Source: Nitrospinota bacterium (lineage in GTDB: Bacteria > UBA8248). Taken from it: a stretch of DNA of 64,000 bases. Position numbers and translations under genes: made by a program. Location of the stretch: positions 126,812 to 190,811 of the forward strand of contig JAZAHK010000006.1 in the NCBI GenBank assembly GCA_036231405.1, read 5' to 3'. This document shows, one piece after another, positions 1-64,000 of the stretch (position 1 is its first letter; every line of letters starts with the position of its first letter). The notes beneath the pieces were generated by a model, which searched no databases, was not told the DNA's origin, and saw only the letters and a list, made by a program, of their open reading frames with translations.

Positions 1-2103
1 ATATCTAGCAAAATCGGGGGTTAAAACTTTTCCCTGATCGACTTCTACTTCTTCTATAAGAGCCTGACCTATCCCCATTTCTATACCACCTTGAATTTGC
101 GCAATAACACCTTGAGGATTAATAGCACGACCAACGTCGTGAGCTGCGGTAACACTCATAACCCAAACTTCCCCCGTTTCAGGATTTACTTTCACATCTG
201 CAACCTGTACCCCATAGCTATAAACCATGAAAGGATCGCCCTTGCCAGTTTCTGGATCAAATGTGAGAGGTCCAGTAGAAAACCATCCGTGACCATTAAT
301 CTGCTTACCTAGGAATAGAGCTCTCTTCACCACTTCTCCAAAATTAACAAAACGATTTGGTGTGCTCTTAATAAATATTTTTCCACCTTGAAAAGACATA
401 TCATCTAATGAACACTCAAGCATATCAGCAGCAACAGGAGCAAGTATCTCTCGAATTTCCAAAATCGCTTGGCAAATTGCGTTGCCTGGAATGGTGGTTG
501 ACCGGGAACCTGCCGTGAAACCACTTTCAGGCATAGCATCAGTATCAACAGGCATCATCCTCACATCTTCAAAATTCACCCCCAAAGCTTCTGCAGCAAT
601 TTGTGCTAGAACAGTGTTAGATCCTTGTCCAAGTTCTATAATTCCCACACTAACTTGTACTTTTCCATCATCTGTAACATGGACTTGCGCACCGCATGAA
701 TCAGAAGGACCTGCAGCACCAGTAGAATACCAAAACCCAGCCACTCCTCTCCCGTACAAAAATCCATCTTCTCTTAATTTATTTTTCCTAGGGTGATCAG
801 GAAGAGATTTTTCTGCTTCATCTAAACAAGAGATAAAACCTACACTTTGTTTTAAAATCTGGCTAGTTCCGGTTTTTGAACCAACACGGAACCCATTAAT
901 TCTCCTTAGTTCAAAAGGGTCTATCTCTACTTTTTTAGCCAGTTCATCCATTTGAGATTCTATTGCAAAGTGAACTTGAGGAACACCTAAACCTCGCATC
1001 GCACAAGTATTAATGCTATTGGTGAAAATCATAAATCCATCAACTTTTATGTTTTCACATTCATAAGCACCAGGAGAGTGAATAATTAATTTCTTTAAAA
1101 TTCCGGGCCCTACTGCAGTATAGGGTCCCTTATTTAAGTATATTTTTATTTCCATAGCTACAATTTTTCCATTTTTTTTCGCACCAATTTTATGGTGTAT
1201 AACTGCTGGAACTCTTTTAGCTTTAGCACCAAGTGATTCTTCTCTACTGTAGTTATATATAACTGGTCGTCCAGTTTTTAGAGCAACAAGTCCTGCACGC
1301 ATTGCTATTTCTATAGAGGTTTCTTCTTTTCCGCCAAAACCTCCTCCAGGCTGTGTAGATATAAACTGAATTTCATTTTGACCAAGACCCAGTACTGGTG
1401 AAATTACCCTCCTTACCATGTGAGGACATTGGGTAGGTCCGGTACAAGTTATACTTCCATCAGGGTTAGGAATGACATACCCCGCATCTGGTTCGAGATA
1501 GGCATGATCTATCATTTGGGTTTGAAATGAATTTTCTATAACTACATCTGCGTTTGCAAAACCTTCCTCTATGCATCCCTTCCTTATTTTATAATGCGCA
1601 AGTACATTCTCTTTTGCAATAGGATGATTTTCGTGAATTTTTGGAGATGTTTTTTTCATAGCTTCAAGAGGATCAAAAACCGCAGGAAGATCCGTAAAAG
1701 TAAGTTTTACGAGGGAAACCGCAATTTCTGCTTCCTCAATCGATTCCGCCGCTACTAACGCCACGACATCCTGTAATGAATGATATCTATCTTCAACCAA
1801 AACAGGCTGATCTTTTGCCATCATTCCATATTTTTTTTCACCTGGAATATCTTTAGCAGTTAAAATGGAGACAACACCTTTAGAATTAATAGCCTTAGAA
1901 ATATTAATTTTTTTTAAAATACCATTCGGCGTAGGAGATAATACAGGCGCGACATAAAGAGGATTCATTACTTTATGATCAGCTGAAAAAACAGGAGATC
2001 CATCTGCTTTTGGTGGAGCATCTACTCGAAGAATATTTTTCCCTACAATACTACCTCCATCATCAGAACTGCCAAAAAGTTCCTGATAAAATCTCTCCGA
2101 CAT
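1..2103 (-). CDS. Xanthine dehydrogenase/aldehyde oxidase family molybdopterin-binding large subunit (5' portion; gene continues beyond window start)
   Basis: The reverse complement from 2103 reads MSERFYQELFGSSDDGGSIVGKNILRVDAPPKADGSPVF, which is typical of the N-terminus of CoxL/XdhA-type Mo-hydroxylases. The frame stays open to position 1, in phase (2103 nt = 701 codons). It was not in the ORF track because the ORF is not closed inside the window. Confidence 0.7.
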   Translation of the reverse strand, partial: MSERFYQELFGSSDDGGSIVGKNILRVDAPPKADGSPVFSADHKVMNPLYVAPVLSPTPNGILKKINISKAINSKGVVSILTAKDIPGEKKYGMMAKDQPVLVEDRYHSLQDVVALVAAESIEEAEIAVSLVKLTFTDLPAVFDPLEAMKKTSPKIHENHPIAKENVLAHYKIRKGCIEEGFANADVVIENSFQTQMIDHAYLEPDAGYVIPNPDGSITCTGPTQCPHMVRRVISPVLGLGQNEIQFISTQPGGGFGGKEETSIEIAMRAGLVALKTGRPVIYNYSREESLGAKAKRVPAVIHHKIGAKKNGKIVAMEIKIYLNKGPYTAVGPGILKKLIIHSPGAYECENIKVDGFMIFTNSINTCAMRGLGVPQVHFAIESQMDELAKKVEIDPFELRRINGFRVGSKTGTSQILKQSVGFISCLDEAEKSLPDHPRKNKLREDGFLYGRGVAGFWYSTGAAGPSDSCGAQVHVTDDGKVQVSVGIIELGQGSNTVLAQIAAEALGVNFEDVRMMPVDTDAMPESGFTAGSRSTTIPGNAICQAILEIREILAPVAADMLECSLDDMSFQGGKIFIKSTPNRFVNFGEVVKRALFLGKQINGHGWFSTGPLTFDPETGKGDPFMVYSYGVQVADVKVNPETGEVWVMSVTAAHDVGRAINPQGVIAQIQGGIEMGIGQALIEEVEVDQGKVLTPDFARY

Positions 2104-2117
2104 AACTTACTCCATAT

Positions 2118-3047
2118 TTAGTCTTTATCTGAATCTCTCTTTTTTCTTCTCATTAATTTTTCAATTTCATTAGCAACTTCATCTCCAGGAGGAAGTTCAC
2201 CTTCATAATTCATCGAAAAATCTTCATCGTGCAAATTTATTTCACCGTCTTCTAAAGGAACTTCGTCAACAATTTCATCTGAATCTAGATCGGACACGTA
2301 TTGCGATAATTTAGAATCCCTTGAAATTGCATCATCAACTTTCCTAGAAAACGTTTCAGAATCATCTTTTAAAGATTCCAGATTTAAAGAAATATTAGTC
2401 AATTCTTGAAATTTTTCTAGTAATGTATAAGCAACTTTAGGGTTTTTTATGTTAGCCAAGTAATGCGGAACATTTCCCCAAAGAGAAATTGAATCGATTT
2501 CATTATTTTGAAAAACATTTTGAAGGACACCCACGATTCCAGTTGGACCTTCATAATCACTTAACCCAACTCCTATTTTTTCTGCAATTTTAGGATTATT
2601 CGCCAAACAAACTAACATCACCTCGTTTAAATGGGATGTGGCACTTAAAAATGCACCCATTGTTACTGTAATAGCAGGGTTAATTTGTCCTATCAAATTA
2701 AGGATACAAGTCGAAAATGACTTCCACTTAAAATGAGGCTCATTTCCAATTCCTATAACAACATCTCTTTCTATAGAGGGAATAGAAAAATGGTAGAACT
2801 CATTTTTCGGCCATTCAATCACTCTTTCTCCAGATTTATTTAAGCGTACGGTAGGCCGAGTTTCAGAAAATTCAAAAAAATTCTCTGGTTCGATATAAGC
2901 AAAACGCTTCGCTGAATACTTCTTAATCAAAAACATTGCGGCAGCAGTTGCAGATTCAGCAGCATCGCTCCATCCAGAAAAAGCCATTAAAAAAACTGGA
3001 TCTCTTAAAGGAGGCTTATCATGAAAAACTAAATGATCTGATCCCAT
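2118..3047 (-). CDS. PAC2 family protein (proteasome-assembly-chaperone-2-like), acidic C-terminal tail
   Basis: 309-aa ORF whose N-terminus, MGSDHLVFHDKPPLRDPVFLMAFSGWSDAAESA, resembles bacterial PAC2-family proteins. It lies 15 nt downstream of the Mo-hydroxylase start codon on the same strand. Confidence 0.5.
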   Translation of the reverse strand: MGSDHLVFHDKPPLRDPVFLMAFSGWSDAAESATAAAMFLIKKYSAKRFAYIEPENFFEFSETRPTVRLNKSGERVIEWPKNEFYHFSIPSIERDVVIGIGNEPHFKWKSFSTCILNLIGQINPAITVTMGAFLSATSHLNEVMLVCLANNPKIAEKIGVGLSDYEGPTGIVGVLQNVFQNNEIDSISLWGNVPHYLANIKNPKVAYTLLEKFQELTNISLNLESLKDDSETFSRKVDDAISRDSKLSQYVSDLDSDEIVDEVPLEDGEINLHDEDFSMNYEGELPPGDEVANEIEKLMRRKKRDSDKD

Positions 3048-3148
3048 TTTTTTGCCTTATAAAAACATAAAAAAATACCTTACGACATTCTATACCAGGA
3101 AAAACTTCAAGGCATCTTGAAATGTAAATTTGAAACCCTTTGTACATA

Positions 3149-4297
3149 TTAATTATTCGATGAAATACTTCCAAAATCAAGATTAGAGTCAAAATCTGAA
3201 GGGTTCCCGTTTTTAAAGTCTTCCTGAAGACGATTCCATGAATGAATATGTTGCGATGTATGGTTTCTAAAATACGGCATTACATATCGTGCAAACAAAT
3301 CAATGGAATGTCTTATGTTCTCTTCTGAAGTCCATTCATGAGTTGTCATCATAAAACCACCAAATCCTCCTGTTTCTTTTATAAATTGTTCAATAGCACC
3401 AATTGCATCATCTGGAGTACCAATGATCCATCTTCTGTTCTTAGCCCCGATTCTAGGAGATATCTCATCAAAAGGTTGTCCGGAATAATCTTCATAAGCA
3501 GACTGAAATCCTATCGTTTTGAAATAATTCATTTCACGTGCAATCCCTTCTTCCACTTCATCCCATGCTTTTTGTCGGTTTTCCGAGAGATAAACGGAAG
3601 TTACTATTCGCCAATTTTCTCGGGAAATAGAAGTGTCATGCTGCAATGCAGATTTTTCTACTTTTGACCACTGTTCAGAAAAACTAAGCTTCCCTTCTCT
3701 TGGCTTTCCTGCCATTGAAAAAAGAATACATCCATGTTTCCCAGCTAAACTCAGAGTTTGCTCACCTCCTGCAGTGGCAATACAAATAGGGATTCTAGGT
3801 TTCTGAAAAGAATGTAATTGCAAAACAATGTCTTTTAGCTTCCAGTATTTTCCATCAAAATCAAAGGGAGTTCTACTATCAAACAAATTTACTATTATAT
3901 CTAAGGATTCCTCCATCATATCCCACATTTCTTCGGGGTTTATTCGAAAAAGTCTCTTGTCAGAAATAAGACTACTCGGACCCACTCCTAACATTGCTCT
4001 TCCCATTGTAAGGTGATCAAGAAAAACAATTCTTTCGGCAACATGATACGGATGATGATATGGGAGATTTATAACCGATGTTCCCAATCTAATTCTTTTT
4101 GCAGTAGCTGACGCTTTCGCTAAAGCCATCTCTGGACAAGGCATATTCTCCCAACCACCTGAGTGATGTTCCCCTATAAAAAACTCATCGAATCCAAGCA
4201 TGTCAGCGAAATTAACCAGCCTGATATCTCGATCAAAAGCTAAAGAAGGATTCTCTTTCGGTTGATGAATTGGCATCATAAAGAAAGAAAATTTCAA
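3149..4297 (-). CDS. LLM class (luciferase-like) flavin-dependent oxidoreductase
   Basis: 382-aa ORF with the motif FDEFFIGEHHSG and a TIM-barrel LLM-like N-terminus. Confidence 0.7.
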   Translation of the reverse strand: MKFSFFMMPIHQPKENPSLAFDRDIRLVNFADMLGFDEFFIGEHHSGGWENMPCPEMALAKASATAKRIRLGTSVINLPYHHPYHVAERIVFLDHLTMGRAMLGVGPSSLISDKRLFRINPEEMWDMMEESLDIIVNLFDSRTPFDFDGKYWKLKDIVLQLHSFQKPRIPICIATAGGEQTLSLAGKHGCILFSMAGKPREGKLSFSEQWSKVEKSALQHDTSISRENWRIVTSVYLSENRQKAWDEVEEGIAREMNYFKTIGFQSAYEDYSGQPFDEISPRIGAKNRRWIIGTPDDAIGAIEQFIKETGGFGGFMMTTHEWTSEENIRHSIDLFARYVMPYFRNHTSQHIHSWNRLQEDFKNGNPSDFDSNLDFGSISSNN

Positions 4298-4347
4298 AAT
4301 ATTCTCCTAGAATCAAAAAAAAATTCTCTCTAAAAAATTTAAAAAAA

Positions 4348-5367
4348 TCAAACAATTTGCTTCTTTTTAAGTTCAAAAACTTTTGACAAAAGTTCATATG
4401 TCTTTAAACGTGCTTCAAAAGAGTGCAGTGTATTAACAATAACAAATTCATCTACCTCACATTTCCTAGATAAGTCTAATAACTTATCTTTAACTTGCTC
4501 TGGGTTCCCGATAATAGTCCTCCTTCTTATACTATCAGCAAAATTACGTTCTAACTCGCTCCAGTCATAAGAAAGAGACTCTTCAGGAGTTGGGACACCC
4601 CCACCTTCACCTCGTCTACTCTTAAGCATCATCAATGGCCTACTTTCAGCTAAATACTTAGCTTCCTCCTCGCTCTCAGCACAGACCACAAAAACGGCTA
4701 CACTCCCCAAAGGTTCTTTTTTATCTGTAGAGGGTTTAAAGTTCTTTTTATAATAACCTATTACCTCTGATACTCCGTTACCACTTATAAAATGCGCAAA
4801 ACAAAAAGGAATACCAAAATGGGAAGCAATAATTGCACCCTGATCTGATGAACCTAAAAGCCATATTTGAGGAACGCTTTCTCCTGATGGCATAGCGACA
4901 ACTTTTCTAAACGGATGTTCCTCATGATGTACTCCAGATAACCAGCATCTTAGATCTCTTACTTTCTGAGGAAATCTATCTACGTTAAAATCTTCAGAGC
5001 TCAGAGATAATGCGGAAGAAGTTATGCGATCTGCGCCTGGAGCACGCCCTAATCCTAGATCTATCCTTCCTGGATAGATGGATTCAAGAACTCTAAAATT
5101 CTCTGCAACTTTCAATGGGCTATGATGACTCAGCATAACTCCTCCAGAACCAACACGAATTGTAGATGTTATAGAAGCCAACTGCCCAACAAGGATTTCG
5201 GGAGAGGTTCCTGCAAACATTGGATGGCTATGATGTTCTGCTACCCAGAAACGATAATAACCCAATTTTTCAGTTTTCTTAGCAAGAATCAATGTCTCAT
5301 TAATGGCGTCAGAAGGCGAACACCCCTTACGAATTGGAGATTGATCTAAAACACTTAAACGTATCAT
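4348..5367 (-). CDS. LLM class flavin-dependent oxidoreductase (YhbW/MsnO8-like)
   Basis: 339-aa ORF with FWVAEHHSHP and IDLGLGRAPGAD motifs characteristic of luciferase-like monooxygenase family proteins. Confidence 0.7.
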   Translation of the reverse strand: MIRLSVLDQSPIRKGCSPSDAINETLILAKKTEKLGYYRFWVAEHHSHPMFAGTSPEILVGQLASITSTIRVGSGGVMLSHHSPLKVAENFRVLESIYPGRIDLGLGRAPGADRITSSALSLSSEDFNVDRFPQKVRDLRCWLSGVHHEEHPFRKVVAMPSGESVPQIWLLGSSDQGAIIASHFGIPFCFAHFISGNGVSEVIGYYKKNFKPSTDKKEPLGSVAVFVVCAESEEEAKYLAESRPLMMLKSRRGEGGGVPTPEESLSYDWSELERNFADSIRRRTIIGNPEQVKDKLLDLSRKCEVDEFVIVNTLHSFEARLKTYELLSKVFELKKKQIV

Positions 5368-5382
5368 TTTAATGCTCTCTTC

Positions 5383-6030
5383 CTAAGGAGATTTTTCTGG
5401 GCGAATTTCTATGAAACTTTTCACATCGACTACATCCATAATTCCACAAATAACACGAATCATTTTCATTTTATTTTCTAAACTATACGCCTCTCCTATG
5501 AGGTAAACTTTACCTTCTATAGATCTCCAATGTATGTTGAATACAGATGAATTGCCCAAACCAATGAGTCTTATTCTTATCGTTTGTTCTATTAAAAAAT
5601 CATCAAACTTTGAGCGGGGATTTTGAACATCTACATAATTTTCACCTCTTTTACACTCTCCTCCTACCATAACATTAAAATTTTGCTTTTTTGCATAAGA
5701 AATTTCATTGAATAACTTTTTCACGTTAGGATAATTCAACACGTATTCTTCAACCTTCCTGTACATTAAAAAATCATCGATTCTTCCCGTGAGAAGAACT
5801 TTCCGATTCCATACATCTATATTTACTTCAAAAAGAGTATCAGGTTCCAAACTTATTAAACCTGACACGATTCCTGTGTGCATAGAAAAATCGAAAATTT
5901 GCTCATCATGTTTTCTATCTTCGATAATTTTTTCCGCTAACCCTACAAAAGCATATTGACAACCAGCAAGGGAAACAAAAAAAGAGAGAAAAATAATTTT
6001 ATAAAAAGAAGAATCCATTCTAGTTTCCAA
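5383..6030 (-). CDS. BON domain-containing lipoprotein (OsmY/DolP-like)
   Basis: Signal peptide with an LAGC lipobox, followed by two segments with the BON pattern (hydrophobic-x-V, then LxG with hydrophobic flanks). Confidence 0.55.
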   Translation of the reverse strand: METRMDSSFYKIIFLSFFVSLAGCQYAFVGLAEKIIEDRKHDEQIFDFSMHTGIVSGLISLEPDTLFEVNIDVWNRKVLLTGRIDDFLMYRKVEEYVLNYPNVKKLFNEISYAKKQNFNVMVGGECKRGENYVDVQNPRSKFDDFLIEQTIRIRLIGLGNSSVFNIHWRSIEGKVYLIGEAYSLENKMKMIRVICGIMDVVDVKSFIEIRPEKSP

Positions 6031-6344
6031 TTTCGTAAGATAAGAATAATTACATTTAGCTTGACCCTTAAGTTAAAACCTGTTGCATATCAAAATCAAA
6101 AGCGTCAATATACATGAAATTATTTTATTCATAAAATGGATACAATGCATGACTTTAGGAAAAGATGGATTCCAAAAAGTTTGGAAAAACCTTTTTAATC
6201 AATCTCTTGATGAAAAGTCACTTTCCGGCATCGAAAAGATATTAAGTGACTCAGTCGAATCTGAGAAAAAAATATCAGATATAATTTCTTCTGATATCGA
6301 ACCAATGCACAAAATTTCATTTCAACATTCTCATGGACGAGAGA

Positions 6345-7760
6345 ATGCAAAAGATAACTAATTTTTCTGCTTTTCATATTGTTTCCTCGATTAAAAAAAA
6401 GGAAATTTCTGCAATAGAGGTATCTGAAGCTTTTCTCGAAAGATGTAAATCTATAGGGGAAAAGCTCAACACTTGGATAGCTTTAGATGAAGAAACAATT
6501 CTAAATCGCGCTAATGAAATTGATAAACTTTTAAAAGATGGAAAGGATCCTGGCCCCTTATGTGGAGTTCCTATAGGGATTAAAGATCTCATTGATATGG
6601 AGAATTTTCCAACTACTTCGGGGAGCTTAATTGAAAAAGACAGTTTCGCAAATTCTGATTCTACAATTGTTTCAAAATTAAAAAATGCAGGTGCAAATAT
6701 ATTTGGAAAACTAAATCTTCATGAATTTGCTTTTGGACCAACCGGACTAAATCCGCACTATGGGGACCAGAAAAATCCATGGGACCCTAAACATATGACC
6801 GGGGGATCAAGTGGAGGTTCAGGAAACAGTGTTGTTACTTCGCAAGTCCCTATTTCCATCGGTTCTGATACGGGCGGTTCGATTCGTATCCCATCATCAC
6901 TCTGTGGTTCTTTCGGTCTCAAACCAACTTTAGGATTAGTGAGCAAATTTCGCTGCATGCCTTTGTCATGGTCGCTTGACACCTTAGGTCCACTTTCAAT
7001 GTCAATCGAAGATTGTTCTCTCTTTATGTCAGTTGTTTCTGGATTCGATCCTCAGGATCCATATTCTATTCATTCTGATCATATTGATTTTAATGGAAAG
7101 TTAAAAAAGAATGATTTACAAAAAACAAGAGTAGGCCACGCAAGAAGTTTTTATGAGAAAAACACAGATAAAGTGATTTCATCCAGAATAAACGAAATTG
7201 CCCAACAAATATCAAAACTAGGAGTTGAAGTTATAGAAATCGATATTCCTGAACTTGACATTGCATACGATGCATGCACCTCTATTATGGTGTCAGAGGC
7301 GGCTGCAGTGCACGAAAAGAGGATTCGTCATTTTGCATCAAAATATGACCCGCAGGTTATAGAAAGGATTAAACCAGGGTTTTTCGTACCCGCAACCTCT
7401 TACATTCAATCGCAAAGATTTAGGGGAGAATGGTCTCAAAAAATAACAAATGAAATTTTTGCAAAAGTAGATGCAATTTTAGCTCCTACAACACCAATCG
7501 CAGCTCCTTTAAGAAGTGAACATAGTGTTTTCTTAAATGGGGAAAAAAAAGAGACAAGAGGATTACTCATCTCTTTAACAAGAATTTGGAATTTCTATGG
7601 CGGACCTTCCGTTTCTATGCCAATTGGAAAAACAGAGCAAGGCCTTCCATTTGGCGCTCAACTGATGGGGCGAATCCTCGAAGATGACAAACTACTAGGG
7701 TTAGCATATAATTTAGAAAAAGAAAAAATTTGTGAGGCAGAAAGAATTTCCGAACTGTAG
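6345..7760 (+). CDS. Amidase (amidase-signature family)
   Basis: Carries the GGSSGGS amidase signature and a GVPIGIKDLI segment. The ATG at 6345 is preceded by GAGAG; the ORF track uses an ATG 12 nt upstream. The gene ends in TAG at 7758-7760. Confidence 0.75.
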   Translation: MQKITNFSAFHIVSSIKKKEISAIEVSEAFLERCKSIGEKLNTWIALDEETILNRANEIDKLLKDGKDPGPLCGVPIGIKDLIDMENFPTTSGSLIEKDSFANSDSTIVSKLKNAGANIFGKLNLHEFAFGPTGLNPHYGDQKNPWDPKHMTGGSSGGSGNSVVTSQVPISIGSDTGGSIRIPSSLCGSFGLKPTLGLVSKFRCMPLSWSLDTLGPLSMSIEDCSLFMSVVSGFDPQDPYSIHSDHIDFNGKLKKNDLQKTRVGHARSFYEKNTDKVISSRINEIAQQISKLGVEVIEIDIPELDIAYDACTSIMVSEAAAVHEKRIRHFASKYDPQVIERIKPGFFVPATSYIQSQRFRGEWSQKITNEIFAKVDAILAPTTPIAAPLRSEHSVFLNGEKKETRGLLISLTRIWNFYGGPSVSMPIGKTEQGLPFGAQLMGRILEDDKLLGLAYNLEKEKICEAERISEL

Positions 7761-7785
7761 TTGTTCTCCTCTTAATGTCAATTCT

Positions 7786-9042
7786 TCATTCTGGCCTTGA
7801 CCCCAATGGACCCATTGGAAACCTATCGCAAAGCTGCCGCACATCATCACGAATAGAAGATAATTTTACGTCATCTTCTATATCTTCTAAAACATCAGAG
7901 ATCCAATTTCCAATAAGTTCTAACTCATTCTCTTTCATTTTTCTAGAAGTAATAGCGGCAGTTCCGATACGAACACCACTTGTAAAAGCTGGTTTCCTAG
8001 TATCATATGGGATAGAATTTTTATTTACTGTTATACCCGCTTTCCCTAAGGCAATTTCAGCTTTTTTACCACTAAACCCAATTTCTCTTAAATCCAATAA
8101 AATTAGATGATTATCCGTACCATCAGAAACTAGATTTAAACCTTTTTCGGATAAAACTAATGCAAGTTTTTTAGAATTTTTTACTATTTGCGAAGCATAG
8201 TCTTTAAATTCATCAGTAGAAGCCTCTTTAAAGGAAACTGCTTTCCCCGCTATAACGTGCATCAATGGACCACCTTGCATTCCTGGAAAAATTGCCTTGT
8301 CAATTTTCGATGCATATTCTTCATCACACAAAACCATCCCACCCCTAGGTCCCCTTAGTGTTTTATGAGTTGTAGTGGTTATTATTTGAGCATGCCCAAC
8401 GGGAGAGGGATGATCTCCACTTACTATCAACCCTGCAATATGTGCAATATCCGCCATCAAAATCGCCCCAACTTTATCTGCAATTGCACGAAATCGGGCA
8501 TAATCTATCTCTCTAGGGAACGCACTCGCACCAGCAACTATAATCTTCGGAGAAGACTTTTTAGCCTGCTCTTCAACATCGTCAAAATCTATTAAATGAT
8601 TTTCTGGATCAACACCATAACTAGCAACCTCAAACCATCTTCCAGAAAAAGTAACTGGATGCCCATGCGTCAGGTGACCTCCATGGGATAAGTTCATTCC
8701 CAGAATCGTATCTCCAGGTTCTAACAAACCAAAATAGACAGCCGCATTCGCTTGTGCGCCACTATGAGGCTGAACACAAGCATGATCTACACGAAAAATT
8801 TCCTTTGCTCTTTCGATAGCGAGTGTTTCGGCAACATCAACGAATTCGCAACCCCCATAATACCGTTTCCCAGGCAAACCTTCGGCATATTTGTTAGTCA
8901 TAACACCACCAACCGCCTCCATTACGGATAGACTGACGTAGTTTTCAGAAGCAATTAGTTCGAGTTCATCTGCCTGTCTATTTCTTTCTTCCTCTAGAGA
9001 CTTATATAAATCTGGGTCTGTCTGAGATAGTACTGAAGTCAT
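7786..9042 (-). CDS. glyA: Serine hydroxymethyltransferase
   Basis: 418-aa ORF with the N-terminus [29 protein letters not shown] and full-length SHMT-like sequence. Confidence 0.95.
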
Positions 9043-9061
9043 TCAAAAACCTCCAATAAAA

Positions 9062-9388
9062 TTATCCGCCTAAATATTGTCCCATTAACATAATCAAATC
9101 ACCATTTTTAACTTTACTGTTTAAATTGTGTTCTATTCCAAGCAAAGCATCGTTAACTACAATTTCTATGTGTTCAGCAAGTTCGGAAGACCCTCTATCC
9201 CACAATGCATCATCAAGTGCCTTATAACGAGTACTTAGGCCCTTTAGAACAGAAAAAACAGTAGCACCTTCTACGATAGGTTCTTCAAAAACCTTGCGGC
9301 TACTTCCATCTCCACCAACGAAAGTGTTAGCCCAAGCCACTAGTTCAACTTTCACACTAGCGTCTGTTACTGAAGAATTAGACATCAT
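9062..9388 (-). CDS. MoaD/ThiS-family sulfur-carrier-like protein (AorD-like)
   Basis: 108-aa ORF with a C-terminal GG. It sits 16 nt downstream of the AOR gene on the same strand. Confidence 0.55.
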   Translation of the reverse strand: MMSNSSVTDASVKVELVAWANTFVGGDGSSRKVFEEPIVEGATVFSVLKGLSTRYKALDDALWDRGSSELAEHIEIVVNDALLGIEHNLNSKVKNGDLIMLMGQYLGG

Positions 9389-9404
9389 CGGGAAAATCTC
9401 AAAA

Positions 9405-11291
9405 TTAGACTTTATCTTTATCAGGGTTCCACACAGCTTCGACTATTTCCTCTAGTTCTAGAGACCTTAAAGTATCTGGAGTCGGACGACCCGTTTTCCT
9501 ATCATACCCTACAGTTTCATACCAAAGATCTAACATTTCATCCCAATTATCCATTATGGAAACACCAGCAATCGGACCGTCAATTGGAGTGGATCCATAA
9601 CGCTTTGAGGGTTTCTCCAATTCTGGTCCAATTCCACAACGAAGATTAAACGCTCTCATTAGCGTGGCTATTCTTCTTCCTGCAAGCATTGCCTCGTCAA
9701 TACGAATATCCCAACCGGTAGCAGATTCAAGTGAACGACATAGCATTTCCAAAGGAACACGAGTAGTAAATACACAGGCACCAAGTGAATCCTCAAAATG
9801 GCGCCTTCCACGTAGCGCTCCTACCTGCTTTGAAACAGCTTTTGGATCCTGAGGACGTATACTTGCAGGCAGACCATGCTCAGTTGGAAAAACGGGAGGC
9901 GCTGTATCCATAGTTCCTCCACTTCCTGTACAAGTATCAAGGAGTTCTTCCCATCTAGAGCGATGATCATGACCTCTTGGAGAATTTCCAGCCATTGTAT
10001 AAATGGCACAATCTGCAGCTTCACCTCCAACTTTTTCAGATGCTCTTTTAACTCCTTCGGCTAAAAGTTCTCCATAACCCTCTTTATTAGAAATCATTTT
10101 CAGCAAACGATCCGCTCCAGAAACATCACCCCACTCCAAACGGAATCCTAAATCTTCTTCAGTTATAAATCCCTTTTCCTGGCATTCCATTACCCATCCA
10201 CAAAGCCAGCCAAATTCATTGACGTCAACACACGCACGATCCAGTTGGGTGTTCAACCAAGTTACTTCTTGAGGATCCGTCGCCCCAATGGCCCAACCCG
10301 CTCCAGACCAACCTTCGTACTCTGGTTCATCGACAACTTGTCCCTTATAACGCCCAGACGAAATTACTTGCATATGACAGTGTTTCATTCCACACGAATT
10401 ACATTGATGGCCACGATGGTCAAATCCTTCTCTTAATCCTTTCGCTTCCCATATATCCGTATCTACTGCATCTGGCCAGACATTTGTTGTGTAATTTTTT
10501 ATGGGCAGTGCACCCATACCAACCATATTACGCACACCACCTAAAGTCCCATACTCATACAAAGATTTAGTAGAAGGATCATTTTGCAAACTATGAGCCA
10601 TTTCATCAGAACAAGAAAAAAGTGCCTGTGGAAAAGCCACTTTAATCCCTTTTTTTCCTCTTTCTATTGCTACCGCTTTTATTTTTTTCTTTCCCATCAC
10701 CGCGCCACATCCATTCTTACTAGCTACATGTCCATAATCACCTTGAATTGCAGCGAAACGAACTAAGTTCTCCCCGGCAGGACCTATGCTGTAAACACTT
10801 AAATTGTGTCCATTGAGATTCAATTCTTTTTCAAGTGATTCTTGTGTCTCCCAAGTGTCCTTCCCAAGGAGATCTTGTGCACTCTTAATTTCAACACCAT
10901 CTTCGTGTATATGTAAATAAACCCAGTCTTTTGATTGCCCTTGGAAAATTATTGCATCGAAACCACAATATTTTAGATTTGCCCCAAAGAAACCATTTGC
11001 CTGTGTGTTTGTAGCTCCATTTGTCAATGCTCCTCGCGTAACAACAGTTAAACCACCAGTCCCCCATACGGGCAAACCTGCCAGAGGTCCTGTCGCAAAC
11101 ACAAGTCGATTATCCGGATGATCCCAGTTAACATCACTTGAAACTTCTTCCCATAAAATTTTTGCCCCAAGGCCTGCGCCTCCTATCCACTTACGACGTT
11201 CAACTTCACTAAACTCCTCTTTAGAAATTAAATGGGATGAAAGATCGACTCTTAAAATATTTCCAGCATAAGAAAAAGGTGAATTCGACAA
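9405..11291 (-). CDS. aor: Tungsten-containing aldehyde:ferredoxin oxidoreductase family protein (AorB-like large subunit)
   Basis: 628-aa ORF whose N-terminal AOR_N-like region begins GNILRVDLSSHLISKEEF. Its length and sequence match the AOR/FOR family. Confidence 0.9.
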   Translation of the reverse strand: MSNSPFSYAGNILRVDLSSHLISKEEFSEVERRKWIGGAGLGAKILWEEVSSDVNWDHPDNRLVFATGPLAGLPVWGTGGLTVVTRGALTNGATNTQANGFFGANLKYCGFDAIIFQGQSKDWVYLHIHEDGVEIKSAQDLLGKDTWETQESLEKELNLNGHNLSVYSIGPAGENLVRFAAIQGDYGHVASKNGCGAVMGKKKIKAVAIERGKKGIKVAFPQALFSCSDEMAHSLQNDPSTKSLYEYGTLGGVRNMVGMGALPIKNYTTNVWPDAVDTDIWEAKGLREGFDHRGHQCNSCGMKHCHMQVISSGRYKGQVVDEPEYEGWSGAGWAIGATDPQEVTWLNTQLDRACVDVNEFGWLCGWVMECQEKGFITEEDLGFRLEWGDVSGADRLLKMISNKEGYGELLAEGVKRASEKVGGEAADCAIYTMAGNSPRGHDHRSRWEELLDTCTGSGGTMDTAPPVFPTEHGLPASIRPQDPKAVSKQVGALRGRRHFEDSLGACVFTTRVPLEMLCRSLESATGWDIRIDEAMLAGRRIATLMRAFNLRCGIGPELEKPSKRYGSTPIDGPIAGVSIMDNWDEMLDLWYETVGYDRKTGRPTPDTLRSLELEEIVEAVWNPDKDKV

Positions 11292-11305
11292 AACTAATTC
11301 CTCAT

Positions 11306-12628
11306 TTATGATGAAATTGTAATACTTTCTTCAGGAACCGATGGAATTCCGACAAGTGTCTCTGAAAGAAGTTTCCCCACAGAACCAGATGCGAGAAAAG
11401 CGCGTTTAATATCGAAAGGATTTCTCTTGATATGATCTTTCCAATCAGTGAGATCACTTTGTGTATAAATCAACCCTCTTAGCATTCCTATATCGTTCGT
11501 GTGCCATACATCATCGCCCAATCCAATAGCAATAGAACCAACCATACGCCCATGATCAAAAATCATTTTTCTATAAGAAGGGCGGCTTAAGTTTGCCTTT
11601 AGTATTGTGTCTGAACCCTCTTCATCCCAGGCCCCGAAACTAGCGATCTCTAAACCAAAAACATCTAAGATGTTCATCAACAAACTTCCTTTATAACTCA
11701 CTTCCTTTCCAGACATGTTTGATGCAGCAATCCTTCCGTGCTGAACTGCTGTAGGTTCAATCGCATGAACTGCACTTTTCCCCGTCACAATATCTATCCC
11801 CTTTGCGACGTCACCAGCAGCATAAATATTACTAATATTTGTACGGCAATACTTGTCTACAAGAATCCCTTCATCTAAATTCAAATCAGAATCTGTCAGC
11901 CAATCGATGTTAGGCTTTATTCCCGTAGCCATGATAACTAAATCTGTTTTTTGTTCTGTTCCATCATTAAATTTTATCAATTTCTCATTTTCGTAGTCAT
12001 CGATTGAAAGAACCTTACAATCTACTCTTACATCTACACCTTTTGAAACAAGCCATTGACTTACAATCTTTGCCCCTTGCTCATCCAACATTCTCGGCAG
12101 TATGTGCTTCTCCACCTCGACAACGGTTAAATCCACACCCCTGCTAATCAAAGCGTTAAGAATAGTAAATGAAATAAAACCTGCGCCAATCATGGTTACA
12201 CGGGTGTTTTTTTTGATCTTACTGGTTACCTCCCGTGCTTGGGGCAATGTCCAAAAACTAGATACGTTTTTTCCCTCGGATCCGGGGATAGGCGGTCTAA
12301 CAGGAGAGGAACCAGTCGCTATCAAAAGGTTATCATAGTCAACTTCTTCTCCATCCTCTAATACGATCTTGCTATTTTTAGAATCTAATTCTTTCACATC
12401 CTTTCCAAGTTTTAACTCAATATTTAGATTTTCTAATCTTGTCTTTGAAGCTGTAAAAACTTGGGATTCACCTATTTCCTTAGAAAGATAGTATGGCAAA
12501 ACCATTCTTGAATAAGGAGATTCATTAGAGATAAGTACTATATTAGAATCACCGCGATCGATTTCTCTCAAAGTTGTAATCGCATTCCAACCCGCTGTGC
12601 CCCCACCAACTATGACTTGTCGAACCAA
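11306..12628 (-). CDS. FAD-dependent pyridine nucleotide-disulfide oxidoreductase (AorC-like)
   Basis: N-terminus VIVGGGTAGWNA gives a GxGxxG FAD fold; the 440-aa ORF is NADH-oxidase/CoA-disulfide-reductase-like. Confidence 0.75.
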   Translation of the reverse strand: MVRQVIVGGGTAGWNAITTLREIDRGDSNIVLISNESPYSRMVLPYYLSKEIGESQVFTASKTRLENLNIELKLGKDVKELDSKNSKIVLEDGEEVDYDNLLIATGSSPVRPPIPGSEGKNVSSFWTLPQAREVTSKIKKNTRVTMIGAGFISFTILNALISRGVDLTVVEVEKHILPRMLDEQGAKIVSQWLVSKGVDVRVDCKVLSIDDYENEKLIKFNDGTEQKTDLVIMATGIKPNIDWLTDSDLNLDEGILVDKYCRTNISNIYAAGDVAKGIDIVTGKSAVHAIEPTAVQHGRIAASNMSGKEVSYKGSLLMNILDVFGLEIASFGAWDEEGSDTILKANLSRPSYRKMIFDHGRMVGSIAIGLGDDVWHTNDIGMLRGLIYTQSDLTDWKDHIKRNPFDIKRAFLASGSVGKLLSETLVGIPSVPEESITISS

Positions 12629-12630
12629 AA

Positions 12631-13116
12631 CTAGCTCACCTCCAAAACAAGAGGACCACTTGGGCCTTTTGAACGATCATTAGCAAAACTTCCAATCCAA
12701 TCGGAATTCGCGTCAACCTCTACATACTCAATAGCTCCAGTAGGGCAAACCTTTTGACAAGCAGGATTTCCACCACATAAATCACATTTAAATGCCTTAT
12801 GAGTTTCTGGATCAAAGAAAATCGTGCCATAAGGGCAGGCAATGGTACAGAGCTTACAGCCTACACAAAGATCATCTTTGATTTCTTTTGCCTCGGATGA
12901 AGATATAGAAATTGCTTCTATTGGACAAGCAGTCATACACCATGCTTCATCACACTGAGGACAAGTATAAGGAGCGTAACTTGTATGATTCTCGAACGCA
13001 GAAACTCTAATAACTGATTTAGAAGGTCTAAATGTTCCTGTTTGCTCATAAGAACACGCTAATTCACATCGCATACAACCAGTACATTTTTGGGGAATTA
13101 TTTTTAAGACCTTCAT
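12631..13116 (-). CDS. 4Fe-4S ferredoxin-type electron-transfer subunit with four cluster motifs (AorA-like)
   Basis: Four Cx2Cx2-3Cx3CP motifs are present. The ATG at 13116 (MKVLKII) is preceded by GGAGA; the ORF track start at 13149 adds 11 residues. Confidence 0.75.
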   Translation of the reverse strand: MKVLKIIPQKCTGCMRCELACSYEQTGTFRPSKSVIRVSAFENHTSYAPYTCPQCDEAWCMTACPIEAISISSSEAKEIKDDLCVGCKLCTIACPYGTIFFDPETHKAFKCDLCGGNPACQKVCPTGAIEYVEVDANSDWIGSFANDRSKGPSGPLVLEVS

Positions 13117-13237
13117 AGAATCTCCGGATTGGAATGAAACAAAAAACACAAACGATTATAGGAAATAGACAAAAATATTTCAAACAATTCACCTTAAAAG
13201 ATGGTGTTTAAGGTTTTTTTCTACATGAAAAAAAATT

Positions 13238-14128
13238 TTAGCTCCCTGAACTGACCATGAGGGCTCCTGCAATTGCAATTACAGCACCTAGAATTACTTG
13301 AAAAGATAGGCGTTCAATTTTTTTAAAGAACAACCAAGAAACAAAAATCACAAAAACCAAAGAAAGTCTTCTTATGGGAAATACTTCAACAATATTTCCA
13401 TTCTTAATACTTGTCCAAAATGTTAACCCTGTCATTATATTAAATAAACCCGCTAGAGACATAGTGATTACGGCTTTTTTGTGCCAAGAAAAACTTATGA
13501 AATTTTCTTCCTTTTTCCCTAAGAATATTGAAACAAAACATTGACAAATGATCGCAGCACATGATGCGATTGCAATTCCCAAAGATGCACAAGGAATATA
13601 TGAAAAAGCTAGTTTTCTAAAGGTTGGAGAAAAAGAGAAAAACATCGCACTTATAACCGGCAGGAAATAATAAAATGATTTTGCAATTTTATTTTTCCCT
13701 CTAGCTTCATGGACCAAAATCATCCCGCCGAAAACAACTAGTATTGTCCCTATGGCAATCGAAGTATTAAGTTTTTCTCCAATGAATAAAATTGCAACTA
13801 TAGAAGACCAAATAGGAGCTGTTTGATAAAGAGTCTGGGTCCTTGCAAGACCAATTTTTGAATACGAAATATTATTAAAATGCCGCGCTATAAACTGTGC
13901 AAAAAGACCAGATAACGAAAAGAAAAGTACTCCTTTAAAAGACAGTTCATAATATCTCCCTTCTAAAAGGTAAACGGCGAATGCAAGACAACCGACAACA
14001 AAATTGGCCGCAACAGTTACCTCTTCTGGCCTTAAAAAACGAACCGCCTGTCTGTAGAAACTCTGTGCTATAGACAACAACATCGCAGAAATGAGAGCCA
14101 ATAGATTTGGATGGATCAAATCTAACAA
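13238..14128 (-). CDS. DMT/EamA family transporter
   Basis: 296-aa polytopic membrane protein with duplicated five-TM halves typical of EamA. Confidence 0.55.
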   Translation of the reverse strand: MLDLIHPNLLALISAMLLSIAQSFYRQAVRFLRPEEVTVAANFVVGCLAFAVYLLEGRYYELSFKGVLFFSLSGLFAQFIARHFNNISYSKIGLARTQTLYQTAPIWSSIVAILFIGEKLNTSIAIGTILVVFGGMILVHEARGKNKIAKSFYYFLPVISAMFFSFSPTFRKLAFSYIPCASLGIAIASCAAIICQCFVSIFLGKKEENFISFSWHKKAVITMSLAGLFNIMTGLTFWTSIKNGNIVEVFPIRRLSLVFVIFVSWLFFKKIERLSFQVILGAVIAIAGALMVSSGS

Positions 14129-14143
14129 AGGAAACCTTTCTAA

Positions 14144-14983
14144 TCAAAAAGAAAGAATTAAAACCGCGAGAATTGCAGATAAAATTCCTAAACCCTTTTT
14201 CAAAGATAAGTGCTCTTTAAAAAAAAGAATGGATAAAAAACCGGTAAACACAAAGCTTAGTTGGGCTATTGGTGTCACTACGATGGCTTCACCATACACC
14301 AACGCAACTGAAAGTGAAAGATAACTAGCATAAGTCAAAATTCCACATAGAAATGGGAGGGTAAGCGATAACTTTTTTTTAGGAAATTTTTCACGGCACA
14401 TAAAAACATATGGAATAGTTAGTGAAAAAACTCCAAAAGTTTGTGCAGCTATCATTCCAGAAGGAAGTGCTCCAAAGCGTAAACTTAATTTAATAAAGAA
14501 TCCTATTAGACCAAACAGACACATCGATAAAAAGGCATAATAAAAAGAAGTCTTTTCGCTAGACAGAAAAGACTTATCGATTCCAACACTCAAAATTGAA
14601 ATAACACACAAAAAAATTGCAAGAGTCTTGTAAAGACTTAAACTTTCACCTAAAAAAACTATTGCTAAGAGAGAGGTGACAATAAAATTCAGCCTTATAA
14701 TCGTAACTATTGAAATTGCTCCGCTGTTTTTTAGAGCAAATAGGACAAACAAAAATGCGGTAAAGGCCAAAAATCCATTTAAAAAACCTAAAAGTAAAAA
14801 ATTATTCCAAATCAATTCTTCTCTAAAGTAAGCCACTCCAAACGCTGCAGGTAAAAAGGAAAAGTTTTGAAATAACATAAAAGTGGACGGCTTTACCTCC
14901 CACTTGTTTGATAGTTTGTATAAAAAATCGCTACATCCAAGAGAAAACAATGAAAAAAGGGCAAAAAAGATCTCTGGGTTCAA
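14144..14983 (-). CDS. DMT/EamA-like membrane protein
   Basis: 279-aa polytopic membrane protein, 15 nt upstream of the other EamA gene on the same strand. Confidence 0.45.
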   Translation of the reverse strand: MNPEIFFALFSLFSLGCSDFLYKLSNKWEVKPSTFMLFQNFSFLPAAFGVAYFREELIWNNFLLLGFLNGFLAFTAFLFVLFALKNSGAISIVTIIRLNFIVTSLLAIVFLGESLSLYKTLAIFLCVISILSVGIDKSFLSSEKTSFYYAFLSMCLFGLIGFFIKLSLRFGALPSGMIAAQTFGVFSLTIPYVFMCREKFPKKKLSLTLPFLCGILTYASYLSLSVALVYGEAIVVTPIAQLSFVFTGFLSILFFKEHLSLKKGLGILSAILAVLILSF

Positions 14984-15136
14984 GTTATTACTCCTATAAT
15001 AAATAAAAAAATAGGAACAAATTCACTAGAAAATAATTCATGATTGATATAAAACAATCTAGGTTTTAAGAAAACTTAATATGCTATATTTATCATTAAT
15101 ACTAAGTTAAACAACTCATAAATCCTAGGGGTATAA

Positions 15137-16135
15137 ATGCAAAAAGCATTGATAACAGGAATCACAGGTCAAGATGGTGCATACCTAGCTAAGTCTCTTT
15201 TAGAAAAGGGAGTTAAAGTAATAGGGGGACAGAGAAGAAGTACAACCATTAGATACTGGCGTTTAGACGAAATGGGAATTACAAAAGATATTGAATTTGT
15301 TGAGTTGGATCTTTTAGACCATGCGAATATTAGAAGAGCCGTAGAAAAAGTAGAACCTGATTACTTTTACAATCTTGCTGCGCAATCTTTTGTAGGTTTG
15401 TCATTTGAACAACCGGAATTAACAACACTTATAGACGCAGTGGGGGTTTTGAGGTGTCTCGAGGCGATCAAACAAGTAAATCATAAGATTAAATTTTATC
15501 AAGCTTCTTCATCAGAACAATTTGGAGAAGTGCAAGAGGTTCCGCAAAATGAAAATACAAAATTCTGGCCAAGATCCCCCTACGCGTGTGCAAAAGTGTT
15601 TGGTCACAATATAACAGTTAATTATAGAGAGTCCTACAATATGTTTGCTTGTTGCGGGATTCTATTCAATCACGAATCTCCTCACAGAGGCGAAGAGTTC
15701 GTTACAAGAAAAATCTCAAAGGGAATAGCATCATGGCTAATAAATCATGAGCCAATTGTACTGGGAAACTTAGAGGCAAAAAGAGACTGGGGACACGCAG
15801 AAGATTTTGTAGAAGGGATGCAATTGATGATGAATTATGAAAAACCAGATAACTTTGTCTTAGCAACAGGAGAAGTTCATTCAATTAGAGATTTTGTAGA
15901 TTTAGCCTTAGACTCGCAAGGCATTAAACATTATTGGGAAATAGATAATTGTTTTTCTGAAGATAAAAAACTGATAGTCACAACAGACAAAAGATTTTTT
16001 CGACCCGCCGAAGTTAATTTACTCCAAGGAGATTCAAGAAAGGCTAGGGAAACATTAGGTTGGCAACCAAAACACACACTTAAAACTTTAGTGCAAGAGA
16101 TGGTAGATAAAGATATAAGTAGATTGTCAGGGTAA
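15137..16135 (+). CDS. gmd: GDP-mannose 4,6-dehydratase
   Basis: Starts MQKALITGITGQDGAYLAKSLLEKG and carries YACAKV (YxxxK); this is the short Gmd type. Confidence 0.9.
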   Translation: MQKALITGITGQDGAYLAKSLLEKGVKVIGGQRRSTTIRYWRLDEMGITKDIEFVELDLLDHANIRRAVEKVEPDYFYNLAAQSFVGLSFEQPELTTLIDAVGVLRCLEAIKQVNHKIKFYQASSSEQFGEVQEVPQNENTKFWPRSPYACAKVFGHNITVNYRESYNMFACCGILFNHESPHRGEEFVTRKISKGIASWLINHEPIVLGNLEAKRDWGHAEDFVEGMQLMMNYEKPDNFVLATGEVHSIRDFVDLALDSQGIKHYWEIDNCFSEDKKLIVTTDKRFFRPAEVNLLQGDSRKARETLGWQPKHTLKTLVQEMVDKDISRLSG

Positions 16136-16252
16136 TAACTTCAAATAAGTTTATCCTTTAGGAAGTTCTCTTTTATACTTTAATTAACACATGTTCTCCT
16201 AAATTAGTTAGAATGTTTGGCGAACTTATCTCTAGGGTAAAAGGTTAGTTTA

Positions 16253-17233
16253 ATGCAAAATAAAAAAGAAAAAATAAATCCAGAAAATTTCCGTTTCTCT
16301 AAAATCATTGTCACAGGCGGTTCAGGATTTATTGGAAGTCACTTAGTTGAAAAACTAGTCGAACTAGACGCTAATGTTACAGTTATCGATGATCTTCGAA
16401 ATTGTTCCAAAGAAAATCTTTTTAAAGTAATTAAAAGAATTAAATTTATTGATTCTCCTGTAGAAGATGTTTTTTCAGAGATCTTAAAAAGTTGTGATGA
16501 TTTCAAATATGTTTTTCATCTTGCAAATGAAAGTTACGTACCTCCTTCTATTGATGATCCGTTCAGTGATTTAAAAAACAATGTACTATCAACTCTTAAA
16601 ATTTTAGAAACAATAAGGCAATCTTCCGCATCTGTTTGTCTTTTATATGTTTCCTCTGCTGCAGTATATGGTGAACCAGGTCCTCTTCCAATAGATGAAT
16701 TACGTTTGCCAAAACCTATTTCTCCTTACGGACTAAGTAAACTAGCTGCAGAACAGTATGTTTCTTTATATTCAAGATTGCATGGTTTAAAGACTTCTTC
16801 ATTACGACTCTTTTCTGTGTACGGCCCCAGGCAAAGAAAACAAGTAGTTTATGACTTTTTCCGTAAACTGATAAAAGATCCTAATGAAATTGAAATTTTA
16901 GGAGATGGTAGTCAGGCAAGAGATTTCGTTTTTGTAGAAGATGTTGTAAAAGCATTACTATCAGTGAGTTGCAAGAGTAGTTTTAACGGGGAAGTCTATA
17001 ATGTAGGGACCTCTGAAATGATTACCACACAAGAACTCGCAACTAAAATTTCTTCAATAATGGATCTATCTCCTCGACTCAAATTCACTGGAAAAACAAG
17101 AAAAGGAGACCCCGAAAAATGGCAAGCAGATATATTAAAAATAAACAAAATCGGTTTTTACCCAGAAATAACTATTGATAAAGGACTAGAAAAAGTTTGG
17201 GATTGGTTAAAATCGAATGTCGAAAAAGATTGA
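16253..17233 (+). CDS. NAD-dependent epimerase/dehydratase family protein (possibly GDP-4-keto-6-deoxymannose reductase-like)
   Basis: Contains TGGSGFIGSH, SPYGLSK (YxxxK) and GDGSQARDFVFVEDV. Its position directly after gmd supports a role in GDP-sugar chemistry. Confidence 0.7.
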   Translation: MQNKKEKINPENFRFSKIIVTGGSGFIGSHLVEKLVELDANVTVIDDLRNCSKENLFKVIKRIKFIDSPVEDVFSEILKSCDDFKYVFHLANESYVPPSIDDPFSDLKNNVLSTLKILETIRQSSASVCLLYVSSAAVYGEPGPLPIDELRLPKPISPYGLSKLAAEQYVSLYSRLHGLKTSSLRLFSVYGPRQRKQVVYDFFRKLIKDPNEIEILGDGSQARDFVFVEDVVKALLSVSCKSSFNGEVYNVGTSEMITTQELATKISSIMDLSPRLKFTGKTRKGDPEKWQADILKINKIGFYPEITIDKGLEKVWDWLKSNVEKD

Positions 17234-17260
17234 TTCTTTTCTACTTGAGGTAAATTGAAC

Positions 17261-18352
17261 ATGTTTCTCGGAATTTTTGGTGAACTACTTGGTTCAGGTG
17301 GTATTCAGAGAGTGAATGTTCATGCCTGCGCTACACTATCCGCAATAGCAAAAGAAAAAAATGTATCTTATAAATTTCTAAGTCTTAATGATCCGAATGG
17401 AATGCATGAAATAAATGCGGAGAATCATACTTTTAAAATTCAAGGCTTTGGCAGAAATAAAACCGCCTTTGTATTAAATTGCTTTAAGAATGTATCAAAA
17501 ATAAATTTTACATACATTTCTCATCCTAATATGTCTCCAATAGGCCTTTTATTAAAACTATTAAATTCAAAAATTAAATACTTTGTCGCTATCTATGGAA
17601 TTGATGCTTGGGAAAGACTCTCCATTATAAAGAGGTTAGGAATGAAACAGGCAAATGGGATTACATCTGTTTGTAAGTATACTGCAAATAAAGCTATCGC
17701 CGCTCAGAAAATACCAAATGCAAATTTTTTTATAATTCCTTCTTCTTTACCTGATAAAGTTATCAATTCCAAACAAGATGAAAACTTATTAGTACATCAA
17801 GATTCTTCTCGGAAAATTTTACTTACCGTCGGCAGAATGTCGACTTTGGAACAATATAAAGGGATGGATCTAGTAATTAAATCACTACCACTTATTTTAG
17901 AAACGATTCCAAATACTTATTATTACATCATCGGAGAGGGCGATGATATGCCAAGATTAAAAAAACTTGCCGCTGAAATGGGAGTGGAAAAACATGTAGT
18001 ATTCACGGGCAGAGTTGGAGATGAACTCAATAGTTTTTATAGTTTATGCGATGTATTTGTGATGCCAAGTCGGGACGAAGGACTAAGCTTGGTTTATGTG
18101 GAGGCTATGGCATCAGGAAATCCAGTAGTAGCCTGTAATAGTGGAGGAACACCTGAAATAGTTTTAGAAGGTGAGACTGGCTTTCTCGTTCCATACGGAG
18201 ATATAAAAATGTTATCCGAACGTTTAAAAATTCTTCTTACTGACGAAAACTTGTGTGAAAAGATGGGCAATTCGGGACAAAAGAGAATTTATGAAAATTT
18301 TACCTTTAGCCATTTTAAAGAAAAATTAGCAAAGGCTGTGAATAGTATATAA
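17261..18352 (+). CDS. Glycosyltransferase family 4 (Glycos_transf_1)
   Basis: Contains the EGLSLVYVEAMASGNPVV EX7E region. The ATG at 17261 is preceded by GAGGT; the ORF track uses a TTG at 17255. Confidence 0.8.
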   Translation: MFLGIFGELLGSGGIQRVNVHACATLSAIAKEKNVSYKFLSLNDPNGMHEINAENHTFKIQGFGRNKTAFVLNCFKNVSKINFTYISHPNMSPIGLLLKLLNSKIKYFVAIYGIDAWERLSIIKRLGMKQANGITSVCKYTANKAIAAQKIPNANFFIIPSSLPDKVINSKQDENLLVHQDSSRKILLTVGRMSTLEQYKGMDLVIKSLPLILETIPNTYYYIIGEGDDMPRLKKLAAEMGVEKHVVFTGRVGDELNSFYSLCDVFVMPSRDEGLSLVYVEAMASGNPVVACNSGGTPEIVLEGETGFLVPYGDIKMLSERLKILLTDENLCEKMGNSGQKRIYENFTFSHFKEKLAKAVNSI

Positions 18353-18470
18353 CGATTGATTTTACTTAGAAGTTTTAAATGATACTTGGTCTTTTCAGTC
18401 AGCTAACTAGTTATGGTGGAGTTTAAAAGATTGAGAGGCATGCTGCTGAATCTTAATTTAGGAGAAAATT

Positions 18471-18911
18471 TTGGGAAGAGAGTTTCCTACACATCCTATT
18501 GTCGGTGTCGGAGCAATTATTACTAAAGAAGATGAGGTTTTGTTGATTAAAAGAGGAAATCCACCTTCAATAGGCAACTGGAGCATACCTGGCGGAGGTG
18601 TAGAACTAGGAGAGTCTCTAGAAGATGCCTGTCATAGGGAAGTTGAAGAAGAAACAGGATTGAAAATTAAAATAATTGAACAATGTGCTGTTTTAGAACG
18701 AATCATTAAAGATTCGGTAAATAGAGTACAATTTCACTATGTGCTAATAGATTATTTATGTATTCCAGTCGGCGGGAATCTTGAGGCAGGAACAGACGCA
18801 ACTGAATTACAATGGCATAGCATACATTCTCTTGAATCTATAAAAAACATGACTGAAAAAACAGGTAAAATAATTTATGATTCAATAATGAAATTCCGAG
18901 GCCAAATATGA
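18471..18911 (+). CDS. NUDIX hydrolase
   Basis: Nudix box GGGVELGESLEDACHREVEEETGL. The TTG start at 18471 is preceded by AGGAG. Confidence 0.75.
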   Translation: MGREFPTHPIVGVGAIITKEDEVLLIKRGNPPSIGNWSIPGGGVELGESLEDACHREVEEETGLKIKIIEQCAVLERIIKDSVNRVQFHYVLIDYLCIPVGGNLEAGTDATELQWHSIHSLESIKNMTEKTGKIIYDSIMKFRGQI

Positions 18912-19723
18912 AAGGAAAAAAGGGAAACTTTACCGAGAATTTTCTGCGACTTGACTTAAAACCAGAACAAAAAAGATTTCTTGACAAAAACCTTAAAAAA
19001 ATAGATGGAGAATTTTTAAGGCTTCTAGAAGAAATTTTTTCTTCAGCACAACAAAAAATCTTAAATTTTAATTCATTCCTCAACTTTGTGTTAGAAGAAG
19101 TTAATAATTCATCAAACTTACTATCTGAAACTAGTAATACTATCAAAAAAGAAATTGATCCCTGGCAAAAGCGTGCAAAACTACAAGCTTTGTCTGATGA
19201 AATCACAAATTTAAAAACAATAACTCATGACTTGATAGATATTGCGCAATTACAATTTCAGACAATTAAATTACATCCTAAAAAAACAAATATTACGAAC
19301 TTGATAACCGAACATATAAGCAAAAATATTAAAAATTCAATTGGACCAAGAATTCTTCCAAACTTCCCTTTGAAATCAACTTTTTTTGTCGTTGATGAAA
19401 ACCGCTTCAAAACCTTAATCGAAGATATCCTTAACCTTTCAGAATCTTTGCTTAAAAACAAAGGAACAATACTAATAGAAATTTCTGATTCTGAAAGTGA
19501 ATTGACTATCTCTACTATTACACATCCTGTGAATATCCAAACTGAAGGAAATTTATCTGGCTTAGAGTTCTTGTACGACACATCTGAAGATTTAAAAACA
19601 AATTTCTCGAAAATATTTGCTTACAGGATTGAAACGATCACAAATCTTTTAGGAGCAGATATACATTTATATGTAAATTCTCCTGAAAGTTTGCAGATAA
19701 ATTTAATTTTTTCAAAGGAATAA
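18908..19723 (+). CDS. Hypothetical protein with degenerate histidine-kinase-like core (H-box-like helix plus HATPase-like region lacking N- and G-box residues)
   Basis: Shares a 4-nt overlap (ATGA) with the NUDIX stop. The ITHDLIDIAQLQ helix resembles a DHp H-box. The region VDENRFKTLIEDILNLSESLL...ISTITHPVN aligns to an HK CA domain but lacks the NA and DxGxG motifs. Confidence 0.4.
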   Translation: MKGKKGNFTENFLRLDLKPEQKRFLDKNLKKIDGEFLRLLEEIFSSAQQKILNFNSFLNFVLEEVNNSSNLLSETSNTIKKEIDPWQKRAKLQALSDEITNLKTITHDLIDIAQLQFQTIKLHPKKTNITNLITEHISKNIKNSIGPRILPNFPLKSTFFVVDENRFKTLIEDILNLSESLLKNKGTILIEISDSESELTISTITHPVNIQTEGNLSGLEFLYDTSEDLKTNFSKIFAYRIETITNLLGADIHLYVNSPESLQINLIFSKE

Positions 19724-19731
19724 TTAATTAA

Positions 19732-20802
19732 ATGGTAAAAAAAAATGATGGGAAAATAAAAGAATTAGATTTATTTGAATTTTCAGTAGCAATCATAGAA
19801 TCTATAGGAGTTAAAAAAGAAAATGCTGAAATAACTTCAAAAATTTTAGTTGGGGCTGATTTGCGCGGTATCTCTAGTCATGGAGTAGCTGGTGGAACTG
19901 GACTTACAGAACTTTTTGACAGGGTGAAGGCGAATGCAATAAATCCAGATGCAAAAACACAATTAAAACTTAAGGAAGGCTGGGCCAGTGGAACTATTGA
20001 TGGTGACGGTGGAATAGGACCAGTCGTAGCTCAGGAAGCAACTCAATTAGTAGGTGACCTAGCTGAGAAATACGGGATTGGAAGAGTTTTTGTAAATAAT
20101 ACTAATCATTATGGTGCTGCGTGTTTGTATGTAGAAGAGCTCGTCTCCCGTGGTTTTGCGGCGCGCTCAACATGTACATCTGGAGCATGGATGATACCTT
20201 TTGGAGGAGAAAAAATTCGTCTTGGAACTAATCCTATAGCTTGGGGAGTACCCGGTAAAAATTTTCCAATTGTAATTGATATGGCAACAACACAAAGAGC
20301 AGTGAGTCCTGCAATACGTGCGTCTAAATCTTCTCAACCGATTCCAGATGATTATCTTATTAGTGAAGATGGTCAACCCCTAACTGGAATTGTTCCCTTT
20401 TCTATTTTAAAAAAAGGTTCTGTTAGACCTCTTGGTGGAAAGCAATTTGGATATAAAGGCTCTGGCCTTGGAATGTTAATTGATTTAGATAATGTTATTG
20501 GAGGAGGTTCTGTAAAAAGAATCCCCACTATGAGAGAAGCACCTTTAAGTAGAATAAGTCAAACTTTTGAAGCTTGGAGAATAGACCAGTTTTATGAGCA
20601 GGAAGAAAGCATGAAAAAATTAATAGAATCAATAACAGACATTAAAAAAAGTGGTGGCAAGCAGATGCTTTTCCCTGGGGAGAGAGAAGCTATTTCAAAA
20701 TTAGAAGCGGAAAAAAATGGAATTCCTTATGAAAAATCTCAATGGAAAACTCTAGAAGAACTCTCTCAATTAACAGGAATTGCTGTTCCAAATCCATGTT
20801 GA
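19732..20802 (+). CDS. Ldh family (malate/L-lactate dehydrogenase family 2, Ldh_2) oxidoreductase
   Basis: Contains the GISSHGV motif; the 356-aa ORF is typical of the Ldh_2 family. Confidence 0.7.
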   Translation: MVKKNDGKIKELDLFEFSVAIIESIGVKKENAEITSKILVGADLRGISSHGVAGGTGLTELFDRVKANAINPDAKTQLKLKEGWASGTIDGDGGIGPVVAQEATQLVGDLAEKYGIGRVFVNNTNHYGAACLYVEELVSRGFAARSTCTSGAWMIPFGGEKIRLGTNPIAWGVPGKNFPIVIDMATTQRAVSPAIRASKSSQPIPDDYLISEDGQPLTGIVPFSILKKGSVRPLGGKQFGYKGSGLGMLIDLDNVIGGGSVKRIPTMREAPLSRISQTFEAWRIDQFYEQEESMKKLIESITDIKKSGGKQMLFPGEREAISKLEAEKNGIPYEKSQWKTLEELSQLTGIAVPNPC

Positions 20803-20812
20803 AATTTTTTCT

Positions 20813-22087
20813 CTATCCTAAATCTTTACTAGAAGTTTCTTTGAAACGGACAAATTCTATTTGCCTATCCGAAACAGAATCAATAGTAATTAACCAATTC
20901 TCGAATCTAATCTCATCACCTTCGCTTGGAATCTTTTCAAACTGATCAAGTAGAAATCCGGATAACGTTTCATAATCTCCTAGAGGTATAGGAACCATGA
21001 GTTGTTCTCTAATAATCTCAATTTCAATTCTTGCGTCAATTATATAACCTTTTTCTCCTATCTTTGAATATTTCCTATTTTCATCCCAATCATATTCATC
21101 GCTTATTTCACCAACTACCTCTTCGACTAAATCCTCCAGTGTTACTATCCCTACACAAGCTCCGTATTCATCTACAACCACAGCTAACTTATTCCTTTCA
21201 TTCATCATTTCGTATAATAAGTCATTTGCAGACTTAGATTCAGGAACAAAATATACTGGTCTCATTAAATTAGAATTTTCAATGATCAAGTCATTTGAAC
21301 TAGAAGTGGACGAAATTAGGTCCTTAGCATGAACTATACCGATTATATTCTGCGTATTTTCTCTATAAATAAGAATTCTTGAGTGCCCATCTTTATAAAT
21401 TCTATCAACAACACTTTGAACTTTTCCGTCAAAACTAACTACACTGGCATCAATCATTGGAACCATAACGTTACTTACATCTAGATCTCGAAAAGAAAAT
21501 ATTTTACGGATCATTGTTTTTTCAACCTCACGGACATCTCCCCTTCTTTCCTCATCTATCATTAGTTCAAGTTCTTTCCTGCTAATCAAAGAAGTACTAG
21601 GATAGTTTCCTCCACCCAGTAAGCGTATGAGGAAATTGATTAGAATACTTAAAAGCCAGATGATAGGAAATAATATTTTTCTGATGTACCAGATCATTGA
21701 CGCAAGTGAAGGGGCTAATATATTTGCTCTTTCCCTACAAAAACTTTTTGGTATCACCTCACCAAAAATAATTAAAATAGGCACAATAATCAAAAAAGAA
21801 ATAATTTCACCATATTTACTTCCTGCAAACTCAATCCCATAAAATGTCACTAATGAAACATTGGTAACGAAACATAAATTATGACAAATAAGAATCGTTC
21901 CCATTAGCCATTCAGGTTTTTCAAGTAATTCAAGTGCAACTTTACTTCCATAATGTCCAGATGAAGCCTTAGCTTGTAAATGTACTCTATCTGCTGAAAT
22001 AAGTGCTATTTCAGATCCAGCAAACAAAGCTTCGGCACACAAAAGAAAAAAACATATTCCTAGTAATGTAATAATTTCCAACTTCAT
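20813..22087 (-). CDS. Hemolysin/CNNM family protein (DUF21 + CBS pair + CorC_HlyC)
   Basis: N-terminal four-TM DUF21, a CBS region, and a C-terminal transporter-associated domain. Confidence 0.8.
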   Translation of the reverse strand: MKLEIITLLGICFFLLCAEALFAGSEIALISADRVHLQAKASSGHYGSKVALELLEKPEWLMGTILICHNLCFVTNVSLVTFYGIEFAGSKYGEIISFLIIVPILIIFGEVIPKSFCRERANILAPSLASMIWYIRKILFPIIWLLSILINFLIRLLGGGNYPSTSLISRKELELMIDEERRGDVREVEKTMIRKIFSFRDLDVSNVMVPMIDASVVSFDGKVQSVVDRIYKDGHSRILIYRENTQNIIGIVHAKDLISSTSSSNDLIIENSNLMRPVYFVPESKSANDLLYEMMNERNKLAVVVDEYGACVGIVTLEDLVEEVVGEISDEYDWDENRKYSKIGEKGYIIDARIEIEIIREQLMVPIPLGDYETLSGFLLDQFEKIPSEGDEIRFENWLITIDSVSDRQIEFVRFKETSSKDLG

Positions 22088-22127
22088 CTACCTTAAGAAG
22101 AAATGAATCTTTATTTATTAAATAGTT

Positions 22128-23138
22128 TTATTGCTCAATTTGTTCTTGTCTGATTTCTCCAAAAATTTCTTCTAAAAGATCCGTCATAGTCACCATACCA
22201 ACTACTTTTCGAAATCTATCTAAAACTATTGCTATATGAATTCTTCTTCTTCGAAACATATGAAATAAAATATCGAGTTTTGTATCAATAGAAACAAACA
22301 AAGGCTCACGAAGCATATTTGGTGACAAAATTCCGTCTGGAATTCCTTTCATTGATGACACAGACCTAAGAAAATCTTTGATATAAAGAATTCCGATAAT
22401 TTCAGTCTTTTCAACGTTAAAAACAGGTATTCGAGAAAAAGGAACTTTCTTTACACGTTTTAATATCTCTCCAAAATTAAGACCATTATCCCAACATAAC
22501 ATCTGATCTCTCGAAACAAGGATTGTTTCAATTTTTTTGTCATGGAAGGAAAAAACATTTTGAATTATTTTATTTTCAATTTCTTCAACTTCGCCCTCTG
22601 AGACGCCTATTTCAACTAAATTTAAAAACTCATTCTCATTCAATACATTTTCCTTCGCCGTAGATTTAACACCAAGTAGAGAAAGAAAATTATTAGCAAA
22701 AAAAAGACAAAAATTCCTTAATGGAGAAATTAATGCTGCAAAAAAGGAAACCGGATAAACAAGGAATCGTGCGCTCTTTTCAGGAAATCGCGCTGCAAAT
22801 GATTTGGGAGTAATTTCTCCAAAAATCATTAAGACAGGTAGAAGAAAACAAGGAACTAACCATTCAAATCCACTTCCAAAATAAAAGATAATTGTACCCA
22901 TAAACAAAGATGAGGCTGCTATATTTACAATTTCATTACAAATTAAGATAGAAGTTATGAGCCTTCGAGGATCTTCAAGTAAAAAAGCAATTTTAAAACC
23001 TGTAGAACCAGAATTCCTTAATTTTCCAATTTGACTTTTTGAAAGGGAAAAAAAAGAGGTTTCGGTCCCAGAAAAACATGCAGATAGAAATAAAAGAAAG
23101 ATAAAAAAAAGTACACGAAAAAAGAAAATAGTATCCAA
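22128..23138 (-). CDS. DUF21/CBS-domain membrane protein (CNNM-like paralog lacking C-terminal CorC_HlyC)
   Basis: 336-aa paralog of the adjacent CNNM gene. Confidence 0.7.
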   Translation of the reverse strand: MDTIFFFRVLFFIFLLFLSACFSGTETSFFSLSKSQIGKLRNSGSTGFKIAFLLEDPRRLITSILICNEIVNIAASSLFMGTIIFYFGSGFEWLVPCFLLPVLMIFGEITPKSFAARFPEKSARFLVYPVSFFAALISPLRNFCLFFANNFLSLLGVKSTAKENVLNENEFLNLVEIGVSEGEVEEIENKIIQNVFSFHDKKIETILVSRDQMLCWDNGLNFGEILKRVKKVPFSRIPVFNVEKTEIIGILYIKDFLRSVSSMKGIPDGILSPNMLREPLFVSIDTKLDILFHMFRRRRIHIAIVLDRFRKVVGMVTMTDLLEEIFGEIRQEQIEQ

Positions 23139-23244
23139 TCCTAATATCCAATAAAGAAAGGAATTGAAAAAAACATAAAAACATTCATTCTATACAAATA
23201 ACAACTCACAAAAAAACATGGGGAAGGAAATACATACCTGTTTG

Positions 23245-24123
23245 TCAAAAATTTAAATTCCTTAGAAATTCACGGAGTTCATCTCCCATATCCTCACGAG
23301 AAAGACCATACTCTATATTCGCTTTTATAAATCCAATTTTACTTCCAGCATCATATCTTTTCCCTTCAAATTGATATCCATATACATCGCATGAATTAAG
23401 TAACATTTTGATCGCATCGGTTAATTGTATCTCTCCCTTAGTGTCTGGTTTCACTTTATGAATAAATTTGAAAATGTCGGAATTAAAAATGTACCGGCCT
23501 ATGATTGCCAAATCAGAAGGAGCGTCCTTAAGTTTAGGTTTTTCAACAACATCCTCTACCAGTAATAGTTCCTTTTGCATTAAATCAGTTTTCTTTGCCT
23601 TTATAACTCCATACTTGCTTATATCGGCACCTGAAACACTCATTATCGATAGAACAGGAGAATTATTTAAAGAAACAGAAACGTCAATCAACTGTTTTAT
23701 TACTGGAACTTTACTCCGAATTAAATCATCGCTTAAGACAACAACAAAAGGTTCTTCGCCTACTAATTTTTCAGCACACAATAATGCATGTCCAAGTCCT
23801 AAGGGATGATCTTGATGTACAGAAACAATCCGAATTTTCTGAGAAAGTTCTTCTAATGATGACAAGAGATCATATTGTCCACTCTTAAGTAATCGATCTC
23901 TAAGTTCATAAGAATTATTAAAATGATCTACTATTGACTCTTTCCCTCGAGAAGTAACAAAAATAGCCTCCTCCATTCCGGAAGCAACTGCTTCCTCCAA
24001 CGCCAATTGAATTTGTGGAACATCAACTATAGGTAACATTTCTTTCGGAATGACTTTTGTTGCGGGTAGAAAGCGTGATCCAAGTCCTGCAACCGGAAAA
24101 ACCACTTTTTTTATTTTAGTCAA
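23245..24123 (-). CDS. galU: UTP--glucose-1-phosphate uridylyltransferase
   Basis: Contains KVVFPVAGLGSRFLPATKVIPKEMLPIVD. The TTG at 24123 is preceded by AGGTG and avoids ligA. The first ATG at 24189 would overlap the ligA 3' end by 38 nt. Confidence 0.8.
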   Translation of the reverse strand: MTKIKKVVFPVAGLGSRFLPATKVIPKEMLPIVDVPQIQLALEEAVASGMEEAIFVTSRGKESIVDHFNNSYELRDRLLKSGQYDLLSSLEELSQKIRIVSVHQDHPLGLGHALLCAEKLVGEEPFVVVLSDDLIRSKVPVIKQLIDVSVSLNNSPVLSIMSVSGADISKYGVIKAKKTDLMQKELLLVEDVVEKPKLKDAPSDLAIIGRYIFNSDIFKFIHKVKPDTKGEIQLTDAIKMLLNSCDVYGYQFEGKRYDAGSKIGFIKANIEYGLSREDMGDELREFLRNLNF

Positions 24124-24151
24124 TATAACACCTATTTTATCTAAAAAATAA

Positions 24152-26206
<2,055 letters not shown>

Positions 26207-26228
26207 TCATCACTGAAATCAAGATTTT

Positions 26229-27278
26229 CTAAAAAGATTTAAGCTTTTCTCTAGCCTTTTTAGAGGCATCTGAAGAAGGGAACCTTATAATAAGTCTTGA
26301 CAACAATTCTCTCGCACTCGCCCTATCACCAAAATTCAAGTAAGACATTGCTTCATAAAAAATAGAATCAGGCACCATATCCCCCTTTGGATAGTCTACT
26401 TGTACCTTACTGAAACCTAGAATAGCTTGTTCAAAACTTTTTTTAATATAAAAAATCTTCCCGATCCAAAATTGGGCATCATCAGAAAGAGTGTGATTAG
26501 GATATTTATTCAAGAAATTCTCGAAAAGAACACGTGAACTGTTTAAACTCTTACCGTAACGATAGAATCGGACAGCATTCTTAAATTCGATCTCTGCTTG
26601 AGAAAGTGTTTTTTTAGCTGAGACAATTTTCGAGTTATTTTTTTTTGCCACACTACCGATTTTTTTATTTAAAACTAAAGATTTCCCAACAGGAGCAAGT
26701 TTCTGATCTGGTTGACCAACTAGAAGGGATTCTCTCTTTCCATTTTTGTTTAAAGAACCTTTATATCCATAGGGTATTTTTTGTTTTAAGATTTTTGTCA
26801 GTTTTTGTTTCATTTCTTTCAACTCACTTAACAAAATTTCATTTTTTTTCTTTAGAAATAAAATATCATCTGCCAGTTTCTTTTCTCTTTTTTTTGTTTC
26901 ATTTTTATATTCAATAAAATCCCTTTTGAACGAATGCAAGGATTCAGATAATCTTTTTGACTCTTTTTTCTGATTTTTACTTAAACTATTTACATTTTCT
27001 TTTATTTTAAAAATTTCTTGATTTTTGGAAAAAGAATCTGATTCCGAACGAATTAATTTTGATAGTGACGAATCGATTGGAAGTACATTTTTTTTTAATC
27101 TAATTTTTTTCTGTACTGCTATTTCTGGCCCTACCTTCTTTTTCTTAGGAATTAAGGTTTCTCCGACAACTGGGGAACTTAATTGAAACCCAGGCTCGTC
27201 ACACCCTGCCATGAGAACGCAAAGAGAAGTCAAATATAGTATTGATTTTAAGTAATTATAAGGATAGAAATTCATCAT
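26229..27278 (-). CDS. cpoB: Tol-Pal system protein YbgF/CpoB (signal peptide, long coiled coil, C-terminal TPR)
   Basis: Lies last in the tolQRAB-pal order. The C-terminal TPR-like region and a Lys/Glu-rich coiled coil are present. Confidence 0.7.
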   Translation of the reverse strand: MMNFYPYNYLKSILYLTSLCVLMAGCDEPGFQLSSPVVGETLIPKKKKVGPEIAVQKKIRLKKNVLPIDSSLSKLIRSESDSFSKNQEIFKIKENVNSLSKNQKKESKRLSESLHSFKRDFIEYKNETKKREKKLADDILFLKKKNEILLSELKEMKQKLTKILKQKIPYGYKGSLNKNGKRESLLVGQPDQKLAPVGKSLVLNKKIGSVAKKNNSKIVSAKKTLSQAEIEFKNAVRFYRYGKSLNSSRVLFENFLNKYPNHTLSDDAQFWIGKIFYIKKSFEQAILGFSKVQVDYPKGDMVPDSIFYEAMSYLNFGDRASARELLSRLIIRFPSSDASKKAREKLKSF

Positions 27279-27339
27279 AAAAAAACTCCCCAGATTTAAT
27301 CTAGGGAGTCCTTATTGAACTAAGCGACATAAAGCATAC

Positions 27340-28008
27340 TTAATTTAAACCAGAAGGTATTCCACCAATAACATTGGATTTCGCTCGACGATTCTTCGAC
27401 CAGGCAGACTCATCGTGTCCTGAATCAGCTGGACGTTCCTCTCCATAACTAACCGTGTCTATTCTTGATGCATCAACACCAAGAGAAACTAGATAATCCT
27501 TTACAGCCTGAGAACGACGATGTCCTAGTGCAATATTATACTCAACAGTACCTCTTTCGTCGCAATGACCTTCTATCTGTACAAGCAGGGTGGGGTTATT
27601 TTCCATAAAACGTGCATTCGTATCTAAAATTGAACGCATTGCAGGCTTTATGTCCGACTTATCAAAATCAAAATAAATAGGGGAATCCTCAAATCTTGCT
27701 AAATCTTTTTTAAAACCAGAACGTCTAGCCTCACGCTCGTTTTCAGGCATACTTCCACTACTTCCACTACTTCCACTACTTCCACTACTTCCACTACTTC
27801 CACTACTTCCACCTTCGGAGCCTCTCATTTTGGTCTTCATAGAGGAAGCGGAACTTGAACCATCAGAGGTCTTCTTTGCAAGATCTTCAGATGCACAGCC
27901 AACGAAAAATAAGAAAGCAGCTAAGACTACAAAAAACGGAAAACGAGAAACAGAATAAATCGAGTACATAATACCCCCTTGCAGTCCCCCAATTAAATAT
28001 GTAACCAC
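27340..28008 (-). CDS. pal: Peptidoglycan-associated lipoprotein Pal (OmpA family) with (SGS)n linker
   Basis: Has a lipobox (VGCAS), the OmpA_C motif [12 protein letters not shown], and sits directly after tolB. Confidence 0.85.
27751..27813. repeat. Perfect 9-bp tandem repeat (ACTTCCACT x6 plus one variant copy), encoding (SGS)n inside pal
   Basis: Read directly from the sequence; it is a coding VNTR that preserves the frame. Confidence 0.9.
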
Positions 28009-28116
28009 ATAAGAAATTTAAAAGAAATTACAAACACGTCCTTGATTATATGATTATAAATTGCTTAGAGCAACCCTTTTTAAGTACAACAGTGTATTCA
28101 ATAAAAAAACTTCTTT

Positions 28117-29463
28117 TTATCGAGGTAATGGCGCCCAATCTGGTTCTTGACCAGGTTGTAGTTTCTTTAACTGTGTTCCTGAATCAGTCATAGTATAAAC
28201 ATACTTTCTGCCTTCACGATCAGATGAAAATGCAATATGTCTTCCATTGGGAGACCAAGTTGGAGACTCATTTCTTCCTTGACTACCAGTGAGTCTTCTC
28301 ACACCAGAACCATCCGGGTTCATTGTAACGATATCAATTTCTTTACCCCTTTTAACTCTACCAGTATAAGCAATTTTATCTCCCTTAGGACTCCAAACAG
28401 GTTCTGTATTATAATTGCCACTAAAAGTGATTCTATTTAAATTAGTTCCATCAGAATTCATCACATAAATATGAGGATTCCCATGTCGACTACTATTGAA
28501 AACAATTTTTCTCCCATCTGGTGAATAAGAAGGGGAAACATCAATTCCCCAACTATTCGTTAATCTTCTCTTGATTCTTCTAAATAGATCGTAACGAACT
28601 AGCTCATAATTAGGACGTCTTTTCCCAATTAACTGGGAATATATAAAAAACCTACTTGTAGGATTCGCAGGTGAGAAAGATCCACCAATTGCCTGAGCCT
28701 TCCTAGAACTGACTCGTAACTGTCTTCCTCCATTAGTTGGAATTAAAAAAACTCCTGGAGGATTTGTTTTAAAGGATGAAAAAGCCAACCACTTGCCATC
28801 CGGGGACCAAGAAGGTGCATTATTACCCCTCCGATTTCTTGTAATCCTCCTCAGATTAGTACCATTCCAATTCATAATAAATATAACACCCTTTTCTTCT
28901 ATTGAACGTCTAGATACAAATGCTATTTCTGTATCAAATATCCCCTTATCTCCCGTAAACCTTTCATAAACTTCATTTGCAAAACGATGGGCTATAGAAC
29001 GCCAATTGCTTATACTATCTTGCTTGTACCATTTATTTAATATGCTTCTTTTACGAAAAACATCGAAAAGGCTGAAATTGACTCTAATTCTTTTGCCTTT
29101 TATACGAACAGAACCTTTAACTAGTGATTGCACTTTAATAATTTTTTCCCAATTACGAAACTTTAAACATCTCTTTTCTATGCATTGTCTTGAAGGACTT
29201 TCTAGATAACCTTTTCGGTCTGGTATATAAAAAAGACCCGTTCTTTCTAAATCTTCTTGAACGAGTTCTGAAATTTTCAACCCAATGTTGTTTTTTCGAT
29301 AATTCATAGGTTTTAATTCAGAAATTGCTATACGAATCTTACGAACTCTAGAAGAAAAAATATCTAAATACACACGTTTTTTCGCGTAACACTCAGATGT
29401 AAAAAAATGAAAATAAGAAAATGTAAAAAAGACAATTAGACAAAAAAGAAGTAATTTTTTCAT
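28117..29463 (-). CDS. tolB: Tol-Pal system beta-propeller protein TolB
   Basis: Repeated PSWSPDG, PSYSPDG and PTWSPNG blades follow a TolB_N-like N-terminal region; the ORF is 448 aa. Confidence 0.9.
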   Translation of the reverse strand: MKKLLLFCLIVFFTFSYFHFFTSECYAKKRVYLDIFSSRVRKIRIAISELKPMNYRKNNIGLKISELVQEDLERTGLFYIPDRKGYLESPSRQCIEKRCLKFRNWEKIIKVQSLVKGSVRIKGKRIRVNFSLFDVFRKRSILNKWYKQDSISNWRSIAHRFANEVYERFTGDKGIFDTEIAFVSRRSIEEKGVIFIMNWNGTNLRRITRNRRGNNAPSWSPDGKWLAFSSFKTNPPGVFLIPTNGGRQLRVSSRKAQAIGGSFSPANPTSRFFIYSQLIGKRRPNYELVRYDLFRRIKRRLTNSWGIDVSPSYSPDGRKIVFNSSRHGNPHIYVMNSDGTNLNRITFSGNYNTEPVWSPKGDKIAYTGRVKRGKEIDIVTMNPDGSGVRRLTGSQGRNESPTWSPNGRHIAFSSDREGRKYVYTMTDSGTQLKKLQPGQEPDWAPLPR

Positions 29464-29490
29464 TCCTTTTATATCTTCTCCATTTTAAAC

Positions 29491-29796
29491 TTAATCTTTA
29501 CAAAAACCTGTTCCACAAAAACGAAAACCAGTCGGAATCATTTTATCTTTAATAGTCTCTGGAAACTTCGGGACAAGCGGGTCAAAAGCACGAAGAATAG
29601 CATTTTTTGCAGATAGATCATACGTCTTATTTCCACTTGATTTTTTTATTCTAAGCTTACGATAACGACCATTTCTATAAATATCTACGTCAAATGTAAC
29701 TCTAAGTGATGAAATTCCTGGAATAGGTGGAAATTCGGTAAAACTACTAATTCTAGATGTTAAAACTCCATAATATCTTTCTATAGCAGAGTTCAA
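29491..29796 (-). CDS. tolA: TolA C-terminal (TonB_C-like) domain ORF, in frame with the upstream tolA segment across a TAG
   Basis: Contains LRVTFDVDIYRNGRYRKLRIKKSSGNKTYDLSAKNAILRA, TonB/TolA domain III-like. The open frame extends upstream through a Gly-rich linker to the TAG at 29944-29946. Confidence 0.6.
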   Translation of the reverse strand: MNSAIERYYGVLTSRISSFTEFPPIPGISSLRVTFDVDIYRNGRYRKLRIKKSSGNKTYDLSAKNAILRAFDPLVPKFPETIKDKMIPTGFRFCGTGFCKD

Positions 29797-29943
29797 ATTC
29801 CCGATACCACCAGTTCTCGGTTGTTTACTTCCGCCGCCCTGTCCATCTCCTCCCCCTTCTCCTAGATATCCAACCTTTGGCCGAATTGGAGAGGACTTTC
29901 CATCAGAAGTTTTGCCTATTTTTTCACTCTGCTCAAATTTAAA

Positions 29944-30654
29944 CTATTTTGATTTTTTTGTATTTTTTTTCTCATTTCTTATTCTCTTCAGATATTTCTT
30001 CCTATAGGCTTGATATCTTTTTTGACCGGAATTTACTTTCTTCTTTATTCTTCTACGTTTCTTCTTCTTTCTAATTCGTTTCTTCTTTCTAATTGGTTTA
30101 CGTTTCTTCTTCTTTCTGATTCGTTTCTTCTTTGTAATTGGTTTACGTTTTTCTGAAAGAGCTTGAATCTTCTTTTTAGTTTTAATTTTTTTCAGACTTT
30201 TTACTTCAATTTTTTTGACTTTCTTTTTTTTCACAGGAGAGATAACTCTCACCTTTTCTTTATTTTTTGTTATCCGTTTGGTGAGAGTTTTTCGATTTCT
30301 CTTGAAAACAGTCTTCTTGACTAATGGTTTTTCTATCTCAATTTTTTTTTGTTTAACCGGAATAATATCGCCTGATTTTCCCTTCGCAGAACCTCCTGGT
30401 ATTTCGTCCGCCCCTATAAGGCTGACGGCAGTTCCACTTCCGTAAAAACGATATTCTGTTTCAGTGCTAAATATAAAAACCCACAAAAAAATGACTATAT
30501 GTATTAAAAAAGATGATAGAAAAGAAATTCTAAAGGAAAACTTCTTATAGATTTGATCCTCGTTTGAGGTTACAAGCTGACTTCTCTCCGATTGGATGAA
30601 CGAATCTTTCGGGCTTTCATTATCAGGGTCTTTTATTGGAAGGATTTCACTCAT
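29944..30654 (-). CDS. tolA: TolA N-terminal segment (TM anchor plus Lys-rich helical domain II), ending at an in-frame TAG
   Basis: TM helix FLSSFLIHIVIFLWVFIF followed by a highly basic repeat region. It occupies the tolA position between tolR and tolB. Confidence 0.6.
   Translation of the reverse strand: MSEILPIKDPDNESPKDSFIQSERSQLVTSNEDQIYKKFSFRISFLSSFLIHIVIFLWVFIFSTETEYRFYGSGTAVSLIGADEIPGGSAKGKSGDIIPVKQKKIEIEKPLVKKTVFKRNRKTLTKRITKNKEKVRVISPVKKKKVKKIEVKSLKKIKTKKKIQALSEKRKPITKKKRIRKKKKRKPIRKKKRIRKKKKRRRIKKKVNSGQKRYQAYRKKYLKRIRNEKKNTKKSK
30055..30144. repeat. Two near-identical 45-bp tandem units (plus a partial third) inside tolA, encoding KRKPIxKKKRIRKKK repeats
   Basis: Units 30055-30099 and 30100-30144 differ at 2 positions. 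Confidence 0.8.
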
Positions 30655-30687
30655 TTCAGACCTAAATCAACAACTAAACAAAATTGT

Positions 30688-31122
30688 TTATTTTCTAGAT
30701 TTTTTCCTTTGCGGAGGCTCAGTTACCATACTTATTTTTTTTATCCCAGAAGACCGTATCAAATCCATTACGATCATGACATTTCCATAAGAAATTATTC
30801 TGTCAGCCCTTAAAAAGATTTCTTTTTTACTTCTCGAGGCAAATAAAATCTCTAGTTTCTTTTTTAACTCTGGTTGAGGAATTTCATTGTCATTTAGATA
30901 TACGATTCCTTGTTTATCAATAGAAACAATTACAGCTGTCTCTGTCATATTCGCTTTTTGTCCAGTCTTCACCTGAGGCAAATTCAAATTTATAGATTCA
31001 TTTTTCGTTTCCAAAAGTGGTGCCGTAACCATAAAAATAACTAAAAGCACCAACATAACATCAACTAGTGGGGTAACATTGATGTCAGACAGAGTAGAAT
31101 TTTTATTCAGATTAATCGCCAA
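30688..31122 (-). CDS. tolR: Biopolymer transport protein TolR (ExbD family)
   Basis: Contains INVTPLVDVMLVLLVIFMV and is 144 aa. Confidence 0.85.
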   Translation of the reverse strand: MAINLNKNSTLSDINVTPLVDVMLVLLVIFMVTAPLLETKNESINLNLPQVKTGQKANMTETAVIVSIDKQGIVYLNDNEIPQPELKKKLEILFASRSKKEIFLRADRIISYGNVMIVMDLIRSSGIKKISMVTEPPQRKKSRK

Positions 31123-31146
31123 AAAAACCCTTTCTTACAAAATGCA

Positions 31147-31830
31147 CTAAAAATGTCTTTGAACTAGATTTAAAAAATCAGAAATAAAATTTTCCATCTC
31201 ATTGGTAATAACTTTAATACGATTTTGGTAGTGATTATAAGCAATTACAGCTGGAATCGCAGCAGCTAAGCCCAATGCAGTTGCAACAAGTGCTTCGCTA
31301 ATTCCTGGAGCTACAACAGCCAATCCAGCTGAACCCTGAAGCCCAATATCTCGAAAAGCATTCATAATTCCCCATACCGTACCAAAAAGACCTATAAATG
31401 GAGTTGCACTCGCTGTGGTGGCAAGAAAGGTAAGTAGTCTCTCAAGATTTCCAATTTGTTGATTTGCTGAGCGGTGAAGCGCGCGTTCTACACTTTCGAT
31501 ACCACTTAATTCAAAAGATCCACCACTGGATAGACCATTTTCCGTATCCTCTTTGCTAGAATCCATTAATTGTTTGGTTTGACGAAATCCAGCTAGAAAA
31601 ACCTCTCCAACCGGACTATCAGAAAAATCCTTAAAGGATTCATAAAGTTGATTTAAAGATTGAGACTTCCAAAAATAATCTAAGAATTCATAGGAAAGCG
31701 ATTTCGCTCTCCTCAACTCAAAATATTTCCAAATTATGATTGACCAAGAAGTAAGCGAAAAAAATAAAAGAATAAGCAAAACAAAAAAAACGACACCACC
31801 AGAACCAATCGCATGGCTTAAAAAATCCAT
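31147..31830 (-). CDS. tolQ: Tol-Pal system protein TolQ (MotA/TolQ/ExbB proton channel)
   Basis: Three-TM ExbB-like protein. The ATG at 31830 (MDFLSH) is preceded by GGTGATGGA; the ORF track start at 31929 adds 33 residues with no homology. Confidence 0.8.
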   Translation of the reverse strand: MDFLSHAIGSGGVVFFVLLILLFFSLTSWSIIIWKYFELRRAKSLSYEFLDYFWKSQSLNQLYESFKDFSDSPVGEVFLAGFRQTKQLMDSSKEDTENGLSSGGSFELSGIESVERALHRSANQQIGNLERLLTFLATTASATPFIGLFGTVWGIMNAFRDIGLQGSAGLAVVAPGISEALVATALGLAAAIPAVIAYNHYQNRIKVITNEMENFISDFLNLVQRHF

Positions 31831-32043
31831 TCCATCACCACTAGAACCCGTAACCGATTTATTTATTACTGTAGATGCATAAAGAAAGTTCATTAGATTT
31901 AAAAACATCCTTAAAGGCAGAGGAACCAAGTATTACCCAATTTTTAGACTACAGTCAATACAAACGATTTAATGATAAATAATTGACAGAAAAGATACTC
32001 GACATGGATAATGGTATCTGCATTTTGGAGGATTTCAAAAATT

Positions 32044-33210
32044 ATGACTGCACAAATAAAACAAGAAGTAATTGATTACATTGATTCAATAAGCAAAGAA
32101 ATTTGGGACTTGTCGATAGAATTACATAAAAACCCTGAACTGAGCTTAAAAGAGCATAATTCTAGTGAAATATTATGCAATTACCTTTTGAAACATGGGT
32201 TCAAAGTACAAAGAGGATTAGCTAACTTGCCTACCGCATTTTTAGCAGAAAATAAAAGCATAAAGAAACGTAAAATTGGATTTGTCTCTGAATATGATGC
32301 ACTACCAGAATTAGGTCATGCCTGCGGTCATAATATTATTGCTATGGCAAGTATTGCTGCCGGAGTCTCAATCAATAAAATTTTTGGCGGTAAATTTTGT
32401 CAGATAAAAATCTTTGGGACACCAGGAGAAGAAAGCGGAGGTGGAAAAGTATTAATTGCTAAAGGTGGTCACTTTGACGGAATAGACGCGATTATGATGA
32501 TACATCCTTCCAATGAGACAAGAGTAAACGTAAACTTCCTTGCATTAGCAGAAATCGAGATAGAATTTACAGGCAAAAGTGCACATGCATCTGCATCTCC
32601 AGAGGATGGATTAAACGCCCTAGATTCTATAATTGCAACATTTAATTCAATTAGTGCACTTAGACAACATTTACCTAAAGGGGATAAAATTCATGGTATT
32701 ATCACAAGTGGCGGGAGTGCCCCCAATATTATTCCAGAAAAAGCCTCTGCAAAATTTTATTTAAGAAGTTTAACAAATCAGGGTCTTAAGAATGTTACCA
32801 AACGTTTTATAGACTGTGTAAATGGCGCGGCCATAGCAACTGGGACAAAATCAAAAATATATAAAAATCCTATCAGTTATTTTCCCCTGAAACAAAACAA
32901 GACACTCTGTTCCGTTTTTCGTGCAAACCTTTCTCAACTCGGTTTGAACGAATCTATTGACTTGCCTCCAATAAAAATGGGGTCTTCTGATATAGGAAAC
33001 GTTAGCCAAGTCGTTCCTACAATACACCCACAAATTCAAATGGTAGACGAGGAAATCAATGCCCATACAAAAGAATTTGCTTCTGCTGCAAAAAGCAATT
33101 CAGGTAAAAAAGTATTGTTTTTAGGGGCAAAAGCGATGGCCATGACGGCTTTAGATATTTCAATTGACTCTTCTCTCCTCAGAAAAATTAAATCAGAATT
33201 TAAATCATGA
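32044..33210 (+). CDS. M20D-family amidohydrolase (aminoacylase/hippurate hydrolase-like)
   Basis: Contains GHACGHNII. The ATG at 32044 is preceded by GGAGGA. Confidence 0.8.
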   Translation: MTAQIKQEVIDYIDSISKEIWDLSIELHKNPELSLKEHNSSEILCNYLLKHGFKVQRGLANLPTAFLAENKSIKKRKIGFVSEYDALPELGHACGHNIIAMASIAAGVSINKIFGGKFCQIKIFGTPGEESGGGKVLIAKGGHFDGIDAIMMIHPSNETRVNVNFLALAEIEIEFTGKSAHASASPEDGLNALDSIIATFNSISALRQHLPKGDKIHGIITSGGSAPNIIPEKASAKFYLRSLTNQGLKNVTKRFIDCVNGAAIATGTKSKIYKNPISYFPLKQNKTLCSVFRANLSQLGLNESIDLPPIKMGSSDIGNVSQVVPTIHPQIQMVDEEINAHTKEFASAAKSNSGKKVLFLGAKAMAMTALDISIDSSLLRKIKSEFKS

Positions 33211-33217
33211 GGAAAAA

Positions 33218-35386
33218 ATGTACTTGATTTCTATGAATTTTAATAAATTCTTTTTACTTTTACTCTTATGTGCTTTTGCTTTTACACACAATGCAAATGC
33301 AAATCTAAGAGAAACCAGTGATTCTACACCCGAGTTTCTGTCAAATAAGATACTTCTTAATTTAAAAAATAAAAAATATAAGAAAGTAGTGCAAATACTT
33401 AAAGAAAAAAATGATTTAAGCGAACGAGAAAATTTTCTAATAGGATTTGCATTATTTAAAACAAATAATTGCAAAGATGCTGTTCAATATCTAAAACAAG
33501 TAGGAAAAAAGGAAAATTTACTAAAACCCTATGGAATGTTTTTTTTAGGAAAGTGTTACCAAGTGATAAAAAACAATCCTTCCGCAATAAGGATTTATAA
33601 AGAAATTATCAATAAGTACCCTCATTTTATCTTTGCCAAAAAAATTCAAACTGACTTAATTTTACTTTTTATTAAAGAGAAACAGTATGGTCTTGCTATT
33701 AGAATCATTGACAATTTTGATAAAAATAGAATTTCCAGCAAACTACTCTCTGACAAAGCAAATTCCCACGAAAAAAGAGGTGAAATTAAAAAAACAATAG
33801 AAACATGGCGTAAAATATGGCTTTTCTTTCCTCATAAAATTGAAGCTAAAAAAGCTTACAAAATATTAAGAGAGAAAAAATCTTTTAGAATAAATCCTTT
33901 TACAGAACAACAACTTTTTCAACGAGCAAAAACTTTACGACGCAAGTATTTTTTTAAAGAATCACTTCACCAATTAGATGAAATAGTCAAAAAATTTCCA
34001 AAAACAAAATTACTGAAAAAAATTGAATTTTATAGAGCTTTTAATCTTTTTTCTCTTAGGAAAACAAAAGATGCGAGGCTATCTTTTCAAAAAATTATAA
34101 ATTCAGGAAAAATCTCTGCTTTTAAAAAATCAAAAATTCGTTTTTATCTATCGAGGAATTATTTAAGAGAAAGAAACAGAAAAGCTTTTGAAAATGAAGC
34201 TGCTCTTATATTGAAAGAAACACCAAAAAGTTCATGGGCTAAAACAACTCTATATTTACTTGCTAGAGTGCATCAAGATGAATTTCAAGATAAAAAAGCA
34301 AAATCTTTTTATAAAAAATTATTATTAGAATTTCCAGATCCAAAATTTATTGAAAAGTCAAAACGACAACTGGCCTGGATAAATTTTCGTGCAGAAAAAT
34401 ATTTAAAAGCATTGAAGGGATTTAAAGAAGTAATTGCAATATCTAATAGAAGGGAATTAGTTTCTTCTTCATTTTTTTGGGCTGGTATCTCATCTGAAAA
34501 AACTAATAACTTCGAATTAGCGATTCAATTTTTTCAAAGATGTATAAATAGATATAGAAGAAACTACTATGGACATCTTTGTTTAGATCGTCTTTTGAAA
34601 TTGCAAAAAAAAGTAGGTTTGAAAACACTAATTGTAGACCCTCTTAAAAAGAGCAATTTAAATCGTTGGTTTGAACGACCAGAAAAGTCAATTAAAAATA
34701 AATCATTCTATATAGCAAGAACTTTCTCATCTATTGGTCTTCATAAATTTGCTGCGGAAGAGTATAAAAGAAGCGGAAAACATCGATACTTTAAATTTCA
34801 AGCCGCAAGATCTTACTATTTATCAGATGAAAAAAATAAAGCATTAAGAATCATTTTCCGTTCTTTCAATAAAATACTTTATTCTGGCGGAACAAATATT
34901 CCAAATGAATTTTGGAATATTGCGTATCCGATTGAAAAATTAAAAAATAAACCAAAAAACACTGATGTCTACTTATTGCACTCAATTATTAAGGCTGAAA
35001 GTCTTTTCGATCAATATGCAATATCTCCCGCCGGCGCAATTGGAATGATGCAACTTATGCCTAAAACTGCACGAAGAGTATCGAAAAAATACGGAATAAA
35101 ATTTAAATCAAAATTTGATTTATTTGATTCAACTATCAATAAACAAATAGGCGCACATCATATGCAAGATTTGTTAAAAACATTCAAAGGAGAAATTGTT
35201 CCTGTTATAGCTAGCTATAATGCTGGGAGATCAGTGGTTTTAAGATGGTGGAAAAATAGAAAAAATGAATCCATCGAGGTTTTTATAGAACAAATACCTT
35301 ATATAGAAACTCGAAAGTATGTAAAAAAAGTTTTAGGTTATTATAGAGAATATAAAAATATTTATTCAAAAAAGGCAAATCAATAA
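33218..35386 (+). CDS. Soluble lytic murein transglycosylase (Slt-like; superhelical N-domain plus C-terminal SLT domain)
   Basis: A signal peptide begins at ATG 33218. The C-terminal motif is AESLFDQYAISPAGAIGMMQLMP. Confidence 0.8.
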   Translation: MYLISMNFNKFFLLLLLCAFAFTHNANANLRETSDSTPEFLSNKILLNLKNKKYKKVVQILKEKNDLSERENFLIGFALFKTNNCKDAVQYLKQVGKKENLLKPYGMFFLGKCYQVIKNNPSAIRIYKEIINKYPHFIFAKKIQTDLILLFIKEKQYGLAIRIIDNFDKNRISSKLLSDKANSHEKRGEIKKTIETWRKIWLFFPHKIEAKKAYKILREKKSFRINPFTEQQLFQRAKTLRRKYFFKESLHQLDEIVKKFPKTKLLKKIEFYRAFNLFSLRKTKDARLSFQKIINSGKISAFKKSKIRFYLSRNYLRERNRKAFENEAALILKETPKSSWAKTTLYLLARVHQDEFQDKKAKSFYKKLLLEFPDPKFIEKSKRQLAWINFRAEKYLKALKGFKEVIAISNRRELVSSSFFWAGISSEKTNNFELAIQFFQRCINRYRRNYYGHLCLDRLLKLQKKVGLKTLIVDPLKKSNLNRWFERPEKSIKNKSFYIARTFSSIGLHKFAAEEYKRSGKHRYFKFQAARSYYLSDEKNKALRIIFRSFNKILYSGGTNIPNEFWNIAYPIEKLKNKPKNTDVYLLHSIIKAESLFDQYAISPAGAIGMMQLMPKTARRVSKKYGIKFKSKFDLFDSTINKQIGAHHMQDLLKTFKGEIVPVIASYNAGRSVVLRWWKNRKNESIEVFIEQIPYIETRKYVKKVLGYYREYKNIYSKKANQ

Positions 35387-35389
35387 ATC

Positions 35390-36592
35390 ATGCTAAGGCC
35401 AAAAAGAACAATTAACGCAATAGGATTAATGTCTGGGACATCTACAGACGGGGTTGATGTAGTATGTATTGAAATAAACTCTAAAAAAGAAACAAAACTA
35501 GTTGCTTTTGAATCTTATCCATATCCTAAAGAACTAAGAATTAGATTATTAGCCATTGCAAACAATAACGAAACAACAGCCGCAGAAATTAGCTCTCTTC
35601 ATGTTGAACTTGGCGAATCTTTTGCGAATGCAGTTCTAAGTTTAACCTCCAAACATAATATAGAAAAACTTGATTTAGATTTTATTGGGAGCCACGGCCA
35701 GACAATTAGCCATGTTCCTAAAGGAGGAACTGGGAACTATGGAATTATTTATCCTTCTACATTTCAGATAGGAGATCCTTCTGTAATTTCTGAACTAACG
35801 GGAATAACAGTGATTTCGGACATGCGGTCAAGAGATGTTGCAGCAGGGGGAAGTGGAGCTCCTTTAACCCCATGGGCACACGAAAAACTTTTTAAAAACA
35901 AAAATCACCCTTCAGCTTTTTTAAATTTAGGAGGAATTGCAAATATTACCTACATTCCACAAACTGATGAGGCAGATCTTTTTGGATTTGATTGTGGACC
36001 TGCAAACATGGTAATTGACAGGTTAATTTCTCTATTTACCAGAGATAAAAAAAAATTTGATCATGAAGGGAAAATAGCAGGCAAAGGGAAAATTAACAAA
36101 AAAGAATTAGACCGGTTGTTGAAAAACCCTTATCTTTCTTTACCACTTCCAAAAAGTACAGGTAGTGAGGATTTTGGAAAGGAATTTACTGAGAAATTAA
36201 TGACTCATTTTCAATCAAAAAAAATGAATATAAATGACATCTTAGCAACTTCTACTGCTTTTACAGCGGAAACAATTTATCAATCAATAGTTAAGTACTT
36301 TCCCCAAGAAAAACCAATTAAGGAGTTAATTGTCGGAGGGGGAGGAGTAAAAAATAAAACACTAATGTCCTTTTTAGAATCAAGGTTAAAACCGATCTCT
36401 ATTATCTCTTCAGAAAAAAAGGGATTCCCTCATGATGCGGTTGAAGCTGTTTGTTTTGCGCTGTTAGGTTGGGGAACTCTATCAAATACTCCTTCAAATG
36501 TTCTGGCATCTACTGGAGCAAAATCAGAAGTAGTTCTCGGAAATATAACTCCTGGATTAAATTTTAAAAAACTTTATGACCTTAAATATTGA
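35390..36592 (+). CDS. anmK: Anhydro-N-acetylmuramic acid kinase
   Basis: N-terminus GLMSGTSTDGVDVV; the ORF is 400 aa. Confidence 0.9.
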   Translation: MLRPKRTINAIGLMSGTSTDGVDVVCIEINSKKETKLVAFESYPYPKELRIRLLAIANNNETTAAEISSLHVELGESFANAVLSLTSKHNIEKLDLDFIGSHGQTISHVPKGGTGNYGIIYPSTFQIGDPSVISELTGITVISDMRSRDVAAGGSGAPLTPWAHEKLFKNKNHPSAFLNLGGIANITYIPQTDEADLFGFDCGPANMVIDRLISLFTRDKKKFDHEGKIAGKGKINKKELDRLLKNPYLSLPLPKSTGSEDFGKEFTEKLMTHFQSKKMNINDILATSTAFTAETIYQSIVKYFPQEKPIKELIVGGGGVKNKTLMSFLESRLKPISIISSEKKGFPHDAVEAVCFALLGWGTLSNTPSNVLASTGAKSEVVLGNITPGLNFKKLYDLKY

Positions 36593-37796
36593 AAATTTTT
36601 TTATTGAGGAAAAAATTTTGGGGAAAAAAATAGATCAGCTCACAAAAGAAACTATCGAACTAACAAGAGCTCTGGTTCAAATTCCAAGTGAAAATCCAAA
36701 TGGAAACGAATCCAAGGTTGTAGGATTTCTAGAGTCATTTTTCAAAAAAAATAATATACCTGTAGAAAAAAGCATTGTAACAAAAAAACGGGAAAACCTG
36801 ATTGTAGAAATAGGTGAAAGAAAAAATAAATCGCTCGCTTTTGTTAACCATATGGATACAGTACCTGCAGGCGATGGATGGAAAATGAATCCTTTTTCAG
36901 GAAAAGTTTCAAAAGGAAAATTATGGGGTAGAGGTTCGTGTGATATGAAAGGTGGAATTGCTTCCTCTCTTATAGCATTGAAAGAAATCAAAAGAAAAAT
37001 CGATGCAGGTAAAAAATTCGAAAATTTTCTTAAATATTTTCTCGTAGTCGATGAAGAAAGCGCTTGGATGGAAGGTGTCTCTCACGAAATTGATAAAGGG
37101 AAAATCACAAAAAAAGATATAGTCATTTCTTGTGAACCTACATCTCTAGATCTGGTTATCGCTCAAAAAGGAGCAATGTGGTACGAAATCGAAATAAAAG
37201 GAAAAAACGCGCATGCAGCATCTCCACACATGGGAATAAATGCAATTCACGCATCTTGTGTCGCAATTGAGAATCTTAACAAACAATTTGAAAAAAAAGA
37301 TTTTTCAAATCCCTTGCTAGGGAAAACAACTTTTGTGCCGAGTATCATCCAAGGAGGAAGAAAAACAAATATGGTAGCGGATCAGTGTAAATTTCAAATT
37401 GATGTTCGTTTTATTCCACCTCTTACAATTAAAAAAGTTGGAGATCTAATAAAAGATACAATTCATAAATCTTGTCGAATGTTCCCTGGAACAAAAGGGA
37501 GCGTTCAAACAATTTGCATAGACCGACCTCCTATTATTTCAAATGAAAAAAGTTATGGAGGTGAACTTATTAGGAGAGTTCTTAGAGAAAATTTTGGATC
37601 AAAATCCAAAAAATTTGGTGTAAGCTATTACTCAGATGCAGGAGTAGTCGCCTCAAGGACGAAAAATAAACAATGTTTTCTTTTAGGTCCTGGCAATATA
37701 GAACAAGCTCATAGTCCTAACGAATTTGTGAATATAAAAGAACTTTCAAAAGCTACCAAAATATATCTAGATATAATTCAAAAACATCTTTTATAA
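36576..37796 (+). CDS. M20 family peptidase (ArgE/DapE-like deacylase)
   Basis: Contains the metal-ligand motifs FVNHMDTVP and CDMKGG; the ORF is 406 aa. Confidence 0.75.
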   Translation: MTLNIENFFIEEKILGKKIDQLTKETIELTRALVQIPSENPNGNESKVVGFLESFFKKNNIPVEKSIVTKKRENLIVEIGERKNKSLAFVNHMDTVPAGDGWKMNPFSGKVSKGKLWGRGSCDMKGGIASSLIALKEIKRKIDAGKKFENFLKYFLVVDEESAWMEGVSHEIDKGKITKKDIVISCEPTSLDLVIAQKGAMWYEIEIKGKNAHAASPHMGINAIHASCVAIENLNKQFEKKDFSNPLLGKTTFVPSIIQGGRKTNMVADQCKFQIDVRFIPPLTIKKVGDLIKDTIHKSCRMFPGTKGSVQTICIDRPPIISNEKSYGGELIRRVLRENFGSKSKKFGVSYYSDAGVVASRTKNKQCFLLGPGNIEQAHSPNEFVNIKELSKATKIYLDIIQKHLL

Positions 37797-37803
37797 ATAG
37801 CTT

Positions 37804-39993
37804 CTAAACCACTTTTTCTTTTTTCTCATTTGATTTAGCTATATTTAGAATTTCCTGAATTTCATTCACTCTAACAACTTCTCCTAACTTTTCGTATATG
37901 TCTCTTGCCTCGCTGAGTTTTTCACAGGACATCGCCCATTCATTTTTTTCAAAAAGAACACGTCCTAAATTTGTCAAATTGAGAGCTATTCCAGGTAAAT
38001 TATCACTCTCACAATTTAACTCTAAAGCCCTTTCACTAAAAATTTGTGCTTCCTCAAGACTGTCTTGAAAGTAGTGAATATTCGCAATACTCGCAAGATT
38101 ACTAGCCTCTCCTTTTGAATTATAAATCTCTTTATAAATTTCAACTGCCTTTTTATGGTACAAGAGTGCTTTTGAAAATTGATCCTTCGCTGTAAACGCT
38201 AATCCCATATGACCTTGGATAAGTGCTTCTTGTTCCCTGTTCCCTATTAATTGACTAATTCGTAAGGCCTCTTCTAAACTTTTCAAAGACGCTTCTATTG
38301 AACCAGATTTCGTTTGAGTAGAAGCTACAGCTACAAGGGATTGTATGCGAGTTAATTCTTTCCCCTTCCCTTGAGAAAGTTGGATCGCTTCCATCAAATG
38401 ACGACGTGCTTCGTCTTTCTTTCCAATGTTATTAAAAATTTTACCAACTCTTAAATGAAGATTTGGTAATAAAGAAGTATCTATGTTTAAATCCGCTTCT
38501 TCTAAGACATCAAGATAAGATTTTAAGGCTTTTGTAAGTTCTCCTTTTTGAAGATAAAAATACCCAAGATTTGATAAAACTGTAGCTTTTAGGATTCTAT
38601 CATCGCCACATTCTCGGGTTGCTTCTAAGCTATAAGTAATTGAAGATTCAAGATTATTCTTTGCAAAACTCGCAACCGCTAAAGCATTTAGAACAAAACC
38701 TAGTTGTTCAGTCTGGAGCAGTGTCTCTTTGAGAATAGATGTAGCCTTATTATATTTCTGTTGATACAAATAAGTTATTCCAACACGAAGAAGTACATCT
38801 GATGAAACACTCTCTCCTTCCGCTGTTAGTTTCATAATCTGTTCTTCTATTGTTCGTAAAAGAGAAACATCATATTCGGATAACTTCTTACTTGGTTTTT
38901 CTACAGATAAATATAGGTCACTACAAACTGTCTCTAAGGATCTATGCATTTCCTCCATATTGTGAAATTTGGTTCTGGAAATATTTAGATCTTTCTCTTT
39001 ATTATTAACACTAGCGTTCAAATCAGATGCAGAATTATCAAATTCAATTATTGGGTTATAATCATTTTCAACATCCAATGGGTTTTCCTCAGAAGAAATA
39101 ACATTTATTTTTTCGTCATTCTTCGCAATTTGAACAACATTGTTTGTCGAATCTCGATCTTCATTTTCAAGCACATCAAAAATTTCATCATGATTTGCAA
39201 GTTCATTTTTTCTCTGTTCTTGAATTTTTTTACTATCAGAAAGTTCATTTTCTTTAGATTTTTCGAAAATTTCCTCAGAAAAAGAAAATAAAACTTCATC
39301 TCTCTCTGAATTTTGAGGAGAATTTATTTTATTTTTCTCATTTGTCTCATCCAACTTGAAATTCTTTTGTTCAGACACTTCGTCTTTCGTTAAATTTTCT
39401 TTCAGAACTGAATCTTCAGTTTCGAGCGAGTTTTTATGTCGCTCTTCTTCTGGGAAAAAAGGAAGTTCAATTTGAGACAAATCTTCTGATGATTGCCCAG
39501 GTTCTACAGATATCTTTTCATAAATCTCAGTCTTTTCTTCATCCTTCAATCTTATAACGTTTGTCTTTTTTTCTTCCTTCTCAATTTTTTCATAATTGTT
39601 TTGAGTTTTTATAATCTTTTCTGGTTCTTTATTTTGAATTTGAGGAAGATATTTATTTTTTTTCAAAAAATTCAAGAAATAAAATTTAAAATATTTTCGA
39701 ATTCCAGATTCCGTTGAGATCTTTTGATTCTTTTTCTCGGATTTTTGTAATAGAGAGTCATAATTCGAAATTGTTTCTTTTTCTACCGACACAAATGTTG
39801 TCTTACTTCCGGAGATTATCTCAACAGAATCATTAGATGAAAGACTCTGGCTTAAATCTCTAAGTAAAAAATCTGGATCATCTTTTTTAAACTTTTTAGA
39901 CCCGCTGAAACGCATAAACAGGAAAATCAAAAATCCCATTAATGTAACTGTGATCAAGACTAAAAAGTCTGGAGACAACATCCAAGAAATCAA
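37804..39993 (-). CDS. Membrane-anchored tetratricopeptide-repeat protein with long acidic low-complexity linker
   Basis: An N-terminal TM helix, about 300 aa of Glu/Lys/Ser/Asn-rich sequence, then C-terminal TPR repeats. Confidence 0.65.
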   Translation of the reverse strand: MISWMLSPDFLVLITVTLMGFLIFLFMRFSGSKKFKKDDPDFLLRDLSQSLSSNDSVEIISGSKTTFVSVEKETISNYDSLLQKSEKKNQKISTESGIRKYFKFYFLNFLKKNKYLPQIQNKEPEKIIKTQNNYEKIEKEEKKTNVIRLKDEEKTEIYEKISVEPGQSSEDLSQIELPFFPEEERHKNSLETEDSVLKENLTKDEVSEQKNFKLDETNEKNKINSPQNSERDEVLFSFSEEIFEKSKENELSDSKKIQEQRKNELANHDEIFDVLENEDRDSTNNVVQIAKNDEKINVISSEENPLDVENDYNPIIEFDNSASDLNASVNNKEKDLNISRTKFHNMEEMHRSLETVCSDLYLSVEKPSKKLSEYDVSLLRTIEEQIMKLTAEGESVSSDVLLRVGITYLYQQKYNKATSILKETLLQTEQLGFVLNALAVASFAKNNLESSITYSLEATRECGDDRILKATVLSNLGYFYLQKGELTKALKSYLDVLEEADLNIDTSLLPNLHLRVGKIFNNIGKKDEARRHLMEAIQLSQGKGKELTRIQSLVAVASTQTKSGSIEASLKSLEEALRISQLIGNREQEALIQGHMGLAFTAKDQFSKALLYHKKAVEIYKEIYNSKGEASNLASIANIHYFQDSLEEAQIFSERALELNCESDNLPGIALNLTNLGRVLFEKNEWAMSCEKLSEARDIYEKLGEVVRVNEIQEILNIAKSNEKKEKVV

Positions 39994-40005
39994 ATCGTCC
40001 TCTCC

Positions 40006-41595
40006 TTAGGAAGGAAATTTTCTGAGAGCTATCCCAGGTGTAGTTCCAGTAAGTTCCCCATCTTCAACAACTACAATTCCGTTAACAAGAACCATATAAA
40101 TGCCTTCGGGATATACCATTGGATTTTCATATGTACTTTTATCTTGAATTTTTTTTGGATCAAATAAAACTAGATCAGCTTTCATTTCTGGAGCAACCCT
40201 TCCTCTATTGCCTATTCCTAACCGACTACAGGGCAACGATGTCATTTTCCTTATTGCCTCAGGCATACTCATTAGCTTTTCTTTAACCACCAATGAACCT
40301 AACACTTGGGGAAATGTTCCAAAATTTCTCGGATGTGGCTTTCCTACACCAAGAGGAGGTTTGTGAGTTAGAGCACCTGCGTCCGAACCAACCATAGTGT
40401 AGTCTTTCTTCATGATTCTACGCATGTTATTTTCATTCATCATAAAAATAATTATCTCTACGTTCAACTTTTCTTCTATCAATAAGTCTAATGTAATCTC
40501 AGAAGAAATTTTGGATTTTTCTTTTGCAAGTTGAAGCAACGTTTTTCCTTCTGCATTTTTATTTTTCTTTGTCAAAACACGACTGATCAAAATACTATCC
40601 CAATCCTTATCAGTATTCCTTTTTTGAGATAGTTCAGAGATTAAAAAATTTCTCGTTTCTTTTTTCTGTAAGCGTTCTATTTTTTGATTTAATGAACCTT
40701 CGTGCGCCCAATCTGGCAAAAGAGCACTTAAATGTGTATTCGAAGCAATGTATGGATAACGGTCACATGTAACATCTTGTCCTGCGTTTCGGTGCTCTTC
40801 AATTAAATCAAAAGCTGCATCTAACTTGTTCCAATTTTTCTCCCCAGCTGTCTTTAAATGACTAATTTGAATTGGGAGTTGAGCCTGCTTTGAAATGTTA
40901 AGTACTTCCTGAATACTATCAATGAGCAAATCCCCTTCACTCCTCATGTGTGTGGCAAAAAACCCTCCTCTCTTTGCAACAATTTCGCAAAGTGCTACCA
41001 ATTCACTAGGCTCTGCAAAATTGGCAGGTGAATAAACTAAACCTGTAGATAACCCGAAAGCTCCATGTCGCATTCCTTCATCAACTAGTTTACCCATTTC
41101 AAGTAACTGCTTTTGATTACAAGGTAATGCACTACCACCCATCACGCTAGCCCTAATAGTATTATGTCCAATTAGTGGGGCATAATTGACTGCTATACCT
41201 TGATCTTCGATTATTTGTAAATATTCATCGAGGGATTGAAAAGATAATTGAAGATCAAACTGTTCATTGTATAGACTCCTACGCATCTCAAATTCAGTTC
41301 CGCCTATGGGAGCAGCAGAGTAACCACAATTACCACCCACTTCAGTTGTTATGCCTTGCTTAACTTTCGCCTCAGCAGATGGATTTATTAACAAGTAATA
41401 ATCTGAATGGCTATGAATATCTATAAAACCGGGACAAACTGCCAAACCAGTAGCATCGATTTGCTTTGAAAATTTTCCAGAAATTGACGGTTCAATATTA
41501 GAAATGTAACTACCATTAATTGCTATATCGCTCACATAGGGATCTGTTCCGAGCCCATCATAAATATCAGCATTTCTAAAAATTAAATCGTACAT
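40006..41595 (-). CDS. N-acyl-D-amino-acid deacylase (D-aminoacylase, amidohydrolase 3 family)
   Basis: The N-terminus carries a PGFIDIHSHSD metal site; the ORF is 529 aa. Confidence 0.8.
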   Translation of the reverse strand: MYDLIFRNADIYDGLGTDPYVSDIAINGSYISNIEPSISGKFSKQIDATGLAVCPGFIDIHSHSDYYLLINPSAEAKVKQGITTEVGGNCGYSAAPIGGTEFEMRRSLYNEQFDLQLSFQSLDEYLQIIEDQGIAVNYAPLIGHNTIRASVMGGSALPCNQKQLLEMGKLVDEGMRHGAFGLSTGLVYSPANFAEPSELVALCEIVAKRGGFFATHMRSEGDLLIDSIQEVLNISKQAQLPIQISHLKTAGEKNWNKLDAAFDLIEEHRNAGQDVTCDRYPYIASNTHLSALLPDWAHEGSLNQKIERLQKKETRNFLISELSQKRNTDKDWDSILISRVLTKKNKNAEGKTLLQLAKEKSKISSEITLDLLIEEKLNVEIIIFMMNENNMRRIMKKDYTMVGSDAGALTHKPPLGVGKPHPRNFGTFPQVLGSLVVKEKLMSMPEAIRKMTSLPCSRLGIGNRGRVAPEMKADLVLFDPKKIQDKSTYENPMVYPEGIYMVLVNGIVVVEDGELTGTTPGIALRKFPS

Positions 41596-41669
41596 AGGGA
41601 GAAACCTGAAAATTACTGGGCGAGATGAACAATCATGTCATAAAAAAATAAAAAAAACTATGCTAAAAT

Positions 41670-42872
41670 TTATAGAATCAATCTAGTCTGCATTTCTTTA
41701 TTCTGTTCTATCGATATACTTTCACCTTTTAATGCAGTAACAAACTGAAGAGTTTCCTTATCCAAAAGACAAAAATTTACATCAGACCCTGATATAATTG
41801 TTCCCAAAATTTCTTCAAGACCCAATAACTTGGCAGGATTTCTAGTTAGAGTTGCAATTACTGAAAGATTATCGAGATTACTCCAACTTTTAAACAATGG
41901 AAGAGCTTCGCCCAATGTCAATTTGCTTCCTGAAAGCACCTCTCTTTTTATAGGGTTTTTTTCAAATAAACCAAACTCTGAAACAAGATCAGAAGTCAAG
42001 ACTATTTTTTGCCAACCTTTTTTTTTCACAAAGCTCTTAATAACACTAGGAGATACATGAACACCATCCGAAATAATACCTGTGTATAAAAGAGAATTGT
42101 CAGCTACCTCTAGCATTGGATCGTCGGTTCTATGTAAAGGATTTTTATCTTCCTTTGAGGAATACCTATTATAAACGTGAACGGCAAAACGAGCACCAGC
42201 ATTTACACAATCTCTTATTCTTTCTGAAGATGCCATAGTATGACCTATGGCAGGTATTACATCCCTTACTGACAACCATTTTATGAGGTCCAATGCGGAA
42301 TCTAATTCCGGTGAGAACGTAACCATTTTTAATCCTGGATTACCAAAACGACCAAATCCCCCACATGATTTCGCGATTAACTCTATTTCAGAAAAATCAA
42401 TTTTTCTTAAAAATTTTATGGGATGAGCTCCACACATTTTCGGATTAAAAAAAGGTCCCTCCATATGAACTCCAAGAATTGTTGCTTCATAGCAAGCTCG
42501 TTTTTGTTGATTTGACCACGCAGTTTTAATTGCTTCTGCAGCAGATAATGCAGTTTTTATAGAACAACTAGTTAACGTTGGTAGGAAGGAAGTAGTGCCC
42601 GTTTTAAATAGGTTTTTTGCAATTCTATTAATTGCAAAAGGGTCTGCAGACAAAATTGTATCTTGCCCAAATCCGTTAACCTGCAAATCAATAAAGCCAG
42701 GAGTCAAAATGGAATCAGCTAAATCGTACGACAGAACTTGTACTGGAAGATCAACTCCAGAACTGGGGCCGATATAAACTACAGAAGAATCCTCAATGAG
42801 GACTAATGAGTCTCTGATTTTTTCTGTAGGTGTAAGAACCTCGCAACCGACAAGAGCGAGGGATTTCGACAT
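41670..42872 (-). CDS. nagA: N-acetylglucosamine-6-phosphate deacetylase
   Basis: Contains PGFIDLQVNGFG; the ORF is 400 aa. Confidence 0.85.
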   Translation of the reverse strand: MSKSLALVGCEVLTPTEKIRDSLVLIEDSSVVYIGPSSGVDLPVQVLSYDLADSILTPGFIDLQVNGFGQDTILSADPFAINRIAKNLFKTGTTSFLPTLTSCSIKTALSAAEAIKTAWSNQQKRACYEATILGVHMEGPFFNPKMCGAHPIKFLRKIDFSEIELIAKSCGGFGRFGNPGLKMVTFSPELDSALDLIKWLSVRDVIPAIGHTMASSERIRDCVNAGARFAVHVYNRYSSKEDKNPLHRTDDPMLEVADNSLLYTGIISDGVHVSPSVIKSFVKKKGWQKIVLTSDLVSEFGLFEKNPIKREVLSGSKLTLGEALPLFKSWSNLDNLSVIATLTRNPAKLLGLEEILGTIISGSDVNFCLLDKETLQFVTALKGESISIEQNKEMQTRLIL

Positions 42873-42879
42873 AACTTAT

Positions 42880-43470
42880 TTATTTCTTCTTTTTAAGTTC
42901 AGCCCTCACAAAAGTATTAGCTGAAACAAGTGAAGTGATATTCTCTAAAGCATAACCATAAAGATTCTTTTGAACCTTTTCCAGAATGAGATGAGCAGCA
43001 AGAGTATTTACTCCTGGCATAAAATCCATTTTTTGTCTTCCAGGATTTTTTGAAAATTCCTTCACCTCAAGCATAATCTCCTTATCGTTATAAAGTTCCG
43101 AATTCGCATATTCATAGGTCAACTTTACATAATCCCGTTCTTTCCTTTCTTGTTCTTTTGTTTCTCTTACAATATTTTCCATATCTGTAGAAAGAGGTTT
43201 TTTCTTACTCTTAACACAAACCTTTTTTATCTCTTTGAAGAAATTCTCTTTCTTATAACCTTTCGGAAGTTCAGATTCAGGTATTTTGCTGCTAATTTCA
43301 AAAGTGATTCCTTGGCCTGTAAACTTTGGAGGACCAATCTCATATGTTATTGCTCTATAATTAAATCTATCCCCTTTTTTTGGTTCATACTTTTTTTGAA
43401 GATCTTTACTTAACGAAACCAAAGTCTGAGAAGCGATTTTCGTAAAAAGTTGTTCTTGCAATGAACCCAT
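42880..43470 (-). CDS. Hypothetical protein (Lys-rich, no recognisable domain), likely co-transcribed with nagA
   Basis: 196-aa ORF starting 7 nt after the nagA stop on the same strand. Confidence 0.5.
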   Translation of the reverse strand: MGSLQEQLFTKIASQTLVSLSKDLQKKYEPKKGDRFNYRAITYEIGPPKFTGQGITFEISSKIPESELPKGYKKENFFKEIKKVCVKSKKKPLSTDMENIVRETKEQERKERDYVKLTYEYANSELYNDKEIMLEVKEFSKNPGRQKMDFMPGVNTLAAHLILEKVQKNLYGYALENITSLVSANTFVRAELKKKK

Positions 43471-43649
43471 TCAACTTTCCCCTATACTAAAATTTATAAA
43501 GAAAAACAATGGAGTGAAGATGCCTATACTTCGACGTACAGTCAAGAAGAAAACGATAAAAAATTTAAAAAATATTACAAAAAAGAATAAAAATACTTTA
43601 CATTAAATGATGTGAAACAATATAAAAATTTGAGACTTGGAGACAGGTT

Positions 43650-44570
43650 ATGAATGATAATTTACATATACGATTTGGGGGATACTCTCCACCTGAAACT
43701 ACCCATAGCCAAGCATCACTGTTTTTTCAAAAAGCAATCATAAAAGAATTTAAAGATTTTAGGGTCGATCTGTTCTGGAATATTTTAGACTTTGGGTATC
43801 GGGCAGAAGATCTTCTAAGTATGGTGGAATCTGGACTGTTAACAATGTGTTATTTTTCAACAAGTTACTTAACCAAAAGGGTAAAGAAATTAGGAATAAT
43901 AGATCTTCCATTTATCTTTAAAGACCTCAACCATGCACATAAAAATCTAGATGGAAAACTAGGAGAAGTTCTTGCAAAAGAAATAGAAAACCAGACAAAT
44001 TTTTTTGTTTTAGGTTTTTGGGATAACGGATTCAGGCATCTTTCTAATAGATTACATCCAGTTCATGAACCTTCTGATTGTAAAAATCTTAAAGTAAGAC
44101 TTCAGCCAAATGATATCCATGTTCAGACATTTAAAGCGCTGAAAACTAAACCCGTACCTATTGATTTAAAACCTGGCATAAAAAAAATTCAACTTGGGGA
44201 AGTTGATGCACAGGAAAATCCTCTGGAGAATACAATAACGTACGGAATTGATAAGCATCACAAGTTCATTACTTTAACTAGTCATTTTTACGGAGCAAGA
44301 GGTATTTTTTGTAACAAGGATTTTTTCGAAGCGTTAGATAGAAATAAAAAAACCCTTGTAAAATTGTGTGTCCGAAAAGCTATAAAAAAACAACGTAAAT
44401 TATCTGAGCAAAAAGAGCGCGAAGTAGAAAAAATACTCAAACAAAGGGGAATCGAAATCGTAAAACTCAATTCAACGAATAGAAGCAAATTCAAGAAAAA
44501 GGTATCTATTGTAATCGATAAGGCGAAAGAAACTTTAGGACCTGAAATTTTTAAATTGATAGAAGATTAA
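43650..44570 (+). CDS. TRAP-type solute-binding protein homolog (DctP family) lacking an N-terminal signal peptide
   Basis: DctP-like core (HIRFGGY...ESGLLTMCY...DLPFIF...GFWDNGFRHL). An in-frame stop 27 nt upstream of the ATG rules out an N-terminal extension. Confidence 0.65.
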   Translation: MNDNLHIRFGGYSPPETTHSQASLFFQKAIIKEFKDFRVDLFWNILDFGYRAEDLLSMVESGLLTMCYFSTSYLTKRVKKLGIIDLPFIFKDLNHAHKNLDGKLGEVLAKEIENQTNFFVLGFWDNGFRHLSNRLHPVHEPSDCKNLKVRLQPNDIHVQTFKALKTKPVPIDLKPGIKKIQLGEVDAQENPLENTITYGIDKHHKFITLTSHFYGARGIFCNKDFFEALDRNKKTLVKLCVRKAIKKQRKLSEQKEREVEKILKQRGIEIVKLNSTNRSKFKKKVSIVIDKAKETLGPEIFKLIED

Positions 44571-44576
44571 CAATAT

Positions 44577-45311
44577 TCAAACTCCTAATTTTTTTAGATC
44601 CAGTGATGATGAGGCATCAATAAGTTTCTTTTTTTTAATTAAGTTTTCCTTCATTTTATCAGAAAATCCTGAAACATCCATTAAATCAGGGATAAACGGA
44701 AAAACACCGATCAGAGGAACTGGACATAGCTCTTTAATCGCTTGAGGATTCCTCTCTTTAGCCGGTTCAGGAATTCCATCTAGATCATTTAGAATTATTC
44801 CTGAAACCTTAATACCTTTACTTTCTGCAATTTGTAAAGTTAATTGAGTATGGTTTATGCAACCAAGACCCAAAGAAGAAACTATTAAAAGATCCAATCC
44901 AGAGTCTTTAATCAAATCTATAACTTGATATTCAGAAGACAGTGGAACCAGTAGACCACCACAACCCTCGATAAGGATTGGTCCTTCATATTTCTTTAAA
45001 TCACTAATCATTTTCAATAATTTATAATAATCAGGTGGGTTACCTTCAATTTCTGAAGCATGCAAAGGAGCGAGTGGTAACTTATAACGATAAGGACAAA
45101 TATCATCTAGTGATCTTAAATCCGATGCGGCTTCTCCAAGTGCGATTGCATCACCTGGATTATTTAATCCAAAAGAGCAACCGCTTTCCAAAGGTTTCAT
45201 GACACGTGGAAATAGGCCTAAACTAACCCAATAGGAAAGAATTGCGGATGCAACAACAGTTTTCCCAACTCCTGTTCCTGTTCCGGTAATAAAAAATGAA
45301 GGATAAGACAT
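44577..45311 (-). CDS. bioD: ATP-dependent dethiobiotin synthetase
   Basis: Contains the P-loop FITGTGTGVGKT, LIEGCGGLLVPL and GCINHTQLT. Confidence 0.75.
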   Translation of the reverse strand: MSYPSFFITGTGTGVGKTVVASAILSYWVSLGLFPRVMKPLESGCSFGLNNPGDAIALGEAASDLRSLDDICPYRYKLPLAPLHASEIEGNPPDYYKLLKMISDLKKYEGPILIEGCGGLLVPLSSEYQVIDLIKDSGLDLLIVSSLGLGCINHTQLTLQIAESKGIKVSGIILNDLDGIPEPAKERNPQAIKELCPVPLIGVFPFIPDLMDVSGFSDKMKENLIKKKKLIDASSSLDLKKLGV

Positions 45312-45341
45312 TTATCTTTTTGATGAACCTCCTACAAAACT

Positions 45342-46478
45342 TTAAACAATTTTATTTCTCACAGGAAATAAAAAAATTAAAACACCCAATAGGGCGAGTA
45401 TTGAACTTACATGTAACAAAACATCATAACTATAATAATTAATAAACGCTCCAGCGCTAAGTACCCCTATAGTAGAACCAATTCCATAAGTGGAAGCACT
45501 GTAAAGGGATTGAACTGTATTCTTAGTTTCTTTAGTACTTTGCGTATCTATATATTGTATAGATGCAGGATGAAGTATTCCGAATGTCAATCCATGTAAA
45601 ACTTGAGTTGAAATTAGAAAAAAAATGTCATCAATAATCGCAATCAACTCCCATCTAATCGCTGTAGCTAAAATACCTATGATTATCATTATTTTCACAC
45701 CAATATAAGATCTTATCTTTCCAGCGAAAAAAAGAAAAAAGATTTCACTAACAACGCCCAAGATCCACGCAAATCCAATTAGAAAAGAACTTAGTCCTAA
45801 ACTCTTAAGATGAATACTGAAATAAAGACCAAATGGTCCAGAGGTTGCCGACACTATAATGCTCACAAAGAAAAATCTTAATAAATTTTTATCTTTCCAT
45901 ATAGAAGCAAACAGGTGTGAAAAGAAAAAAGACTGCTTTTTCTCATTGTTTTTAGGGACAAGTAAAATGAAAAAACCTGAAACTAAACCTGAAATAGATA
46001 CTAAAAGGAAAATATAATTTTCTTCAAAAATATCTATAACTTTTCCTGTCGTTAATGCGGCAACAATAAATCCTAGTGAACCCCACCACCTTATTTTTCC
46101 GTAATCAACTCCACTTTTTTTTGCTTCTTTTAAACATAAATTCTCAACAATGGGAACAACTGGACTTTTTAGACAATAGTAGAAAGTAATAAGGAAAAAA
46201 AGAAACCAAAATTCTCTAATATTCCACAAGAAAAAAGCTATGAATGATGCAAGTAAGGTACTAAAGAAAATAAGTCTTTTTTCGACTTTATATTTGTCTG
46301 CAATCGCGCCAAAAATAAACGGCATGATCATCGCTGCAACCCTCGGAGAAGCATTTAAAATTCCCAATCTAAAACCTTCAATCCCAACTGAGTCATAGAA
46401 AATATTGACAAAAGGAAGCATCACACCAACACCAAAGAAGTGAAGAAAATAGAATGCAGGCATTCGGAAAAAAATCAT
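45342..46478 (-). CDS. MFS transporter
   Basis: 12-TM protein. The ATG at 46478 (MIFFRM) is the likely start; the ORF track start at 46571 adds 31 odd residues. Confidence 0.7.
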   Translation of the reverse strand: MIFFRMPAFYFLHFFGVGVMLPFVNIFYDSVGIEGFRLGILNASPRVAAMIMPFIFGAIADKYKVEKRLIFFSTLLASFIAFFLWNIREFWFLFFLITFYYCLKSPVVPIVENLCLKEAKKSGVDYGKIRWWGSLGFIVAALTTGKVIDIFEENYIFLLVSISGLVSGFFILLVPKNNEKKQSFFFSHLFASIWKDKNLLRFFFVSIIVSATSGPFGLYFSIHLKSLGLSSFLIGFAWILGVVSEIFFLFFAGKIRSYIGVKIMIIIGILATAIRWELIAIIDDIFFLISTQVLHGLTFGILHPASIQYIDTQSTKETKNTVQSLYSASTYGIGSTIGVLSAGAFINYYSYDVLLHVSSILALLGVLIFLFPVRNKIV

Positions 46479-46589
46479 TTTTTTTTGGTAGAATTTTAGA
46501 TTTATCAAAATAATCTTTTTAAAATTGAAATTATAATATTTTATATCGGCACAAAAAAAATGATTTGTCACATAGTAGATAAAATTGAT

Positions 46590-46618
46590 TTACACTTTAC
46601 AATATAGGCTGATATAAT
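46590..46618 (+). promoter_or_regulatory. Putative sigma70-type promoter (TTACAC-17-TATAAT) upstream of the aldolase gene
   Basis: Hexamers read from the sequence. An RBS (CAGGAG) lies 6 nt before the ATG at 46666. Confidence 0.35.
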
Positions 46619-46665
46619 TTCCCCAATTAATAGCTCGTCTGCAAAATTTTTTTCAGGAGTAAAAT

Positions 46666-47703
46666 ATGGATCAAAAGGTCCTTATAACTACAGCGAATCA
46701 AATGGTTTCGAGTGGGAGGGGTATATTAGCTGCGGATGAAAGTTCCGGAACAATTAAGAAAAGACTGGACAACATTAACGTTGAATCAACTGAAGAGAAT
46801 CGTAGAGACTACAGAGAGCTACTTTTTACTACTAAAGGTATAGAAAATTATATAAGTGGAGTTATTCTTTTTGACGAAACAATACGTCAAAGTTCTAGCA
46901 ATAATGTCCCATTCCCAGAACTTCTTTCTACAAAAGGAATTGTACCAGGCATTAAAGTAGACATGGGTGCAAAAGATCTCGCGCTATCCCATGGAGAAAA
47001 GATTACAGAAGGACTAGATGGCCTTCGTGAAAGATTACTAGAATACGTGCAGCTTGGAGCAAAATTTACTAAATGGAGAGCTGTGATTGAAATTAAAGAT
47101 GGTGGACTACCCTCGCAACTTTGTATTGAATTAAATGCACATGCCCTCGCTCGATATGCAGCTCTTTCACAGGAATCTGGTTTAGTGCCAATAGTTGAAC
47201 CTGAAGTCTTAATGGATGGCAAACATACAATTGATCATTGCAAAGAGGTCACGGAAAGAACTTTAAAAACTGTTTTTCATGAACTTTTTAAACAAAATAT
47301 TCTTTTAGAAGGAATGGTCCTAAAACCAAATATGGTTATTTCTGGCTCTGATTGTGCGGAGCAAGCAGATTCTAATGAAATTGCTGCTAAAACAGTTGGG
47401 ACATTATTAAGATGCGTGCCATCTTCGGTTCCGGGAATTACTTTTCTATCCGGCGGACAAACTGACACATTTGCTACCCAAAATTTAAATGCAATGAATG
47501 CTCTTGATTCCCATCCTCATCCATGGGAATTAAGTTTTTCCTACGGAAGAGCACTTCAAGCAGCTTGTTTAAAAGCTTGGAATGGAAACTCCGATAATCT
47601 CGAAAATGCGCAGAAGGTTTTTTCTCATCGTTGTAAATGTAACAGCGCAGCTCGAGATGGATCGTATTCTGAAAAAACTGAACAAGAAATATCTGCAGCT
47701 TAA
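46666..47703 (+). CDS. Fructose-bisphosphate aldolase, class I (eukaryote-type)
   Basis: Contains GILAADES, TEENRRDYR, IVPIVEPE, LKPNMV, FLSGGQ and SFSYGRALQ. Confidence 0.9.
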   Translation: MDQKVLITTANQMVSSGRGILAADESSGTIKKRLDNINVESTEENRRDYRELLFTTKGIENYISGVILFDETIRQSSSNNVPFPELLSTKGIVPGIKVDMGAKDLALSHGEKITEGLDGLRERLLEYVQLGAKFTKWRAVIEIKDGGLPSQLCIELNAHALARYAALSQESGLVPIVEPEVLMDGKHTIDHCKEVTERTLKTVFHELFKQNILLEGMVLKPNMVISGSDCAEQADSNEIAAKTVGTLLRCVPSSVPGITFLSGGQTDTFATQNLNAMNALDSHPHPWELSFSYGRALQAACLKAWNGNSDNLENAQKVFSHRCKCNSAARDGSYSEKTEQEISAA

Positions 47704-47770
47704 ATTAAAAAGAAAATGGCTTCTTTTTCGTTTCAAACTAGATATTAATTGACTTTTCTCGCGGAAAAAA

Positions 47771-48754
47771 ATGCAAACTCCAAACACAGAATTTGTTCGA
47801 TTAGAAAAACACCTAAGTTCATGTGGTTTAGAAGAAGAAGTTGCGCAAATTCTTTGCGAAATCGCAAAATCTTCAAAAATTATAAACTCCAAAATTTTAA
47901 AAGCAGGTCTTATTGATATCTTGGGTACAACTGGAGGAAAAAACGTTCAAGGAGAAGTGGTACAGAAACTTGATGAATTTGCTAATAATGTATTAAAAGA
48001 TAATTTCGAGAAAAAAAAACTGGTCGCAGGAATTGCAAGTGAGGAAATGGATAATTTTCAGTCAATAACTGAAACCAGAAATTATCTTCTATTATTTGAT
48101 CCACTAGACGGTTCATCAAATATCGATGTCAATGTTAGTATCGGTACGATTTTTTCAATTTTAAAAAGAGATTCGTCTGAAAAACCTGTTTCCCTTCAAG
48201 ATTTTCTTCAACCCGGGATCAATCAAATCTCTTCAGGATATGTAATTTATGGTTCTTCTACTATGTTCGTTTACACAGCAGGAAAAGGAGTTCATGGTTT
48301 TACGCTTGACCCATCTGAAGATGATTTTTTTCTGTCACACCCAGATATTTCTATTCCAGAAAAAGGAAAAACTTTTAGTATCAATGAAGGAAATAGCGTT
48401 AATTGGTTAGATGGTGTTTCAAGATATATTTCCCATCTTAAAATCAATGATTCTGCAAAAGGGACTCCTTACTCAGGAAGATACATCGGGTCATTAGTTG
48501 CAGATTTCCATAGAAATCTCCTAAAAGGGGGAATTTTCTTATATCCAAATGATAAAAAAAATCCAAATGGAAAACTCAGACTTCTTTATGAATGTAATCC
48601 CATGTCTTTTATAGTCGAACAAGCGGGAGGAGCGTCATCAAATGGCTCTAAAAGAATTTTAGAGATTATTCCAGAAGACCTACACGAAAGAACCTCATTT
48701 TTAATTGGGAGTAAGCAAGATGTACAAGAAGCAACTAAATTTCAGAATAATTAA
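47771..48754 (+). CDS. fbp: Fructose-1,6-bisphosphatase class I
   Basis: Contains FDPLDGSSNIDVNVSIGTIF; the ORF is 327 aa. Confidence 0.9.
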   Translation: MQTPNTEFVRLEKHLSSCGLEEEVAQILCEIAKSSKIINSKILKAGLIDILGTTGGKNVQGEVVQKLDEFANNVLKDNFEKKKLVAGIASEEMDNFQSITETRNYLLLFDPLDGSSNIDVNVSIGTIFSILKRDSSEKPVSLQDFLQPGINQISSGYVIYGSSTMFVYTAGKGVHGFTLDPSEDDFFLSHPDISIPEKGKTFSINEGNSVNWLDGVSRYISHLKINDSAKGTPYSGRYIGSLVADFHRNLLKGGIFLYPNDKKNPNGKLRLLYECNPMSFIVEQAGGASSNGSKRILEIIPEDLHERTSFLIGSKQDVQEATKFQNN

Positions 48755-49655
48755 TTTTTCCTATAAAAAATTTAGTGTTCTGTTAACTCTACTTTTTTTA
48801 ACAGGATGTGTTTCAATTGAAGATTTTGACAGAAAATCTAATGAAGCAATGAGTTTGAGGCGAAACGTAGAAAATTTACAAAACAAAATAAAGTCCTTAC
48901 GAGCATTAAGATATTCCTTGGACAGAAAAATTAAAAAAAATAATCAGATAAATGAGGAACTTGAACAACAATTAACAATGTCTTGGAGAAAAAAACAAAA
49001 AGACACTGTTAAGATGTCAGATTTACGTTCAAGAATTTCAATTCAAAAAAAACTAGAAAATGAGACCAAAAATAAAATATCTGGTTTAAATTTTAAATTA
49101 GAAAATTTAAAAAAATCGAATCTACTTCTTGAAAGTCAACTCACTAAAATCAGGAAAAAACTAATTCGATTTGAAGATAAAATCCGGTTACAAAATCAAG
49201 TTTTCAAGGATTTAAAAAATCAATTTCGCTATGCAATCAAAAAAAAATCAGTCAAAGTACTTAGAAAAAAACAAAGAGTTGTAATAAGAATTGCAAGTAA
49301 CAAACTTTTTCGCTCTGGAAGAGCAAAAGTAAAAAAGCAAGGAGAATCACTATTAAAAAAAATAGCATTAGCTATAAAACGTTATTCAAATCGTGAGATC
49401 CAGATTCAAGGTCACACTGACAATGTACAAATTAAGGGGCAGCTTGCAGAAAAATGGGAGACTAACTGGGAACTTTCCACTGCTCGTGCTACGAGTGTCC
49501 TAAGATACTTAGTCGAGGTCGGTGATGTGGACCCTAGAAACTCTTCAGCTGCTGGACTAGGAGAGTTCAATCCTATTGCTAGTAATAACTCCAAAAAAGG
49601 CAAAAGCCTAAACAGAAGAATAGAAATTATTATTTATCCACCAAATAGTCCATAA
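48720..49655 (+). CDS. OmpA/MotB-domain lipoprotein with coiled-coil region
   Basis: Lipobox LTGC, a long coiled coil, and the C-terminal OmpA_C motif NRRIEI. The ATG at 48720 is preceded by GGGAG. Confidence 0.75.
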   Translation: MYKKQLNFRIINFSYKKFSVLLTLLFLTGCVSIEDFDRKSNEAMSLRRNVENLQNKIKSLRALRYSLDRKIKKNNQINEELEQQLTMSWRKKQKDTVKMSDLRSRISIQKKLENETKNKISGLNFKLENLKKSNLLLESQLTKIRKKLIRFEDKIRLQNQVFKDLKNQFRYAIKKKSVKVLRKKQRVVIRIASNKLFRSGRAKVKKQGESLLKKIALAIKRYSNREIQIQGHTDNVQIKGQLAEKWETNWELSTARATSVLRYLVEVGDVDPRNSSAAGLGEFNPIASNNSKKGKSLNRRIEIIIYPPNSP

Positions 49656-49690
49656 GTCAAAAACAAAATTGTTTAAATAAAGGGGTTTTT

Positions 49691-50332
49691 TTGCTAAGTA
49701 TTGATTGTATTGTTGTGGGACCCTTTCAGGTAAATAGTTATCTTGTAGGATGTACAGAGACCATGCAAGGAATTTATATAGATCCTGGTTCAGAAATAGA
49801 TAATGTAATAAGAATTGCAGAAGAAAAAAAAATTTCCATTCAAAAAATTATTGGGACTCACGCTCATATTGATCATGCAGAAGGTGTATTCAAGGTAAAA
49901 AAAGAAATGAATGTACCGTATTGGCTTCATCGAGAAGAATTGATGAATTTAGAAGCTATGCCAGAAACTGCAAGAGGATATGGACTACCAATTCCTGAGG
50001 TGCCTGAGGTTGATCATTTTCTCATTCCGAACGAAAAGATTGAAGTTGGAAACCTTAACTTTAAAATCTTACTTACAAATGGTCATTCCCCAGGAAACAT
50101 AACTTTATATATACAAGATGAGAAAGCTAACAAATATTATGCTTTTGTTGGAGATAGTCTATTCGCTGGTTCTATAGGAAGAACTGACCTTCCCGGAGGA
50201 GACTTACCGATTCTTCTACACAGTATAAGATCTCAACTTTTCACTTTGCCACCTAACACTATCGTTTATCCAGGACATGGTCCATCGACAACAATTGAAT
50301 TTGAAATAAAAAACAATCCGTTTTTAAATTAA
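49691..50332 (+). CDS. MBL-fold metallo-hydrolase (glyoxalase II-like)
   Basis: Contains HAHIDH; the ORF is 213 aa. Confidence 0.8.
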   Translation: MLSIDCIVVGPFQVNSYLVGCTETMQGIYIDPGSEIDNVIRIAEEKKISIQKIIGTHAHIDHAEGVFKVKKEMNVPYWLHREELMNLEAMPETARGYGLPIPEVPEVDHFLIPNEKIEVGNLNFKILLTNGHSPGNITLYIQDEKANKYYAFVGDSLFAGSIGRTDLPGGDLPILLHSIRSQLFTLPPNTIVYPGHGPSTTIEFEIKNNPFLN

Positions 50333-50346
50333 GGAAAATTATAAAA

Positions 50347-50895
50347 ATGAATCTTGAAAGTTGTAATTTTTATGATCATCCATATACAAAAAATAATATA
50401 AATTTTTGCGTAACTTGCGGATCAAAGCTCATATATCGTTCTTGGATTGAAGGAGATTCTAGCAAACAACTTTGTTGTAGCGATGAAAAATGTAATTATG
50501 TACATTTTTTAGATCCTAAACTTGCAACAGGAGTTCTAACACTTTTAGGAAATAAATTATTGCTACTTAAAAGAGCCTATAATCCAGGTAAAGACTATTG
50601 GACCTTTCCTGGAGGCTTTGTTAGTAGAGGAGAAATCGTAGAAGAAGCAGCTAAAAGAGAAGTTTTTGAAGAAATTGGGTTAGAGGTGAAAATAAAACAA
50701 CTTCTCGGAGTTTATTCCTTCAGTGGAGAGTTTACAATTTTAATCGTATATGTCGGAGTCGTGATTGATGGAACTCCGATCATAAATAAAGAATCTTCAG
50801 AGTTTAAATTAGTTTCGATTTCAGAAATAGTGTTTGATGAACTTGCTTTTGAAACGACTAAAGCGGCTATTATGGATTGGAAAAAAATATCATAA
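50347..50895 (+). CDS. NUDIX hydrolase with N-terminal zinc-ribbon
   Basis: Cys pairs CVTCGS...CCSDEKC and the Nudix box GGFVSRGEIVEEAAKREVFEEIGL. Confidence 0.75.
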   Translation: MNLESCNFYDHPYTKNNINFCVTCGSKLIYRSWIEGDSSKQLCCSDEKCNYVHFLDPKLATGVLTLLGNKLLLLKRAYNPGKDYWTFPGGFVSRGEIVEEAAKREVFEEIGLEVKIKQLLGVYSFSGEFTILIVYVGVVIDGTPIINKESSEFKLVSISEIVFDELAFETTKAAIMDWKKIS

Positions 50896-51093
50896 GTATA
50901 ACCTTCAATTACTTAATTAAAAATATTTAAAAATCCTTTAAATTTATGTAAAAAAATTACAATTTCTAATTTTTTTTATTTTAAATTGTATTTTCGCATA
51001 CATAATGAATTGAAAATCATACAAAAAAAAGCAAAAATATTTTAAATAAAGATATATATATCAATCATTTACAGTCACAGATTAAAATTTTAC

Positions 51094-51122
51094 TTGAACT
51101 AAGCTCTATTTCTGTTTATAAT
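51094..51122 (+). promoter_or_regulatory. Near-consensus sigma70 promoter (TTGAAC-17-TATAAT) with AT-rich, A-tract-containing upstream region
   Basis: Hexamers and spacing read directly; it lies 32 nt upstream of the ORF at 51154. Confidence 0.5.
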
Positions 51123-51153
51123 CAAAGACGTTTTAGAAATATTTCATTGTTTT

Positions 51154-52611
51154 TTGCATTCCGCCGCTAGAGAAAAACAAATGAAAAATTTAAAAAGGGA
51201 TCTTTTTTCCCTACTTTCACTAGCAAGTAATGCAACGGAAGCCTATACAGCATGCCTATTCCTAGAGAACAGAAGAAAAGACAAATTTCAGTTAGTTTCA
51301 GTTCATAGTCTTAGCCCACATATTATAGTTGATGCATCAATAGAAACAGGACAAGGTTTTCTTGGATGGGTATTAGAGAATAATGAGCCACTAAGCGTAA
51401 ATCAATTTGATAAAGACACTATAACACTAGGATATTACAGTCGTCACGAAAACATAAAATCATTTATGGCTACCCCTTTGATGAGTAAAAAAACAAGGGG
51501 GGCATTGGCTATAGACAGTAAAAAATCCTGGGTTTTCACAAATAAAACACAAAAGATCATTACAGGGTTCGCTCAACAATTTGCTTACATCGTAGAAGAA
51601 GCACTTTTATCTGCCGAAAAAGAAAAGAAAATGATAGATTTATTCTCTTTTTCAGATTATTTAAATACTCTCAGAATTTGCAGAACAGAAGAACAATTAT
51701 TTGAAAACATATGTAGAGTACCAAGGGAAATAATCCCCTCCGATTCCTGCTTCCTCGTATTGGTTGACGGGGAAGCAGGACGACCTTACTTAGCAAACGC
51801 TTTTGGATTTGACGAACTTTTCTTAGGTAAAATTAAGATACACCCATATCGTAGCATCAGCGGACATGTCATGAAAAAAAACGAATCCTTACGTTTAACA
51901 GACATCAGGGGTGCAAAAGGGAACCAAGCACTTTTCGATCCAGACGAGCCCTCTTTAGATGCACGTTCTGTGATTGCGATACCGCTTTGCGATAATGACA
52001 AAACTTTTGGGGTATTAGGTTTTACAGGAAAAAGGAGAAATCAATTTCAGTCTTTTCTTGTTAAAAGATCAGAAATCATCGGAGAAATTATTTCTGATAT
52101 GATAAAAAAAATTCAATTAGAAAAAAACATAAATACAAAAAAATCGTTTAATACTCAGGCTAATGAGGAAGATGAATTTAACTTGAGGAGACATTTAGAG
52201 GAAATACTTCCTGAACGAAAAAAAACCGGTAGACAAGTATCACTTTTAACGATTTCTGCAAAAACAGGTTTAGACTCTGATATGGAAGGAGATGAAATTA
52301 AAAGTGAAGATATATCACAACACTTGTGGTCTATTCTTAGCGCTTTCAATAAATCAGGAGATATTCTCATGAAGAAAGACAAAAACTGTTTGTTGCTCCT
52401 ACTAGAAAACTCCTCTCAAGAGTACGCGGAAACAATCGTAAAAAGAATTACAAAAATAATAAATAGTTCTTTTTGTCAAGCTGGAGAAAACGACCATGAA
52501 GTGAAAGCTATAGTTGGAACTGCAACTTTTCCACACGATGCACAAGGCCCAGATTCACTAATTTCTGCATCAATTAGATCCTATGAACATTCGGAGATAG
52601 AACTTGATTAA
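51154..52611 (+). CDS. GAF domain protein with C-terminal degenerate GGDEF-like domain
   Basis: Two GAF-like segments are followed by a C-terminus that is GGDEF-like by eye but has no GG(D/E)EF motif (KKDKN at the expected position). The start could be the ATG at 51181. Confidence 0.55.
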   Translation: MHSAAREKQMKNLKRDLFSLLSLASNATEAYTACLFLENRRKDKFQLVSVHSLSPHIIVDASIETGQGFLGWVLENNEPLSVNQFDKDTITLGYYSRHENIKSFMATPLMSKKTRGALAIDSKKSWVFTNKTQKIITGFAQQFAYIVEEALLSAEKEKKMIDLFSFSDYLNTLRICRTEEQLFENICRVPREIIPSDSCFLVLVDGEAGRPYLANAFGFDELFLGKIKIHPYRSISGHVMKKNESLRLTDIRGAKGNQALFDPDEPSLDARSVIAIPLCDNDKTFGVLGFTGKRRNQFQSFLVKRSEIIGEIISDMIKKIQLEKNINTKKSFNTQANEEDEFNLRRHLEEILPERKKTGRQVSLLTISAKTGLDSDMEGDEIKSEDISQHLWSILSAFNKSGDILMKKDKNCLLLLLENSSQEYAETIVKRITKIINSSFCQAGENDHEVKAIVGTATFPHDAQGPDSLISASIRSYEHSEIELD

Positions 52612-53671
52612 AATATTTCAAGAAAAAATTTCAAATTCAAGCAAACTCACAAAAGTATTTGGCTCTTTAATCGGGGAAAAAATAGCTATGGACCTCGGTA
52701 CCGCTAACACGCTTGTATACACAAAGGAAAAAGGGATAGTCGTAGACGAGCCATCTTTTGTAGCTCTGAATACCGAAAATGGAAATTCTATATTAGCAGT
52801 CGGGCAACGAGCAAAAGAAATGTTTGGAAGAACTGCTAGTAAAATTAAAACAATACGGCCAATGAAAGATGGAGTTATAGCAGATTTTGATGTTACAAAA
52901 GCAATGATTAAATATTTCATCAAGTCCGTAATCCCACAAAAAAAATTCACAAAACCAACTATTATGGTTTGCGTTCCTGCTGGCATAACAAGTGTCGAAA
53001 TGAAAGCGGTTATAGATTCTGCACTTCAATGTGGCGCTGGGAAGGTACATCTTATAGAAGAACCAATGGCGGCGGCAATTGGGAGCAAGCTTCCAATCCA
53101 TGATATTTCTGGTTCTATGATTATTGATATTGGCGGCGGGACAACTGAAGTAGCGGTAATAACCCAATATTCAATAGCGTATTCAGAATCTCTTAGAATT
53201 GCAGGTGATACAATGGATGAATGTATTCAGAAACATTTGAAAAGAGAGCACGGACTTCGAATAGGTCCATTTGAAGCTGAAAAGGTTAAAATATCGATTG
53301 GTTCTGCCGTTCCTCTTGCGAAAAAACTTGAATGTGAAGTCACTGGCAGTGATATTTCAACTGGAATACCTAAAACTGTTCTTATGAACGATGGAAATAT
53401 TCGAGAGGCTTTAGGAAGCCCACTAAAAGCAATAGTGGATTCCATCAAAAAAGCATTATCAAAAACGAGCCCTGAACTTGCAACCGATATAAGAAGAAGG
53501 GGTGTTGTTCTTGCTGGCGGAGGTTCATTACTCAAAGGGCTAGGGACAAGACTTCACCAAGAAACAAATCTTCCAATCTATCGTGTCAAGGATCCTTTGA
53601 CAGCAGTTGTTCGTGGCACAGGATTTGTTCTAGATAATTTTAAAAATTTAAATCAAGTTTGCTTGAATTAA
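52604..53671 (+). CDS. mreB: Rod shape-determining protein MreB
   Basis: Contains MDLGTANTLVY, DIGGGTTEVAVI and GGGSLLKGL. The TTG start at 52604 overlaps the upstream stop by 8 nt. Confidence 0.9.
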   Translation: MIKIFQEKISNSSKLTKVFGSLIGEKIAMDLGTANTLVYTKEKGIVVDEPSFVALNTENGNSILAVGQRAKEMFGRTASKIKTIRPMKDGVIADFDVTKAMIKYFIKSVIPQKKFTKPTIMVCVPAGITSVEMKAVIDSALQCGAGKVHLIEEPMAAAIGSKLPIHDISGSMIIDIGGGTTEVAVITQYSIAYSESLRIAGDTMDECIQKHLKREHGLRIGPFEAEKVKISIGSAVPLAKKLECEVTGSDISTGIPKTVLMNDGNIREALGSPLKAIVDSIKKALSKTSPELATDIRRRGVVLAGGGSLLKGLGTRLHQETNLPIYRVKDPLTAVVRGTGFVLDNFKNLNQVCLN

Positions 53672-53687
53672 CTTCAATCCCCCCCAT

Positions 53688-53726
53688 AGCCGGAGATTTA
53701 CGTTATGATTAAGTGAGTTTCCGGCT
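53688..53726 (+). terminator. GC-rich hairpin (AGCCGGA / TCCGGCT, 25-nt loop) downstream of mreB; weak terminator candidate
   Basis: Stem read from the sequence; there is no clean U-tract. Confidence 0.2.
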
Positions 53727-53794
53727 CACATTATCTTAAAATTTTACTTCTTTAAAAAACAAAATTAGATTACCATCTAGCAACATGCATTAAA

Positions 53795-54073
53795 ATGGAG
53801 ACATATATGACTTTCAATATTCAAGAAAATAAAATATCTATGTTAGCTAGTTTAGACGAAATGAAACTAGTTTACAGAGTCCTTCACAAACATATCACAG
53901 AAAATCTAGAACTGATGGATTCTACGTTTTTGGAAAACTTGCAATCATCACTTCAAGAAAAAGCTCAAGAGGAAGGTATTGATATTGGACATCATATGGC
54001 CTGGGATCAGTGGTTGGGTAACGAATCCCCAATATCCTGTGAAGAGCGTGTAAAAAAAAGAAAACAATTTTAA
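53795..54073 (+). CDS. Hypothetical small protein (92 aa)
   Basis: ORF only; it is convergent with the sigma-like gene and overlaps it by 4 nt. Confidence 0.3.
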   Translation: METYMTFNIQENKISMLASLDEMKLVYRVLHKHITENLELMDSTFLENLQSSLQEKAQEEGIDIGHHMAWDQWLGNESPISCEERVKKRKQF

Positions 54074-54984
54074 GAAATTACCGGATTTTGACATACAATA
54101 TTTCGAAACAAATGCCCATCCATATACCATTTTAAAGAACAAATAAACTTTTCATCTGCTAAAAACAATATAACTGCGGATCGAGACCATTCAGAATTAT
54201 TGTCTGATCTAGACCATACCAAAAAACCGAAACAACCATTCAATTCAATTAAATCAAGGTGAAGAATTTTTCCAGATTTCTTCAAGAGTTCTAAGCAAGC
54301 TGTAGAAACAAATTCATTCCCTGTTCTTTTTTCTTCACTTACCACTAGTTCGACATCATTGAGAAAAATCTTTTCAAGAAGAACTCGATTTCTAGACCGT
54401 AGAGCACTTAGAAATTCCTTAATTAACTGATCAGTTTTTACACTTCCATTAGAGTCGGGGAAAGGGATATTTTTTTTCCACTTATTAAAGATTAAGGAAT
54501 ATTGTTTTTTGCTGTCTTCAAGAATTTCCAAAACCTTTCTTTCTTCAATTTCCAGAATCTCTGAAGAAAGAGAAATATAATCATTTTTAAAATAATTTTT
54601 AAGAACTAAAATTAGACGTTCTTCAAAATTCATATATTGCAAAAAAAACAAAAATTCAAAAGATGTTTCAATATTCAAATTTTTCATAGAGGAAACTTGT
54701 TCCTTATAGTCCTCTTGTAGAAAAGGAGCAAAATCAGGGAAATCAAATTCATAGAGAGGCAATGCAGTTTTATCCCTATTTCTTTTCCTTGAATGTTTAG
54801 CTATTTCTACCATAAACCACTTATAAATATCTAATTGTGAATCTGTTGAATTAGAATCTTCAATTGATAATAAAACAACTTCTTGGACAATATCTTCTGC
54901 ATCAAAGAGGTTTAAGTTAAGAGTAAACGAAAATTCCCTCATTAAACTGTCATGAGAAGATAAAAATTCTTCCAAATCAAACAT
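54070..54984 (-). CDS. ECF-type sigma-70 family protein with about 130-aa C-terminal (NTF2/SnoaL-like?) extension
   Basis: DAEDIVQEVVLLSIE resembles sigma region 2.1-2.2. KWFMVEIAKHSRKRNRDK resembles region 2.4. FEERLILVLKNYFKNDYISLSSEILEIEERKV resembles region 4. Confidence 0.4.
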   Translation of the reverse strand: MFDLEEFLSSHDSLMREFSFTLNLNLFDAEDIVQEVVLLSIEDSNSTDSQLDIYKWFMVEIAKHSRKRNRDKTALPLYEFDFPDFAPFLQEDYKEQVSSMKNLNIETSFEFLFFLQYMNFEERLILVLKNYFKNDYISLSSEILEIEERKVLEILEDSKKQYSLIFNKWKKNIPFPDSNGSVKTDQLIKEFLSALRSRNRVLLEKIFLNDVELVVSEEKRTGNEFVSTACLELLKKSGKILHLDLIELNGCFGFLVWSRSDNNSEWSRSAVILFLADEKFICSLKWYMDGHLFRNIVCQNPVIS

Positions 54985-54994
54985 TTTAAAAGCT

Positions 54995-55657
54995 TTATGA
55001 ATTTAAAAACATTGTTTTGATATCAGGATCAATTTTTAAAGTGGCGCTTGTTTTTTCTATAACCTCAGATTTATCAATCCCTGGAGCAAGTTCACGCAAA
55101 ACAAGACCTTCCTTTTCTACTGTTATTAATGCCAAATCAGTCAAGATAATATCAACCACCCCTTTCCCTGTTAAAGGGAGAGTACATTGCTTAAGAATTT
55201 TTGGTGCGCCACGTTTTGTAATATGTTCCATGGTAACCATAACTTTCCTTGCTCCAACAACCAAGTCCATAGCTCCACCCATTCCAGAAATCATTTTCCC
55301 AGGAATCGCCCAGTTAGCAAGATCTCCGTTTTCTGCAACTTCCATTGCGCCAAGTATAGTAACATCAATATGTCCACCACGGACCATGGAAAACGAAAGG
55401 GAGCTATCAAAAAAAGAACCGCCTTCTTGAATCGTGACAGTTTCTTTACTTGCATTTATTAAATCAGGATCTTCCTCGCCAGAGATTGGTGATGGACCTA
55501 AATTTAGTATTCCATTTTCAGAATGTATTGTTATTTTTTGTAGATCTTTAAGGTAATTAGAAACAAGTGTAGGTATTCCCAGCCCTAAGTTAACGTAGCC
55601 TCCAACAGGTAATTCAGAAGCTGCTCTTTCTGCTATTTGTTCTCTAGTTAAAGGCAT
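54995..55657 (-). CDS. 3-oxoacid CoA-transferase subunit B
   Basis: Starts MPLTREQIAERAASELPVGGYVNLGLGIP; the ORF is 220 aa. Confidence 0.9.
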   Translation of the reverse strand: MPLTREQIAERAASELPVGGYVNLGLGIPTLVSNYLKDLQKITIHSENGILNLGPSPISGEEDPDLINASKETVTIQEGGSFFDSSLSFSMVRGGHIDVTILGAMEVAENGDLANWAIPGKMISGMGGAMDLVVGARKVMVTMEHITKRGAPKILKQCTLPLTGKGVVDIILTDLALITVEKEGLVLRELAPGIDKSEVIEKTSATLKIDPDIKTMFLNS

Positions 55658-55680
55658 TAAATTTGCTCCTGTTTTTTTCT

Positions 55681-56379
55681 CTATTTTCTAATTTTTAAAA
55701 TTTCAATTGGCTTCGTTGAATCCTCTCCCTTCACAATTCTGTCTACAAAAATACCAGGAGTATGTACTTCATCAGGATTAAAGCTTCCGACTGAAACTAT
55801 TTCTTCTACTTCAACAATAGTGGTATTGGAAGCAGTTGCCATTATGGGATTAAAATTTCTTGCGCTTTGTCTATAAAGAAGATTGCCATTATGATCTGCC
55901 TTCCACGCTCTAATAAACGAATAGTCTGCTTTAATAGGCTCTTCAAATATATGCTCAACCCCATTTATCACTCTCGTTTCTTTATTCTCTGCGACAACCG
56001 TTCCCGCACCTGTTGGTGTAAAAAATCCACCAATCCCAGATCCTCCTGCACGAATCCTTTCAGCGAAAGTTCCCTGTGGACAAATTTCAATTTTAATCTC
56101 TTCGTTCATTACTTGTTCTTCATATGCCTTACAGGCAGGGCCAACTCTACTTGCTATAATAGAACTTACTTTCTTCTTTTCGAAAAGGAGACCTGCACCC
56201 CAATTATCCATTCCTCCTGCATTACTTATAAGATGAAAATTACCAACATTTTCTCTTTCACTAAGGGCAAAACATAAATTATGAGCCATTCCACAAATAC
56301 CAAAACCTCCTATTAAAATAGACGCACCATCATGGATATCTGAAACAGCCTTAATCGAACTTTCAAAAACTTTAGACAT
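55681..56379 (-). CDS. 3-oxoacid CoA-transferase subunit A
   Basis: The ATG at 56379 (MSKVFESSIKAVSDIHDGASILIGGFG) is preceded by AGAGAG. Confidence 0.9.
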   Translation of the reverse strand: MSKVFESSIKAVSDIHDGASILIGGFGICGMAHNLCFALSERENVGNFHLISNAGGMDNWGAGLLFEKKKVSSIIASRVGPACKAYEEQVMNEEIKIEICPQGTFAERIRAGGSGIGGFFTPTGAGTVVAENKETRVINGVEHIFEEPIKADYSFIRAWKADHNGNLLYRQSARNFNPIMATASNTTIVEVEEIVSVGSFNPDEVHTPGIFVDRIVKGEDSTKPIEILKIRK

Positions 56380-56405
56380 GCACTCTCTCAATTTTTTTTA
56401 AAAGA

Positions 56406-58628
56406 TCAACTGTCAAATATTCTCTTAAATAAACTTTTCACGGGAGAATATTGCTTAACAACAAAAACCGTTTTCTCAGAATTACGTGCAATTCTATCGG
56501 GTGTTGAACCAACAGTTCTCTTAAAAAAACTATCTCTCGATGCACCTATCATGATCGCATCATAGTTTTCTGATTCGTCAATAATCCCATAAGTAACAGA
56601 AGAATTTTTTATCATTTTTGCATCGACTAAAGGACCATTTAAATCTTGAATTCTAGCTTCCGCTTCCAAAAGATCGGAAAGTATTATATCTTCTTTTTCA
56701 ACAGAAATGTTCGTACCTACAACAGTACATAGATGAATTAAACCTTTATCTTTTTCTAGCAACGATGAAGCATATTTTTCTGCCAAAACAGTGTTAACTC
56801 CTCCCGAGGTAGGAAGAATAATTTTTTCTAGATTCAAATCTCCTTCTATTTTTGCTAACAGAATATTAGCCCTAGCGTATTTCACCACATCATCTACAAC
56901 TTCCCCCATAATGCGGTTCGCAGTCGAAGTATATCCCCTCCATCCAAGAAGAATAAGATCACACTGCCATTCTCTAGAAGTTTCTAAGATGGCTCTAGCT
57001 GGTTTGTGTGCAACACGGATTACTGAATTCATGCTAACACCTTTACTTGCAAGGATTTCATGAGCTTTTTCCATTAGTGCATGCTCTTTTTCTGCATCTA
57101 CATCCTCTGCTCTTGGTGTTATCTGTTCTGGTACAGTTAAAACACGGAGTACAACTACTTCCCCTGGATGTTCGTTTTCATAATGATCATTAGCAATGGA
57201 AGAAGCTAAATTTAGCAATTTTTCCATATTTTCCGGATTTGATATAGGAACTAGTACCCTAAATCGATCTTCTTCATTAAAATTGCTTGACTCAGCAACT
57301 AAAGACGGATCCCCAGGAAGAGCCTCTTCGTCAACCTGAAAACCTTTCCAAGCGAAAAAACCTAAAACCCCAAACAGCAACCACATAACTGCAAAGAAAA
57401 CAGTTTCTAAATATTGGAAAAGAAGAACTATTAAATAAAGATTGGCAAGTATTGCAATAATAGGAAAAATCGGGACGAAAGGAACACGAAATGGTCTTCT
57501 TACTTTAGGAAATTTTCTACGACTATAAATTAAAGCAAAGTTTACAAAAACCAAGCCAAGAAGAAGTATTAAGTCTGTAAAATGAGCAAGATTCTCAAGT
57601 TGAAAACTCCTCGAAATCTCCATAGTTAGTGCACCTACCAAAAGCAAAGAAATTATAGGAGTTCTGGTTCTAGGATTTATTGCACCTATCCCTTCAGGTA
57701 ATTGTCCAAGTTGACTCATTGACAAAATTATTCTTGAACTTGCCAAAATAGATGCATTCGAGGCAGAAATCATTGAAAATAAAGATCCCAAAACAATCAC
57801 CATCCCGCCTACTGGACCAAGTAATGTTTTCGCTACGCTCCCCATTGCTGCTTCTGTGTATTCGTTTAAGTCAGCAGCTACCAAAACCAAAATAACTAAA
57901 GTGTACAGCACAGTAACGATACCAAAAGACCAGAAAATAGCTCGAGGAATTGTCCTAATTGGCCTTCGAACCTCTCCTGCAGAAGCAGCAATAGCAGAAA
58001 ATCCAAAAAAAGTGATAAAGACCAGGCCTGCTGTAGAACCAATCTTCATAAAATCACCACTCATCTTTTCTGCCATAATTTCAAAATTAACATCTTTAAA
58101 TCCAAAAGAAACGAACCATAAAAGAAGGACGACCTTCCCGGCTGTTATGAAAATTTGGAACCTTGCGCTCTCTTTTGTGCCTTTAATATTTAAGAGTACA
58201 AGTGCGCCTAAAGATAGTAATCCTGCCATTCCTTCGAATGGAGAGTGCCAGACAAATTCCTGAAAATAACTCGAGAGACTGGTAATATAAAAAGCGCAAG
58301 AAGATGTATACCCGACAAGTAAAGTCCACCCAACAAAATACGCTAATGGTGGAGAAAACGTTCTCCTCGCATATAAATACCCACCACCAGATTCAGGGTA
58401 CATAGTTGAAAACTCACAGTAAACCATAGCAGTTAGAAGTGCTACGAAAGCTGCAATCAAAAAAGCAAAAATTGCACCAGAACCTACATTTCTTATAGCA
58501 AGACCAGATAAGGTGAAAATACCTGCAGCAATCATCGTTCCGACACCGATAGATAAAGCAGATGCAAAACCCATATCTCTACTTAACTGTGGTTTTACTG
58601 ATACTTTTGACTTAGAGGAATTGCTCAT
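56406..58628 (-). CDS. APC-family amino acid permease fused to two C-terminal UspA (universal stress protein) domains
   Basis: A 12-TM APC core of about 430 aa is followed by two Usp-like alpha/beta modules (VLVPISNPE..., ILPTSGG...). Confidence 0.8.
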   Translation of the reverse strand: MSNSSKSKVSVKPQLSRDMGFASALSIGVGTMIAAGIFTLSGLAIRNVGSGAIFAFLIAAFVALLTAMVYCEFSTMYPESGGGYLYARRTFSPPLAYFVGWTLLVGYTSSCAFYITSLSSYFQEFVWHSPFEGMAGLLSLGALVLLNIKGTKESARFQIFITAGKVVLLLWFVSFGFKDVNFEIMAEKMSGDFMKIGSTAGLVFITFFGFSAIAASAGEVRRPIRTIPRAIFWSFGIVTVLYTLVILVLVAADLNEYTEAAMGSVAKTLLGPVGGMVIVLGSLFSMISASNASILASSRIILSMSQLGQLPEGIGAINPRTRTPIISLLLVGALTMEISRSFQLENLAHFTDLILLLGLVFVNFALIYSRRKFPKVRRPFRVPFVPIFPIIAILANLYLIVLLFQYLETVFFAVMWLLFGVLGFFAWKGFQVDEEALPGDPSLVAESSNFNEEDRFRVLVPISNPENMEKLLNLASSIANDHYENEHPGEVVVLRVLTVPEQITPRAEDVDAEKEHALMEKAHEILASKGVSMNSVIRVAHKPARAILETSREWQCDLILLGWRGYTSTANRIMGEVVDDVVKYARANILLAKIEGDLNLEKIILPTSGGVNTVLAEKYASSLLEKDKGLIHLCTVVGTNISVEKEDIILSDLLEAEARIQDLNGPLVDAKMIKNSSVTYGIIDESENYDAIMIGASRDSFFKRTVGSTPDRIARNSEKTVFVVKQYSPVKSLFKRIFDS

Positions 58629-58731
58629 AAAATTTTAGTGCTCCATCCTTTTATTTAAACCAAGAATTTTTACAATGAATTTTTTAAGAGAATGACATTT
58701 TTTTTAAAAAATGCAAATAGGGATTTAAATT

Positions 58732-59325
58732 TTATGAGTTAGAAAACGATAAATTAACCTTTTGTACCTTGTAAGTACTATCTTGTGAATTAATTGGTTC
58801 GAAAACATGACATTCTTCTATTTCTTTTGGATATATATGGATTGAAACTGAAATATCGGCACTACGATTTGCAACCATGTGTATATCCGCACAACCACAA
58901 ACATTATTTGGAGTATCTGCTTGGGGATTATGTGTCTCCTGTCCAGTTAAATAAACAAAATCCTTTTCAAGATTTTCTTCTTTATTTAAAAAATTTTTTA
59001 CTACAAGTTCACCTTTCACCATTCCAACAATTCCCCATTGACCATCATGATCATGAATAGGAGTATCTTGTTCAGGTTTCCATACCATGGCAGCTATAGT
59101 AAAGTAATCATCTGGATGTCGAAAAATGAGGTGTCTCGCATAATTAGAATCATCTGTTTTAAAAGCGTAATCTGGCAAGAAATCTTTTTCCATTAAAAGT
59201 CTACGAAGTCCGGGTTCGCTAGCACTCATAAAATCACGACCTCGAAAGCCTTGCGTATATAAAAATTCTAAACTTTTTGAGAAACGATCTATAGATCCGC
59301 TAATTTTAATATTGGATGTATTCAT
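58732..59325 (-). CDS. Cysteine dioxygenase type I-like cupin protein
   Basis: The 3-His cupin motif TPIHDHDGQWG is followed by CGCADIHMV; the ORF is 197 aa. Confidence 0.45.
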   Translation of the reverse strand: MNTSNIKISGSIDRFSKSLEFLYTQGFRGRDFMSASEPGLRRLLMEKDFLPDYAFKTDDSNYARHLIFRHPDDYFTIAAMVWKPEQDTPIHDHDGQWGIVGMVKGELVVKNFLNKEENLEKDFVYLTGQETHNPQADTPNNVCGCADIHMVANRSADISVSIHIYPKEIEECHVFEPINSQDSTYKVQKVNLSFSNS

Positions 59326-59409
59326 AAATTACTCCATTAAAGAAATCACTAAATTAATTTCAACATATCGGAAAATTAATGTCGAGGGTATGAGAGTAAA
59401 TATGAAAGA

Positions 59410-59440
59410 TTAATCCCCTCGTAAATTTCGAGGGGATTAA
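59410..59440 (-). terminator. Intrinsic terminator-like hairpin (TTAATCCCCTCG-7nt-CGAGGGGATTAA) downstream of hsp20
   Basis: Perfect 12-bp stem with AT-rich flanks, lying between the hsp20 stop and the CDO-like start. Confidence 0.5.
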
Positions 59441-59458
59441 TTAATTAGGATGAATTAT

Positions 59459-59881
59459 TTAGCTAATGTTAATTTTCTTTGGTTTAGACTTTTCGGACAA
59501 AGGAATAGTAATTAACAAAACACCATCTTTCAATTCTGCGTTGGTTTTATCCCCATCAACCGCATCAGGTAGTCGTAAACTCCTGTTAAATGAAGAATAA
59601 TTTCTTTCTCTTTTTATATATTTATATTTAGAATCAATTTTATTTTCATTAAGAATTGACTTAATTGTTAAAACATTATCATGTACTTGAACATCCAAAT
59701 CCTTTTTTTTACAACCTGGTAAAGAAGCTTTAATTATATATTCGTCATCACTTTTAGAAATGTCAATTGGTAAAAAATCATCTTCAGTTAAATTACTTCT
59801 GTAAAAAGATTCATCATTAAAAAAGTTATCTAAGGATGAATGAAACAAACTAAGCGGTGTTAAAGAAATCAGATTATTCAT
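59459..59881 (-). CDS. Hsp20/alpha-crystallin family small heat shock protein
   Basis: An ACD core (ASLPGCKKKDLDVQVHDNVLTIK...GVLLITIP); the ORF is 140 aa. Confidence 0.85.
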   Translation of the reverse strand: MNNLISLTPLSLFHSSLDNFFNDESFYRSNLTEDDFLPIDISKSDDEYIIKASLPGCKKKDLDVQVHDNVLTIKSILNENKIDSKYKYIKRERNYSSFNRSLRLPDAVDGDKTNAELKDGVLLITIPLSEKSKPKKINIS

Positions 59882-59928
59882 TTTTAATCCTCCAAATAAG
59901 CAAAAAAAATTAATTAAAATTCAAATGA

Positions 59929-59957
59929 AATTTAATATATGAGTCATTAATTGTCAA
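59929..59957 (-). promoter_or_regulatory. Putative promoter for hsp20 (TTGACA -35, 17-18 nt spacer, TTAAAT/TAAATT -10)
   Basis: Hexamers read on the minus strand. An RBS (GGAGG) lies 8 nt before the ATG. Confidence 0.3.
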
Positions 59958-60086
59958 GTTATTTTATTATATTAACATCATATTATATGATATTAATATA
60001 ATAAATCACGTTAATATAAATATTCTCAATTACTTAGAGTCTATTTTATTTGCAATAATTTTTTTATTATTCATTCAGGAAGGTAG

Positions 60087-60130
60087 TTTAGGGAGCATTT
60101 TTTAAAAAAAATTACGAAACGCTCCCTAAA
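60087..60130 (-). other. Perfect 10-bp inverted repeat (TTTAGGGAGC...GCTCCCTAAA, 24-nt AT loop) immediately 3' of the cupin gene
   Basis: Read from the sequence; no U-tract follows, so it may be a terminator or a regulatory hairpin. Confidence 0.35.
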
Positions 60131-60134
60131 AAAT

Positions 60135-60527
60135 TTAAGCTGAAAAATACTCTTGATCTTCTGGCTTTTGCTTCCAATTTGGATTCGTAGGCCATTCTTT
60201 GTGACGTGAAACCTTATCACCACCATATCTAACCCTATAAAGAAGTGTTCTTTCATTTCCATTTGTATACTCATGGATTTCACCTGGAGGATGAACAATA
60301 AAAGCTCCTGGAGTAACATTTACATTGCCATCAAGAGTCTTCATAGAACCTCCACCCTGGAAACAAAAATAAATTTCAGTTGCATGAGGATGGCAATGAT
60401 ATGGACTCACCTGCCCAGGCTCCCAGCACGCTACAGTTACATCACCCTCGCCAAAAGTGCCAAGTATTTTCTCAACATGCTTTTCTTGATTAAATTCTTG
60501 TTCTTTCAATAAATCAAACACATGCAT
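60135..60527 (-). CDS. Cupin domain-containing protein
   Basis: Contains PYHCHPHATEIYFCFQGGG...GEIHEY and is 130 aa. Confidence 0.7.
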   Translation of the reverse strand: MHVFDLLKEQEFNQEKHVEKILGTFGEGDVTVACWEPGQVSPYHCHPHATEIYFCFQGGGSMKTLDGNVNVTPGAFIVHPPGEIHEYTNGNERTLLYRVRYGGDKVSRHKEWPTNPNWKQKPEDQEYFSA

Positions 60528-60559
60528 ATATAAAACCTCCTTTTATAAAAATTAAAATT

Positions 60560-61924
60560 TTAAGCAAACTCTTCGCAGATTGCTGCCATATATTTAGCGC
60601 CATCAATTAGATCTTCAACTTTTAAATTCTCATTCGCACTATGGGTTCTTGAAGTGATTCTCCCTACCCCAGTTGATGCCAATGGGATCCCTAAATGACG
60701 CAAAACTATATAACAAGGAGTGCTTCCATTCCCAAATGGGTTTATTTCTGCATCCTCCCCATATAGTCGTTGTGATGCCCTCATACATGCTTTTACTACA
60801 TCTGCTTCAGGATCACTTTTTGACGGATACGAACTAAACAATAGTTGCACTTTTATATCATCAAATCCATACTTTAATAAGTGCTTCTGTACACAGTCAC
60901 GGATTTTAATAGGATCTTGATCTGGCACTAGACGACAGTCAATCTTGACTCTTCCCCTTCCAGAAACAATCGTTTTAACTCCTTCCCCAATATATCCTGC
61001 ATCAAAACCTGCAACATTAAACGTTGGCTTCGTTAGATGTCTTCGAGGGAGTTCATCATTGTTCAAGTTCAGTAAAAATTTTCTTAGTTCAAATTTTTTC
61101 ACCCTGTCTTTACCATCGTATGGCTTAATTTTTTCTACTAATTCATTTTCTATTTCTGTCAGATCTAAAACATCATCATAAAAACCATCTACCAAAATAT
61201 TTTCATTTTCATCTTTCATCGATGCTAAAGCCCAAATTAATCTCCATGCCGCATTTTCATAAATTTGCCCAGATGAACTATGGAAATCTACATTGGCAGT
61301 TCTACAAGTTAACTCTAAATAACAAAGTCCTTTATTTCCAAGAGACAAAACTGGAATATCAACTCTCGTGGTATTATCTTCCCAAATGCAGCCGTCTGCG
61401 TTTAACAAATCTTTGTTATTAAGAACAAAACTTTCCAAAGAAGGGCTACCTATCTCTTCCTCTCCCTCAATTATATATTTTATGTTACAAGGGACCTCTC
61501 CTCTTACTGCCAGAAAAGCTTCAAATGCGGCAAGACGACTTATAATATTTCCTTTGTTATCGGTAGATCCGCGGGCAACGACATATTCTTCAACAATATT
61601 TGCTTCAAATGGTGGACTTGTCCATTCACTCTCTGGATCAGCAGGCTGAACATCATAATGATTATAAAAAAGAAGGGTTTTCTCTGAAGTGCCTTTTATA
61701 TTTGCGGTAACTATAGGATTTCCATCGGTTTCATTAATGGTCGGGGAAAGACCTGTTTCTTGAATTCTAGAGTGCAACAAATTAGCCATTTCCAATATTC
61801 CAACATTGGTTGTAGAAATACTCGGTTGTCTACAAAGCTCTTGTAGATTTTCAACTGTTTTTTCTACGTTATTTTCAATGTATTTAAGAACCTCTTGGAA
61901 ATCTTGCCCTTTAGCCACAATCAT
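60560..61924 (-). CDS. M20-family dipeptidase/metallohydrolase
   Basis: Contains LFYNHYDVQP and GSTDNKG metal-site motifs; the ORF is 454 aa. Confidence 0.75.
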   Translation of the reverse strand: MIVAKGQDFQEVLKYIENNVEKTVENLQELCRQPSISTTNVGILEMANLLHSRIQETGLSPTINETDGNPIVTANIKGTSEKTLLFYNHYDVQPADPESEWTSPPFEANIVEEYVVARGSTDNKGNIISRLAAFEAFLAVRGEVPCNIKYIIEGEEEIGSPSLESFVLNNKDLLNADGCIWEDNTTRVDIPVLSLGNKGLCYLELTCRTANVDFHSSSGQIYENAAWRLIWALASMKDENENILVDGFYDDVLDLTEIENELVEKIKPYDGKDRVKKFELRKFLLNLNNDELPRRHLTKPTFNVAGFDAGYIGEGVKTIVSGRGRVKIDCRLVPDQDPIKIRDCVQKHLLKYGFDDIKVQLLFSSYPSKSDPEADVVKACMRASQRLYGEDAEINPFGNGSTPCYIVLRHLGIPLASTGVGRITSRTHSANENLKVEDLIDGAKYMAAICEEFA

Positions 61925-61956
61925 CTCCTTTTTTTAATAGTGAAAATAAAGCTCAT

Positions 61957-61985
61957 GTACTTATTTGAAAATTTCAATAAGTACA
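61957..61985. promoter_or_regulatory. Perfect 9-bp inverted repeat GTACTTATT-N11-AATAAGTAC in a divergent promoter region
   Basis: Read from the sequence, between the M20 dipeptidase (minus) and the alpha/beta hydrolase (plus). Confidence 0.35.
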
Positions 61986-62044
61986 AGATAATATGAAAAA
62001 ATAATTTTATATGAAAATATTACTTCATAGCTTAGGAGATTAAA

Positions 62045-63220
62045 ATGCCTGAAGCACCAGCAAACACAAATTGGTTTACCTATTTTCCAAAAGATTATCG
62101 TTGGTCGGCTGCTATATGTGGGATGATTTCAGCAGCGAGATGGGGAGCATCTGAAATTGGAGAAGTCGATCAGGTAGGCAGAAAACTTGAAAAGCATCTT
62201 GGCAACGATAATGCTTGGTTTAGAGAATGGGTTAAAATGGCTGATAAAATCCGCGGACTTGGAATTGCTGCAGAAAGGAAAGGTTATAATCTTACAGCGG
62301 CAGAACATCATAAAAGAGCTTGTTCGTATTATCAGATGGCAGAACGATTTAGGACCCCAAAAGATAAAAAAGCATTAAATGCATATAGAAAAGGGATGGA
62401 CTCTTTTAAAAGATACACAAAGCTAATTGATCAACCAAAAATTGAATACGTAGAAGTTCCTTTTGAGGGGAAGAAGTCTCTTCCTGGCATGCTAGTACAC
62501 GCACAAAACACAAAGAAATCAAAACCTCCAGTTGTAGTTTTTTTTGATGGACTAGATGTGACAAAAGAACTGCAATATATGCGCGGTGTTGAGGATTTAG
62601 TCCGAAGGGGAATGAGCTGCTTAGTTATGGACGGTCCAGGTACGGGAGAGGCAATTCGTATGCGAAAAATTTATTTACGTCACGATTATGAAGTAGCTGG
62701 TTCTGCCGCTCTAGATTATTTAGAAACTAGGAAAGATGTAAATGCTAAAAAAGCTGCAATTATGGCAATAAGTCTTGGAGGATATTACGCTCCTCGAATT
62801 GCGAGCATAGAAAAAAGATATAAGGCTTGTGTAGCTTGGGGTGCAATTTGGGATTATTACGATACATGGAAGAAAAGAATAGATTCCGCTTACAAAACTG
62901 AACTTTCAGTTCCAGGCCACCACATTACATGGATTCTAAATACAAAAACTGTCGAAGAAGCTCTTAAAAAACTTGACCCATTTAGGCTTGATGGAGTCGT
63001 ACAAAAAATGAGATGCCCATTTCTACTTACACACGGGGCGGATGACAAACAACAACCTATGCACTATGCAAGATCATTGTTTAATGCGGTGGGCTCAAAA
63101 GACAAAACATTTAAAATCTTTACCGTAAAAGAAGGAGGGTCTCAACACTGTCAACGTGACAATCTTTCGATAGGGACAACTTACATTTACGATTGGCTTC
63201 AAGAAAAATTGAAAGCATAA
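62045..63220 (+). CDS. Alpha/beta hydrolase (2,6-dihydropseudooxynicotine-hydrolase-like family)
   Basis: RBS AGGAGA. N-terminus WFTYFPKDYRWSA and the nucleophile elbow AISLGGYYA; the ORF is 391 aa. Confidence 0.7.
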   Translation: MPEAPANTNWFTYFPKDYRWSAAICGMISAARWGASEIGEVDQVGRKLEKHLGNDNAWFREWVKMADKIRGLGIAAERKGYNLTAAEHHKRACSYYQMAERFRTPKDKKALNAYRKGMDSFKRYTKLIDQPKIEYVEVPFEGKKSLPGMLVHAQNTKKSKPPVVVFFDGLDVTKELQYMRGVEDLVRRGMSCLVMDGPGTGEAIRMRKIYLRHDYEVAGSAALDYLETRKDVNAKKAAIMAISLGGYYAPRIASIEKRYKACVAWGAIWDYYDTWKKRIDSAYKTELSVPGHHITWILNTKTVEEALKKLDPFRLDGVVQKMRCPFLLTHGADDKQQPMHYARSLFNAVGSKDKTFKIFTVKEGGSQHCQRDNLSIGTTYIYDWLQEKLKA

Positions 63221-63251
63221 ATCATAATTCTATTTCTAAGGAGTGAATTAA

Positions 63252-64000
63252 ATGAACGCGGTTAAAAAAGCTCCATGGTTCGCATATTTTCCTGAAGATT
63301 ATAGATGGTCTGCAGCAGTAAGTATTACGTATTCATGCTCATATTGGGGTGCGTCCACAATGGGCGAAATTCACAGCGCATGTAAAAATTTACATAACAA
63401 ATTAGGAAACGATAATGCCTGGTTTCGTGAATGGATAAAACTGGCCGACCGAATTCGTGGTTTAGGGCTAGATGCAGAAAAAAAGAAAAACAATTTAACC
63501 GCAGCAGCATTCCACAAAAGAGCCTGCATGTACTATCAGATTGGAGAGCGTTTTAGAACTCCTAAAGATGTAATGGCAAATGCCGCATATAGAAAATCAA
63601 TCGATTCCTTCAAGCGTTATGCCAAACTAGTAGGGTCTCCAAAAATAGAGCATGTAGAAATTCCCTTTGAGAACAATAAAAAATTGCCTGCTATTTTCAT
63701 ACACGCACAAAACACAAGAAAAAAAAGACCCCCTGTAGTCGTATCCTTTGATGGTTTTGATATTTCTAAAGAAATACAATATCTGCTTGGTGTTGAGGAT
63801 TTAGTAAAACGCGGAATAAGCGTTCTTGCTGTAGATGCTCCAGGAAACGGGGAGACTATTCGTTTTCGAAACCTTTATCTTAGACATGACCATGAGGTAG
63901 CAGGTTCTGCAGCTATCGATTACTTAGAAAAAAGAAAAGATGTAGACCCTAAAAAAGTAGGCGTAATGGCAATCAGTTTAGGAGGCTACTATGCTCCCAG
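63252..64000 (+). CDS. Alpha/beta hydrolase, tandem paralog of the preceding gene (3' end beyond window)
   Basis: RBS AAGGAG. Roughly half of positions match the preceding gene by eye, including AISLGGYYAP. Confidence 0.7.
   Translation, partial: MNAVKKAPWFAYFPEDYRWSAAVSITYSCSYWGASTMGEIHSACKNLHNKLGNDNAWFREWIKLADRIRGLGLDAEKKKNNLTAAAFHKRACMYYQIGERFRTPKDVMANAAYRKSIDSFKRYAKLVGSPKIEHVEIPFENNKKLPAIFIHAQNTRKKRPPVVVSFDGFDISKEIQYLLGVEDLVKRGISVLAVDAPGNGETIRFRNLYLRHDHEVAGSAAIDYLEKRKDVDPKKVGVMAISLGGYYAP

Follow-up and report, generated by a model that had tools for sequence, protein, structure and literature searches.

Which enzyme is encoded by a tightly packed gene cluster in an uncultured, nitrite-oxidising marine Nitrospinaceae bacterium, and does it use aldehydes and tungsten as its best-known counterpart in Aromatoleum does? 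The genes lie on the minus strand of a 64,000-nt stretch of DNA that we analysed as a whole (the window) and specify, in this order, a ferredoxin, an FAD protein, a member of the aldehyde oxidoreductase (AOR) family, a small protein ending in GG, and glyA. We favour, with a probability of about 80%, a cytoplasmic three-subunit pterin oxidoreductase of the tungsten type, that is, a Class III WOR (WorL-WorS-WorN, equivalent to AorB-AorA-AorC), served by a dedicated MoaD/ThiS-like maturation factor and built around a catalytic subunit from a distinct, uncharacterised clade.

Gene layout, conservation of the module and the glyA neighbour

The five-gene order originally predicted was borne out, with intergenic gaps of exactly 2, 14, 16, and 19 nt from ferredoxin to glyA (Table 1), and so was a Mo-hydroxylase large subunit at the window start (1-2106, minus strand, truncated).

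Table 1. Predicted features of the locus, listed in the direction of transcription.
Feature	Coordinates	Strand	Basis or remark
Promoter-like site TTGAAA-17 nt-TATAAT	13155..13183	-	in the 88-nt spacer 5' of the ferredoxin gene; predicted
AorA/WorS-type polyferredoxin, 161 aa, four predicted [4Fe-4S]	12631..13116	-	Fer4; 8c0z_C
AorC/WorN-type FAD subunit, 440 aa, predicted NAD(H) site	11306..12628	-	Pyr_redox_2 + Rubredoxin_C; 8c0z_E
WorL/AorB-type catalytic subunit, 628 aa, predicted pterin cofactor and one [4Fe-4S]	9405..11291	-	AFOR_N + AFOR_C
ThiS/MoaD-like beta-grasp protein, 108 aa, C-terminal GQYLGG	9062..9388	-	ThiS PF02597, at family level
glyA (serine hydroxymethyltransferase)	7786..9042	-	SHMT, 1e-165

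The longest ferredoxin ORF (12631-13149) opens at a GTG, 13149, that sits just downstream of the end of the promoter-like site. The placement of this site, the invariant GGAG Shine-Dalgarno sequence 5' of ATG 13116, and the N-termini of homologues (MKVLKI-like or MKV/MRV/MKI-L in 17 of 22 sampled, as in the window when read from this ATG) together identify ATG 13116, not GTG 13149, as the start. In 11 of 12 positions, the promoter-like site agrees with the consensus. Across the window and its three closest relatives, all marine Nitrospinaceae genomes, its -35 and -10 hexamers and the GGAG do not vary, whereas the same four differ in the 5' part of the spacer; we infer that the site serves as a promoter. 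Further downstream, the FAD subunit starts at a TTG with its Shine-Dalgarno sequence (GGAGGTGA) located within the 3' end of aorA, and the catalytic subunit gene likewise starts at a TTG, preceded by GAGGA.

We compared 80 related genome loci from Nitrospinota, Tectomicrobia/Entotheonella, Rokubacteria, and NC10. In 64 of them, the first four genes share both order and strand with the window, a further 10 are cut by contig ends, and a few relatives have the catalytic and MoaD-like genes only. Genes around the module vary between phyla. Its Shine-Dalgarno sequences and promoter-like site are conserved. dN/dS values were 0.04-0.10 for the three structural genes (0.04 for the catalytic subunit), 0.08-0.19 for the MoaD-like gene and about 0.05 for glyA. 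By these comparisons, the first four genes make up a conserved module under strong purifying selection, with a conserved promoter-like site of its own.

A functional link of glyA to the operon, originally raised as speculative, might lie for instance in removing aldehydes from side reactions of serine hydroxymethyltransferase, with the packing reflecting a shared pathway. In the window, glyA lies on the common strand, no terminator-like site was found in the 19-nt gap that separates it from the GG protein gene, and it is probably co-transcribed with the module. It also occurs within a few kb of the module in every Nitrospinota locus of sufficient length. However, tight packing (19-20 nt) is confined to the window and its closest relatives (L005-L007); in 24 Nitrospinota loci, a DUF3151 gene on the opposite strand intervenes, and the gap in the others spans 0.4-3 kb. 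Moreover, glyA was not found in the up to 8 kb of sequence available downstream of the module in any Tectomicrobia, Rokubacteria, or NC10 locus, and this housekeeping gene has a strong Shine-Dalgarno sequence of its own (GGAGG). Synteny thus largely refutes the coupling, which we regard as hardly credible, and glyA is best described from these comparisons as a lineage-specific neighbour rather than a component of the module.

Electron-transfer subunits of the AorA and AorC types

The ferredoxin matches multiple Fer4 models, and its best solved relative is Aromatoleum AorA (8c0z_C; 2.3e-51, 55% identity), with WorS of Acetomicrobium mobile also related (5e-33). All 16 cysteines are conserved across 67 distinct aligned family sequences, and the N-terminus MKVLKIIPQKCTGC is followed at once by the motif for the first cluster. 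In the C-terminal tail lies a DW[LVI]GxFAxER motif; its opening DW is shared with the Aromatoleum ferredoxin and falls where the filament helix of that enzyme starts. The FAD protein contains Pyr_redox_2 (2e-55) and Rubredoxin_C domains and aligns over its full length with Aromatoleum AorC (8c0z_E; 3e-74, ~39% identity), with which it has the GGGTAG and GAGFI...LTVVE motifs in common; the AorC-type GxGxxG and LTVVE motifs agree with the NAD-using Aromatoleum enzyme. Since both subunits are closest to AorA and AorC, we assign the architecture to Class III as defined in the literature, of which A. aromaticum AorABC (AOR_Aa; PDB 8C0Z) is the only characterised (WorLSN) tungsten oxidoreductase. 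Together with the AOR-family subunit and the MoaD-like protein, they make up a complete multi-subunit cluster of NAD type, as anticipated, and not an archaeal single-subunit AOR.

The best NCBIfam matches of the FAD subunit and the ferredoxin are subunits of phenylglyoxylate:NAD+ oxidoreductase, PadH/PadI (NF045765, NF045766): PadH at 2.2e-81 and, for the ferredoxin, the N-terminal part of PadI at 1.5e-27. Both scores are far under the equivalog cut-offs (274 vs 475 and 96 vs 700), and no 2-oxoacid oxidoreductase subunits occur here. The matches place the AorC/AorA pair in a reusable NAD-linked electron-transfer module.

A divergent catalytic subunit and its possible reaction

The 628-aa subunit comprises AFOR_N (3.8e-64) and AFOR_C (2.3e-78) domains, and its best PDB matches are A. 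mobile WorL (9mqx_D, 5e-79), Pyrococcus furiosus AOR (1aor, 4e-77), and Aromatoleum AorB (8c0z_A, 4e-66). The Pyrococcus enzyme and A. mobile WorL/WorS (9MQX) belong to WOR clade 87 and to the same AFOR_N/AFOR_C fold family; the former is a single-subunit, ferredoxin-linked enzyme, and the latter a five-subunit bifurcating complex with BfuABC-type subunits that are absent here. The alignment retains the features of the solved AORs on which cofactor binding would depend, namely the three Fe-S cysteines and the two Asp-containing pterin motifs, as well as Thr243 and Glu313 (C297, C300, C506, T249, E326, D351/D356, and D501 in the subunit itself). Because the cofactor core of the AlphaFold model is of low confidence (pLDDT 62.7), these residue assignments rely on sequence alignment.

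Other positions have changed and are invariant in the family (G80, H188, H304-C305-H306, H441-D-H443), with Asp or Glu at position 462. His takes the place of Tyr427, Asp/Glu that of His448, Gly that of Arg76, and His that of Arg182, while the third cluster cysteine has moved by one residue (CxxCxxxHC). Of the four signature 'aldehyde-oxidising' residues, two are thereby lost; the proposed task of Tyr427 and His448 is to bind the hydrated aldehyde and remove a proton from it. The second coordination sphere thus seems remodelled, the enzyme probably departs from the Aromatoleum and Pyrococcus AORs in substrate range or chemistry, and the loss of Tyr427, His448, Arg76, and Arg182 makes an aldehyde uncertain as the substrate.

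The original prediction likened the cluster to Aromatoleum AorABC(D), which as a straightforward orthologue would be a broad-spectrum tungsten-dependent aldehyde:NAD+ oxidoreductase for aldehyde detoxification. The likeness holds for the identical set of subunits, for AorA and AorC as the best solved relatives of the electron-transfer subunits, for a MoaD-like gene in the operon as with aorD/E, and for the retained Glu313, Thr243, and pterin motifs. It fails for the catalytic subunit, which is 31% identical to AorB and 32-33% to the other two solved enzymes, while these three clade-87 enzymes are 50-56% identical to one another, and which falls, in a neighbour-joining tree, into a clade of 49 sequences that contains none of the three. 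The replacements listed above are further differences (in Aromatoleum numbering, Tyr443 to His, His464 to Asp/Glu, and Arg75 to Gly), as are the gene order (Fd-FAD-W-MoaD, or A-C-B-D, vs Fd-W-FAD-MoaD-MoaD, or A-B-C-D-E, in Aromatoleum), the single MoaD-like gene instead of two, and the aerobic or microaerobic lineages that host the present module. We consequently regard orthology as unlikely and place the subunit, on this comparison, in a separate and uncharacterised WOR clade.

The same substitutions lend somewhat more weight to an enzyme that has the Class III electron-transfer chain but a substrate other than an aldehyde, or that works mostly as a reductase with NADH, a reading which we hold to be possible though clearly second to our preferred one. 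Tyr443 and His464 (Aromatoleum numbering), the second-sphere residues proposed as gem-diol binders, have given way to an invariant PRGHDHR motif and to Asp/Glu, and the WOR family is known for non-aldehyde chemistry (the benzoyl-CoA reductase BamB and the sulfonate-oxidising WOR5/ASOR), with one member inactive on aldehydes. The nearest sister clades are stand-alone WorL proteins of anaerobes, with or without ThiS (P0122 and relatives; about 38-44% identity), which have the H188, CxxCxxxHC, H441(-D-H443), and non-His462 signature in common with our subunit. All are uncharacterised, and their genes reside in catabolic clusters of diverse make-up (with amidohydrolase, enoyl-CoA hydratase, MttB, aminotransferase, and short-chain dehydrogenase genes) from Bathyarchaeia, Deltaproteobacteria, Chloroflexota, and Clostridia; in the three contexts that we inspected, neither a polyferredoxin nor an AorC-type subunit was found next to them. 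Against this reading, Glu313 and Thr243 are kept, the fold family is mostly aldehyde-oxidising, and no neighbour gene conserved across phyla points to a particular compound.

Under the favoured Class III reading, the 628-aa subunit would use its bis-pterin metal centre to oxidise a carbonyl substrate, most likely an aldehyde, to the acid. Electrons would then pass to the [4Fe-4S] cluster of that subunit, through the four clusters of the polyferredoxin, and on to the FAD of the 440-aa subunit, where NAD+ would be reduced; flow in the opposite direction would also be possible. The tungsten dependence proposed at first can be inferred only from family membership. No tungstate transporter or cofactor-biosynthesis gene was found within the window, and tungstate is far scarcer than molybdate in the open ocean, so that the metal may be either W or Mo. 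The top NCBIfam match of the catalytic subunit, through its N-terminal domain, is AOR-family YdhV of Escherichia coli (1.4e-58), although this protein is only 24% identical, has canonical Cys spacing and His, and belongs to a membrane-associated Class V system with other partners. YdhV binds Mo rather than W, an example of how family membership does not fix the metal.

For the nitrite-oxidising host, such an enzyme might draw low-potential electrons from aldehydes or H2 and provide the reverse TCA cycle with NADH and/or reduced ferredoxin, so that reverse electron flow from nitrite would be bypassed. The aldehyde/acid couple is of very low potential, Aromatoleum AOR also oxidises H2 with NAD+, a comparative Nitrospinota paper lists ferredoxin-reducing complexes as unknown for many members, and the operon is conserved under constraint as strong as that on glyA. 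We nevertheless consider this autotrophic role very improbable: it is purely inferential, lineages that are not autotrophic, such as Entotheonella and Rokubacteria, have the module too, and neither a ferredoxin partner nor a hydrogenase-like feature was identified.

The GG protein as a putative maturation factor

The 108-aa GG protein alone yielded no significant Pfam match and only weak NCBIfam matches to SAMP1 and moaD_arch (2e-5 and 9e-5). Its family proved more informative, with ThiS (PF02597) matched by 20 of 21 members (best 8.7e-7) and a family profile that matches the CysO-like ThiS/MoaD structures 4n6e_B (1e-3) and 3dwg_C, the GG ends lying in register; the profile matches SAMP1 more weakly, at E values (0.04-0.9) above the usual significance threshold. 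Both aorD and aorE, the maturation genes described for AorABC, are MoaD-like. The GG protein is thus a putative AorD-like cofactor maturation or sulfur-carrier factor, which would act in pterin dithiolene formation or cofactor maturation instead of being an enzyme subunit. Its terminal GQ[YF]xGG is almost always retained, and nearly all related loci have the MoaD-like gene 3' of the one for the catalytic subunit, just as a ThiS/MoaD gene often directly follows those of the stand-alone WorL proteins.

Layout, conservation and selection of the aor genes

ORF positions reproduced the original prediction exactly, in that five tightly packed minus-strand ORFs span 7786-13149 with intergenic gaps of 2, 14, 16 and 19 nt, and searches with Pfam and NCBIfam models recovered all the domain families it had named (AOR, Fer4 and Pyr_redox_2). 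Its identification of the first gene as a ferredoxin also stood, given many Fer4 matches and 16 Cys residues, but the start that it had placed at 13149, a GTG, did not. An MKVLKI-like N-terminus occurs in 17 of 22 sampled ferredoxin homologues, and the window protein matches it from ATG 13116, which is preceded by GGAG. Together with the position of a promoter-like site, these features therefore define the ferredoxin as a protein of 161 aa starting at 13116, not of 172 aa starting at the GTG. Across the window and three other marine Nitrospinaceae genomes, neither hexamer of the promoter-like site varies, nor does the Shine-Dalgarno GGAG, whereas the upstream part of the spacer has diverged. 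glyA and the remaining three aor genes each carry their own Shine-Dalgarno sequence, and two TTG start codons directly follow the stop of the preceding gene.

Features of the aor region and its neighbours, in window coordinates
Feature	Position	Strand	Evidence
Molybdenum hydroxylase large subunit, truncated, running off the window start	1-2106	minus	Ald_Xan_dh_C 9.6e-20, MoCoBD_1 2e-74, MoCoBD_2 7.7e-77
Two adjacent luciferase-like monooxygenase genes and one BON-domain gene	3149-5367	minus	
AtzE-family amidase, convergent with glyA	6333-7760	plus	NCBIfam 1.8e-110, under cut-off
glyA	7786-9042	minus	SHMT 1e-165
GG gene 3' end and gap before glyA	9037-9143		third-codon-position invariance 0.77
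GG protein, 108 aa	9062-9388	minus	C-terminal GG; ThiS/MoaD-like
AOR-family catalytic protein, 628 aa	9405-11291	minus	AFOR_N (PF02730) 3.8e-64, AFOR_C (PF01314) 2.3e-78
FAD protein	11306-12628	minus	Pyr_redox_2 2e-55, Rubredoxin_C
Ferredoxin	12631-13149 as longest ORF (start corrected to 13116)	minus	many Fer4 models (Pfam)
Promoter-like site TTGAAA-17-TATAAT	13183..13155	minus	11/12 consensus positions matched
Two EamA-family (drug/metabolite transporter) genes	13238-14983	minus	

To assess conservation, the window proteins were compared by tblastn with 80 related genome loci. The order ferredoxin, FAD subunit, catalytic subunit and GG protein was kept on a single strand in 64 of them; a further 10 are cut by contig ends, and six are without one component at the thresholds used. 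Carriers belong to Nitrospinota, Tectomicrobia/Entotheonella, Rokubacteria, NC10/Methylomirabilota and a few other groups. The genes flanking the four are completely different between phyla, and the four therefore constitute a self-contained module. The presence of the ferredoxin tracks that of the FAD subunit more closely than that of the catalytic subunit. Two loci, L059 and one outside the scan (L087, 8001-10260), hold only the catalytic and MoaD-like genes, with no electron-transfer subunits. In a Rokubacteria MAG (L075, 6001-7900) the ferredoxin appears to read straight into the FAD subunit, as a fusion or an assembly frameshift.

The nearest genomic relatives of the window are uncultured marine Nitrospinaceae MAGs, some of them from Tara Oceans runs; the three closest (L005-L007) are collinear with it, and their catalytic proteins are 93-94% identical to that of the window. 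Comparison with these genomes yielded dN/dS values of 0.04 for the catalytic gene, 0.05 for the ferredoxin gene, 0.08-0.10 for the FAD-subunit gene and 0.08-0.19 for the GG-protein gene, with 0.05 for glyA. Since dN/dS lies at 0.04-0.19 across them, the aor genes are clearly functional. We likewise rejected the notion of a decaying remnant, given this range and ORFs that are all intact and of family-typical length. The module is conserved and strongly selected in the ocean's main nitrite oxidisers, as well as in several other mostly aerobic phyla.

Electron-transfer subunits and GG protein

Among solved structures, the ferredoxin is closest to AorA of Aromatoleum aromaticum (8c0z_C; 2.3e-51, 55% identity), its match to WorS of Acetomicrobium mobile being weaker (5e-33). 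All 16 Cys residues are conserved in 67 distinct aligned family sequences. The N-terminus, MKVLKIIPQKCTGC, runs directly into the first cluster motif, and reading the sequence by eye revealed no apparent Tat signal or membrane anchor. A conserved DW[LVI]GxFAxER motif in the C-terminal tail sits where the filament-forming helix of AorA begins; the Aromatoleum complex is a filamentous (LS)nN assembly. For its part, the FAD subunit can be aligned over its whole length with AorC (8c0z_E; 3e-74, ~39% identity) and has in common with this subunit of the NAD-using Aromatoleum enzyme the dinucleotide motif GAGFI...LTVVE. The best NCBIfam matches of the two proteins, both under the cut-offs, are PadI for the ferredoxin and PadH for the FAD subunit (phenylglyoxylate:NAD+ oxidoreductase), which marks the pair as a reusable NAD-linked module.

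The 2026 classification of WORs describes Class III as WorL + WorS + WorN and lists it for clades 13, 67 and 87. Next to the catalytic gene, the window has both a small subunit with four [4Fe-4S] motifs and an FAD-binding pyridine-nucleotide oxidoreductase subunit. The three proteins would probably assemble into one complex passing electrons to NAD+, a prediction indirectly supported by the 2- and 14-nt gaps, the individual Shine-Dalgarno sequences, the gene order kept in 64/80 loci and the DWxGxFAxER tail.

Taken alone, the GG protein of the window is weakly matched (ThiS, E=0.1; SAMP1, 2e-5; moaD_arch, 9e-5). At the level of its family, ThiS PF02597 is matched by 20 of 21 members (best 8.7e-7), and the family profile matches the CysO-like ThiS/MoaD structures 4n6e_B and 3dwg_C in alignments that pair the GG termini. 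The window protein terminates in GQYLGG directly before the stop codon, a terminal GQ[YF]xGG being nearly universal in related loci. It thus combines a sequence profile of the ThiS/MoaD type with a terminal Gly-Gly free for adenylation and thiocarboxylation. The Aromatoleum aorD and aorE products are MoaD-like too and are absent from the purified enzyme, and ThiS genes adjoining WorL are common in other WOR clades; by analogy, cofactor maturation is a reasonable role to propose for the GG protein.

The best-supported reading of the module is a cytoplasmic NAD-linked pterin oxidoreductase complex. A substrate would be oxidised at a bis-pterin W (or Mo) centre, from which electrons would pass through five [4Fe-4S] clusters to FAD and on to NAD+, possibly in a reversible manner, while the GG protein would serve the maturation of the cofactor.

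Active site, clade and metal of the catalytic subunit

Both superfamily models cover the catalytic subunit over their full length, so that it has AFOR_N as well as AFOR_C domains 2 and 3. Its identity to Pyrococcus furiosus AOR (Pf AOR), Aromatoleum AorB (Aa AorB) and A. mobile WorL (Am WorL) is nevertheless only 31-33%, against 50-56% among those three. Among 1.84 billion cluster representatives searched exhaustively, none exceeded 44% identity at full length, matches below that value forming a continuum down to ~30%, and an exact-sequence database look-up of the protein found no record.

Alignment revealed a conserved cofactor framework with a remodelled surrounding. The pterin-binding motifs presupposed by the original prediction are present (D351/D356 and D501), as D351-RACV-D356 and D501-SLGA-C506 are invariant in 19 aligned family sequences, compared with D338..D343 and D489-x-x-G-x-C494 in the Pyrococcus enzyme. 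C297, C300 and C506 align with canonical [4Fe-4S] ligands (CxxCxxxC...C). The third ligand position is occupied by His304, followed by Cys305-His306 (CxxCxxxHC), an arrangement that is the same in every family member and typical of the wider superclade, and in which Cys305 would be a candidate fourth cluster ligand at non-canonical spacing. Four signature residues, Thr243, Glu313, Tyr427 and His448 in Pf AOR numbering, are reported as nearly invariant among WORs that oxidise aldehydes, and the Aromatoleum counterparts of Tyr427 and His448 have been proposed to bind the hydrated aldehyde. The window family keeps two of the four, Thr243 (T249) and Glu313 (E326), and replaces the other two: Tyr427 by an invariant His441 within a PRGHDHR motif, and His448 by Asp or Glu at position 462 (Asp462 in the window), the segment T455-P466 being devoid of His. 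Further substitutions are Arg76 by Gly80 and Arg182 by His188, both invariant in the family, and Lys450 by Thr or Ser at 463. An AlphaFold2 model built on the 19-sequence family alignment had a mean pLDDT of 62.7 and values <50 for residues 243-362 and 411-466, a low confidence in the cofactor core, and residue geometry was not taken from it.

Neighbour-joining analysis of 136 sequences put every one of the 42 that carry the H188 + H304 signature in a single 49-member clade, which holds the window protein and excludes Pf AOR, Aa AorB and Am WorL. E. coli YdhV, the top NCBIfam match, was rejected as a relative, having 24% identity, the canonical motif set and a position outside this clade. The nearest sister clades comprise sequences from Bathyarchaeia, Deltaproteobacteria, Chloroflexota and Clostridia, with ~50% identity to P0122 and ~40% to the window; the three gene contexts inspected show stand-alone WorL, with or without ThiS, in varied catabolic clusters. 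In the 2026 classification, the Aromatoleum enzyme (clade 87) is the sole characterised Class III enzyme, and the text gives no description of clades 13 and 67. The window family has the Class III composition, and identity, tree position and signature residues all place it apart from clade 87. Hence, of the proposed Aromatoleum-type AOR, the architecture of ferredoxin, FAD subunit, AOR-family protein and MoaD-like protein held, and the orthology did not. The picture is one of a Class III architecture outside clade 87, in a lineage where it either originated or arrived by transfer. What is new here is an Aromatoleum-type ferredoxin and FAD module joined to a catalytic subunit whose clade is a different and so far unstudied one and whose active-site residues are altered.

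Given the altered second coordination sphere, the label "broad-spectrum aldehyde oxidoreductase" is less secure than the architecture. Retention of Thr243 and Glu313 is shared with the aldehyde oxidisers, and the replaced Tyr and His leave a different substrate or reaction direction as a live rival to aldehyde oxidation. The AFOR domains likewise uphold membership of the tungsten enzyme family, but assigning the metal as tungsten went too far. Pfam searches of the remaining ORFs of at least 110 aa in the 64-kb window detected no tupABC, wtp, molybdate transporter, moeB, moaE or other cofactor genes. In seawater, molybdate is far more abundant than tungstate. A bolder proposal, which we regard as unlikely, is that this widespread Class III family does not act as an AOR-type aldehyde oxidoreductase, works in a different reaction or metal regime (for example, with Mo in tungsten-poor seawater) and acts in marine nitrite oxidisers as an unrecognised source or sink of low-potential electrons. 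The different chemistry would then be that of the remodelled active site (His441-Asp-His443, Asp/Glu462, His188 and the His304-Cys305 cluster motif). The hosts are mostly aerobic or microaerobic lineages (Nitrospinota, Tectomicrobia/Entotheonella, Rokubacteria and NC10).

Full-text literature searches and one Nitrospinota comparative-genomics paper contained no mention of tungsten or aldehyde oxidoreductases in Nitrospina/Nitrospinota; the latter paper describes ferredoxin-reducing complexes as unknown for many members. If expressed, the NAD-linked complex that we favour would bear on the use of trace organic aldehydes or acids by marine nitrite oxidisers and on their trace-metal demand (W versus Mo), would give a naturally occurring variant of the active site on which the proposed Glu/Tyr/His mechanism can be tested, and may be an oxygen-tolerant catalyst converting acids or aldehydes.

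glyA and the genomic surroundings

The functional link between the module and glyA raised by the original prediction found no support in the comparison of loci. Only in Nitrospinota-type loci (28/80) are glyA and the convergent AtzE-type amidase found close to the module; the pair is kept in nearly all Nitrospinota loci that reach far enough. A gap of 19-20 nt between the GG gene and glyA is confined to the window and L005-L007; an opposite-strand DUF3151 gene intervenes in 24 loci, and further loci have gaps of 0.4-3 kb. The best explanation for the tight packing is that the low-GC marine lineage lost the gene in between, rather than that glyA and the module belong to one pathway, and adjacency to glyA should not be over-read in annotation. 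Because no terminator-like site was found in the 19-nt gap, transcription from the aor promoter may well continue into glyA in the marine lineage, as a secondary consequence of the packing. In four marine Nitrospinaceae genomes, the segment at the GG gene-glyA boundary has the highest third-codon-position invariance of the aor-glyA region (0.77, against a regional mean of 0.47, sd 0.11), and dS of the MoaD-like gene is 0.39-0.66, versus 0.7-1.4 for its neighbours. This segment may be a candidate embedded promoter or leader element for glyA that arose after the intervening gene was lost.

The window has a G+C content of ~34%, and the stretch 8001-12000, covering aor-glyA, reaches 41% against 31-39% elsewhere (mostly 32-36%). 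Strong amino-acid constraint is the likelier cause, as synteny across Nitrospinota argues against recent transfer. A Pfam survey assigned the rest of the window to housekeeping functions (Tol-Pal, ligA, mreB, fba, fbp and others); a search of the window for tRNA genes was negative, and an Rfam search of it returned neither a Moco/Tuco riboswitch nor any other RNA family. The domain matches of the truncated gene at the window start bear out the molybdenum hydroxylase large subunit predicted there, a second pterin enzyme nearby which implies that the organism makes molybdopterin. On the other side, the two EamA-family genes immediately precede the aor promoter, in the same orientation. They are kept in most Nitrospinota-type loci that reach far enough, and none was detected beside the module in the other phyla carrying it; a link to transport of substrate or product is possible but unsupported. 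Beyond the amidase, Nitrospinota relatives at 78% identity have a BON-domain gene and, after it, one luciferase-like gene, which extends the synteny to the genes that in the window comprise two adjacent luciferase-like copies.

Follow-up and report, generated by a model that had tools for sequence, protein, structure and literature searches.

The tolA gene of a Nitrospinota MAG is split by one in-frame amber codon, and our main reading, to which we assign a probability of roughly 55%, is that the gene, an otherwise ordinary tolA from a marine Nitrospinota (Nitrospinaceae-like) bacterium, carries a recent, lineage-specific nonsense codon. The gene lies on a 248-kb contig, within the window, by which we mean the whole 64-kb stretch of DNA that was analysed. 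On the minus strand, ATG 30654 opens an ORF of 236 codons (30654..29947) that is terminated by TAG at 29944-29946. Past the TAG, the frame continues unchanged for 150 sense codons (29943..29494) to a TAA at 29491-29493, and the read-through product has 388 residues. The earlier note had claimed both the amber codon and the open frame beyond it, and direct reading and translation bore them out. By our own estimate, an open stretch of 150 codons would arise by chance in DNA of 34% GC with a probability of roughly 1e-5, and intact orthologues aligned with the stretch from end to end. After the TAG, no canonical start occurs in frame before TTG 29796, 50 codons downstream, in agreement with the earlier computation.

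NCBI annotates the two parts as different proteins. The 5' ORF is a hypothetical protein (VX794_02860), whose product is 100% identical to P0006 of our protein set, and the 101-aa ORF is a separate 'TonB C-terminal domain-containing protein' (MED5578950.1, P0074). These two entries are halves of one tolA and merit an internal-stop flag. As a quality control, we searched the window for other split genes among same-frame adjacent ORF pairs. The four other pairs were rejected, all being complete independent genes, and tolA was the sole internally interrupted gene in the 64 kb. No tolA or tonB paralogue able to compensate was found in the window.

The cluster around the gene was intact, with the order tolQ-tolR-[tolA]-tolB-pal-cpoB, and relatives had the same order. 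Pfam matches to MotA_ExbB, ExbD, TolB_N+PD40, OmpA and TPR, occurring in that order, upheld the earlier statement that the five neighbours look intact (Table 1). The position of the gene, with tolR on one side and tolB on the other within a tolQRA-tolB-pal-cpoB cluster, is that of the tolA genes of E. coli, P. aeruginosa and V. cholerae. The listed tolQ ORF has 260 aa from a TTG; because the called gene in a relative (L001) has 248 aa, the true tolQ start may be further in.

Table 1 Features of the tolA locus in the window (positions are those of the window)
Feature	Position	Strand	Match or basis	Remarks
tolQ	31147..31929	-	PF01618 MotA_ExbB, 120 bits	ends TAG then T
tolR	30688..31122	-	PF02472 ExbD, 99 bits	144 aa
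tolA 5' ORF	29944..30654	-		236 codons + TAG; domains I (membrane anchor) and II (Lys-rich helix)
Transmembrane helix	30466..30540	-		residues 39-63; SHLS-like: S48, H52, V59, S63
Periplasmic motif RFYGSGTAVSLIGADEIPGGSAKGKSGD	30367..30450	-	alignment columns	residues 69-96; clade-specific, nearly invariant
Domain II, Lys/Arg-rich long helix	29947..30222	-	AlphaFold + Tandem Repeats Finder	about residues 145-236
In-frame amber TAG	29944..29946	-		codon 237 of tolA
tolA 3' part	29494..29943	-		150 sense codons; disordered linker, Gly-rich motif, domain III
Gly-rich motif GYLGEGGGDGQGGGS	29827..29871	-		upstream of domain III; invariant across 30 homologues
101-aa ORF from TTG 29796	29491..29796	-		without signal peptide or membrane anchor
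Domain III	29518..29781	-	TonB_2 / TolA-III fold	residues 55-142 of the 150-aa piece
tolB	28117..29463	-	TolB_N + PD40 repeats	448 aa
pal	27340..28008	-	PF00691, 80 bits	OmpA-family lipoprotein with (GSS)n linker
cpoB/ybgF-like TPR protein	26229..27278	-	TPR_6 + YfiO	ends TAG

All three TolA domains are found in one polypeptide in the homologues P0001 to P0005, while in the window the TAG falls between domains I-II and domain III. The transmembrane helix of TolA carries the SHLS motif, S-x3-H-x6-L-x3-S (PMC8928145). In the window TolA, S48, H52 and S63 have the right spacing and the Leu position is taken by V59; S48 and H52 were invariant in the alignment. The AlphaFold model of P0001, which is 94% identical to the window protein, has a helix at residues 39-65 (pLDDT about 92) and one further helix at 145-229 (pLDDT 91-97), which is domain II. 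A helical hairpin has been proposed for domain II of E. coli TolA, whereas the P0001 model has this single helix.

The stretch past the TAG contains the Gly-rich GEGGGDGQGGGS and a TolA-III-like domain. PF13103 (TonB_2) matched the 150-aa piece (37 bits, E 3.7e-9; cut-off 22). The best Foldseek matches for domain III were the TolAIII structures 6s3w and 1lr0 (probability 1.00), followed by 1s62, 4g7x and TonB C-terminal domains, and a family profile search also reached 6s3w and 1lr0 (E about 7e-4). A sequence search of the C-terminal piece alone against the PDB gave no match; TolAIII was reached only through the family profile and the predicted fold. The NCBIfam equivalog TIGR02794 (tolA_full) gave the C-terminal piece 25.7 bits, which is below its cut-off of 59.45, and matched 28 of the 30 homologues at E <= 0.01 (best 2.3e-21). 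The gene shares with the TolA of E. coli, P. aeruginosa and V. cholerae an N-terminal Ser-x3-His transmembrane helix, a long Lys-rich helix and the TolAIII fold. It differs from them in being broken by TAG between domains II and III, in having Val in place of the SHLS Leu, and in its clade motifs, RFYGSGTAVSL.GADEIPGGSA.GKSGD after the anchor and GY.GEGGGDGQGGGS before domain III.

To place the lesion among orthologues, we compared the codon at the TAG site. The closest relatives (P0001, encoded at loci L001 and L002, and P0075) had a single uninterrupted tolA of 381 aa with ACG (Thr) at the site, and the L001 locus was 96.8% identical to the window at the DNA level over 4.4 kb. ACG was also found at L003 and L041; more distant relatives had CAA (Gln) at L034 and L035 and GCA (Ala) at L037 and L038 of the P0004 lineage. 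The tolA genes for P0002 to P0005 were intact (363-374 aa), some of them on many contigs. The TAG follows the long helix of domain II by two residues and falls where a disordered linker of poor conservation begins; the site is variable, and in the P0001 model the segment that contains it, directly after helix 145-229, has pLDDT below 50. Compared to the ACG of L001, two adjacent bases differ, and a stretch of 15 nt here holds four substitutions (ACGTTTAAATTGGCG to TAGTTTAAATTTGAG). Between the window strain and the L001 strain, codon replacements involving several bases were common in tolA.

In the 450 nt after the TAG, only 4 differences from L001 were found (0.9%, versus about 3.3% for the locus), one of them synonymous and three conservative or linker changes, too few for dN/dS after the stop to be informative. 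Because this sequence is 0.9% diverged and both the Gly-rich motif and domain III are intact, the lesion would be recent. The 236-aa product clustered with no other protein, and in the collection only this contig encoded it. Neither this product nor the window TolR had an exact match on look-up, and a scan of genome contigs for the TAG allele found a closest locus of 62% identity and none from the window's own genome or species. A metagenome pattern scan for the allele returned only L003 (ACG) and missed the L001 JGI contig, which matches the pattern, so its negative outcome is uninformative.

Other tolA lesions were present in relatives. A sister strain, represented by two assemblies (L003 and L041), has an in-frame TGA 19 codons downstream of the window TAG site, independent of the TAG. 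These assemblies differ at 3 internal sites and were therefore built from different reads, and nonsense alleles in the linker thus appear to occur in nature. Among the 6 assemblies that we found for the closest-relative group (DNA identity to the window 94-97%), 3 carried one or other of two independent nonsense alleles (TAG; TGA). Further C-terminal-only tolA ORFs, at L034, L037, L038, L042 and L043, resulted from 1-nt indels at A-runs. Changes of +/-1 in A7-A11 runs of related tolA genes occurred on low-coverage contigs, and in sister lineages a single A8 run showed changes in both directions (+1 and -1). Per kb, tolA had 6.9 homopolymer runs of at least 7, versus 2.5 for the window. Three low-coverage loci (L039, L040 and L045) were assembly chimeras or junctions to foreign DNA, and on the L044 contig tolB was broken too. 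Poly-A frameshifts in tolA were present on many related contigs, several of them clearly low-coverage artefacts, and we rejected the C-terminal-only ORFs of relatives as proof of a real split, since 1-nt A-run indels and chimeras are unreliable. A homopolymer-slippage (phase-variable) gene was likewise rejected for the window, where the lesion is a substitution and not a length change in a simple repeat, with one stop and no frameshift.

The earlier note had set a nonsense pseudogene beside an assembly or base-call error. Both explanations stand, and we lean to a real allele. An artefact of assembly or consensus, which we consider possible but on balance doubtful, would mean that the real codon is a sense codon one step from TAG (AAG, CAG, GAG, TCG, TGG, TTG or TAY), or that strain variants were stitched together, and that the living cells have an unbroken tolA. 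That the TAG allele is a singleton speaks for an artefact and against a real allele, and the full preservation of the sequence downstream fits a consensus error equally well. The TAG also stands in A-rich, low-complexity surroundings, and with Gln (CAA) at the site in relatives, a CAG here would be one C-to-T change from TAG. Moreover, the plainly artefactual tolA disruptions in low-coverage related assemblies, including the three chimeric loci, indicate that metagenomic tolA in this clade is error-prone. On the other side, the lesion is not a homopolymer indel, and our lean to a real allele rests on the two adjacent bases that differ from the codon of the nearest relative, on the four-substitution cluster in which the TAG is linked to three further nearby substitutions, on the length of the contig (248 kb) and the lack of a second interrupted gene in the 64-kb window, and on the sister strain, whose independent nonsense codon in the same linker was found in two assemblies. 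Judged from the letters, the TAG and its neighbouring substitutions are unlike an isolated base-call error. The way De Bruijn assemblers work, joining only k-mers found in reads, would also count against an artefact. As for the general pattern, nonsense pseudogenes and split annotations in drafts and MAGs likewise have a single lesion relative to intact orthologues, halves annotated separately and no secondary decay. The present case differs from the usual ones in that a core envelope gene is hit and that a sister strain has a second independent nonsense codon 19 codons away.

Two further explanations take the assembled sequence as correct and let domain III be made. In one, which we regard as quite improbable, the stop is leaky: near-cognate decoding, or a suppressor tRNA encoded elsewhere, would give low-level full-length TolA, and the allele would be nearly neutral, the residue being in a variable disordered linker. 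The site indeed tolerates Thr, Gln or Ala and falls within the segment of pLDDT below 50, domain III is still intact, and a second strain tolerates TGA in the same linker. However, TAG serves as an ordinary terminator in this DNA. Of the 54 long open frames in the window, 9 end in it, tolA included, among them the ORF ending at 7758-7760 that the earlier note had cited as a genuine TAG stop, and at true TAG gene ends an RBS and a start codon come next. The TAG-T context of tolA is shared by three other long ORFs, including tolQ in the same operon; in E. coli termination, a U directly following the stop is not known to favour leakiness. The stop was absent from all orthologues. No tRNA gene was found in the 64-kb window, no Rfam family matched near the stop, and the stop plus 115 nt downstream had no stable RNA structure (z = 0.07 versus shuffles). 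On these grounds genome-wide reassignment or suppression of TAG was rejected, and amber suppression or recoding, the third option of the earlier note, found no support. Programmed UAG recoding (pyrrolysine, suppressor tRNAs) shares with tolA an in-frame UAG in coding sequence and a conserved downstream domain, but orthologues lack this stop, genes in the window regularly end in TAG, and the window yielded neither a recoding element nor a tRNA. The tolA stop has no bearing on the genetic code or recoding.

In the other, which we judge highly improbable, tolA works as two genes, with an anchor-plus-helix protein and a separately translated domain III forming a split system. This would agree with the two proteins annotated by NCBI and with the sister strain, where a new GTG accompanies the TGA; an SD-like GGAAG precedes this GTG by 7 nt, and gene callers take it as the start of a 109-aa ORF. 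Against it, no relative keeps the split in position or kind: the closest relatives are uninterrupted, and the other interruptions differ in both respects, which refutes a conserved two-gene architecture, the pattern by which the earlier note would have recognised a true split. With a start at TTG 29796, the protein would be made without the invariant Gly-rich motif. Signal peptide and anchor are both absent from the C-terminal piece (neither FKFEQSEKIGKTSDG... nor MNSAIERYYG... of the C-terminal tolA part has a hydrophobic N-terminus), which could thus not get to TolB and Pal in the periplasm (for the biology of TolA-III and TolB, see PMC8928145).

If the nonsense codon is real, ribosomes would terminate at the tolA TAG as at the other TAG codons of the genome, and the product would be a 236-residue piece of TolA made up of membrane anchor plus helical domain II. 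Such a truncated TolA could probably still dock to TolQ-TolR but would be missing domain III, the part that contacts TolB at the outer membrane. The domain III coding sequence downstream has no start near the TAG and specifies neither signal peptide nor anchor, so that even translation from TTG 29796 would leave its product outside the periplasm. As assembled, the genotype would then be a domain-III null of tolA. For the integrity of the outer membrane, Tol-Pal is of general importance (PMC8928145), so such a null is unexpected in a free-living cell, and this counts against the nonsense reading.

The independent TGA allele in the sister strain is the reason why the tolA stop deserves attention. 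We think it rather improbable that truncation of TolA between domains II and III recurs in nature among the populations of this marine Nitrospinaceae clade; should the lesions be real, selection for losing domain III or switching it off could lie behind them. In other bacteria, domain III is the entry route of filamentous phages and group A colicin-like toxins. A real domain-III null in an abundant marine nitrite-oxidiser lineage would mean either that Tol-Pal is dispensable in some strains or that there is selection against domain III, which could come, for example, from phages or bacteriocins.

Tandem Repeats Finder identified an imperfect tandem repeat inside domain II (30037-30156; periods 18/24/45), and the window and L001 differ by an in-frame 18-nt indel within it. 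In E. coli, the copy number of the tolA repeat varies among strains and alters susceptibility to detergent and filamentous phage (Zhou, Michiels & Aertsen 2012, PMC3477136). The two cases share an in-frame length change in the Lys-rich domain II. The E. coli variation is in frame and leaves TolA functional, whereas the lesion described here is a stop codon outside the repeat.

The tolA reading frame was analyzed from the minus strand at 29300-30800, the ORF list and the translation of 30654..29488. The earlier description of an ORF of 236 codons closed by TAG 29944-29946, with the same frame staying open beyond it, was exact, as seen by direct reading and translation. The part upstream of the TAG contains a hydrophobic helix (FRISFLSSFLIHIVIFLWVFIFS) and a segment very rich in Lys and Arg, and the part downstream contains GYLGEGGGDGQGGGS and a TonB_2 domain (Pfam PF13103, 37 bits, with the cut-off at 22). 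Past the TAG, no canonical in-frame start occurs until a TTG at 29796, 50 codons downstream. A search with the read-through product recovered the 236-aa ORF at 100% identity (P0006, 'MAG: hypothetical protein VX794_02860 [Nitrospinota bacterium]', on a contig of 247,998 bp), and a cluster look-up recovered the 101-aa TTG-start ORF of the same contig (MED5578950.1, 'TonB C-terminal domain-containing protein'). Since the two ORFs have separate entries, NCBI carries tolA as two proteins. The tol neighbors were intact, as had been proposed, with Pfam matches for TolQ (MotA_ExbB), TolR (ExbD), TolB (TolB_N and PD40), Pal (OmpA) and a CpoB-like protein (TPR).

Based on synteny and architecture, we class the gene as a tolA of a divergent clade. 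Its membrane anchor reads S48-x3-H52-x6-V59-x3-S63, which fits the SHLS motif (PMC8928145) except for Val in place of Leu, and S48 and H52 were invariant across the family. We built an AlphaFold model of P0001, the intact TolA of the closest relative, with 30 homologues. The top fold matches of the model in the PDB were the Pseudomonas aeruginosa TolAIII structures 6s3w and 1lr0 (probability 1.00), and next in rank came TonB C-terminal domains and the TolA III of Escherichia coli and Vibrio cholerae; 6s3w and 1lr0 were also reached by sequence with the family profile. The protein missed the NCBIfam tolA equivalog cut-off (25.7 versus 59.45 bits), and 28 of the 30 family members matched the NCBIfam model at E <= 0.01. 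Two motifs of the clade's own, one just past the anchor (RFYGSGTAVSL.GADEIPGGSA.GKSGD) and one ahead of domain III (GY.GEGGGDGQGGGS), were nearly invariant in 30 Nitrospinota-type homologues and had low confidence in the AlphaFold model. Neither is known to be a feature of E. coli TolA.

Coordinates of features in the window, in the P0001 model and in homologous loci of sister lineages
Feature	Source	Position	Strand	Remark
tolA 5' ORF	window	ATG at 30654, TAG 29944-29946	minus	236 codons
tolA 3' part	window	to TAA 29491-29493	minus	150 sense codons beyond TAG, same frame
Motif past anchor	window	30367-30450	minus	
Domain II tandem repeat	window	30037-30156	minus	periods 18/24/45
Motif ahead of domain III	window	29827-29871	minus	
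Pal homologue	window	27340-28008	minus	
Same-frame pair	window	13238-15022	minus	two EamA transporters, complete
Same-frame pair	window			SLT and AnmK, complete
Same-frame pair	window			amidohydrolase and TPR protein, complete
Same-frame pair	window	4348-6072		divided by TAG 5383-5385, then SD-like sequence and ATG
Transmembrane helix	P0001	39-65		pLDDT about 92
Single long helix	P0001	145-229		pLDDT 91-97
Disordered segment	P0001	230-280		pLDDT about 40
Alpha/beta domain	P0001	284-373		
A-run indel	L034	~815-830		A9 to A10
A-run indel	L037	~365-375		A8 run, +1/-1 pair with L043
A-run indel	L043	~2245		A8 run identical to that of L037, +1/-1 pair
A-run indel	L042	~1283		A11 run
A-run indel	L038	~1470		G lost beside A-run
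Junction	L039	1-340		to unrelated DNA
Junction	L040	1-75		to unrelated DNA
Junction	L045	1-1099		obvious chimera: 240-bp AT-rich tolA piece flanked by high-GC foreign sequence, 1.7x coverage

The intact relatives did not bear out a conserved two-gene tolA, because their orthologues are uninterrupted and the stop is lineage-specific. P0001 (94% identity, 381 aa) is encoded in two sources, L001 (JGI) and L002 (ENA), both with the order tolQ-tolR-tolA-tolB, and L001 was 96.8% identical to the window across 4.4 kb. The homologues P0075 and P0002 to P0005 (363-374 aa) are likewise uninterrupted, and several of them are present on many contigs. In the DNA alignment, the TAG is aligned with ACG (Thr) in the closest relatives, which have ACGTTTAAATTGGCG where the window has TAGTTTAAATTTGAG, with four substitutions within 15 nt. 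Remoter relatives have CAA (Gln) or GCA (Ala) at this site, and the TAG is therefore lineage-specific at a variable position. It corresponds to residue 231 of P0001, two residues after the domain II helix ends.

The earlier reading of the split found partial support: tolA may carry a nonsense mutation of recent origin or an error, and neither suppression nor a conserved split is supported. TAG is a genuine stop elsewhere, as had been suggested, since nine of the window's 54 long open frames, the tolA frame included, end in it. After the TAG at 5383-5385 come an SD-like sequence and the ATG that opens the next gene. The tolQ stop is a TAG with T as the next base, a context that it shares with the internal stop of tolA and with the stops of two more genes. 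ARAGORN found no tRNA in the window, Rfam gave no matches, and folding of the RNA around the tolA TAG and downstream of it was no stronger than in shuffled controls (z = 0.07). Amber suppression is thus unsupported and nothing spoke for programmed readthrough, leaving only low-level, non-programmed leakiness as a possibility.

Two possibilities for the TAG, a nonsense mutation of recent origin and an error, were weighed from the lesion and its surroundings. Several features count toward the allele being real. The TAG is a substitution rather than a homopolymer indel; two adjacent bases are changed relative to the nearest relative, linked to two nearby changes, and multi-base codon replacements are frequent between the tolA genes of these strains (ACT/CCC, ATA/GTT, ACA/GTC). 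The contig is long, and tolA is the sole interrupted gene in 64 kb. Counting toward an artefact, the TAG allele is unique in the collections, and the 450 nt past the TAG (29494-29943) differed from L001 at four sites (0.9%), compared with divergences from the closest relative of 6.9% (including an indel) in the 5' part of tolA (29947-30654), 3.4% in tolB and about 3.3% for the locus. The conservation past the TAG fits a very recent mutation and an error alike, and the uneven divergence inside tolA could reflect strong constraint or recent recombination.

Four more same-frame adjacent ORF pairs in the window were considered as split genes and ruled out, as all are complete genes. The tandem EamA-family transporter genes, separated by a single TGA, look split, yet each copy has both EamA domains.

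Fragmentary tolA ORFs were found in sister lineages, either C-terminal only (P0072, P0073, P0107, P0111, P0112) or N-terminal (P0008, P0083, P0086, P0088). They sorted into 1-nt indels at A-runs and junctions to unrelated DNA, without any conserved split position. The poly-A indels lie in the Lys-rich domain, where they may be real slippage or homopolymer error; homopolymer runs of at least 7 were 2.7 times as dense in tolA as in the window. L039, L040 and L045 are assembly chimeras in low-coverage ENA contigs, and in L044 tolB is broken too. We regard these lesions as mostly technical, or unresolvable at best. Assemblies of this clade are thus prone to errors in tolA, and its short public contigs should be treated with caution.

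A second nonsense allele was identified in a sister strain with about 94% DNA identity. The locus L003 (JGI), found by a metagenome pattern scan, has ACG at the TAG site and an in-frame TGA in place of CCA at L003:86-88 (window 29887-29889), 19 codons downstream. CCG is changed to GTG 23 codons beyond the TGA (window 29818-29820), and gene callers place the start of a 109-aa ORF there. The scan missed the JGI contig of L001 despite a pattern match, and an empty result from it does not equal absence. L041, an ENA contig of 1.8x coverage, has the same TGA and GTG changes; with three internal differences per kb from L003, it was therefore built from different reads. The closest-relative group thus comprises six assemblies (94-97% DNA identity to the window), with tolA intact in L001, L002 and the contig of P0075, and the same disordered linker hit by a nonsense codon in the window (TAG) and in L003 and L041 (TGA). 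Two independent events account for the three interrupted assemblies. The window's tolA is a further instance of a kind of case already known, draft-genome genes broken by a nonsense codon; the apparent recurrence of nonsense alleles in the linker, based on low-coverage contigs, is the only element with some potential for novelty.

Termination at the TAG would yield a TolA I-II fragment, which could still join TolQ-TolR via its Ser/His transmembrane helix and would be unable to engage the TolB N-terminus, the part of TolB that binds TolA domain III (PMC8928145). As domain III lacks an export signal of its own, we infer that the genotype would be a functional tolA domain-III null. Such a null would be expected to weaken outer-membrane integrity. 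In E. coli and Vibrio, TolA domain III is the entry point for filamentous phages and group A colicins, and this entry point would also be removed. The PDB matches 2x9a, 4g7x and 3qdr are complexes of that phage or colicin kind.

Domain II contains an imperfect tandem repeat of KKKRIRKKKKRKPIR-type units, in which the window's tolA is 18 nt (6 aa) longer than L001 and L002, in-frame. This length difference parallels the documented tandem-repeat variation of E. coli tolA (PMC3477136). The Pal homologue has a low-complexity (GSS)n linker from the lipoprotein signal region to the OmpA domain.

Follow-up and report, generated by a model that had tools for sequence, protein, structure and literature searches.

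The four plus-strand genes at positions 32044 to 37796 of the window (the whole 64,000-nt stretch of DNA that was analyzed) probably form a peptidoglycan turnover and recycling operon conserved in Nitrospinota. At the sequence level, this reading is well supported for three of the encoded proteins, the Slt-type lytic transglycosylase, the anhydro-N-acetylmuramic acid kinase AnmK, and an M20D amidohydrolase.

The window belongs to a low-GC Nitrospinota MAG. All four open reading frames are present, and their assignments as M20D amidohydrolase, Slt70-like lytic transglycosylase, AnmK, and ArgE/DapE-family M20 deacylase were upheld. With the preferred starts, the genes are separated by 7, 3, and 25 nt, and a scan of the 7.8-kb region showed no terminator-like site on the plus strand within the block, which by its sequence is tightly packed and operon-like. 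The preliminary description was right in reporting four co-directional, tightly packed genes and an anmK start just after the slt stop (ATG 35390, 3 nt past the slt TAA), whereas the two gene overlaps that it reported are most likely start-codon artifacts. The overlap of slt with the M20D stop arises only with the longest open reading frame, from TTG 33164; the most likely start is ATG 33218, 7 nt past the M20D stop, where GAGGA lies upstream, the signal peptide follows directly, and the homologs also begin. Similarly, the 17-nt overlap of gene 4 with anmK requires ATG 36576, which lacks a ribosome-binding site; the most likely start is TTG 36618, 25 nt past the anmK stop, which is preceded by GAGGA and is the start position in all homologs and in the NCBI model (392 amino acids).

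A GGAGG ribosome-binding site and an upstream promoter-like site favor 32044 as the start of gene 1. The latter (TTGACA-18 nt-GATAAT; 31983 to 32012, plus strand) matches the consensus at 11/12 positions and is the top scorer in the 7.8-kb scan, the call being a consensus match only in a region whose total number of such sites is not above the shuffled expectation. It lies in the 114-nt intergenic region that separates gene 1 from the divergent tol-pal operon (26229 to 31929, minus strand), composed of tolQ, tolR, tolA, tolB, pal, and a cpoB/ybgF-like gene, with domain matches to MotA_ExbB, ExbD, TonB_2, TolB_N/PD40, OmpA, and TPR_6/YfiO. The tolA gene of this operon contains an in-frame TAG.

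Gene 1 (32044 to 33210, plus strand) encodes a cytoplasmic M20D amidohydrolase/carboxydipeptidase of the HmrA/PM20D2 type with 388 amino acids, which scores 197 bits against TIGR01891 (cutoff, 154) and is 100% identical to a protein annotated in a Nitrospinota MAG. Its closest solved relatives are HmrA of Staphylococcus aureus, itself an M20D enzyme (3RAM; E = 1e-76, full length), and mammalian PM20D2 (E = 2e-65), and the three proteins have the active-site motifs GHACGHN and GSSDxGNVSxVVPTIHP in common. Enzymes of this family hydrolyze dipeptides or N-acyl-L-amino acids with a free C-terminal carboxylate; PM20D2, going by its PDB chain name, presumably prefers beta-Ala-Lys/Xaa-Arg. HmrA was discovered as a factor that increases methicillin resistance, which links it to the cell wall (PMC9486568). 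Its preference in vitro is for Met-X dipeptides (Jamdar 2015, as cited in PMC9486568), and the hmrA-ldmS operon is tied to sulfur amino acid metabolism (PMC9486568). In contrast to HmrA with its hmrA-ldmS operon, the orthologs of gene 1 are paired with anmK in Nitrospinota and in three other phyla.

Gene 2 (33218 to 35386, plus strand) encodes a periplasmic Slt70-like soluble lytic transglycosylase of 722 amino acids, with a signal peptide read from the sequence as MYLISMNFNKFFLLLLLCAFAFTHNANA, tetratricopeptide repeats (TPRs), and a C-terminal SLT domain at residues 578 to 688 (PF01464, 90 bits). The ES, GMMQ, and SYNAG motifs can likewise be read in the sequence. Matches to Slt of Pseudomonas aeruginosa (5OHU; E = 2e-21) and Slt70 of Escherichia coli (1QSA; E = 9e-15) cover the catalytic domain only, and the TPR/superhelical N-terminal part also scores against YbgF/CpoB-like TPR models. 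Gene 3 (35390 to 36592, plus strand) encodes AnmK with 400 amino acids, matching PF03702 over its full length with 353 bits and the equivalog NF007148 with 424 bits (cutoff, 387). With these profile and structure-homolog matches, the coupling of a periplasmic lytic transglycosylase to the anhMurNAc kinase that had been proposed is solid at the family level.

Gene 4 (36618 to 37796, plus strand; 392 amino acids, or 406 from the alternative ATG 36576) is predicted to be an intact M20A metallo-deacylase of the ArgE/DapE family and a lineage-specific addition to the block. It passes TIGR01910, the ArgE/DapE subfamily model, with 251 bits (cutoff, 217.6) and matches DapE of Enterococcus faecium (7UOI; 6e-36) and ArgE of E. 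coli (7RSF; 2e-32). With both enzymes it shares the fold, the dimerization domain, every ligand of the dinuclear metal site, and the substrate-binding residues for the alpha-amino-acid moiety, including equivalents of DapE E134, H194, R258, and N245. The acyl pocket is different, with Q/S/Y in gene 4, R/Y/G in DapE, and H/D/Y in ArgE, as is the distal pocket (A/T/I, S/N/S, and H/S/I, respectively); the sequence thus describes a small acyl pocket that is ArgE-like rather than DapE-like. The gene follows anmK in all Nitrospinota loci examined and adjoins it only within this phylum, where the entire region is syntenic, down to unrelated genes (bioD and dctP, for example). Its nearest outgroup homologs (L006 and L007) lie beside amino acid or TRAP transporters.

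Nitrospinota loci retain the layout in which tol-pal faces M20D-slt-anmK-M20A at protein identities of 50% (L003 and L004), 45% (L002), and 40% (L005), and in L005, the deepest of these loci, the downstream genes differ. Outside this phylum, full-length M20D orthologs with 40 to 45% identity immediately precede anmK in Nitrospirota (L094; ATGA overlap), a “Deltaproteobacteria” MAG (L010/L014; 4-nt GTGA overlap), and Methylomirabilales (L093 and two high-GC loci of its type, L025 and L030); the M20D stop codon and the anmK start codon often overlap. M20D therefore neighbors anmK in at least four bacterial phyla, and because the flanks differ entirely between these lineages, the pair itself is the retained unit. 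This gene context suggests that evolution has preserved M20D as a partner of AnmK. A survey of 80 metagenome loci centered on anmK placed M20D immediately before that gene, and on its strand, in 3 of the 46 loci with sufficient upstream sequence; eight unrelated control proteins gave zero matches.

Convergent to the block lies a second, minus-strand operon, in which the preliminary description had overlooked a D-aminoacylase-like and a NagA-like gene. Its first gene (42880 to 43470) encodes a conserved 196-amino-acid protein that has no Pfam or NCBIfam match and is 58% identical to proteins at the same position in L002 and L003. The next (41670 to 42872) encodes a 400-amino-acid amidohydrolase resembling GlcNAc-6-phosphate deacetylase; TIGR00221 is its best match, at 194 bits and under the cutoff of 226, and it aligns over its full length with NagA of Bacillus subtilis (2VHL; E = 2e-35). 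An ortholog is found in L002 (42% identity) and is missing at the L003 locus. The third (40006 to 41595) encodes a 529-amino-acid amidohydrolase of the D-aminoacylase family, matching the D-aminoacylase of Alcaligenes faecalis (1M7J; E = 3e-79), OngB (9KB1; 1e-71), and an N-acyl-D-Glu deacylase (3GIP; 1e-58). Full-length orthologs with 46 to 61% identity occur in L002, L003, L010, and L093, and the gene lies within a few kilobases of M20D-anmK in three arrangements, those of Nitrospinota, L010, and L093. The amidohydrolase fold and the metal-ligand motifs are those of D-aminoacylases, in which a specificity residue (L298 in Afa, R295 in Bbr) lies in a mobile alpha/beta domain (PMC12149444). 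In the window protein, this domain is unalignable and about 37 amino acids longer, and the substrate is therefore not readable from sequence. The papers searched contain no report linking this family to anmK. The last gene (37804 to 39993), whose stop is 7 nt from that of gene 4, encodes a 729-amino-acid TPR protein; a large TPR or unannotated protein occupies this position in L002 and L003, where tblastn found no alignable ortholog.

Recycling in the Gram-negative bacteria E. coli and Pseudomonas proceeds through Slt70/Mlt, AmpG, NagZ, AmpD, LdcA, and AnmK and then through MurQ-NagA or MupP-AmgK-MurU. The window has in common with this pathway an Slt70-type lytic transglycosylase, AnmK, and a nearby NagA-like gene, as well as the logic of anhydro-muropeptide release in the periplasm followed by salvage in the cytoplasm. 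Whereas the recycling genes of E. coli are scattered, slt and anmK are here translationally adjacent in one operon. Searches of the window by tblastn found no homologs of murQ, nagZ, amgK, or murU, and ampG (searched without a bona fide query), ampD, and ldcA are likewise not among its genes; nagZ and amgK- and murU-like genes are present at L010. The earlier statement that murQ and nagZ are not encoded here thus stands. Its companion, that the route past MurNAc-6P cannot be seen, is half correct: 4 kb downstream lies a gene for a NagA-like deacetylase. The amide-cleaving enzymes found with anmK here come from the M20D, M20A, and D-aminoacylase families, which have no place in the canonical pathway. 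According to Park and Uehara, murein-peptide catabolism in E. coli reportedly runs through MpaA and the YcjG epimerase and ends with the M20 dipeptidase PepD (for this MpaA-YcjG-PepD branch, see also Maqbool et al. 2012, cited in PMC6448482). An M20-clan dipeptidase as the final stem-peptide step is reminiscent of the M20 enzymes in the window, although PepD is an M20C and gene 1 an M20D enzyme, and neither an M14 MpaA nor an enolase-type epimerase was seen here.

Somewhat unlikely, on balance, is that peptidoglycan functions are limited to slt and anmK and that the M20 genes encode housekeeping enzymes, such as a Met-X dipeptidase and an N-acyl-amino-acid deacylase, placed here by inherited synteny or convenience with no common pathway. 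The characterized relatives of gene 1 use ordinary dipeptides, and Met-X and beta-Ala-Lys/Xaa-Arg are not peptidoglycan fragments, which counts against a recycling role. Equally similar M20D orthologs in Geobacter (L008) and another deltaproteobacterial MAG (L009) have no anmK or cell-wall neighbors, just as the outgroup homologs of gene 4 lie in unrelated contexts. Moreover, the commonest neighbor of anmK in an unbiased count is mutS (22/80 loci), which shows that neighbors lacking a functional link are common around anmK; synteny in Nitrospinota extends to the wider region, and the four phyla with the pair are perhaps loosely related, which makes inherited synteny possible. Against this stand the retention of M20D-anmK, often with overlapping codons, in four phylum-level lineages with otherwise unrelated flanks, the D-aminoacylase-like gene that travels with it in three different arrangements, and the L010 locus, where the pair sits among nagZ (262 bits against NF003740; cutoff, 207), amgK-like, murU-like, oppBC-like permease, and SLT genes.

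For gene 4, a biosynthetic role as an ArgE-type N-acetylornithine deacetylase or a divergent DapE, linked to the wall loosely through the supply of arginine or mDAP/lysine, appears improbable. Arginine or lysine biosynthesis had been named in advance as a placement of the M20 enzymes that would speak against recycling, and such a role is conceivable because gene 4 is an ArgE/DapE-family protein; its Tyr, Thr, and Ile align with ArgE Y330, S250, and I302, and some homologs are named succinyl-diaminopimelate desuccinylase by JGI pipelines. However, it falls far below every ArgE/DapE equivalog cutoff (TIGR01892, 195 versus 298; TIGR01246, 129 versus 362; NF009557, 155 versus 284), the succinyl-pocket residues R178, Y197, and G324 of DapE are replaced by Q, S, and Y, H179, H182, and D198 of ArgE by Q, A, and S, and its position after anmK is held down to 40% identity. 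There is a similarly small chance that the block is mainly a cell division and envelope module coregulated with Tol-Pal, with Slt in septal peptidoglycan processing and recycling secondary. All Nitrospinota loci examined, the deepest one among them, have the divergent tol-pal operon next to the block, and the N-terminal part of Slt scores against YbgF/CpoB-like TPR models; yet M20D-anmK occurs without tol-pal in L010, L093, and L094, and AnmK is not known to have a role beyond cytoplasmic recycling. Such a module is compatible with the recycling explanation.

In the recycling operon proposed here, the Sec-exported Slt70-like enzyme would cut glycan strands into 1,6-anhydro-muropeptides, and AnmK would convert anhMurNAc to MurNAc-6-phosphate in the cytoplasm, both with support at the family level. 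Import (through AmpG or Opp), NagZ, and the MurQ or AmgK/MurU steps would be encoded outside the window, and deacetylation of the amino-sugar phosphate that results would fall to the NagA-like enzyme. Judging from gene context, M20D most likely cleaves an amide bond in a peptidoglycan fragment derived from the stem peptide, so that M20D would serve amino acid recovery and AnmK sugar recovery. The D-aminoacylase-like enzyme, the second recurrent partner, has as its probable target an N-acyl-D-amino-acid bond (L-Ala-D-Glu or X-D-Ala, for instance) and could make a YcjG-type epimerase unnecessary. In Nitrospinota, slt appears to have been inserted into an older M20D-anmK pair. The preliminary description is therefore partly confirmed in its observations and partly supported in its interpretation: its suggestion that both M20 enzymes could process murein peptides gains from the cross-phylum anmK pairing for M20D and is weaker for gene 4, with its linkage in Nitrospinota only. 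A limited literature search returned no prior description of an HmrA-type M20D as an anmK partner or recycling enzyme; its place beside anmK in at least four phyla makes this enzyme a candidate for cell-wall recycling.

All four plus-strand open reading frames claimed in the preliminary description were found, spanning positions 32011 to 37796, and profile searches upheld the names given to them. Gene 1 (32044 to 33210) encodes an M20D amidohydrolase, gene 2 (33218 to 35386) a lytic transglycosylase (Slt) of 722 amino acids with a C-terminal SLT domain and a TPR-rich N-terminal part, gene 3 (35390 to 36592) AnmK, and gene 4 (36618 to 37796) an M20 deacylase of the ArgE/DapE subfamily. The start of gene 1 at 32044 is supported by an upstream GGAGG and by a promoter-like TTGACA-18-GATAAT at 31983 to 32012, the best such site of the region, which overlaps the earlier ATG at 32011. 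The proposed overlap of slt with the M20D stop codon did not hold, because the preferred ATG at 33218, located 7 nt past that stop, is preceded by GAGGA and coincides with the starts of the Nitrospinota homologues, just ahead of the signal peptide. As described, anmK begins right after the slt stop, with a separation of 3 nt. The reported 17-nt overlap between anmK and gene 4 would need the ATG at 36576, which has no ribosome-binding site, whereas the TTG at 36618, preceded by GAGGA and the start position in all homologues and in the NCBI model, gives a gap of 25 nt. The tight packing of the four genes remains true after these corrections, and no plus-strand terminator-like site was found inside the block. 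The products of genes 1 and 4 match, at 100% identity, proteins annotated in a Nitrospinota MAG. The G+C content of the window is about 33%, and tRNA and Rfam scans of it were both empty, so that no riboswitch or RNA element is tied to the operon.

AnmK passes the equivalog NF007148, an NCBIfam single-function model with a curated cut-off (424 bits against 387, residues 5 to 389 of 400), and matches PF03702 with 353 bits; its predicted activity is to open the 1,6-anhydro ring with ATP and phosphorylate anhMurNAc. Slt70-type lytic transglycosylases of family 1A are recognized by a catalytic Glu-Ser pair and the motifs GLMQ and AYNxG. The Slt sequence presents IIKAESLFD, GMMQLMP, and ASYNAGRS, which complete this motif set, and its catalytic domain (PF01464, 90 bits, residues 578 to 688) resembles those of Pseudomonas aeruginosa Slt and Escherichia coli Slt70. 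TPR matches cover residues 44 to 450, orthologues carry PF27553 (SLT_superhelical), and a clear Sec signal peptide can be read by eye. The Slt equivalog PRK11619 was not passed (87 bits where the cut-off is 536, with the catalytic domain alone aligning), and the best NCBIfam match was a Borrelia BB0259-type model (166 bits against 234). At the level of protein families, these assignments support a predicted exported Slt70-like enzyme and a predicted cytoplasmic AnmK that would stand, within one tightly packed unit, at opposite ends of the anhydro-muropeptide route.

Gene 1 passes the M20D subfamily model TIGR01891 (197 bits against 154), and the closest solved relatives of its product are Staphylococcus aureus HmrA (3RAM, 1e-76, residues 6 to 381) and PM20D2. 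The active-site motifs GHACGHN, PxEE, and GSSDxGNVSxVVPTIHP are common to gene 1 and 3RAM. HmrA was first found as a methicillin resistance factor and is reported to act as a carboxydipeptidase with a preference for Met-X; in staphylococci, its gene shares an operon with that of the ligase LdmS (PMC9486568). A third M20-family peptidase of 454 amino acids (Peptidase_M20 and M20_dimer domains) is encoded on the minus strand at 60560 to 61924, 23 kb from the operon, and shows no sequence relationship to gene 1 or gene 4.

Gene 4 passes the ArgE/DapE subfamily model TIGR01910 (251 bits against 217.6). Residues H92, D123, E160/E161, E187, H379, and H213 (406-amino-acid numbering) are invariant, so that gene 4 keeps the dinuclear metal ligands, the catalytic Glu, and the dimerization-domain His of M20A deacylases, and it retains the DapE/ArgE residues that bind the alpha-amino-acid moiety. 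A place in arginine or lysine biosynthesis, raised beforehand as something that would count against the proposed coupling, may fit the subfamily, but gene 4 fails every equivalog cut-off, both those of DapE (score/cut-off of 129/362 for TIGR01246, 155/284 for NF009557, 134/304 for TIGR01900, and 234/289 for NF006365) and those of ArgE (195/298 for TIGR01892, 167/460 for NF003474, and 192/412 for NF005710). The discriminating residues are, in DapE (Haemophilus influenzae numbering), R178, Y197, and G324 in the succinyl pocket and S181, N244, and S290 at the distal carboxylate, and in ArgE, H179, D198, and Y330 together with H182, S250, and I302 (PMC11270798). Manual mapping through alignments with Neisseria meningitidis DapE and E. 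coli ArgE places Q183, S202, and Y337 of gene 4 (392-amino-acid numbering) in the acyl pocket and A186, T250, and I306 in the distal pocket, the position of S290 being uncertain. By this mapping, the DapE succinyl-pocket and distal-carboxylate residues are not matched, and half of the six ArgE positions are ArgE-like (Y337 for Y330, T250 for S250, and I306 for I302), with Q183, S202, and A186 differing. Since the DapE pocket residues are replaced, gene 4 is, judged by its sequence, not a canonical DapE, and it carries an ArgE-like Tyr predicted to restrict the acyl pocket; in ArgE, this Tyr at the DapE G324 position bars acyl groups larger than acetyl (PMC11270798). A reading of gene 4 as a gamma-D-Glu-mDAP amidase, by analogy with N-succinyl-DAP, is weakened both by this Tyr and by the missing succinate-binding Arg and Tyr.

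The operon is flanked upstream by a divergent tol-pal operon with the full gene set (tolQ, tolR, tolA, tolB, pal, and a cpoB-like gene) and downstream by a second four-gene operon that is convergent, with the two stop codons 7 nt apart. In this second operon, a conserved protein of 196 amino acids is followed by a NagA-like protein, a D-aminoacylase-family amidohydrolase, and a TPR protein, all of them absent from the preliminary description. All ten PDB matches of the NagA-like protein (41670 to 42872) are NagA, the best being 2VHL (2e-35), and the equivalog TIGR00221 is its best, full-length match yet is not passed (194 bits against 226). The protein is therefore best described as NagA-like rather than as NagA, and its context suggests that it may act on an amino-sugar phosphate. 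D-aminoacylases are defined by an amidohydrolase fold, the metal ligands HxH/Cys/His/His/Asp, and a specificity residue that in the characterized enzymes lies in the mobile domain (PMC12149444). The D-aminoacylase-like protein matches 1M7J (E = 3e-79) and keeps the metal-ligand motifs, as read from the alignment, and its score for NF006560 is 207 against 340. Its mobile domain (residues 290 to 347) is about 37 residues longer than in the characterized enzymes and does not align with them, so that the specificity residue is not assignable; a substrate read-out by comparison with Afa L298 and Bbr R295 was accordingly discarded.

The statement that murQ and nagZ are not visible here was confirmed by tblastn, in which MurQ and NagZ queries taken from other loci gave no match in the window; AmgK-like, MurU-like, and NamZ queries of the same origin gave none either. 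Other features of the window concern transport, the tol-pal operon, and redox metabolism. An MFS_1_like/HcaT-like transporter (45342 to 46571, minus strand; PF12832, 230 bits) is encoded near the recycling genes, and a similar gene is found at the edge of the Nitrospinota locus L002. A DctP-type TRAP solute-binding protein (43650 to 44570, plus strand) has no adjacent DctQ or DctM; L002 and a further Nitrospinota locus, L003, have kept the same pattern of an orphan dctP with a TrkA-type channel gene after it. The tolA gene (29491 to 30654, minus strand) contains an in-frame TAG at 29944 to 29946 in an A-rich, lysine-rich stretch (KKNTKKSK-stop-FKFEQ) that divides it into open reading frames of 236 and 101 amino acids; tolA is single and of 277 to 341 amino acids in the relatives, and the TAG could come from a homopolymer assembly error, mark a pseudogene, or reflect a genuine split. 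The stretch 9405 to 13149 (minus strand) seems, from reading of its translations, to encode an aldehyde:ferredoxin oxidoreductase-like protein of 628 amino acids, after which come an FAD-dependent pyridine-nucleotide-disulfide oxidoreductase and a 4Fe-4S protein. This would be an oxygen-sensitive enzyme type within a phylum composed mainly of aerobic nitrite oxidizers.

The layout in which tol-pal faces M20D, slt, anmK, and the M20A gene is the same in the Nitrospinota loci L003/L004, L002, and L005, where the gene 4 homologues are 50%, 45%, and 40% identical, respectively. The overlap in L002 and L003 is 1 nt between M20D and slt and 4 nt between slt and anmK. L005 has unrelated genes downstream but retains tol-pal and all four genes of the block. 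Conservation within the phylum is weak functional evidence, because in L002 and L003 synteny reaches beyond the block and takes in the unrelated genes dctP, the TrkA-type channel gene, and bioD. Outside the phylum, gene 4 homologues of 37 to 38% identity are found beside TRAP or branched-chain amino acid transporters and no cell wall genes; the link of gene 4 to anmK is therefore lineage specific.

The pairing of M20D with anmK extends further. M20D immediately precedes anmK, in the same orientation, in a "Deltaproteobacteria" MAG (L010 and L014, from the same organism), in the Methylomirabilales-type loci L025, L030, and L093, and in the Nitrospirota locus L094, a small sample counted with kinship ignored; in the Nitrospinota version, slt sits between the two genes. 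In L093, retrieved through M20D homologues, the order is M20D, anmK, SIS_2, one other gene, and a D-aminoacylase-like gene, and in L094 M20D and anmK share an ATGA overlap. In L010 (36% G+C), retrieved through AnmK homologues, the M20D orthologue is 40% identical over its full length and overlaps anmK by 4 nt.

The L010 locus, from Deltaproteobacteria bacterium GWA2_38_16, packs recycling-type genes into 13 kb (1264 to 13869), a denser island than that of the window and a good system for experiments. It contains a 529-amino-acid amidohydrolase that is 46% identical to the D-aminoacylase-like protein of the window, nagZ (above its cut-off), oppBC-like permeases, M20D, anmK, murU-like and amgK-like genes, an M48 peptidase, and an SLT gene. 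The murU-like and amgK-like genes suggest that this lineage may use the Pseudomonas-type AmgK/MurU route. The SLT gene was considered as the counterpart of the window Slt and is not orthologous to it, so that linkage of slt is not common to both lineages. In the Methylomirabilales-type loci, a SIS_2/UPF0309 "sugar isomerase domain" protein of 244 amino acids (NF002805, 290 bits; 10362 to 11096 in L093, 8074 to 8808 in L025, and 2631 to 3398 in L030) follows anmK in place of MurQ. It was not picked up by the MurQ query and could be an alternative MurNAc-6-P-processing enzyme.

A metagenome scan centered on AnmK gave 80 loci (L013 to L092). Of these, L014 and the high-GC loci L025 and L030 have a same-strand M20D gene immediately before anmK, 14 contain MurQ, and 7 contain NagZ; eight unrelated control proteins gave no match. 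Unbiased clustering of the same loci, with names taken from reading representative sequences, showed mutS to be the commonest neighbor of anmK, lying just before it in the same orientation in 22 of the 80 with a median gap of 25 nt; next comes a YrdC/Sua5-like gene, downstream on the opposite strand in 13. The mutS-anmK adjacency probably represents synteny in one dominant lineage, which means that adjacency to anmK may be no more than this and that raw frequencies from this sample are not a fair estimate across bacteria. A scan of GTDB genomes with AnmK returned solely a distant Sphingobacteriales locus, whose flanks contain no homologues of M20D, M20A, Slt, or the D-aminoacylase-like protein. 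In two other loci, L011 and L012, anmK is arranged with murQ as in E. coli.

Further points bear on both sides. M20D genes lie in unrelated contexts in Geobacter (L008) and in another delta MAG (L009), which are counterexamples, and linked and unlinked M20D proteins are 40 to 55% identical to one another and interleave, together with sequences of unknown context, in a quick tree. The flanks of the M20D-anmK pair are completely different among lineages, and D-aminoacylase-like orthologues of 46 to 61% identity lie near it in three different relative arrangements. From this context, M20D is probably a conserved partner of AnmK that hydrolyzes a stem-peptide-derived amide, and the D-aminoacylase-like enzyme is probably a second partner that cuts an N-acyl-D-amino-acid bond. 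Should the M20 genes instead prove to be housekeeping enzymes of unrelated function, the locus would amount to no more than a tidy slt-anmK operon.

A more specific proposal, which we regard as unlikely but which fits the generic chemistry of the M20D and D-aminoacylase families, is that the two enzymes form an unrecognized cytoplasmic route that would strip the stem peptide from anhMurNAc without AmpD, LdcA, or MpaA. The D-aminoacylase-like enzyme would act first, on the bond between L-Ala and D-isoGlu, an N-acyl-D-glutamate linkage in which the alpha-carboxylate is free. M20D would then hydrolyze (anh)MurNAc-L-Ala, an N-acyl-L-amino acid, and hand free anhMurNAc directly to the translationally coupled AnmK; processing of a leftover fragment would, in Nitrospinota, fall to the ArgE/DapE-like gene 4. 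If true, the same chemistry could account for the long-standing puzzle of why HmrA is linked to methicillin resistance in S. aureus.

As a whole, the locus appears to be of a familiar type, an operon for peptidoglycan turnover and recycling whose arrangement is new; the recurring module of M20D and anmK, with or without the D-aminoacylase-like gene, appears new and worth testing. Literature searches of partial coverage found nothing tying M20D or D-aminoacylase-family enzymes to anmK or peptidoglycan recycling, which is weak evidence of novelty, and nothing relevant on cell wall or DAP metabolism in Nitrospina. Peptidoglycan recycling is known mainly from a few Proteobacteria and Firmicutes, and the stem-peptide enzymes elsewhere are largely unknown. 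Because M20D accompanies anmK in Nitrospinota, Nitrospirota, Methylomirabilales, and a delta-type lineage, and D-aminoacylase-family proteins travel with the pair, these two enzymes are concrete and testable candidates for the missing recycling steps. Since Nitrospinota include the main marine nitrite oxidizers, efficient recovery of carbon and nitrogen from the wall could be important to such slow-growing, nutrient-limited cells.

Follow-up and report, generated by a model that had tools for sequence, protein, structure and literature searches.

A tandem-GAF protein with a degenerate GGDEF domain, encoded in a conserved gene pair with mreB, is a probable partner of the bacterial actin

We analysed a 64-kb stretch of Nitrospinota DNA (the window) and found mreB paired with an upstream gene for a tandem-GAF protein that ends in a degenerate GGDEF domain. 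Our main reading, to which we give a probability of about 60%, is that the two genes form a conserved bicistronic gaf-mreB unit whose upstream product is non-catalytic, probably senses a ligand and acts directly on MreB. Judged from sequence comparison, the GAF protein probably represents a partner of the bacterial actin that has not been described before. The gene neighbourhood is a sign of shared function, not of contact; a physical interaction of the GAF protein with MreB, the sensing of a ligand and an effect on filaments are steps that we infer. The features of the locus are as follows.

51094..51122, + strand: sigma-70-type promoter-like site, TTGAAC-17 nt-TATAAT, matching 10/12 consensus positions, with conserved hexamers
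51123..51180, + strand: conserved 5' leader of the operon, ~58 nt, including TTG 51154
51181..52611, + strand: tandem-GAF/degenerate-GGDEF gene, 476 aa, assigned by profile and structure matches
51181-51630, + strand: GAF1, aa 1-150 of the 476-aa protein
51673-52140, + strand: GAF2, aa ~165-320, followed by a helical linker
52156-52608, + strand: degenerate GGDEF domain, aa ~326-476, after the helical linker
52378..52392, + strand: lost GG(D/E)EF signature, reading D-K-N-C-L (aa 400-404), located by alignments
52593..52596, + strand: Shine-Dalgarno-like GGAG within the 3' end of the GAF gene, 7 nt ahead of the mreB start TTG 52604
52604..52611, + strand: 8-nt overlap TTGATTAA, holding the mreB start TTG and the GAF stop TAA
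52604..53671, + strand: mreB, 355 aa, an orthodox MreB by family profiles
53713..53729, + strand: hairpin 3' of mreB (GTGAGTTTCCGGCTCAC), from a scan for terminator-like structures
53807..54073, + strand: small conserved open reading frame (ORF) starting at ATG 53807, 88 aa, third gene of the cluster and specific to the clade

The linkage was recovered from both directions. In species genomes scanned with MreB as bait, the GAF gene lay directly upstream at every Nitrospinota locus that had upstream DNA, and three Aquificota MAGs showed the same arrangement. In metagenomes scanned with the GAF protein as bait, the next gene was mreB in 69/69 informative loci among the best 80 of 228 relatives, the other 11 loci being cut by contig ends. 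The loci recovered in this way span relatives with 24-33% identity and a GC content of 34-70%, their labels including Desulfothermus, Desulfomicrobiaceae and 'Tectomicrobia', and single-locus look-ups in Nitrospinota, 'Tectomicrobia', Desulfothermus and Desulfomicrobiaceae were consistent with the linkage. Synteny in relatives, which the initial annotation had named as a check on the pair, was invariant in ~45 genomes as well as in those 69 loci, and this is strong comparative evidence of shared function. The gene pairs gathered in the analysis number roughly 100. Flanking genes vary by lineage and the GAF-mreB pair is the sole constant; chance adjacency is ruled out by two-way linkage in such variable contexts. 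GAF subfamilies, defined by their GGDEF-site variants, match the clades of a neighbour-joining (NJ) tree of MreB, indicating co-inheritance. Caldiserica mreB loci, used as a contrast control, have no GAF gene and show the order maf-mreB-mreC-mreD-PBP2-rodA. A family-profile search of 1.84 billion representatives returned mostly giant multi-GAF proteins in its top 150, together with at least ~21 full-length single-stretch members, and no GAF-MreB fusion protein (~830 aa) was present among the matches listed.

At the junction (gaacTTGATTAAaat), the mreB start codon TTG 52604 and the GAF stop codon TAA (52609-52611) overlap by 8 nt, exactly as first described, and the identical 8-nt junction occurs in three relatives (L005, L006 and L007). 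Between the preceding in-frame stop and the conserved DLGTANT motif, no standard start codon other than TTG 52604 occurs. The GGAG motif ahead of it has counterparts in relatives, where GGAG(A/T) precedes ATGA junctions. Most loci have ATGA junctions, overlaps of 8, 14 or 28 nt, or gaps of a few nucleotides. A minority have intergenic gaps of ~110-350 nt, and translational coupling is therefore not universal. For the window, the 8-nt overlap, the GGAG motif and the recurrence of tight junctions among relatives are consistent with the translational coupling proposed earlier, and, with stop and start codons overlapping, the two proteins are probably synthesised in a constant ratio.

The two genes would be transcribed from one promoter. 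TTGAAC-17-TATAAT is the best promoter-like site of the region, but since such sites do not outnumber those in shuffled sequence (13 observed, 12.7 expected), its support lies in conservation: the hexamers are identical in six clade members, and the A/T-rich DNA farther upstream diverges. This conservation supports the near-consensus promoter of the initial annotation. The leader is mostly invariant in 6/6 relatives, and Rfam gave no match in the window, the conserved leader included. The 485-aa GAF gene described earlier corresponds to a real ORF (51154..52611, + strand, counted from TTG), but its start was misplaced. The homologues all start with MKNL or MTNL, and in two close relatives, L006 and L071, an in-frame TAG stands in place of TTG 51154; the real start is accordingly ATG 51181, 27 nt farther downstream. 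An NCBI protein model from a Nitrospinota MAG (P0001) is 100% identical and agrees with this start.

The mreB gene stands alone here and at all related loci examined, as the initial annotation had stated for this one, and the canonical mre/mrd order, with mreC and mreD directly 3' of mreB, does not apply. Downstream come the small ORF and then a convergent 304-aa gene, and mreC, mreD, pbp2 and rodA are not there, in line with the earlier description. Pfam gave no match to MreC, MreD, PBP2 or RodA among 30 larger ORFs of the 6.3-44.6 kb region, which contains Tol-Pal, SLT and AnmK, or among the ORFs at 48.7-55.0 kb, and tblastn with the four Caldiserica proteins gave zero matches across the whole window. 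The positive control for rod-operon detection was the Caldiserica locus L053. Minus-strand ORFs at 7786-14128, guessed from their sizes to be an mreC-mreD-...-pbp2-rodA run, were rejected by Pfam, which assigned EamA transporters, a ferredoxin, a pyridine-nucleotide oxidoreductase, an aldehyde:ferredoxin oxidoreductase and SHMT. None of the four proteins was matched at the GAF-linked loci examined in relatives, which were read to at most 10 kb on either side. At distant loci, ORFs of 250-300 aa just 3' of mreB had been candidates for MreC; they proved to be inositol monophosphatase, PdxJ or without a match. The hairpin reported after mreB is present but weak (7-bp stem, poor T tail), and hairpins are no more numerous than in shuffled sequence. 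Homologues of the 88-aa ORF lie on the same strand 125-275 nt 3' of mreB at 49 Nitrospinaceae-type loci (39 distinct sequences); the ORF had no Pfam or NCBIfam match and was not present at distant GAF-mreB loci.

The GAF protein combines two strongly matched GAF domains with a C-terminal GGDEF homologue. In the domain searches that the initial annotation had proposed, GAF domains were strong in Pfam (GAF_2, E=3.7e-20, 73 bits, cut-off 28.6; GAF, 58.9 bits, cut-off 22.4), and the GAF_2 and GAF profiles (PF13185 / PF01590 / PF13492 group) each matched two stretches, so the protein belongs to the GAF family with two copies. GGDEF (PF00990) was sub-threshold for the window protein alone (E=0.006; 16.8 bits, cut-off 23.8) and clear by family profile, which aligned end to end with solved GGDEF domains (5m3c, E=8.7e-23, profile positions 320-478; DosC, E=2.1e-21). 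PF00990 was also found in relatives (L091, E=3.9e-33). Homology and fold, assessed with the family profile, place the domain in the GGDEF superfamily, and the earlier description of a GGDEF-like C-terminus with a lost site was sound. The AF2 model (pLDDT 82.7) has two alpha/beta GAF-type domains, and its top Foldseek matches were PadC, the tandem GAFs of PDE2/5/6 and DcsbIS. No transmembrane segment was seen by eye in the GAF family.

By sequence conservation, the core of the partnership is the N-terminal GAF1, whose invariant patch consists of H42, S43-S45, Y86, E90, K93, F95, D112, K114, F119, T120 and K125. All-pairs identity is 42.6% for GAF1 and ~24% for the other two domains, the GGDEF-like domain being the least conserved (23.6%); it is wholly missing from the 307-356-aa members of Desulfovibrionia type, which keep the mreB linkage. 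The emphasis that the initial annotation placed on the GGDEF-like domain was thus misplaced. The NKFDE motif of cNMP-binding GAF domains (PDE/CyaB type), in its strict form N[KR]-x(n)-F-x3-DE, occurs in 5/59 family members. What is left of it in the window protein and the majority of members is N68...Y86-x3-E90, whose positions hardly vary; the motif alone does not predict a ligand. Two strings, [IV]D[ST]K[KR]x[WY][VCS]FT and E[DNE]IK[SA]F[ML]A, provide a diagnostic GAF1 signature for annotation.

One alternative sees in the protein a diguanylate cyclase that is active, at least under some conditions, or else a c-di-GMP receptor like PelD, PopA and CdgA; either would link c-di-GMP to MreB. In its favour, the C-terminal domain is genuinely homologous to GGDEF, distant members such as L091 match Pfam GGDEF well, and L095 retains GDDEF with an upstream D-x-D-x-F...N...G...G motif. 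Against this, the window protein reads DKNCL at the signature and has lost its metal-binding and guanine-binding motifs, including DxLTG and the metal-binding Asp: the positions of DxLTGLxNRR and D-x-D-x-FK-x-x-ND read NTQANEEDEF and LLTISAKTG and survive in part only among deep relatives, for example L063, L091 and L095. The fourth-position Glu of GG(D/E)EF is missing from every variant except that of L095; relatives carry EGPRF, GGDRF, LGRRF, SGGHF, DQARF, YGDRF, GSNQF, SEESF or GHDTF. The RxxD I-site, five residues upstream of the GGDEF position, reads KSGD in the window protein and is not conserved, RDGD in P0007 and L035 being sporadic occurrences, and whole lineages without the domain keep the mreB linkage. 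On these motifs both an active cyclase and an I-site receptor are rejected, and we hold a c-di-GMP link to be very improbable. The domain is, as far as its motifs tell, a GGDEF homologue with a destroyed active site that should no longer be able to make c-di-GMP.

Two further alternatives concern the partner. The GAF protein and MreB may serve the same process, such as envelope growth, and merely be co-expressed without contact; the GAF protein would then sense a metabolite and act elsewhere, perhaps on an enzyme that makes or cleaves peptidoglycan (synthase or hydrolase) or on a nucleotide pool. Operon linkage proves co-expression only, the overlap is missing at some loci, and tandem GAFs usually regulate an attached or associated enzyme, as in the PDEs and cyclases matched by Foldseek. 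However, no other gene is consistently linked, since neighbours change by lineage and mreB never does, and the short members without an output domain require a protein partner, for which MreB is the only constant candidate; we regard co-expression without contact as unlikely. It is also rather unlikely that the GAF-linked mreB is a second, specialised paralogue (for polarity, motility or intracellular organisation), with a canonical mreBCD-pbp2-rodA elsewhere in the genome and the GAF protein partnering an accessory cytoskeleton rather than the elongasome. That mreB lies apart from mreCD at every GAF-linked locus fits such a paralogue, as do three unlinked MreBs that fall outside the GAF-linked ones in the NJ tree, which has too few unlinked sequences to decide the clade. 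In a related Desulfovibrionaceae species, mreB and mreC form a canonical pair, Dde_0996/0995 (PMC12579266), which again agrees with a separate canonical locus. Yet the identity of GAF-linked MreBs to Caulobacter MreB (50-58%) is similar to that between their own lineages (45-60%), their scores lie above the NCBIfam MreB cut-offs, and within Nitrospinaceae they are highly conserved (68-93%). The MreB-baited scan recovered one mreB locus per genome, although its query-specific peptides could miss paralogues. The window MreB itself is 50% identical to Caulobacter MreB, matches Pfam MreB_Mbl with 420 bits over positions 2-326 of the 327 in the profile, scores 433.4 bits with NF010539 (cut-off 293) and 425.6 bits with TIGR00904 (cut-off 365.75), and aligns with solved structures at 330 bits (4cze) and 329 bits (1jce). 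By eye, this MreB has a long, amphipathic-looking N-terminal extension.

Under the preferred reading, that of a GAF protein acting directly on MreB, the upstream product would be a cytoplasmic, probably dimeric sensor-type protein composed of GAF1, GAF2, a long helical linker and a dead GGDEF domain. It would serve as a regulator or adaptor of MreB polymerisation, of membrane association or of the coupling to wall synthesis. GAF1 would be the module that binds a ligand or contacts MreB, and the degenerate GGDEF domain may be a dispensable dimerisation or scaffold appendage. In its fullest form, this reading makes the protein a ligand-gated regulator or adaptor that acts on MreB directly and belongs to an ancient, unrecognised class of partners; it would couple the actin-like cytoskeleton, and with it elongation and shape, to an intracellular metabolite or nucleotide signal; we advance this form tentatively, at somewhat less than even odds.

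Several known proteins offer close parallels. The best structural matches to the AF2 model are PDE2/5/6, CyaB2 (a cyclase of cyanobacteria), DcsbIS (a cyclase with GAF and GGDEF domains) and PadC (a cyclase under phytochrome control). In these, as in the GAF-mreB family, two GAF-type domains and long helices precede a C-terminal domain of cyclase or GGDEF type, an architecture that signals as a parallel dimer through a helical linker. The chain of these proteins itself contains the active enzyme that serves as output, whereas the output domain of the GAF-mreB family is dead or missing, and any output would therefore have to go to another protein. PelD of Pseudomonas aeruginosa is a c-di-GMP receptor with a GAF and a degenerate GGDEF domain; it is membrane-anchored and linked to Pel polysaccharide genes. 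PopA is another degenerate-GGDEF receptor. PelD shares with the GAF-mreB family a cytoplasmic GAF domain ahead of a GGDEF domain that has lost catalysis and persists as a regulatory or scaffold module, but the family has two GAF domains, mreB linkage and no transmembrane segment recognisable by eye. CdgA is also a degenerate-GGDEF receptor (PMC3271064). All three receptors bind c-di-GMP through a conserved RxxD I-site, whereas in the GAF-mreB family RxxD is not conserved and some members have lost the domain. Myxococcus xanthus has DmxA (TM-GAF-GAF-GGDEF), reportedly an active membrane-bound cyclase that is recruited to the division site and acts at the divisome. DmxA and the GAF-mreB family have in common tandem GAF and GGDEF domains tied to a cell-cycle or morphogenesis machine; in contrast to DmxA, the GAF-mreB family is apparently soluble (by eye), catalytically dead by its motifs and linked to mreB.

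MreB has partners and modulators in RodZ and MreC/MreD, and further inhibitors or modulators are CbtA/YeeV, MbiA, AimB, YodL and YisK. Like these, the GAF protein is genetically tied to MreB and would be expected to control assembly or the coupling to wall synthesis, and like mreC and mreD its gene shares one operon with mreB. To our knowledge, no known MreB partner has GAF or GGDEF domains, is encoded 5' of mreB in a stop-start overlap, or forms a fixed pair with it in Nitrospinota, Aquificota or Desulfovibrionia. Literature searches turned up no report that pairs a GAF protein with MreB or links the two.

Little is understood of how cells adjust MreB activity to their physiological state, and the modulators we know of are lineage-restricted toxins or membrane partners. 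Here, a sensor-domain protein and mreB form a genetically inseparable pair in several deep lineages of bacteria, and the family offers a clean case of a GGDEF domain that decays and then disappears from a protein whose remainder stays functional. If the proposal is true, the GAF gene takes the operon position held elsewhere by MreC and MreD, and the partner class would be common to Nitrospinota, Desulfovibrionia-type and Tectomicrobia-labelled lineages and some Aquificota. The pair is a testable entry to signal-dependent control of rod growth. Nitrospinae are the main marine nitrite oxidisers. Their cell shape reportedly varies with growth stage and environment (PMC8026999), and the GAF-mreB pair may help to explain these growth-stage-dependent shapes.

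The GAF gene and mreB occupy two ORFs on one strand in the window ORF listing (51154..52611 and 52604..53671), with the following features around them:

51094-51122, promoter-like site TTGAAC-17-TATAAT
51123-51180 (+), leader of ~58 nt
51181-52611 (+), GAF gene, 476 aa
52604-53671 (+), mreB
53713-53729, weak hairpin after mreB
53807-54073 (+), conserved ORF of 88 aa
54070-54984 (-), convergent gene of 304 aa

The initial annotation had described an 8-nt overlap within the pair, and this was reproduced: the mreB start TTG (52604) precedes the GAF gene stop TAA (52609-52611) in the junction ...gaacTTGATTAAaat..., with a GGAG at 52593-52596, 7 nt 5' of the TTG. No other standard start lies between the in-frame stop that precedes it and the conserved DLGTANT motif. 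The length of 485 aa assigned to the GAF protein from TTG 51154 did not hold; the true start is ATG 51181, giving 476 aa, as judged from homologues that all begin with MKNL or MTNL, the database entry P0001 (476 aa), and an in-frame TAG in two close relatives exactly at the position of TTG 51154. The window protein is 100% identical to one from a Nitrospinota MAG, and G + C across the window is ~31-41%.

The proposed promoter ahead of the pair is the best site in the region. Promoter-like sites were not enriched there (13 found vs 12.7 expected in shuffles), and its support comes instead from a phylogenetic footprint: six clade members share both hexamers and most of the leader without change, whereas the A/T-rich DNA upstream differs. 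The mostly invariant leader had no Rfam match and may be regulatory.

The downstream protein is, by its sequence, an orthodox MreB, scoring 420 bits with Pfam MreB_Mbl, 433 bits with NF010539 (cut-off 293), 426 bits with TIGR00904 (cut-off 366) and ~330 bits against the Caulobacter and Thermotoga MreB structures. Most GAF-linked MreBs carry Met directly before DLGTANT (A-M-D-L-G-T-A-N-T; ATG 52688 in the window), and unlinked Caldiserica, L066 (a MAG locus labelled 'bacterium') and Caulobacter MreBs carry Ile, with exceptions both ways. Gene callers could use this internal ATG and truncate the N-terminal extension, whose sequence seems amphipathic on visual inspection.

The GAF protein showed two strong GAF matches in Pfam; its own GGDEF match was sub-threshold (E=0.006, 16.8 vs 23.8 bits). 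The C-terminal domain is nevertheless, at the level of profile comparison, a GGDEF homologue, as had been suggested, because PF00990 is present in 49%-identical relatives, the family profile matches bona fide GGDEF proteins without a GAF domain, and its positions 320-478 span the whole domain of solved diguanylate cyclases (5m3c, E=8.7e-23; DosC, E=2.1e-21). An AlphaFold2 model (35 homologues; mean pLDDT 82.7, confident within domains) had the order GAF, helix, GAF, long helix and alpha/beta domain. Its best structural matches were PadC (a cyclase regulated by a phytochrome), the PDE2/5/6 and CyaB2 tandem GAFs, and DcsbIS (a GAF-GGDEF cyclase). Loss of the active site was likewise borne out: DKNCL replaces GG(D/E)EF, DxLTG and D-x-D-x-FK..ND are gone, and the I-site position reads KSGD, not RxxD. 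The strict cNMP motif NKFDE was found in 5/59 members, the others having an N...Y-x3-E remnant, and the closest NCBIfam GAF was that of PtsP (E=1.2e-8).

Synteny of the two genes was recovered with both baits. Scanning one genome for each GTDB species with MreB as bait gave 63 loci, in which the GAF gene lay directly upstream of mreB in every Nitrospinota locus with upstream DNA (some labelled 'Tectomicrobia' or 'bacterium') and in three Aquificota MAGs, and was missing upstream of about eighteen Caldisericota mreB loci. Junctions were mostly tight (ATGA, overlaps of 8, 14 or 28 nt, or gaps of 3-4 nt). With the GAF family profile as bait in metagenomes, mreB was the next same-strand gene in 69 of the best 80 of 228 relatives; the other 11 had <=212 nt after the GAF stop (5) or a GAF gene cut by the contig end (6), so that 69/69 informative loci among these 80 were linked. 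Among them are relatives that share 24-33% identity with the window protein and lie on contigs with 34-70% G + C. Distant members came from sources named Nitrospinae, Candidatus Tectomicrobia, Deltaproteobacteria, Desulfothermus sp. and Desulfomicrobiaceae, and look-ups confirmed the GAF-mreB order in them.

The pair alone is constant, and flanking genes vary by lineage: ompA-like, MBL and NUDIX genes in the window, proS and ispG or inositol monophosphatase in Desulfovibrionia-type loci, and nth (endonuclease III) in Aquificota. GAF subfamilies, defined by their GG(D/E)EF replacement, match the clades seen in an NJ tree of MreB; therefore, both genes have been inherited together. The three Aquificota loci (L044-L046; e.g., L044 8610-9947 for the GAF gene and 9944-10987 for mreB) encode a 445-446-aa relative with GAF1 33-39% identical and a shortened C-terminal domain; the stop codon of the GAF gene and the start codon of mreB overlap as GTGATG or ATGATG, and mreB is followed by a convergent gene taken by eye as endonuclease III. 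The pair in these MAGs points to either an ancient association or a transfer of gaf-mreB long ago.

All-pairs identity among 59 diverse members was 42.6% for GAF1, 24.0% for GAF2 and 23.6% for the degenerate GGDEF domain. Invariant residues fall nearly all in GAF1, including HSLS, Y86, E90, I92-K93-x-F95, D112-S-K114, F119-T120 and K125. The GGDEF signature decays through GDDEF (L095), GGDRF (L063), YGD(R/K/V)F, SGGHF, LGRRF, EGPRF and DQARF to DKNCL, the fourth-position catalytic Glu being kept in L095 alone among the variants seen, and the domain is entirely missing in members of 307-356 aa that still adjoin mreB. Because nearly all invariants lie in GAF1 and linkage persists while the GGDEF domain is decayed or lost, the partnership depends on the tandem GAF module, GAF1 above all, and not on the GGDEF remnant. 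The distant L095 member (2680-4176) also retains upstream D-x-D-x-F...N...G...G motifs and, from these residues, may retain nucleotide binding or activity. The short GAF-GAF form (L097-L104, L136, L148-L151; e.g., L148 8001-8975) adjoins mreB in Desulfothermus, Desulfomicrobiaceae and similar contigs, usually with an inositol-monophosphatase gene next; in Desulfothermus, a DUF6485 gene lies upstream, its end abutting the GAF start.

The hairpin, small ORF and convergent gene were found 3' of mreB as first described, and the predicted lack of mreC, mreD, pbp2 and rodA downstream was confirmed: no MreC, MreD, PBP2 or RodA was found among the window ORFs screened or in the 5-10 kb around any GAF-linked mreB. 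In contrast, GAF-less Caldiserica control loci read maf-mreB-mreC-mreD-PBP2-rodA, and the PBP2 query also found a homologue in L066. In 49 loci of the Nitrospinaceae type, which give 39 distinct sequences, the 88-aa ORF lies 125-275 nt after mreB, with a very conserved core (MKLVYRxLHxH..ExLELMD...LQxALQxKAQxEGVDIGHHxAWDLWLGN....PCEERVKKRK) and no Pfam or NCBIfam match; since it is missing from distant GAF-mreB loci, it is possibly a third component confined to the clade. The convergent gene, which matched ECF-type sigma factors weakly and sub-threshold (SigX4, E=3.5e-7, 29.7 bits; cut-off 323), is a conserved neighbour across Nitrospinaceae, at a distance from the cluster that varies. Elsewhere, the window encodes:

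9405-13149 (-), tungsten-type aldehyde:ferredoxin oxidoreductase (AFOR_N + AFOR_C), pyridine-nucleotide-disulphide oxidoreductase and 4Fe-4S ferredoxin in a row
26229-31929 (-) and 33164-36592 (+), Tol-Pal-type cluster (TolQ-like MotA/ExbB, TolB, OmpA/Pal-like gene, TPR protein) beside a TPR-SLT lytic transglycosylase and AnmK anhydro-MurNAc kinase

The first is an anaerobe-style module, noteworthy in this lineage, which is known for aerobic nitrite oxidation. From the second, envelope and peptidoglycan-recycling genes are therefore near, and elongasome genes are not.

The pair has one promoter, an overlapping stop/start with an internal SD, and a two-way linkage that stays invariant while its contexts change; the genes are co-inherited, and the sensor-type product lacks an enzymatic or DNA-binding output. 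These facts are best explained by a GAF protein that is produced in a fixed ratio to MreB and acts on MreB itself (probability roughly 60%). The example of tandem-GAF regulators suggests a parallel dimer in which ligand occupancy of a GAF pocket would alter the binding or release of MreB, and this switching would tune how MreB polymerises, binds the membrane or recruits the wall-synthesis machinery. Direct ligand-gated binding of MreB is, on this analogy, a tentative proposal.

That the two proteins share one process without physical contact seems unlikely. Also unlikely is a system centred on a specialised second MreB: the canonical mreB-mreC pair of a Desulfovibrionaceae species (PMC12579266) leaves room for one elsewhere, but GAF-linked MreBs do not resemble divergent paralogues in sequence, being 50-58% identical to Caulobacter MreB, which equals the range between GAF-linked lineages. 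The replaced signature, lost motifs and KSGD largely exclude a role as c-di-GMP enzyme or receptor. An action of the GAF protein on MreB is the reading we prefer.

GAF and GGDEF domains are each well known. PelD combines GAF with a degenerate GGDEF, and DmxA and DcsbIS tandem GAF with GGDEF; these share domain types with the GAF partner but are not known to be tied to mreB. To our knowledge, this architecture is absent from the described MreB partners (RodZ, MreC/D, CbtA, MbiA, AimB, YisK), and full-text literature searches yielded nothing on a GAF protein paired with MreB. We rate the MreB-linked sensor-type proteins as an undescribed, phylogenetically broad family. Experimental follow-up is worthwhile, particularly because cell shape in Nitrospinae reportedly differs between growth stages and environments (PMC8026999).
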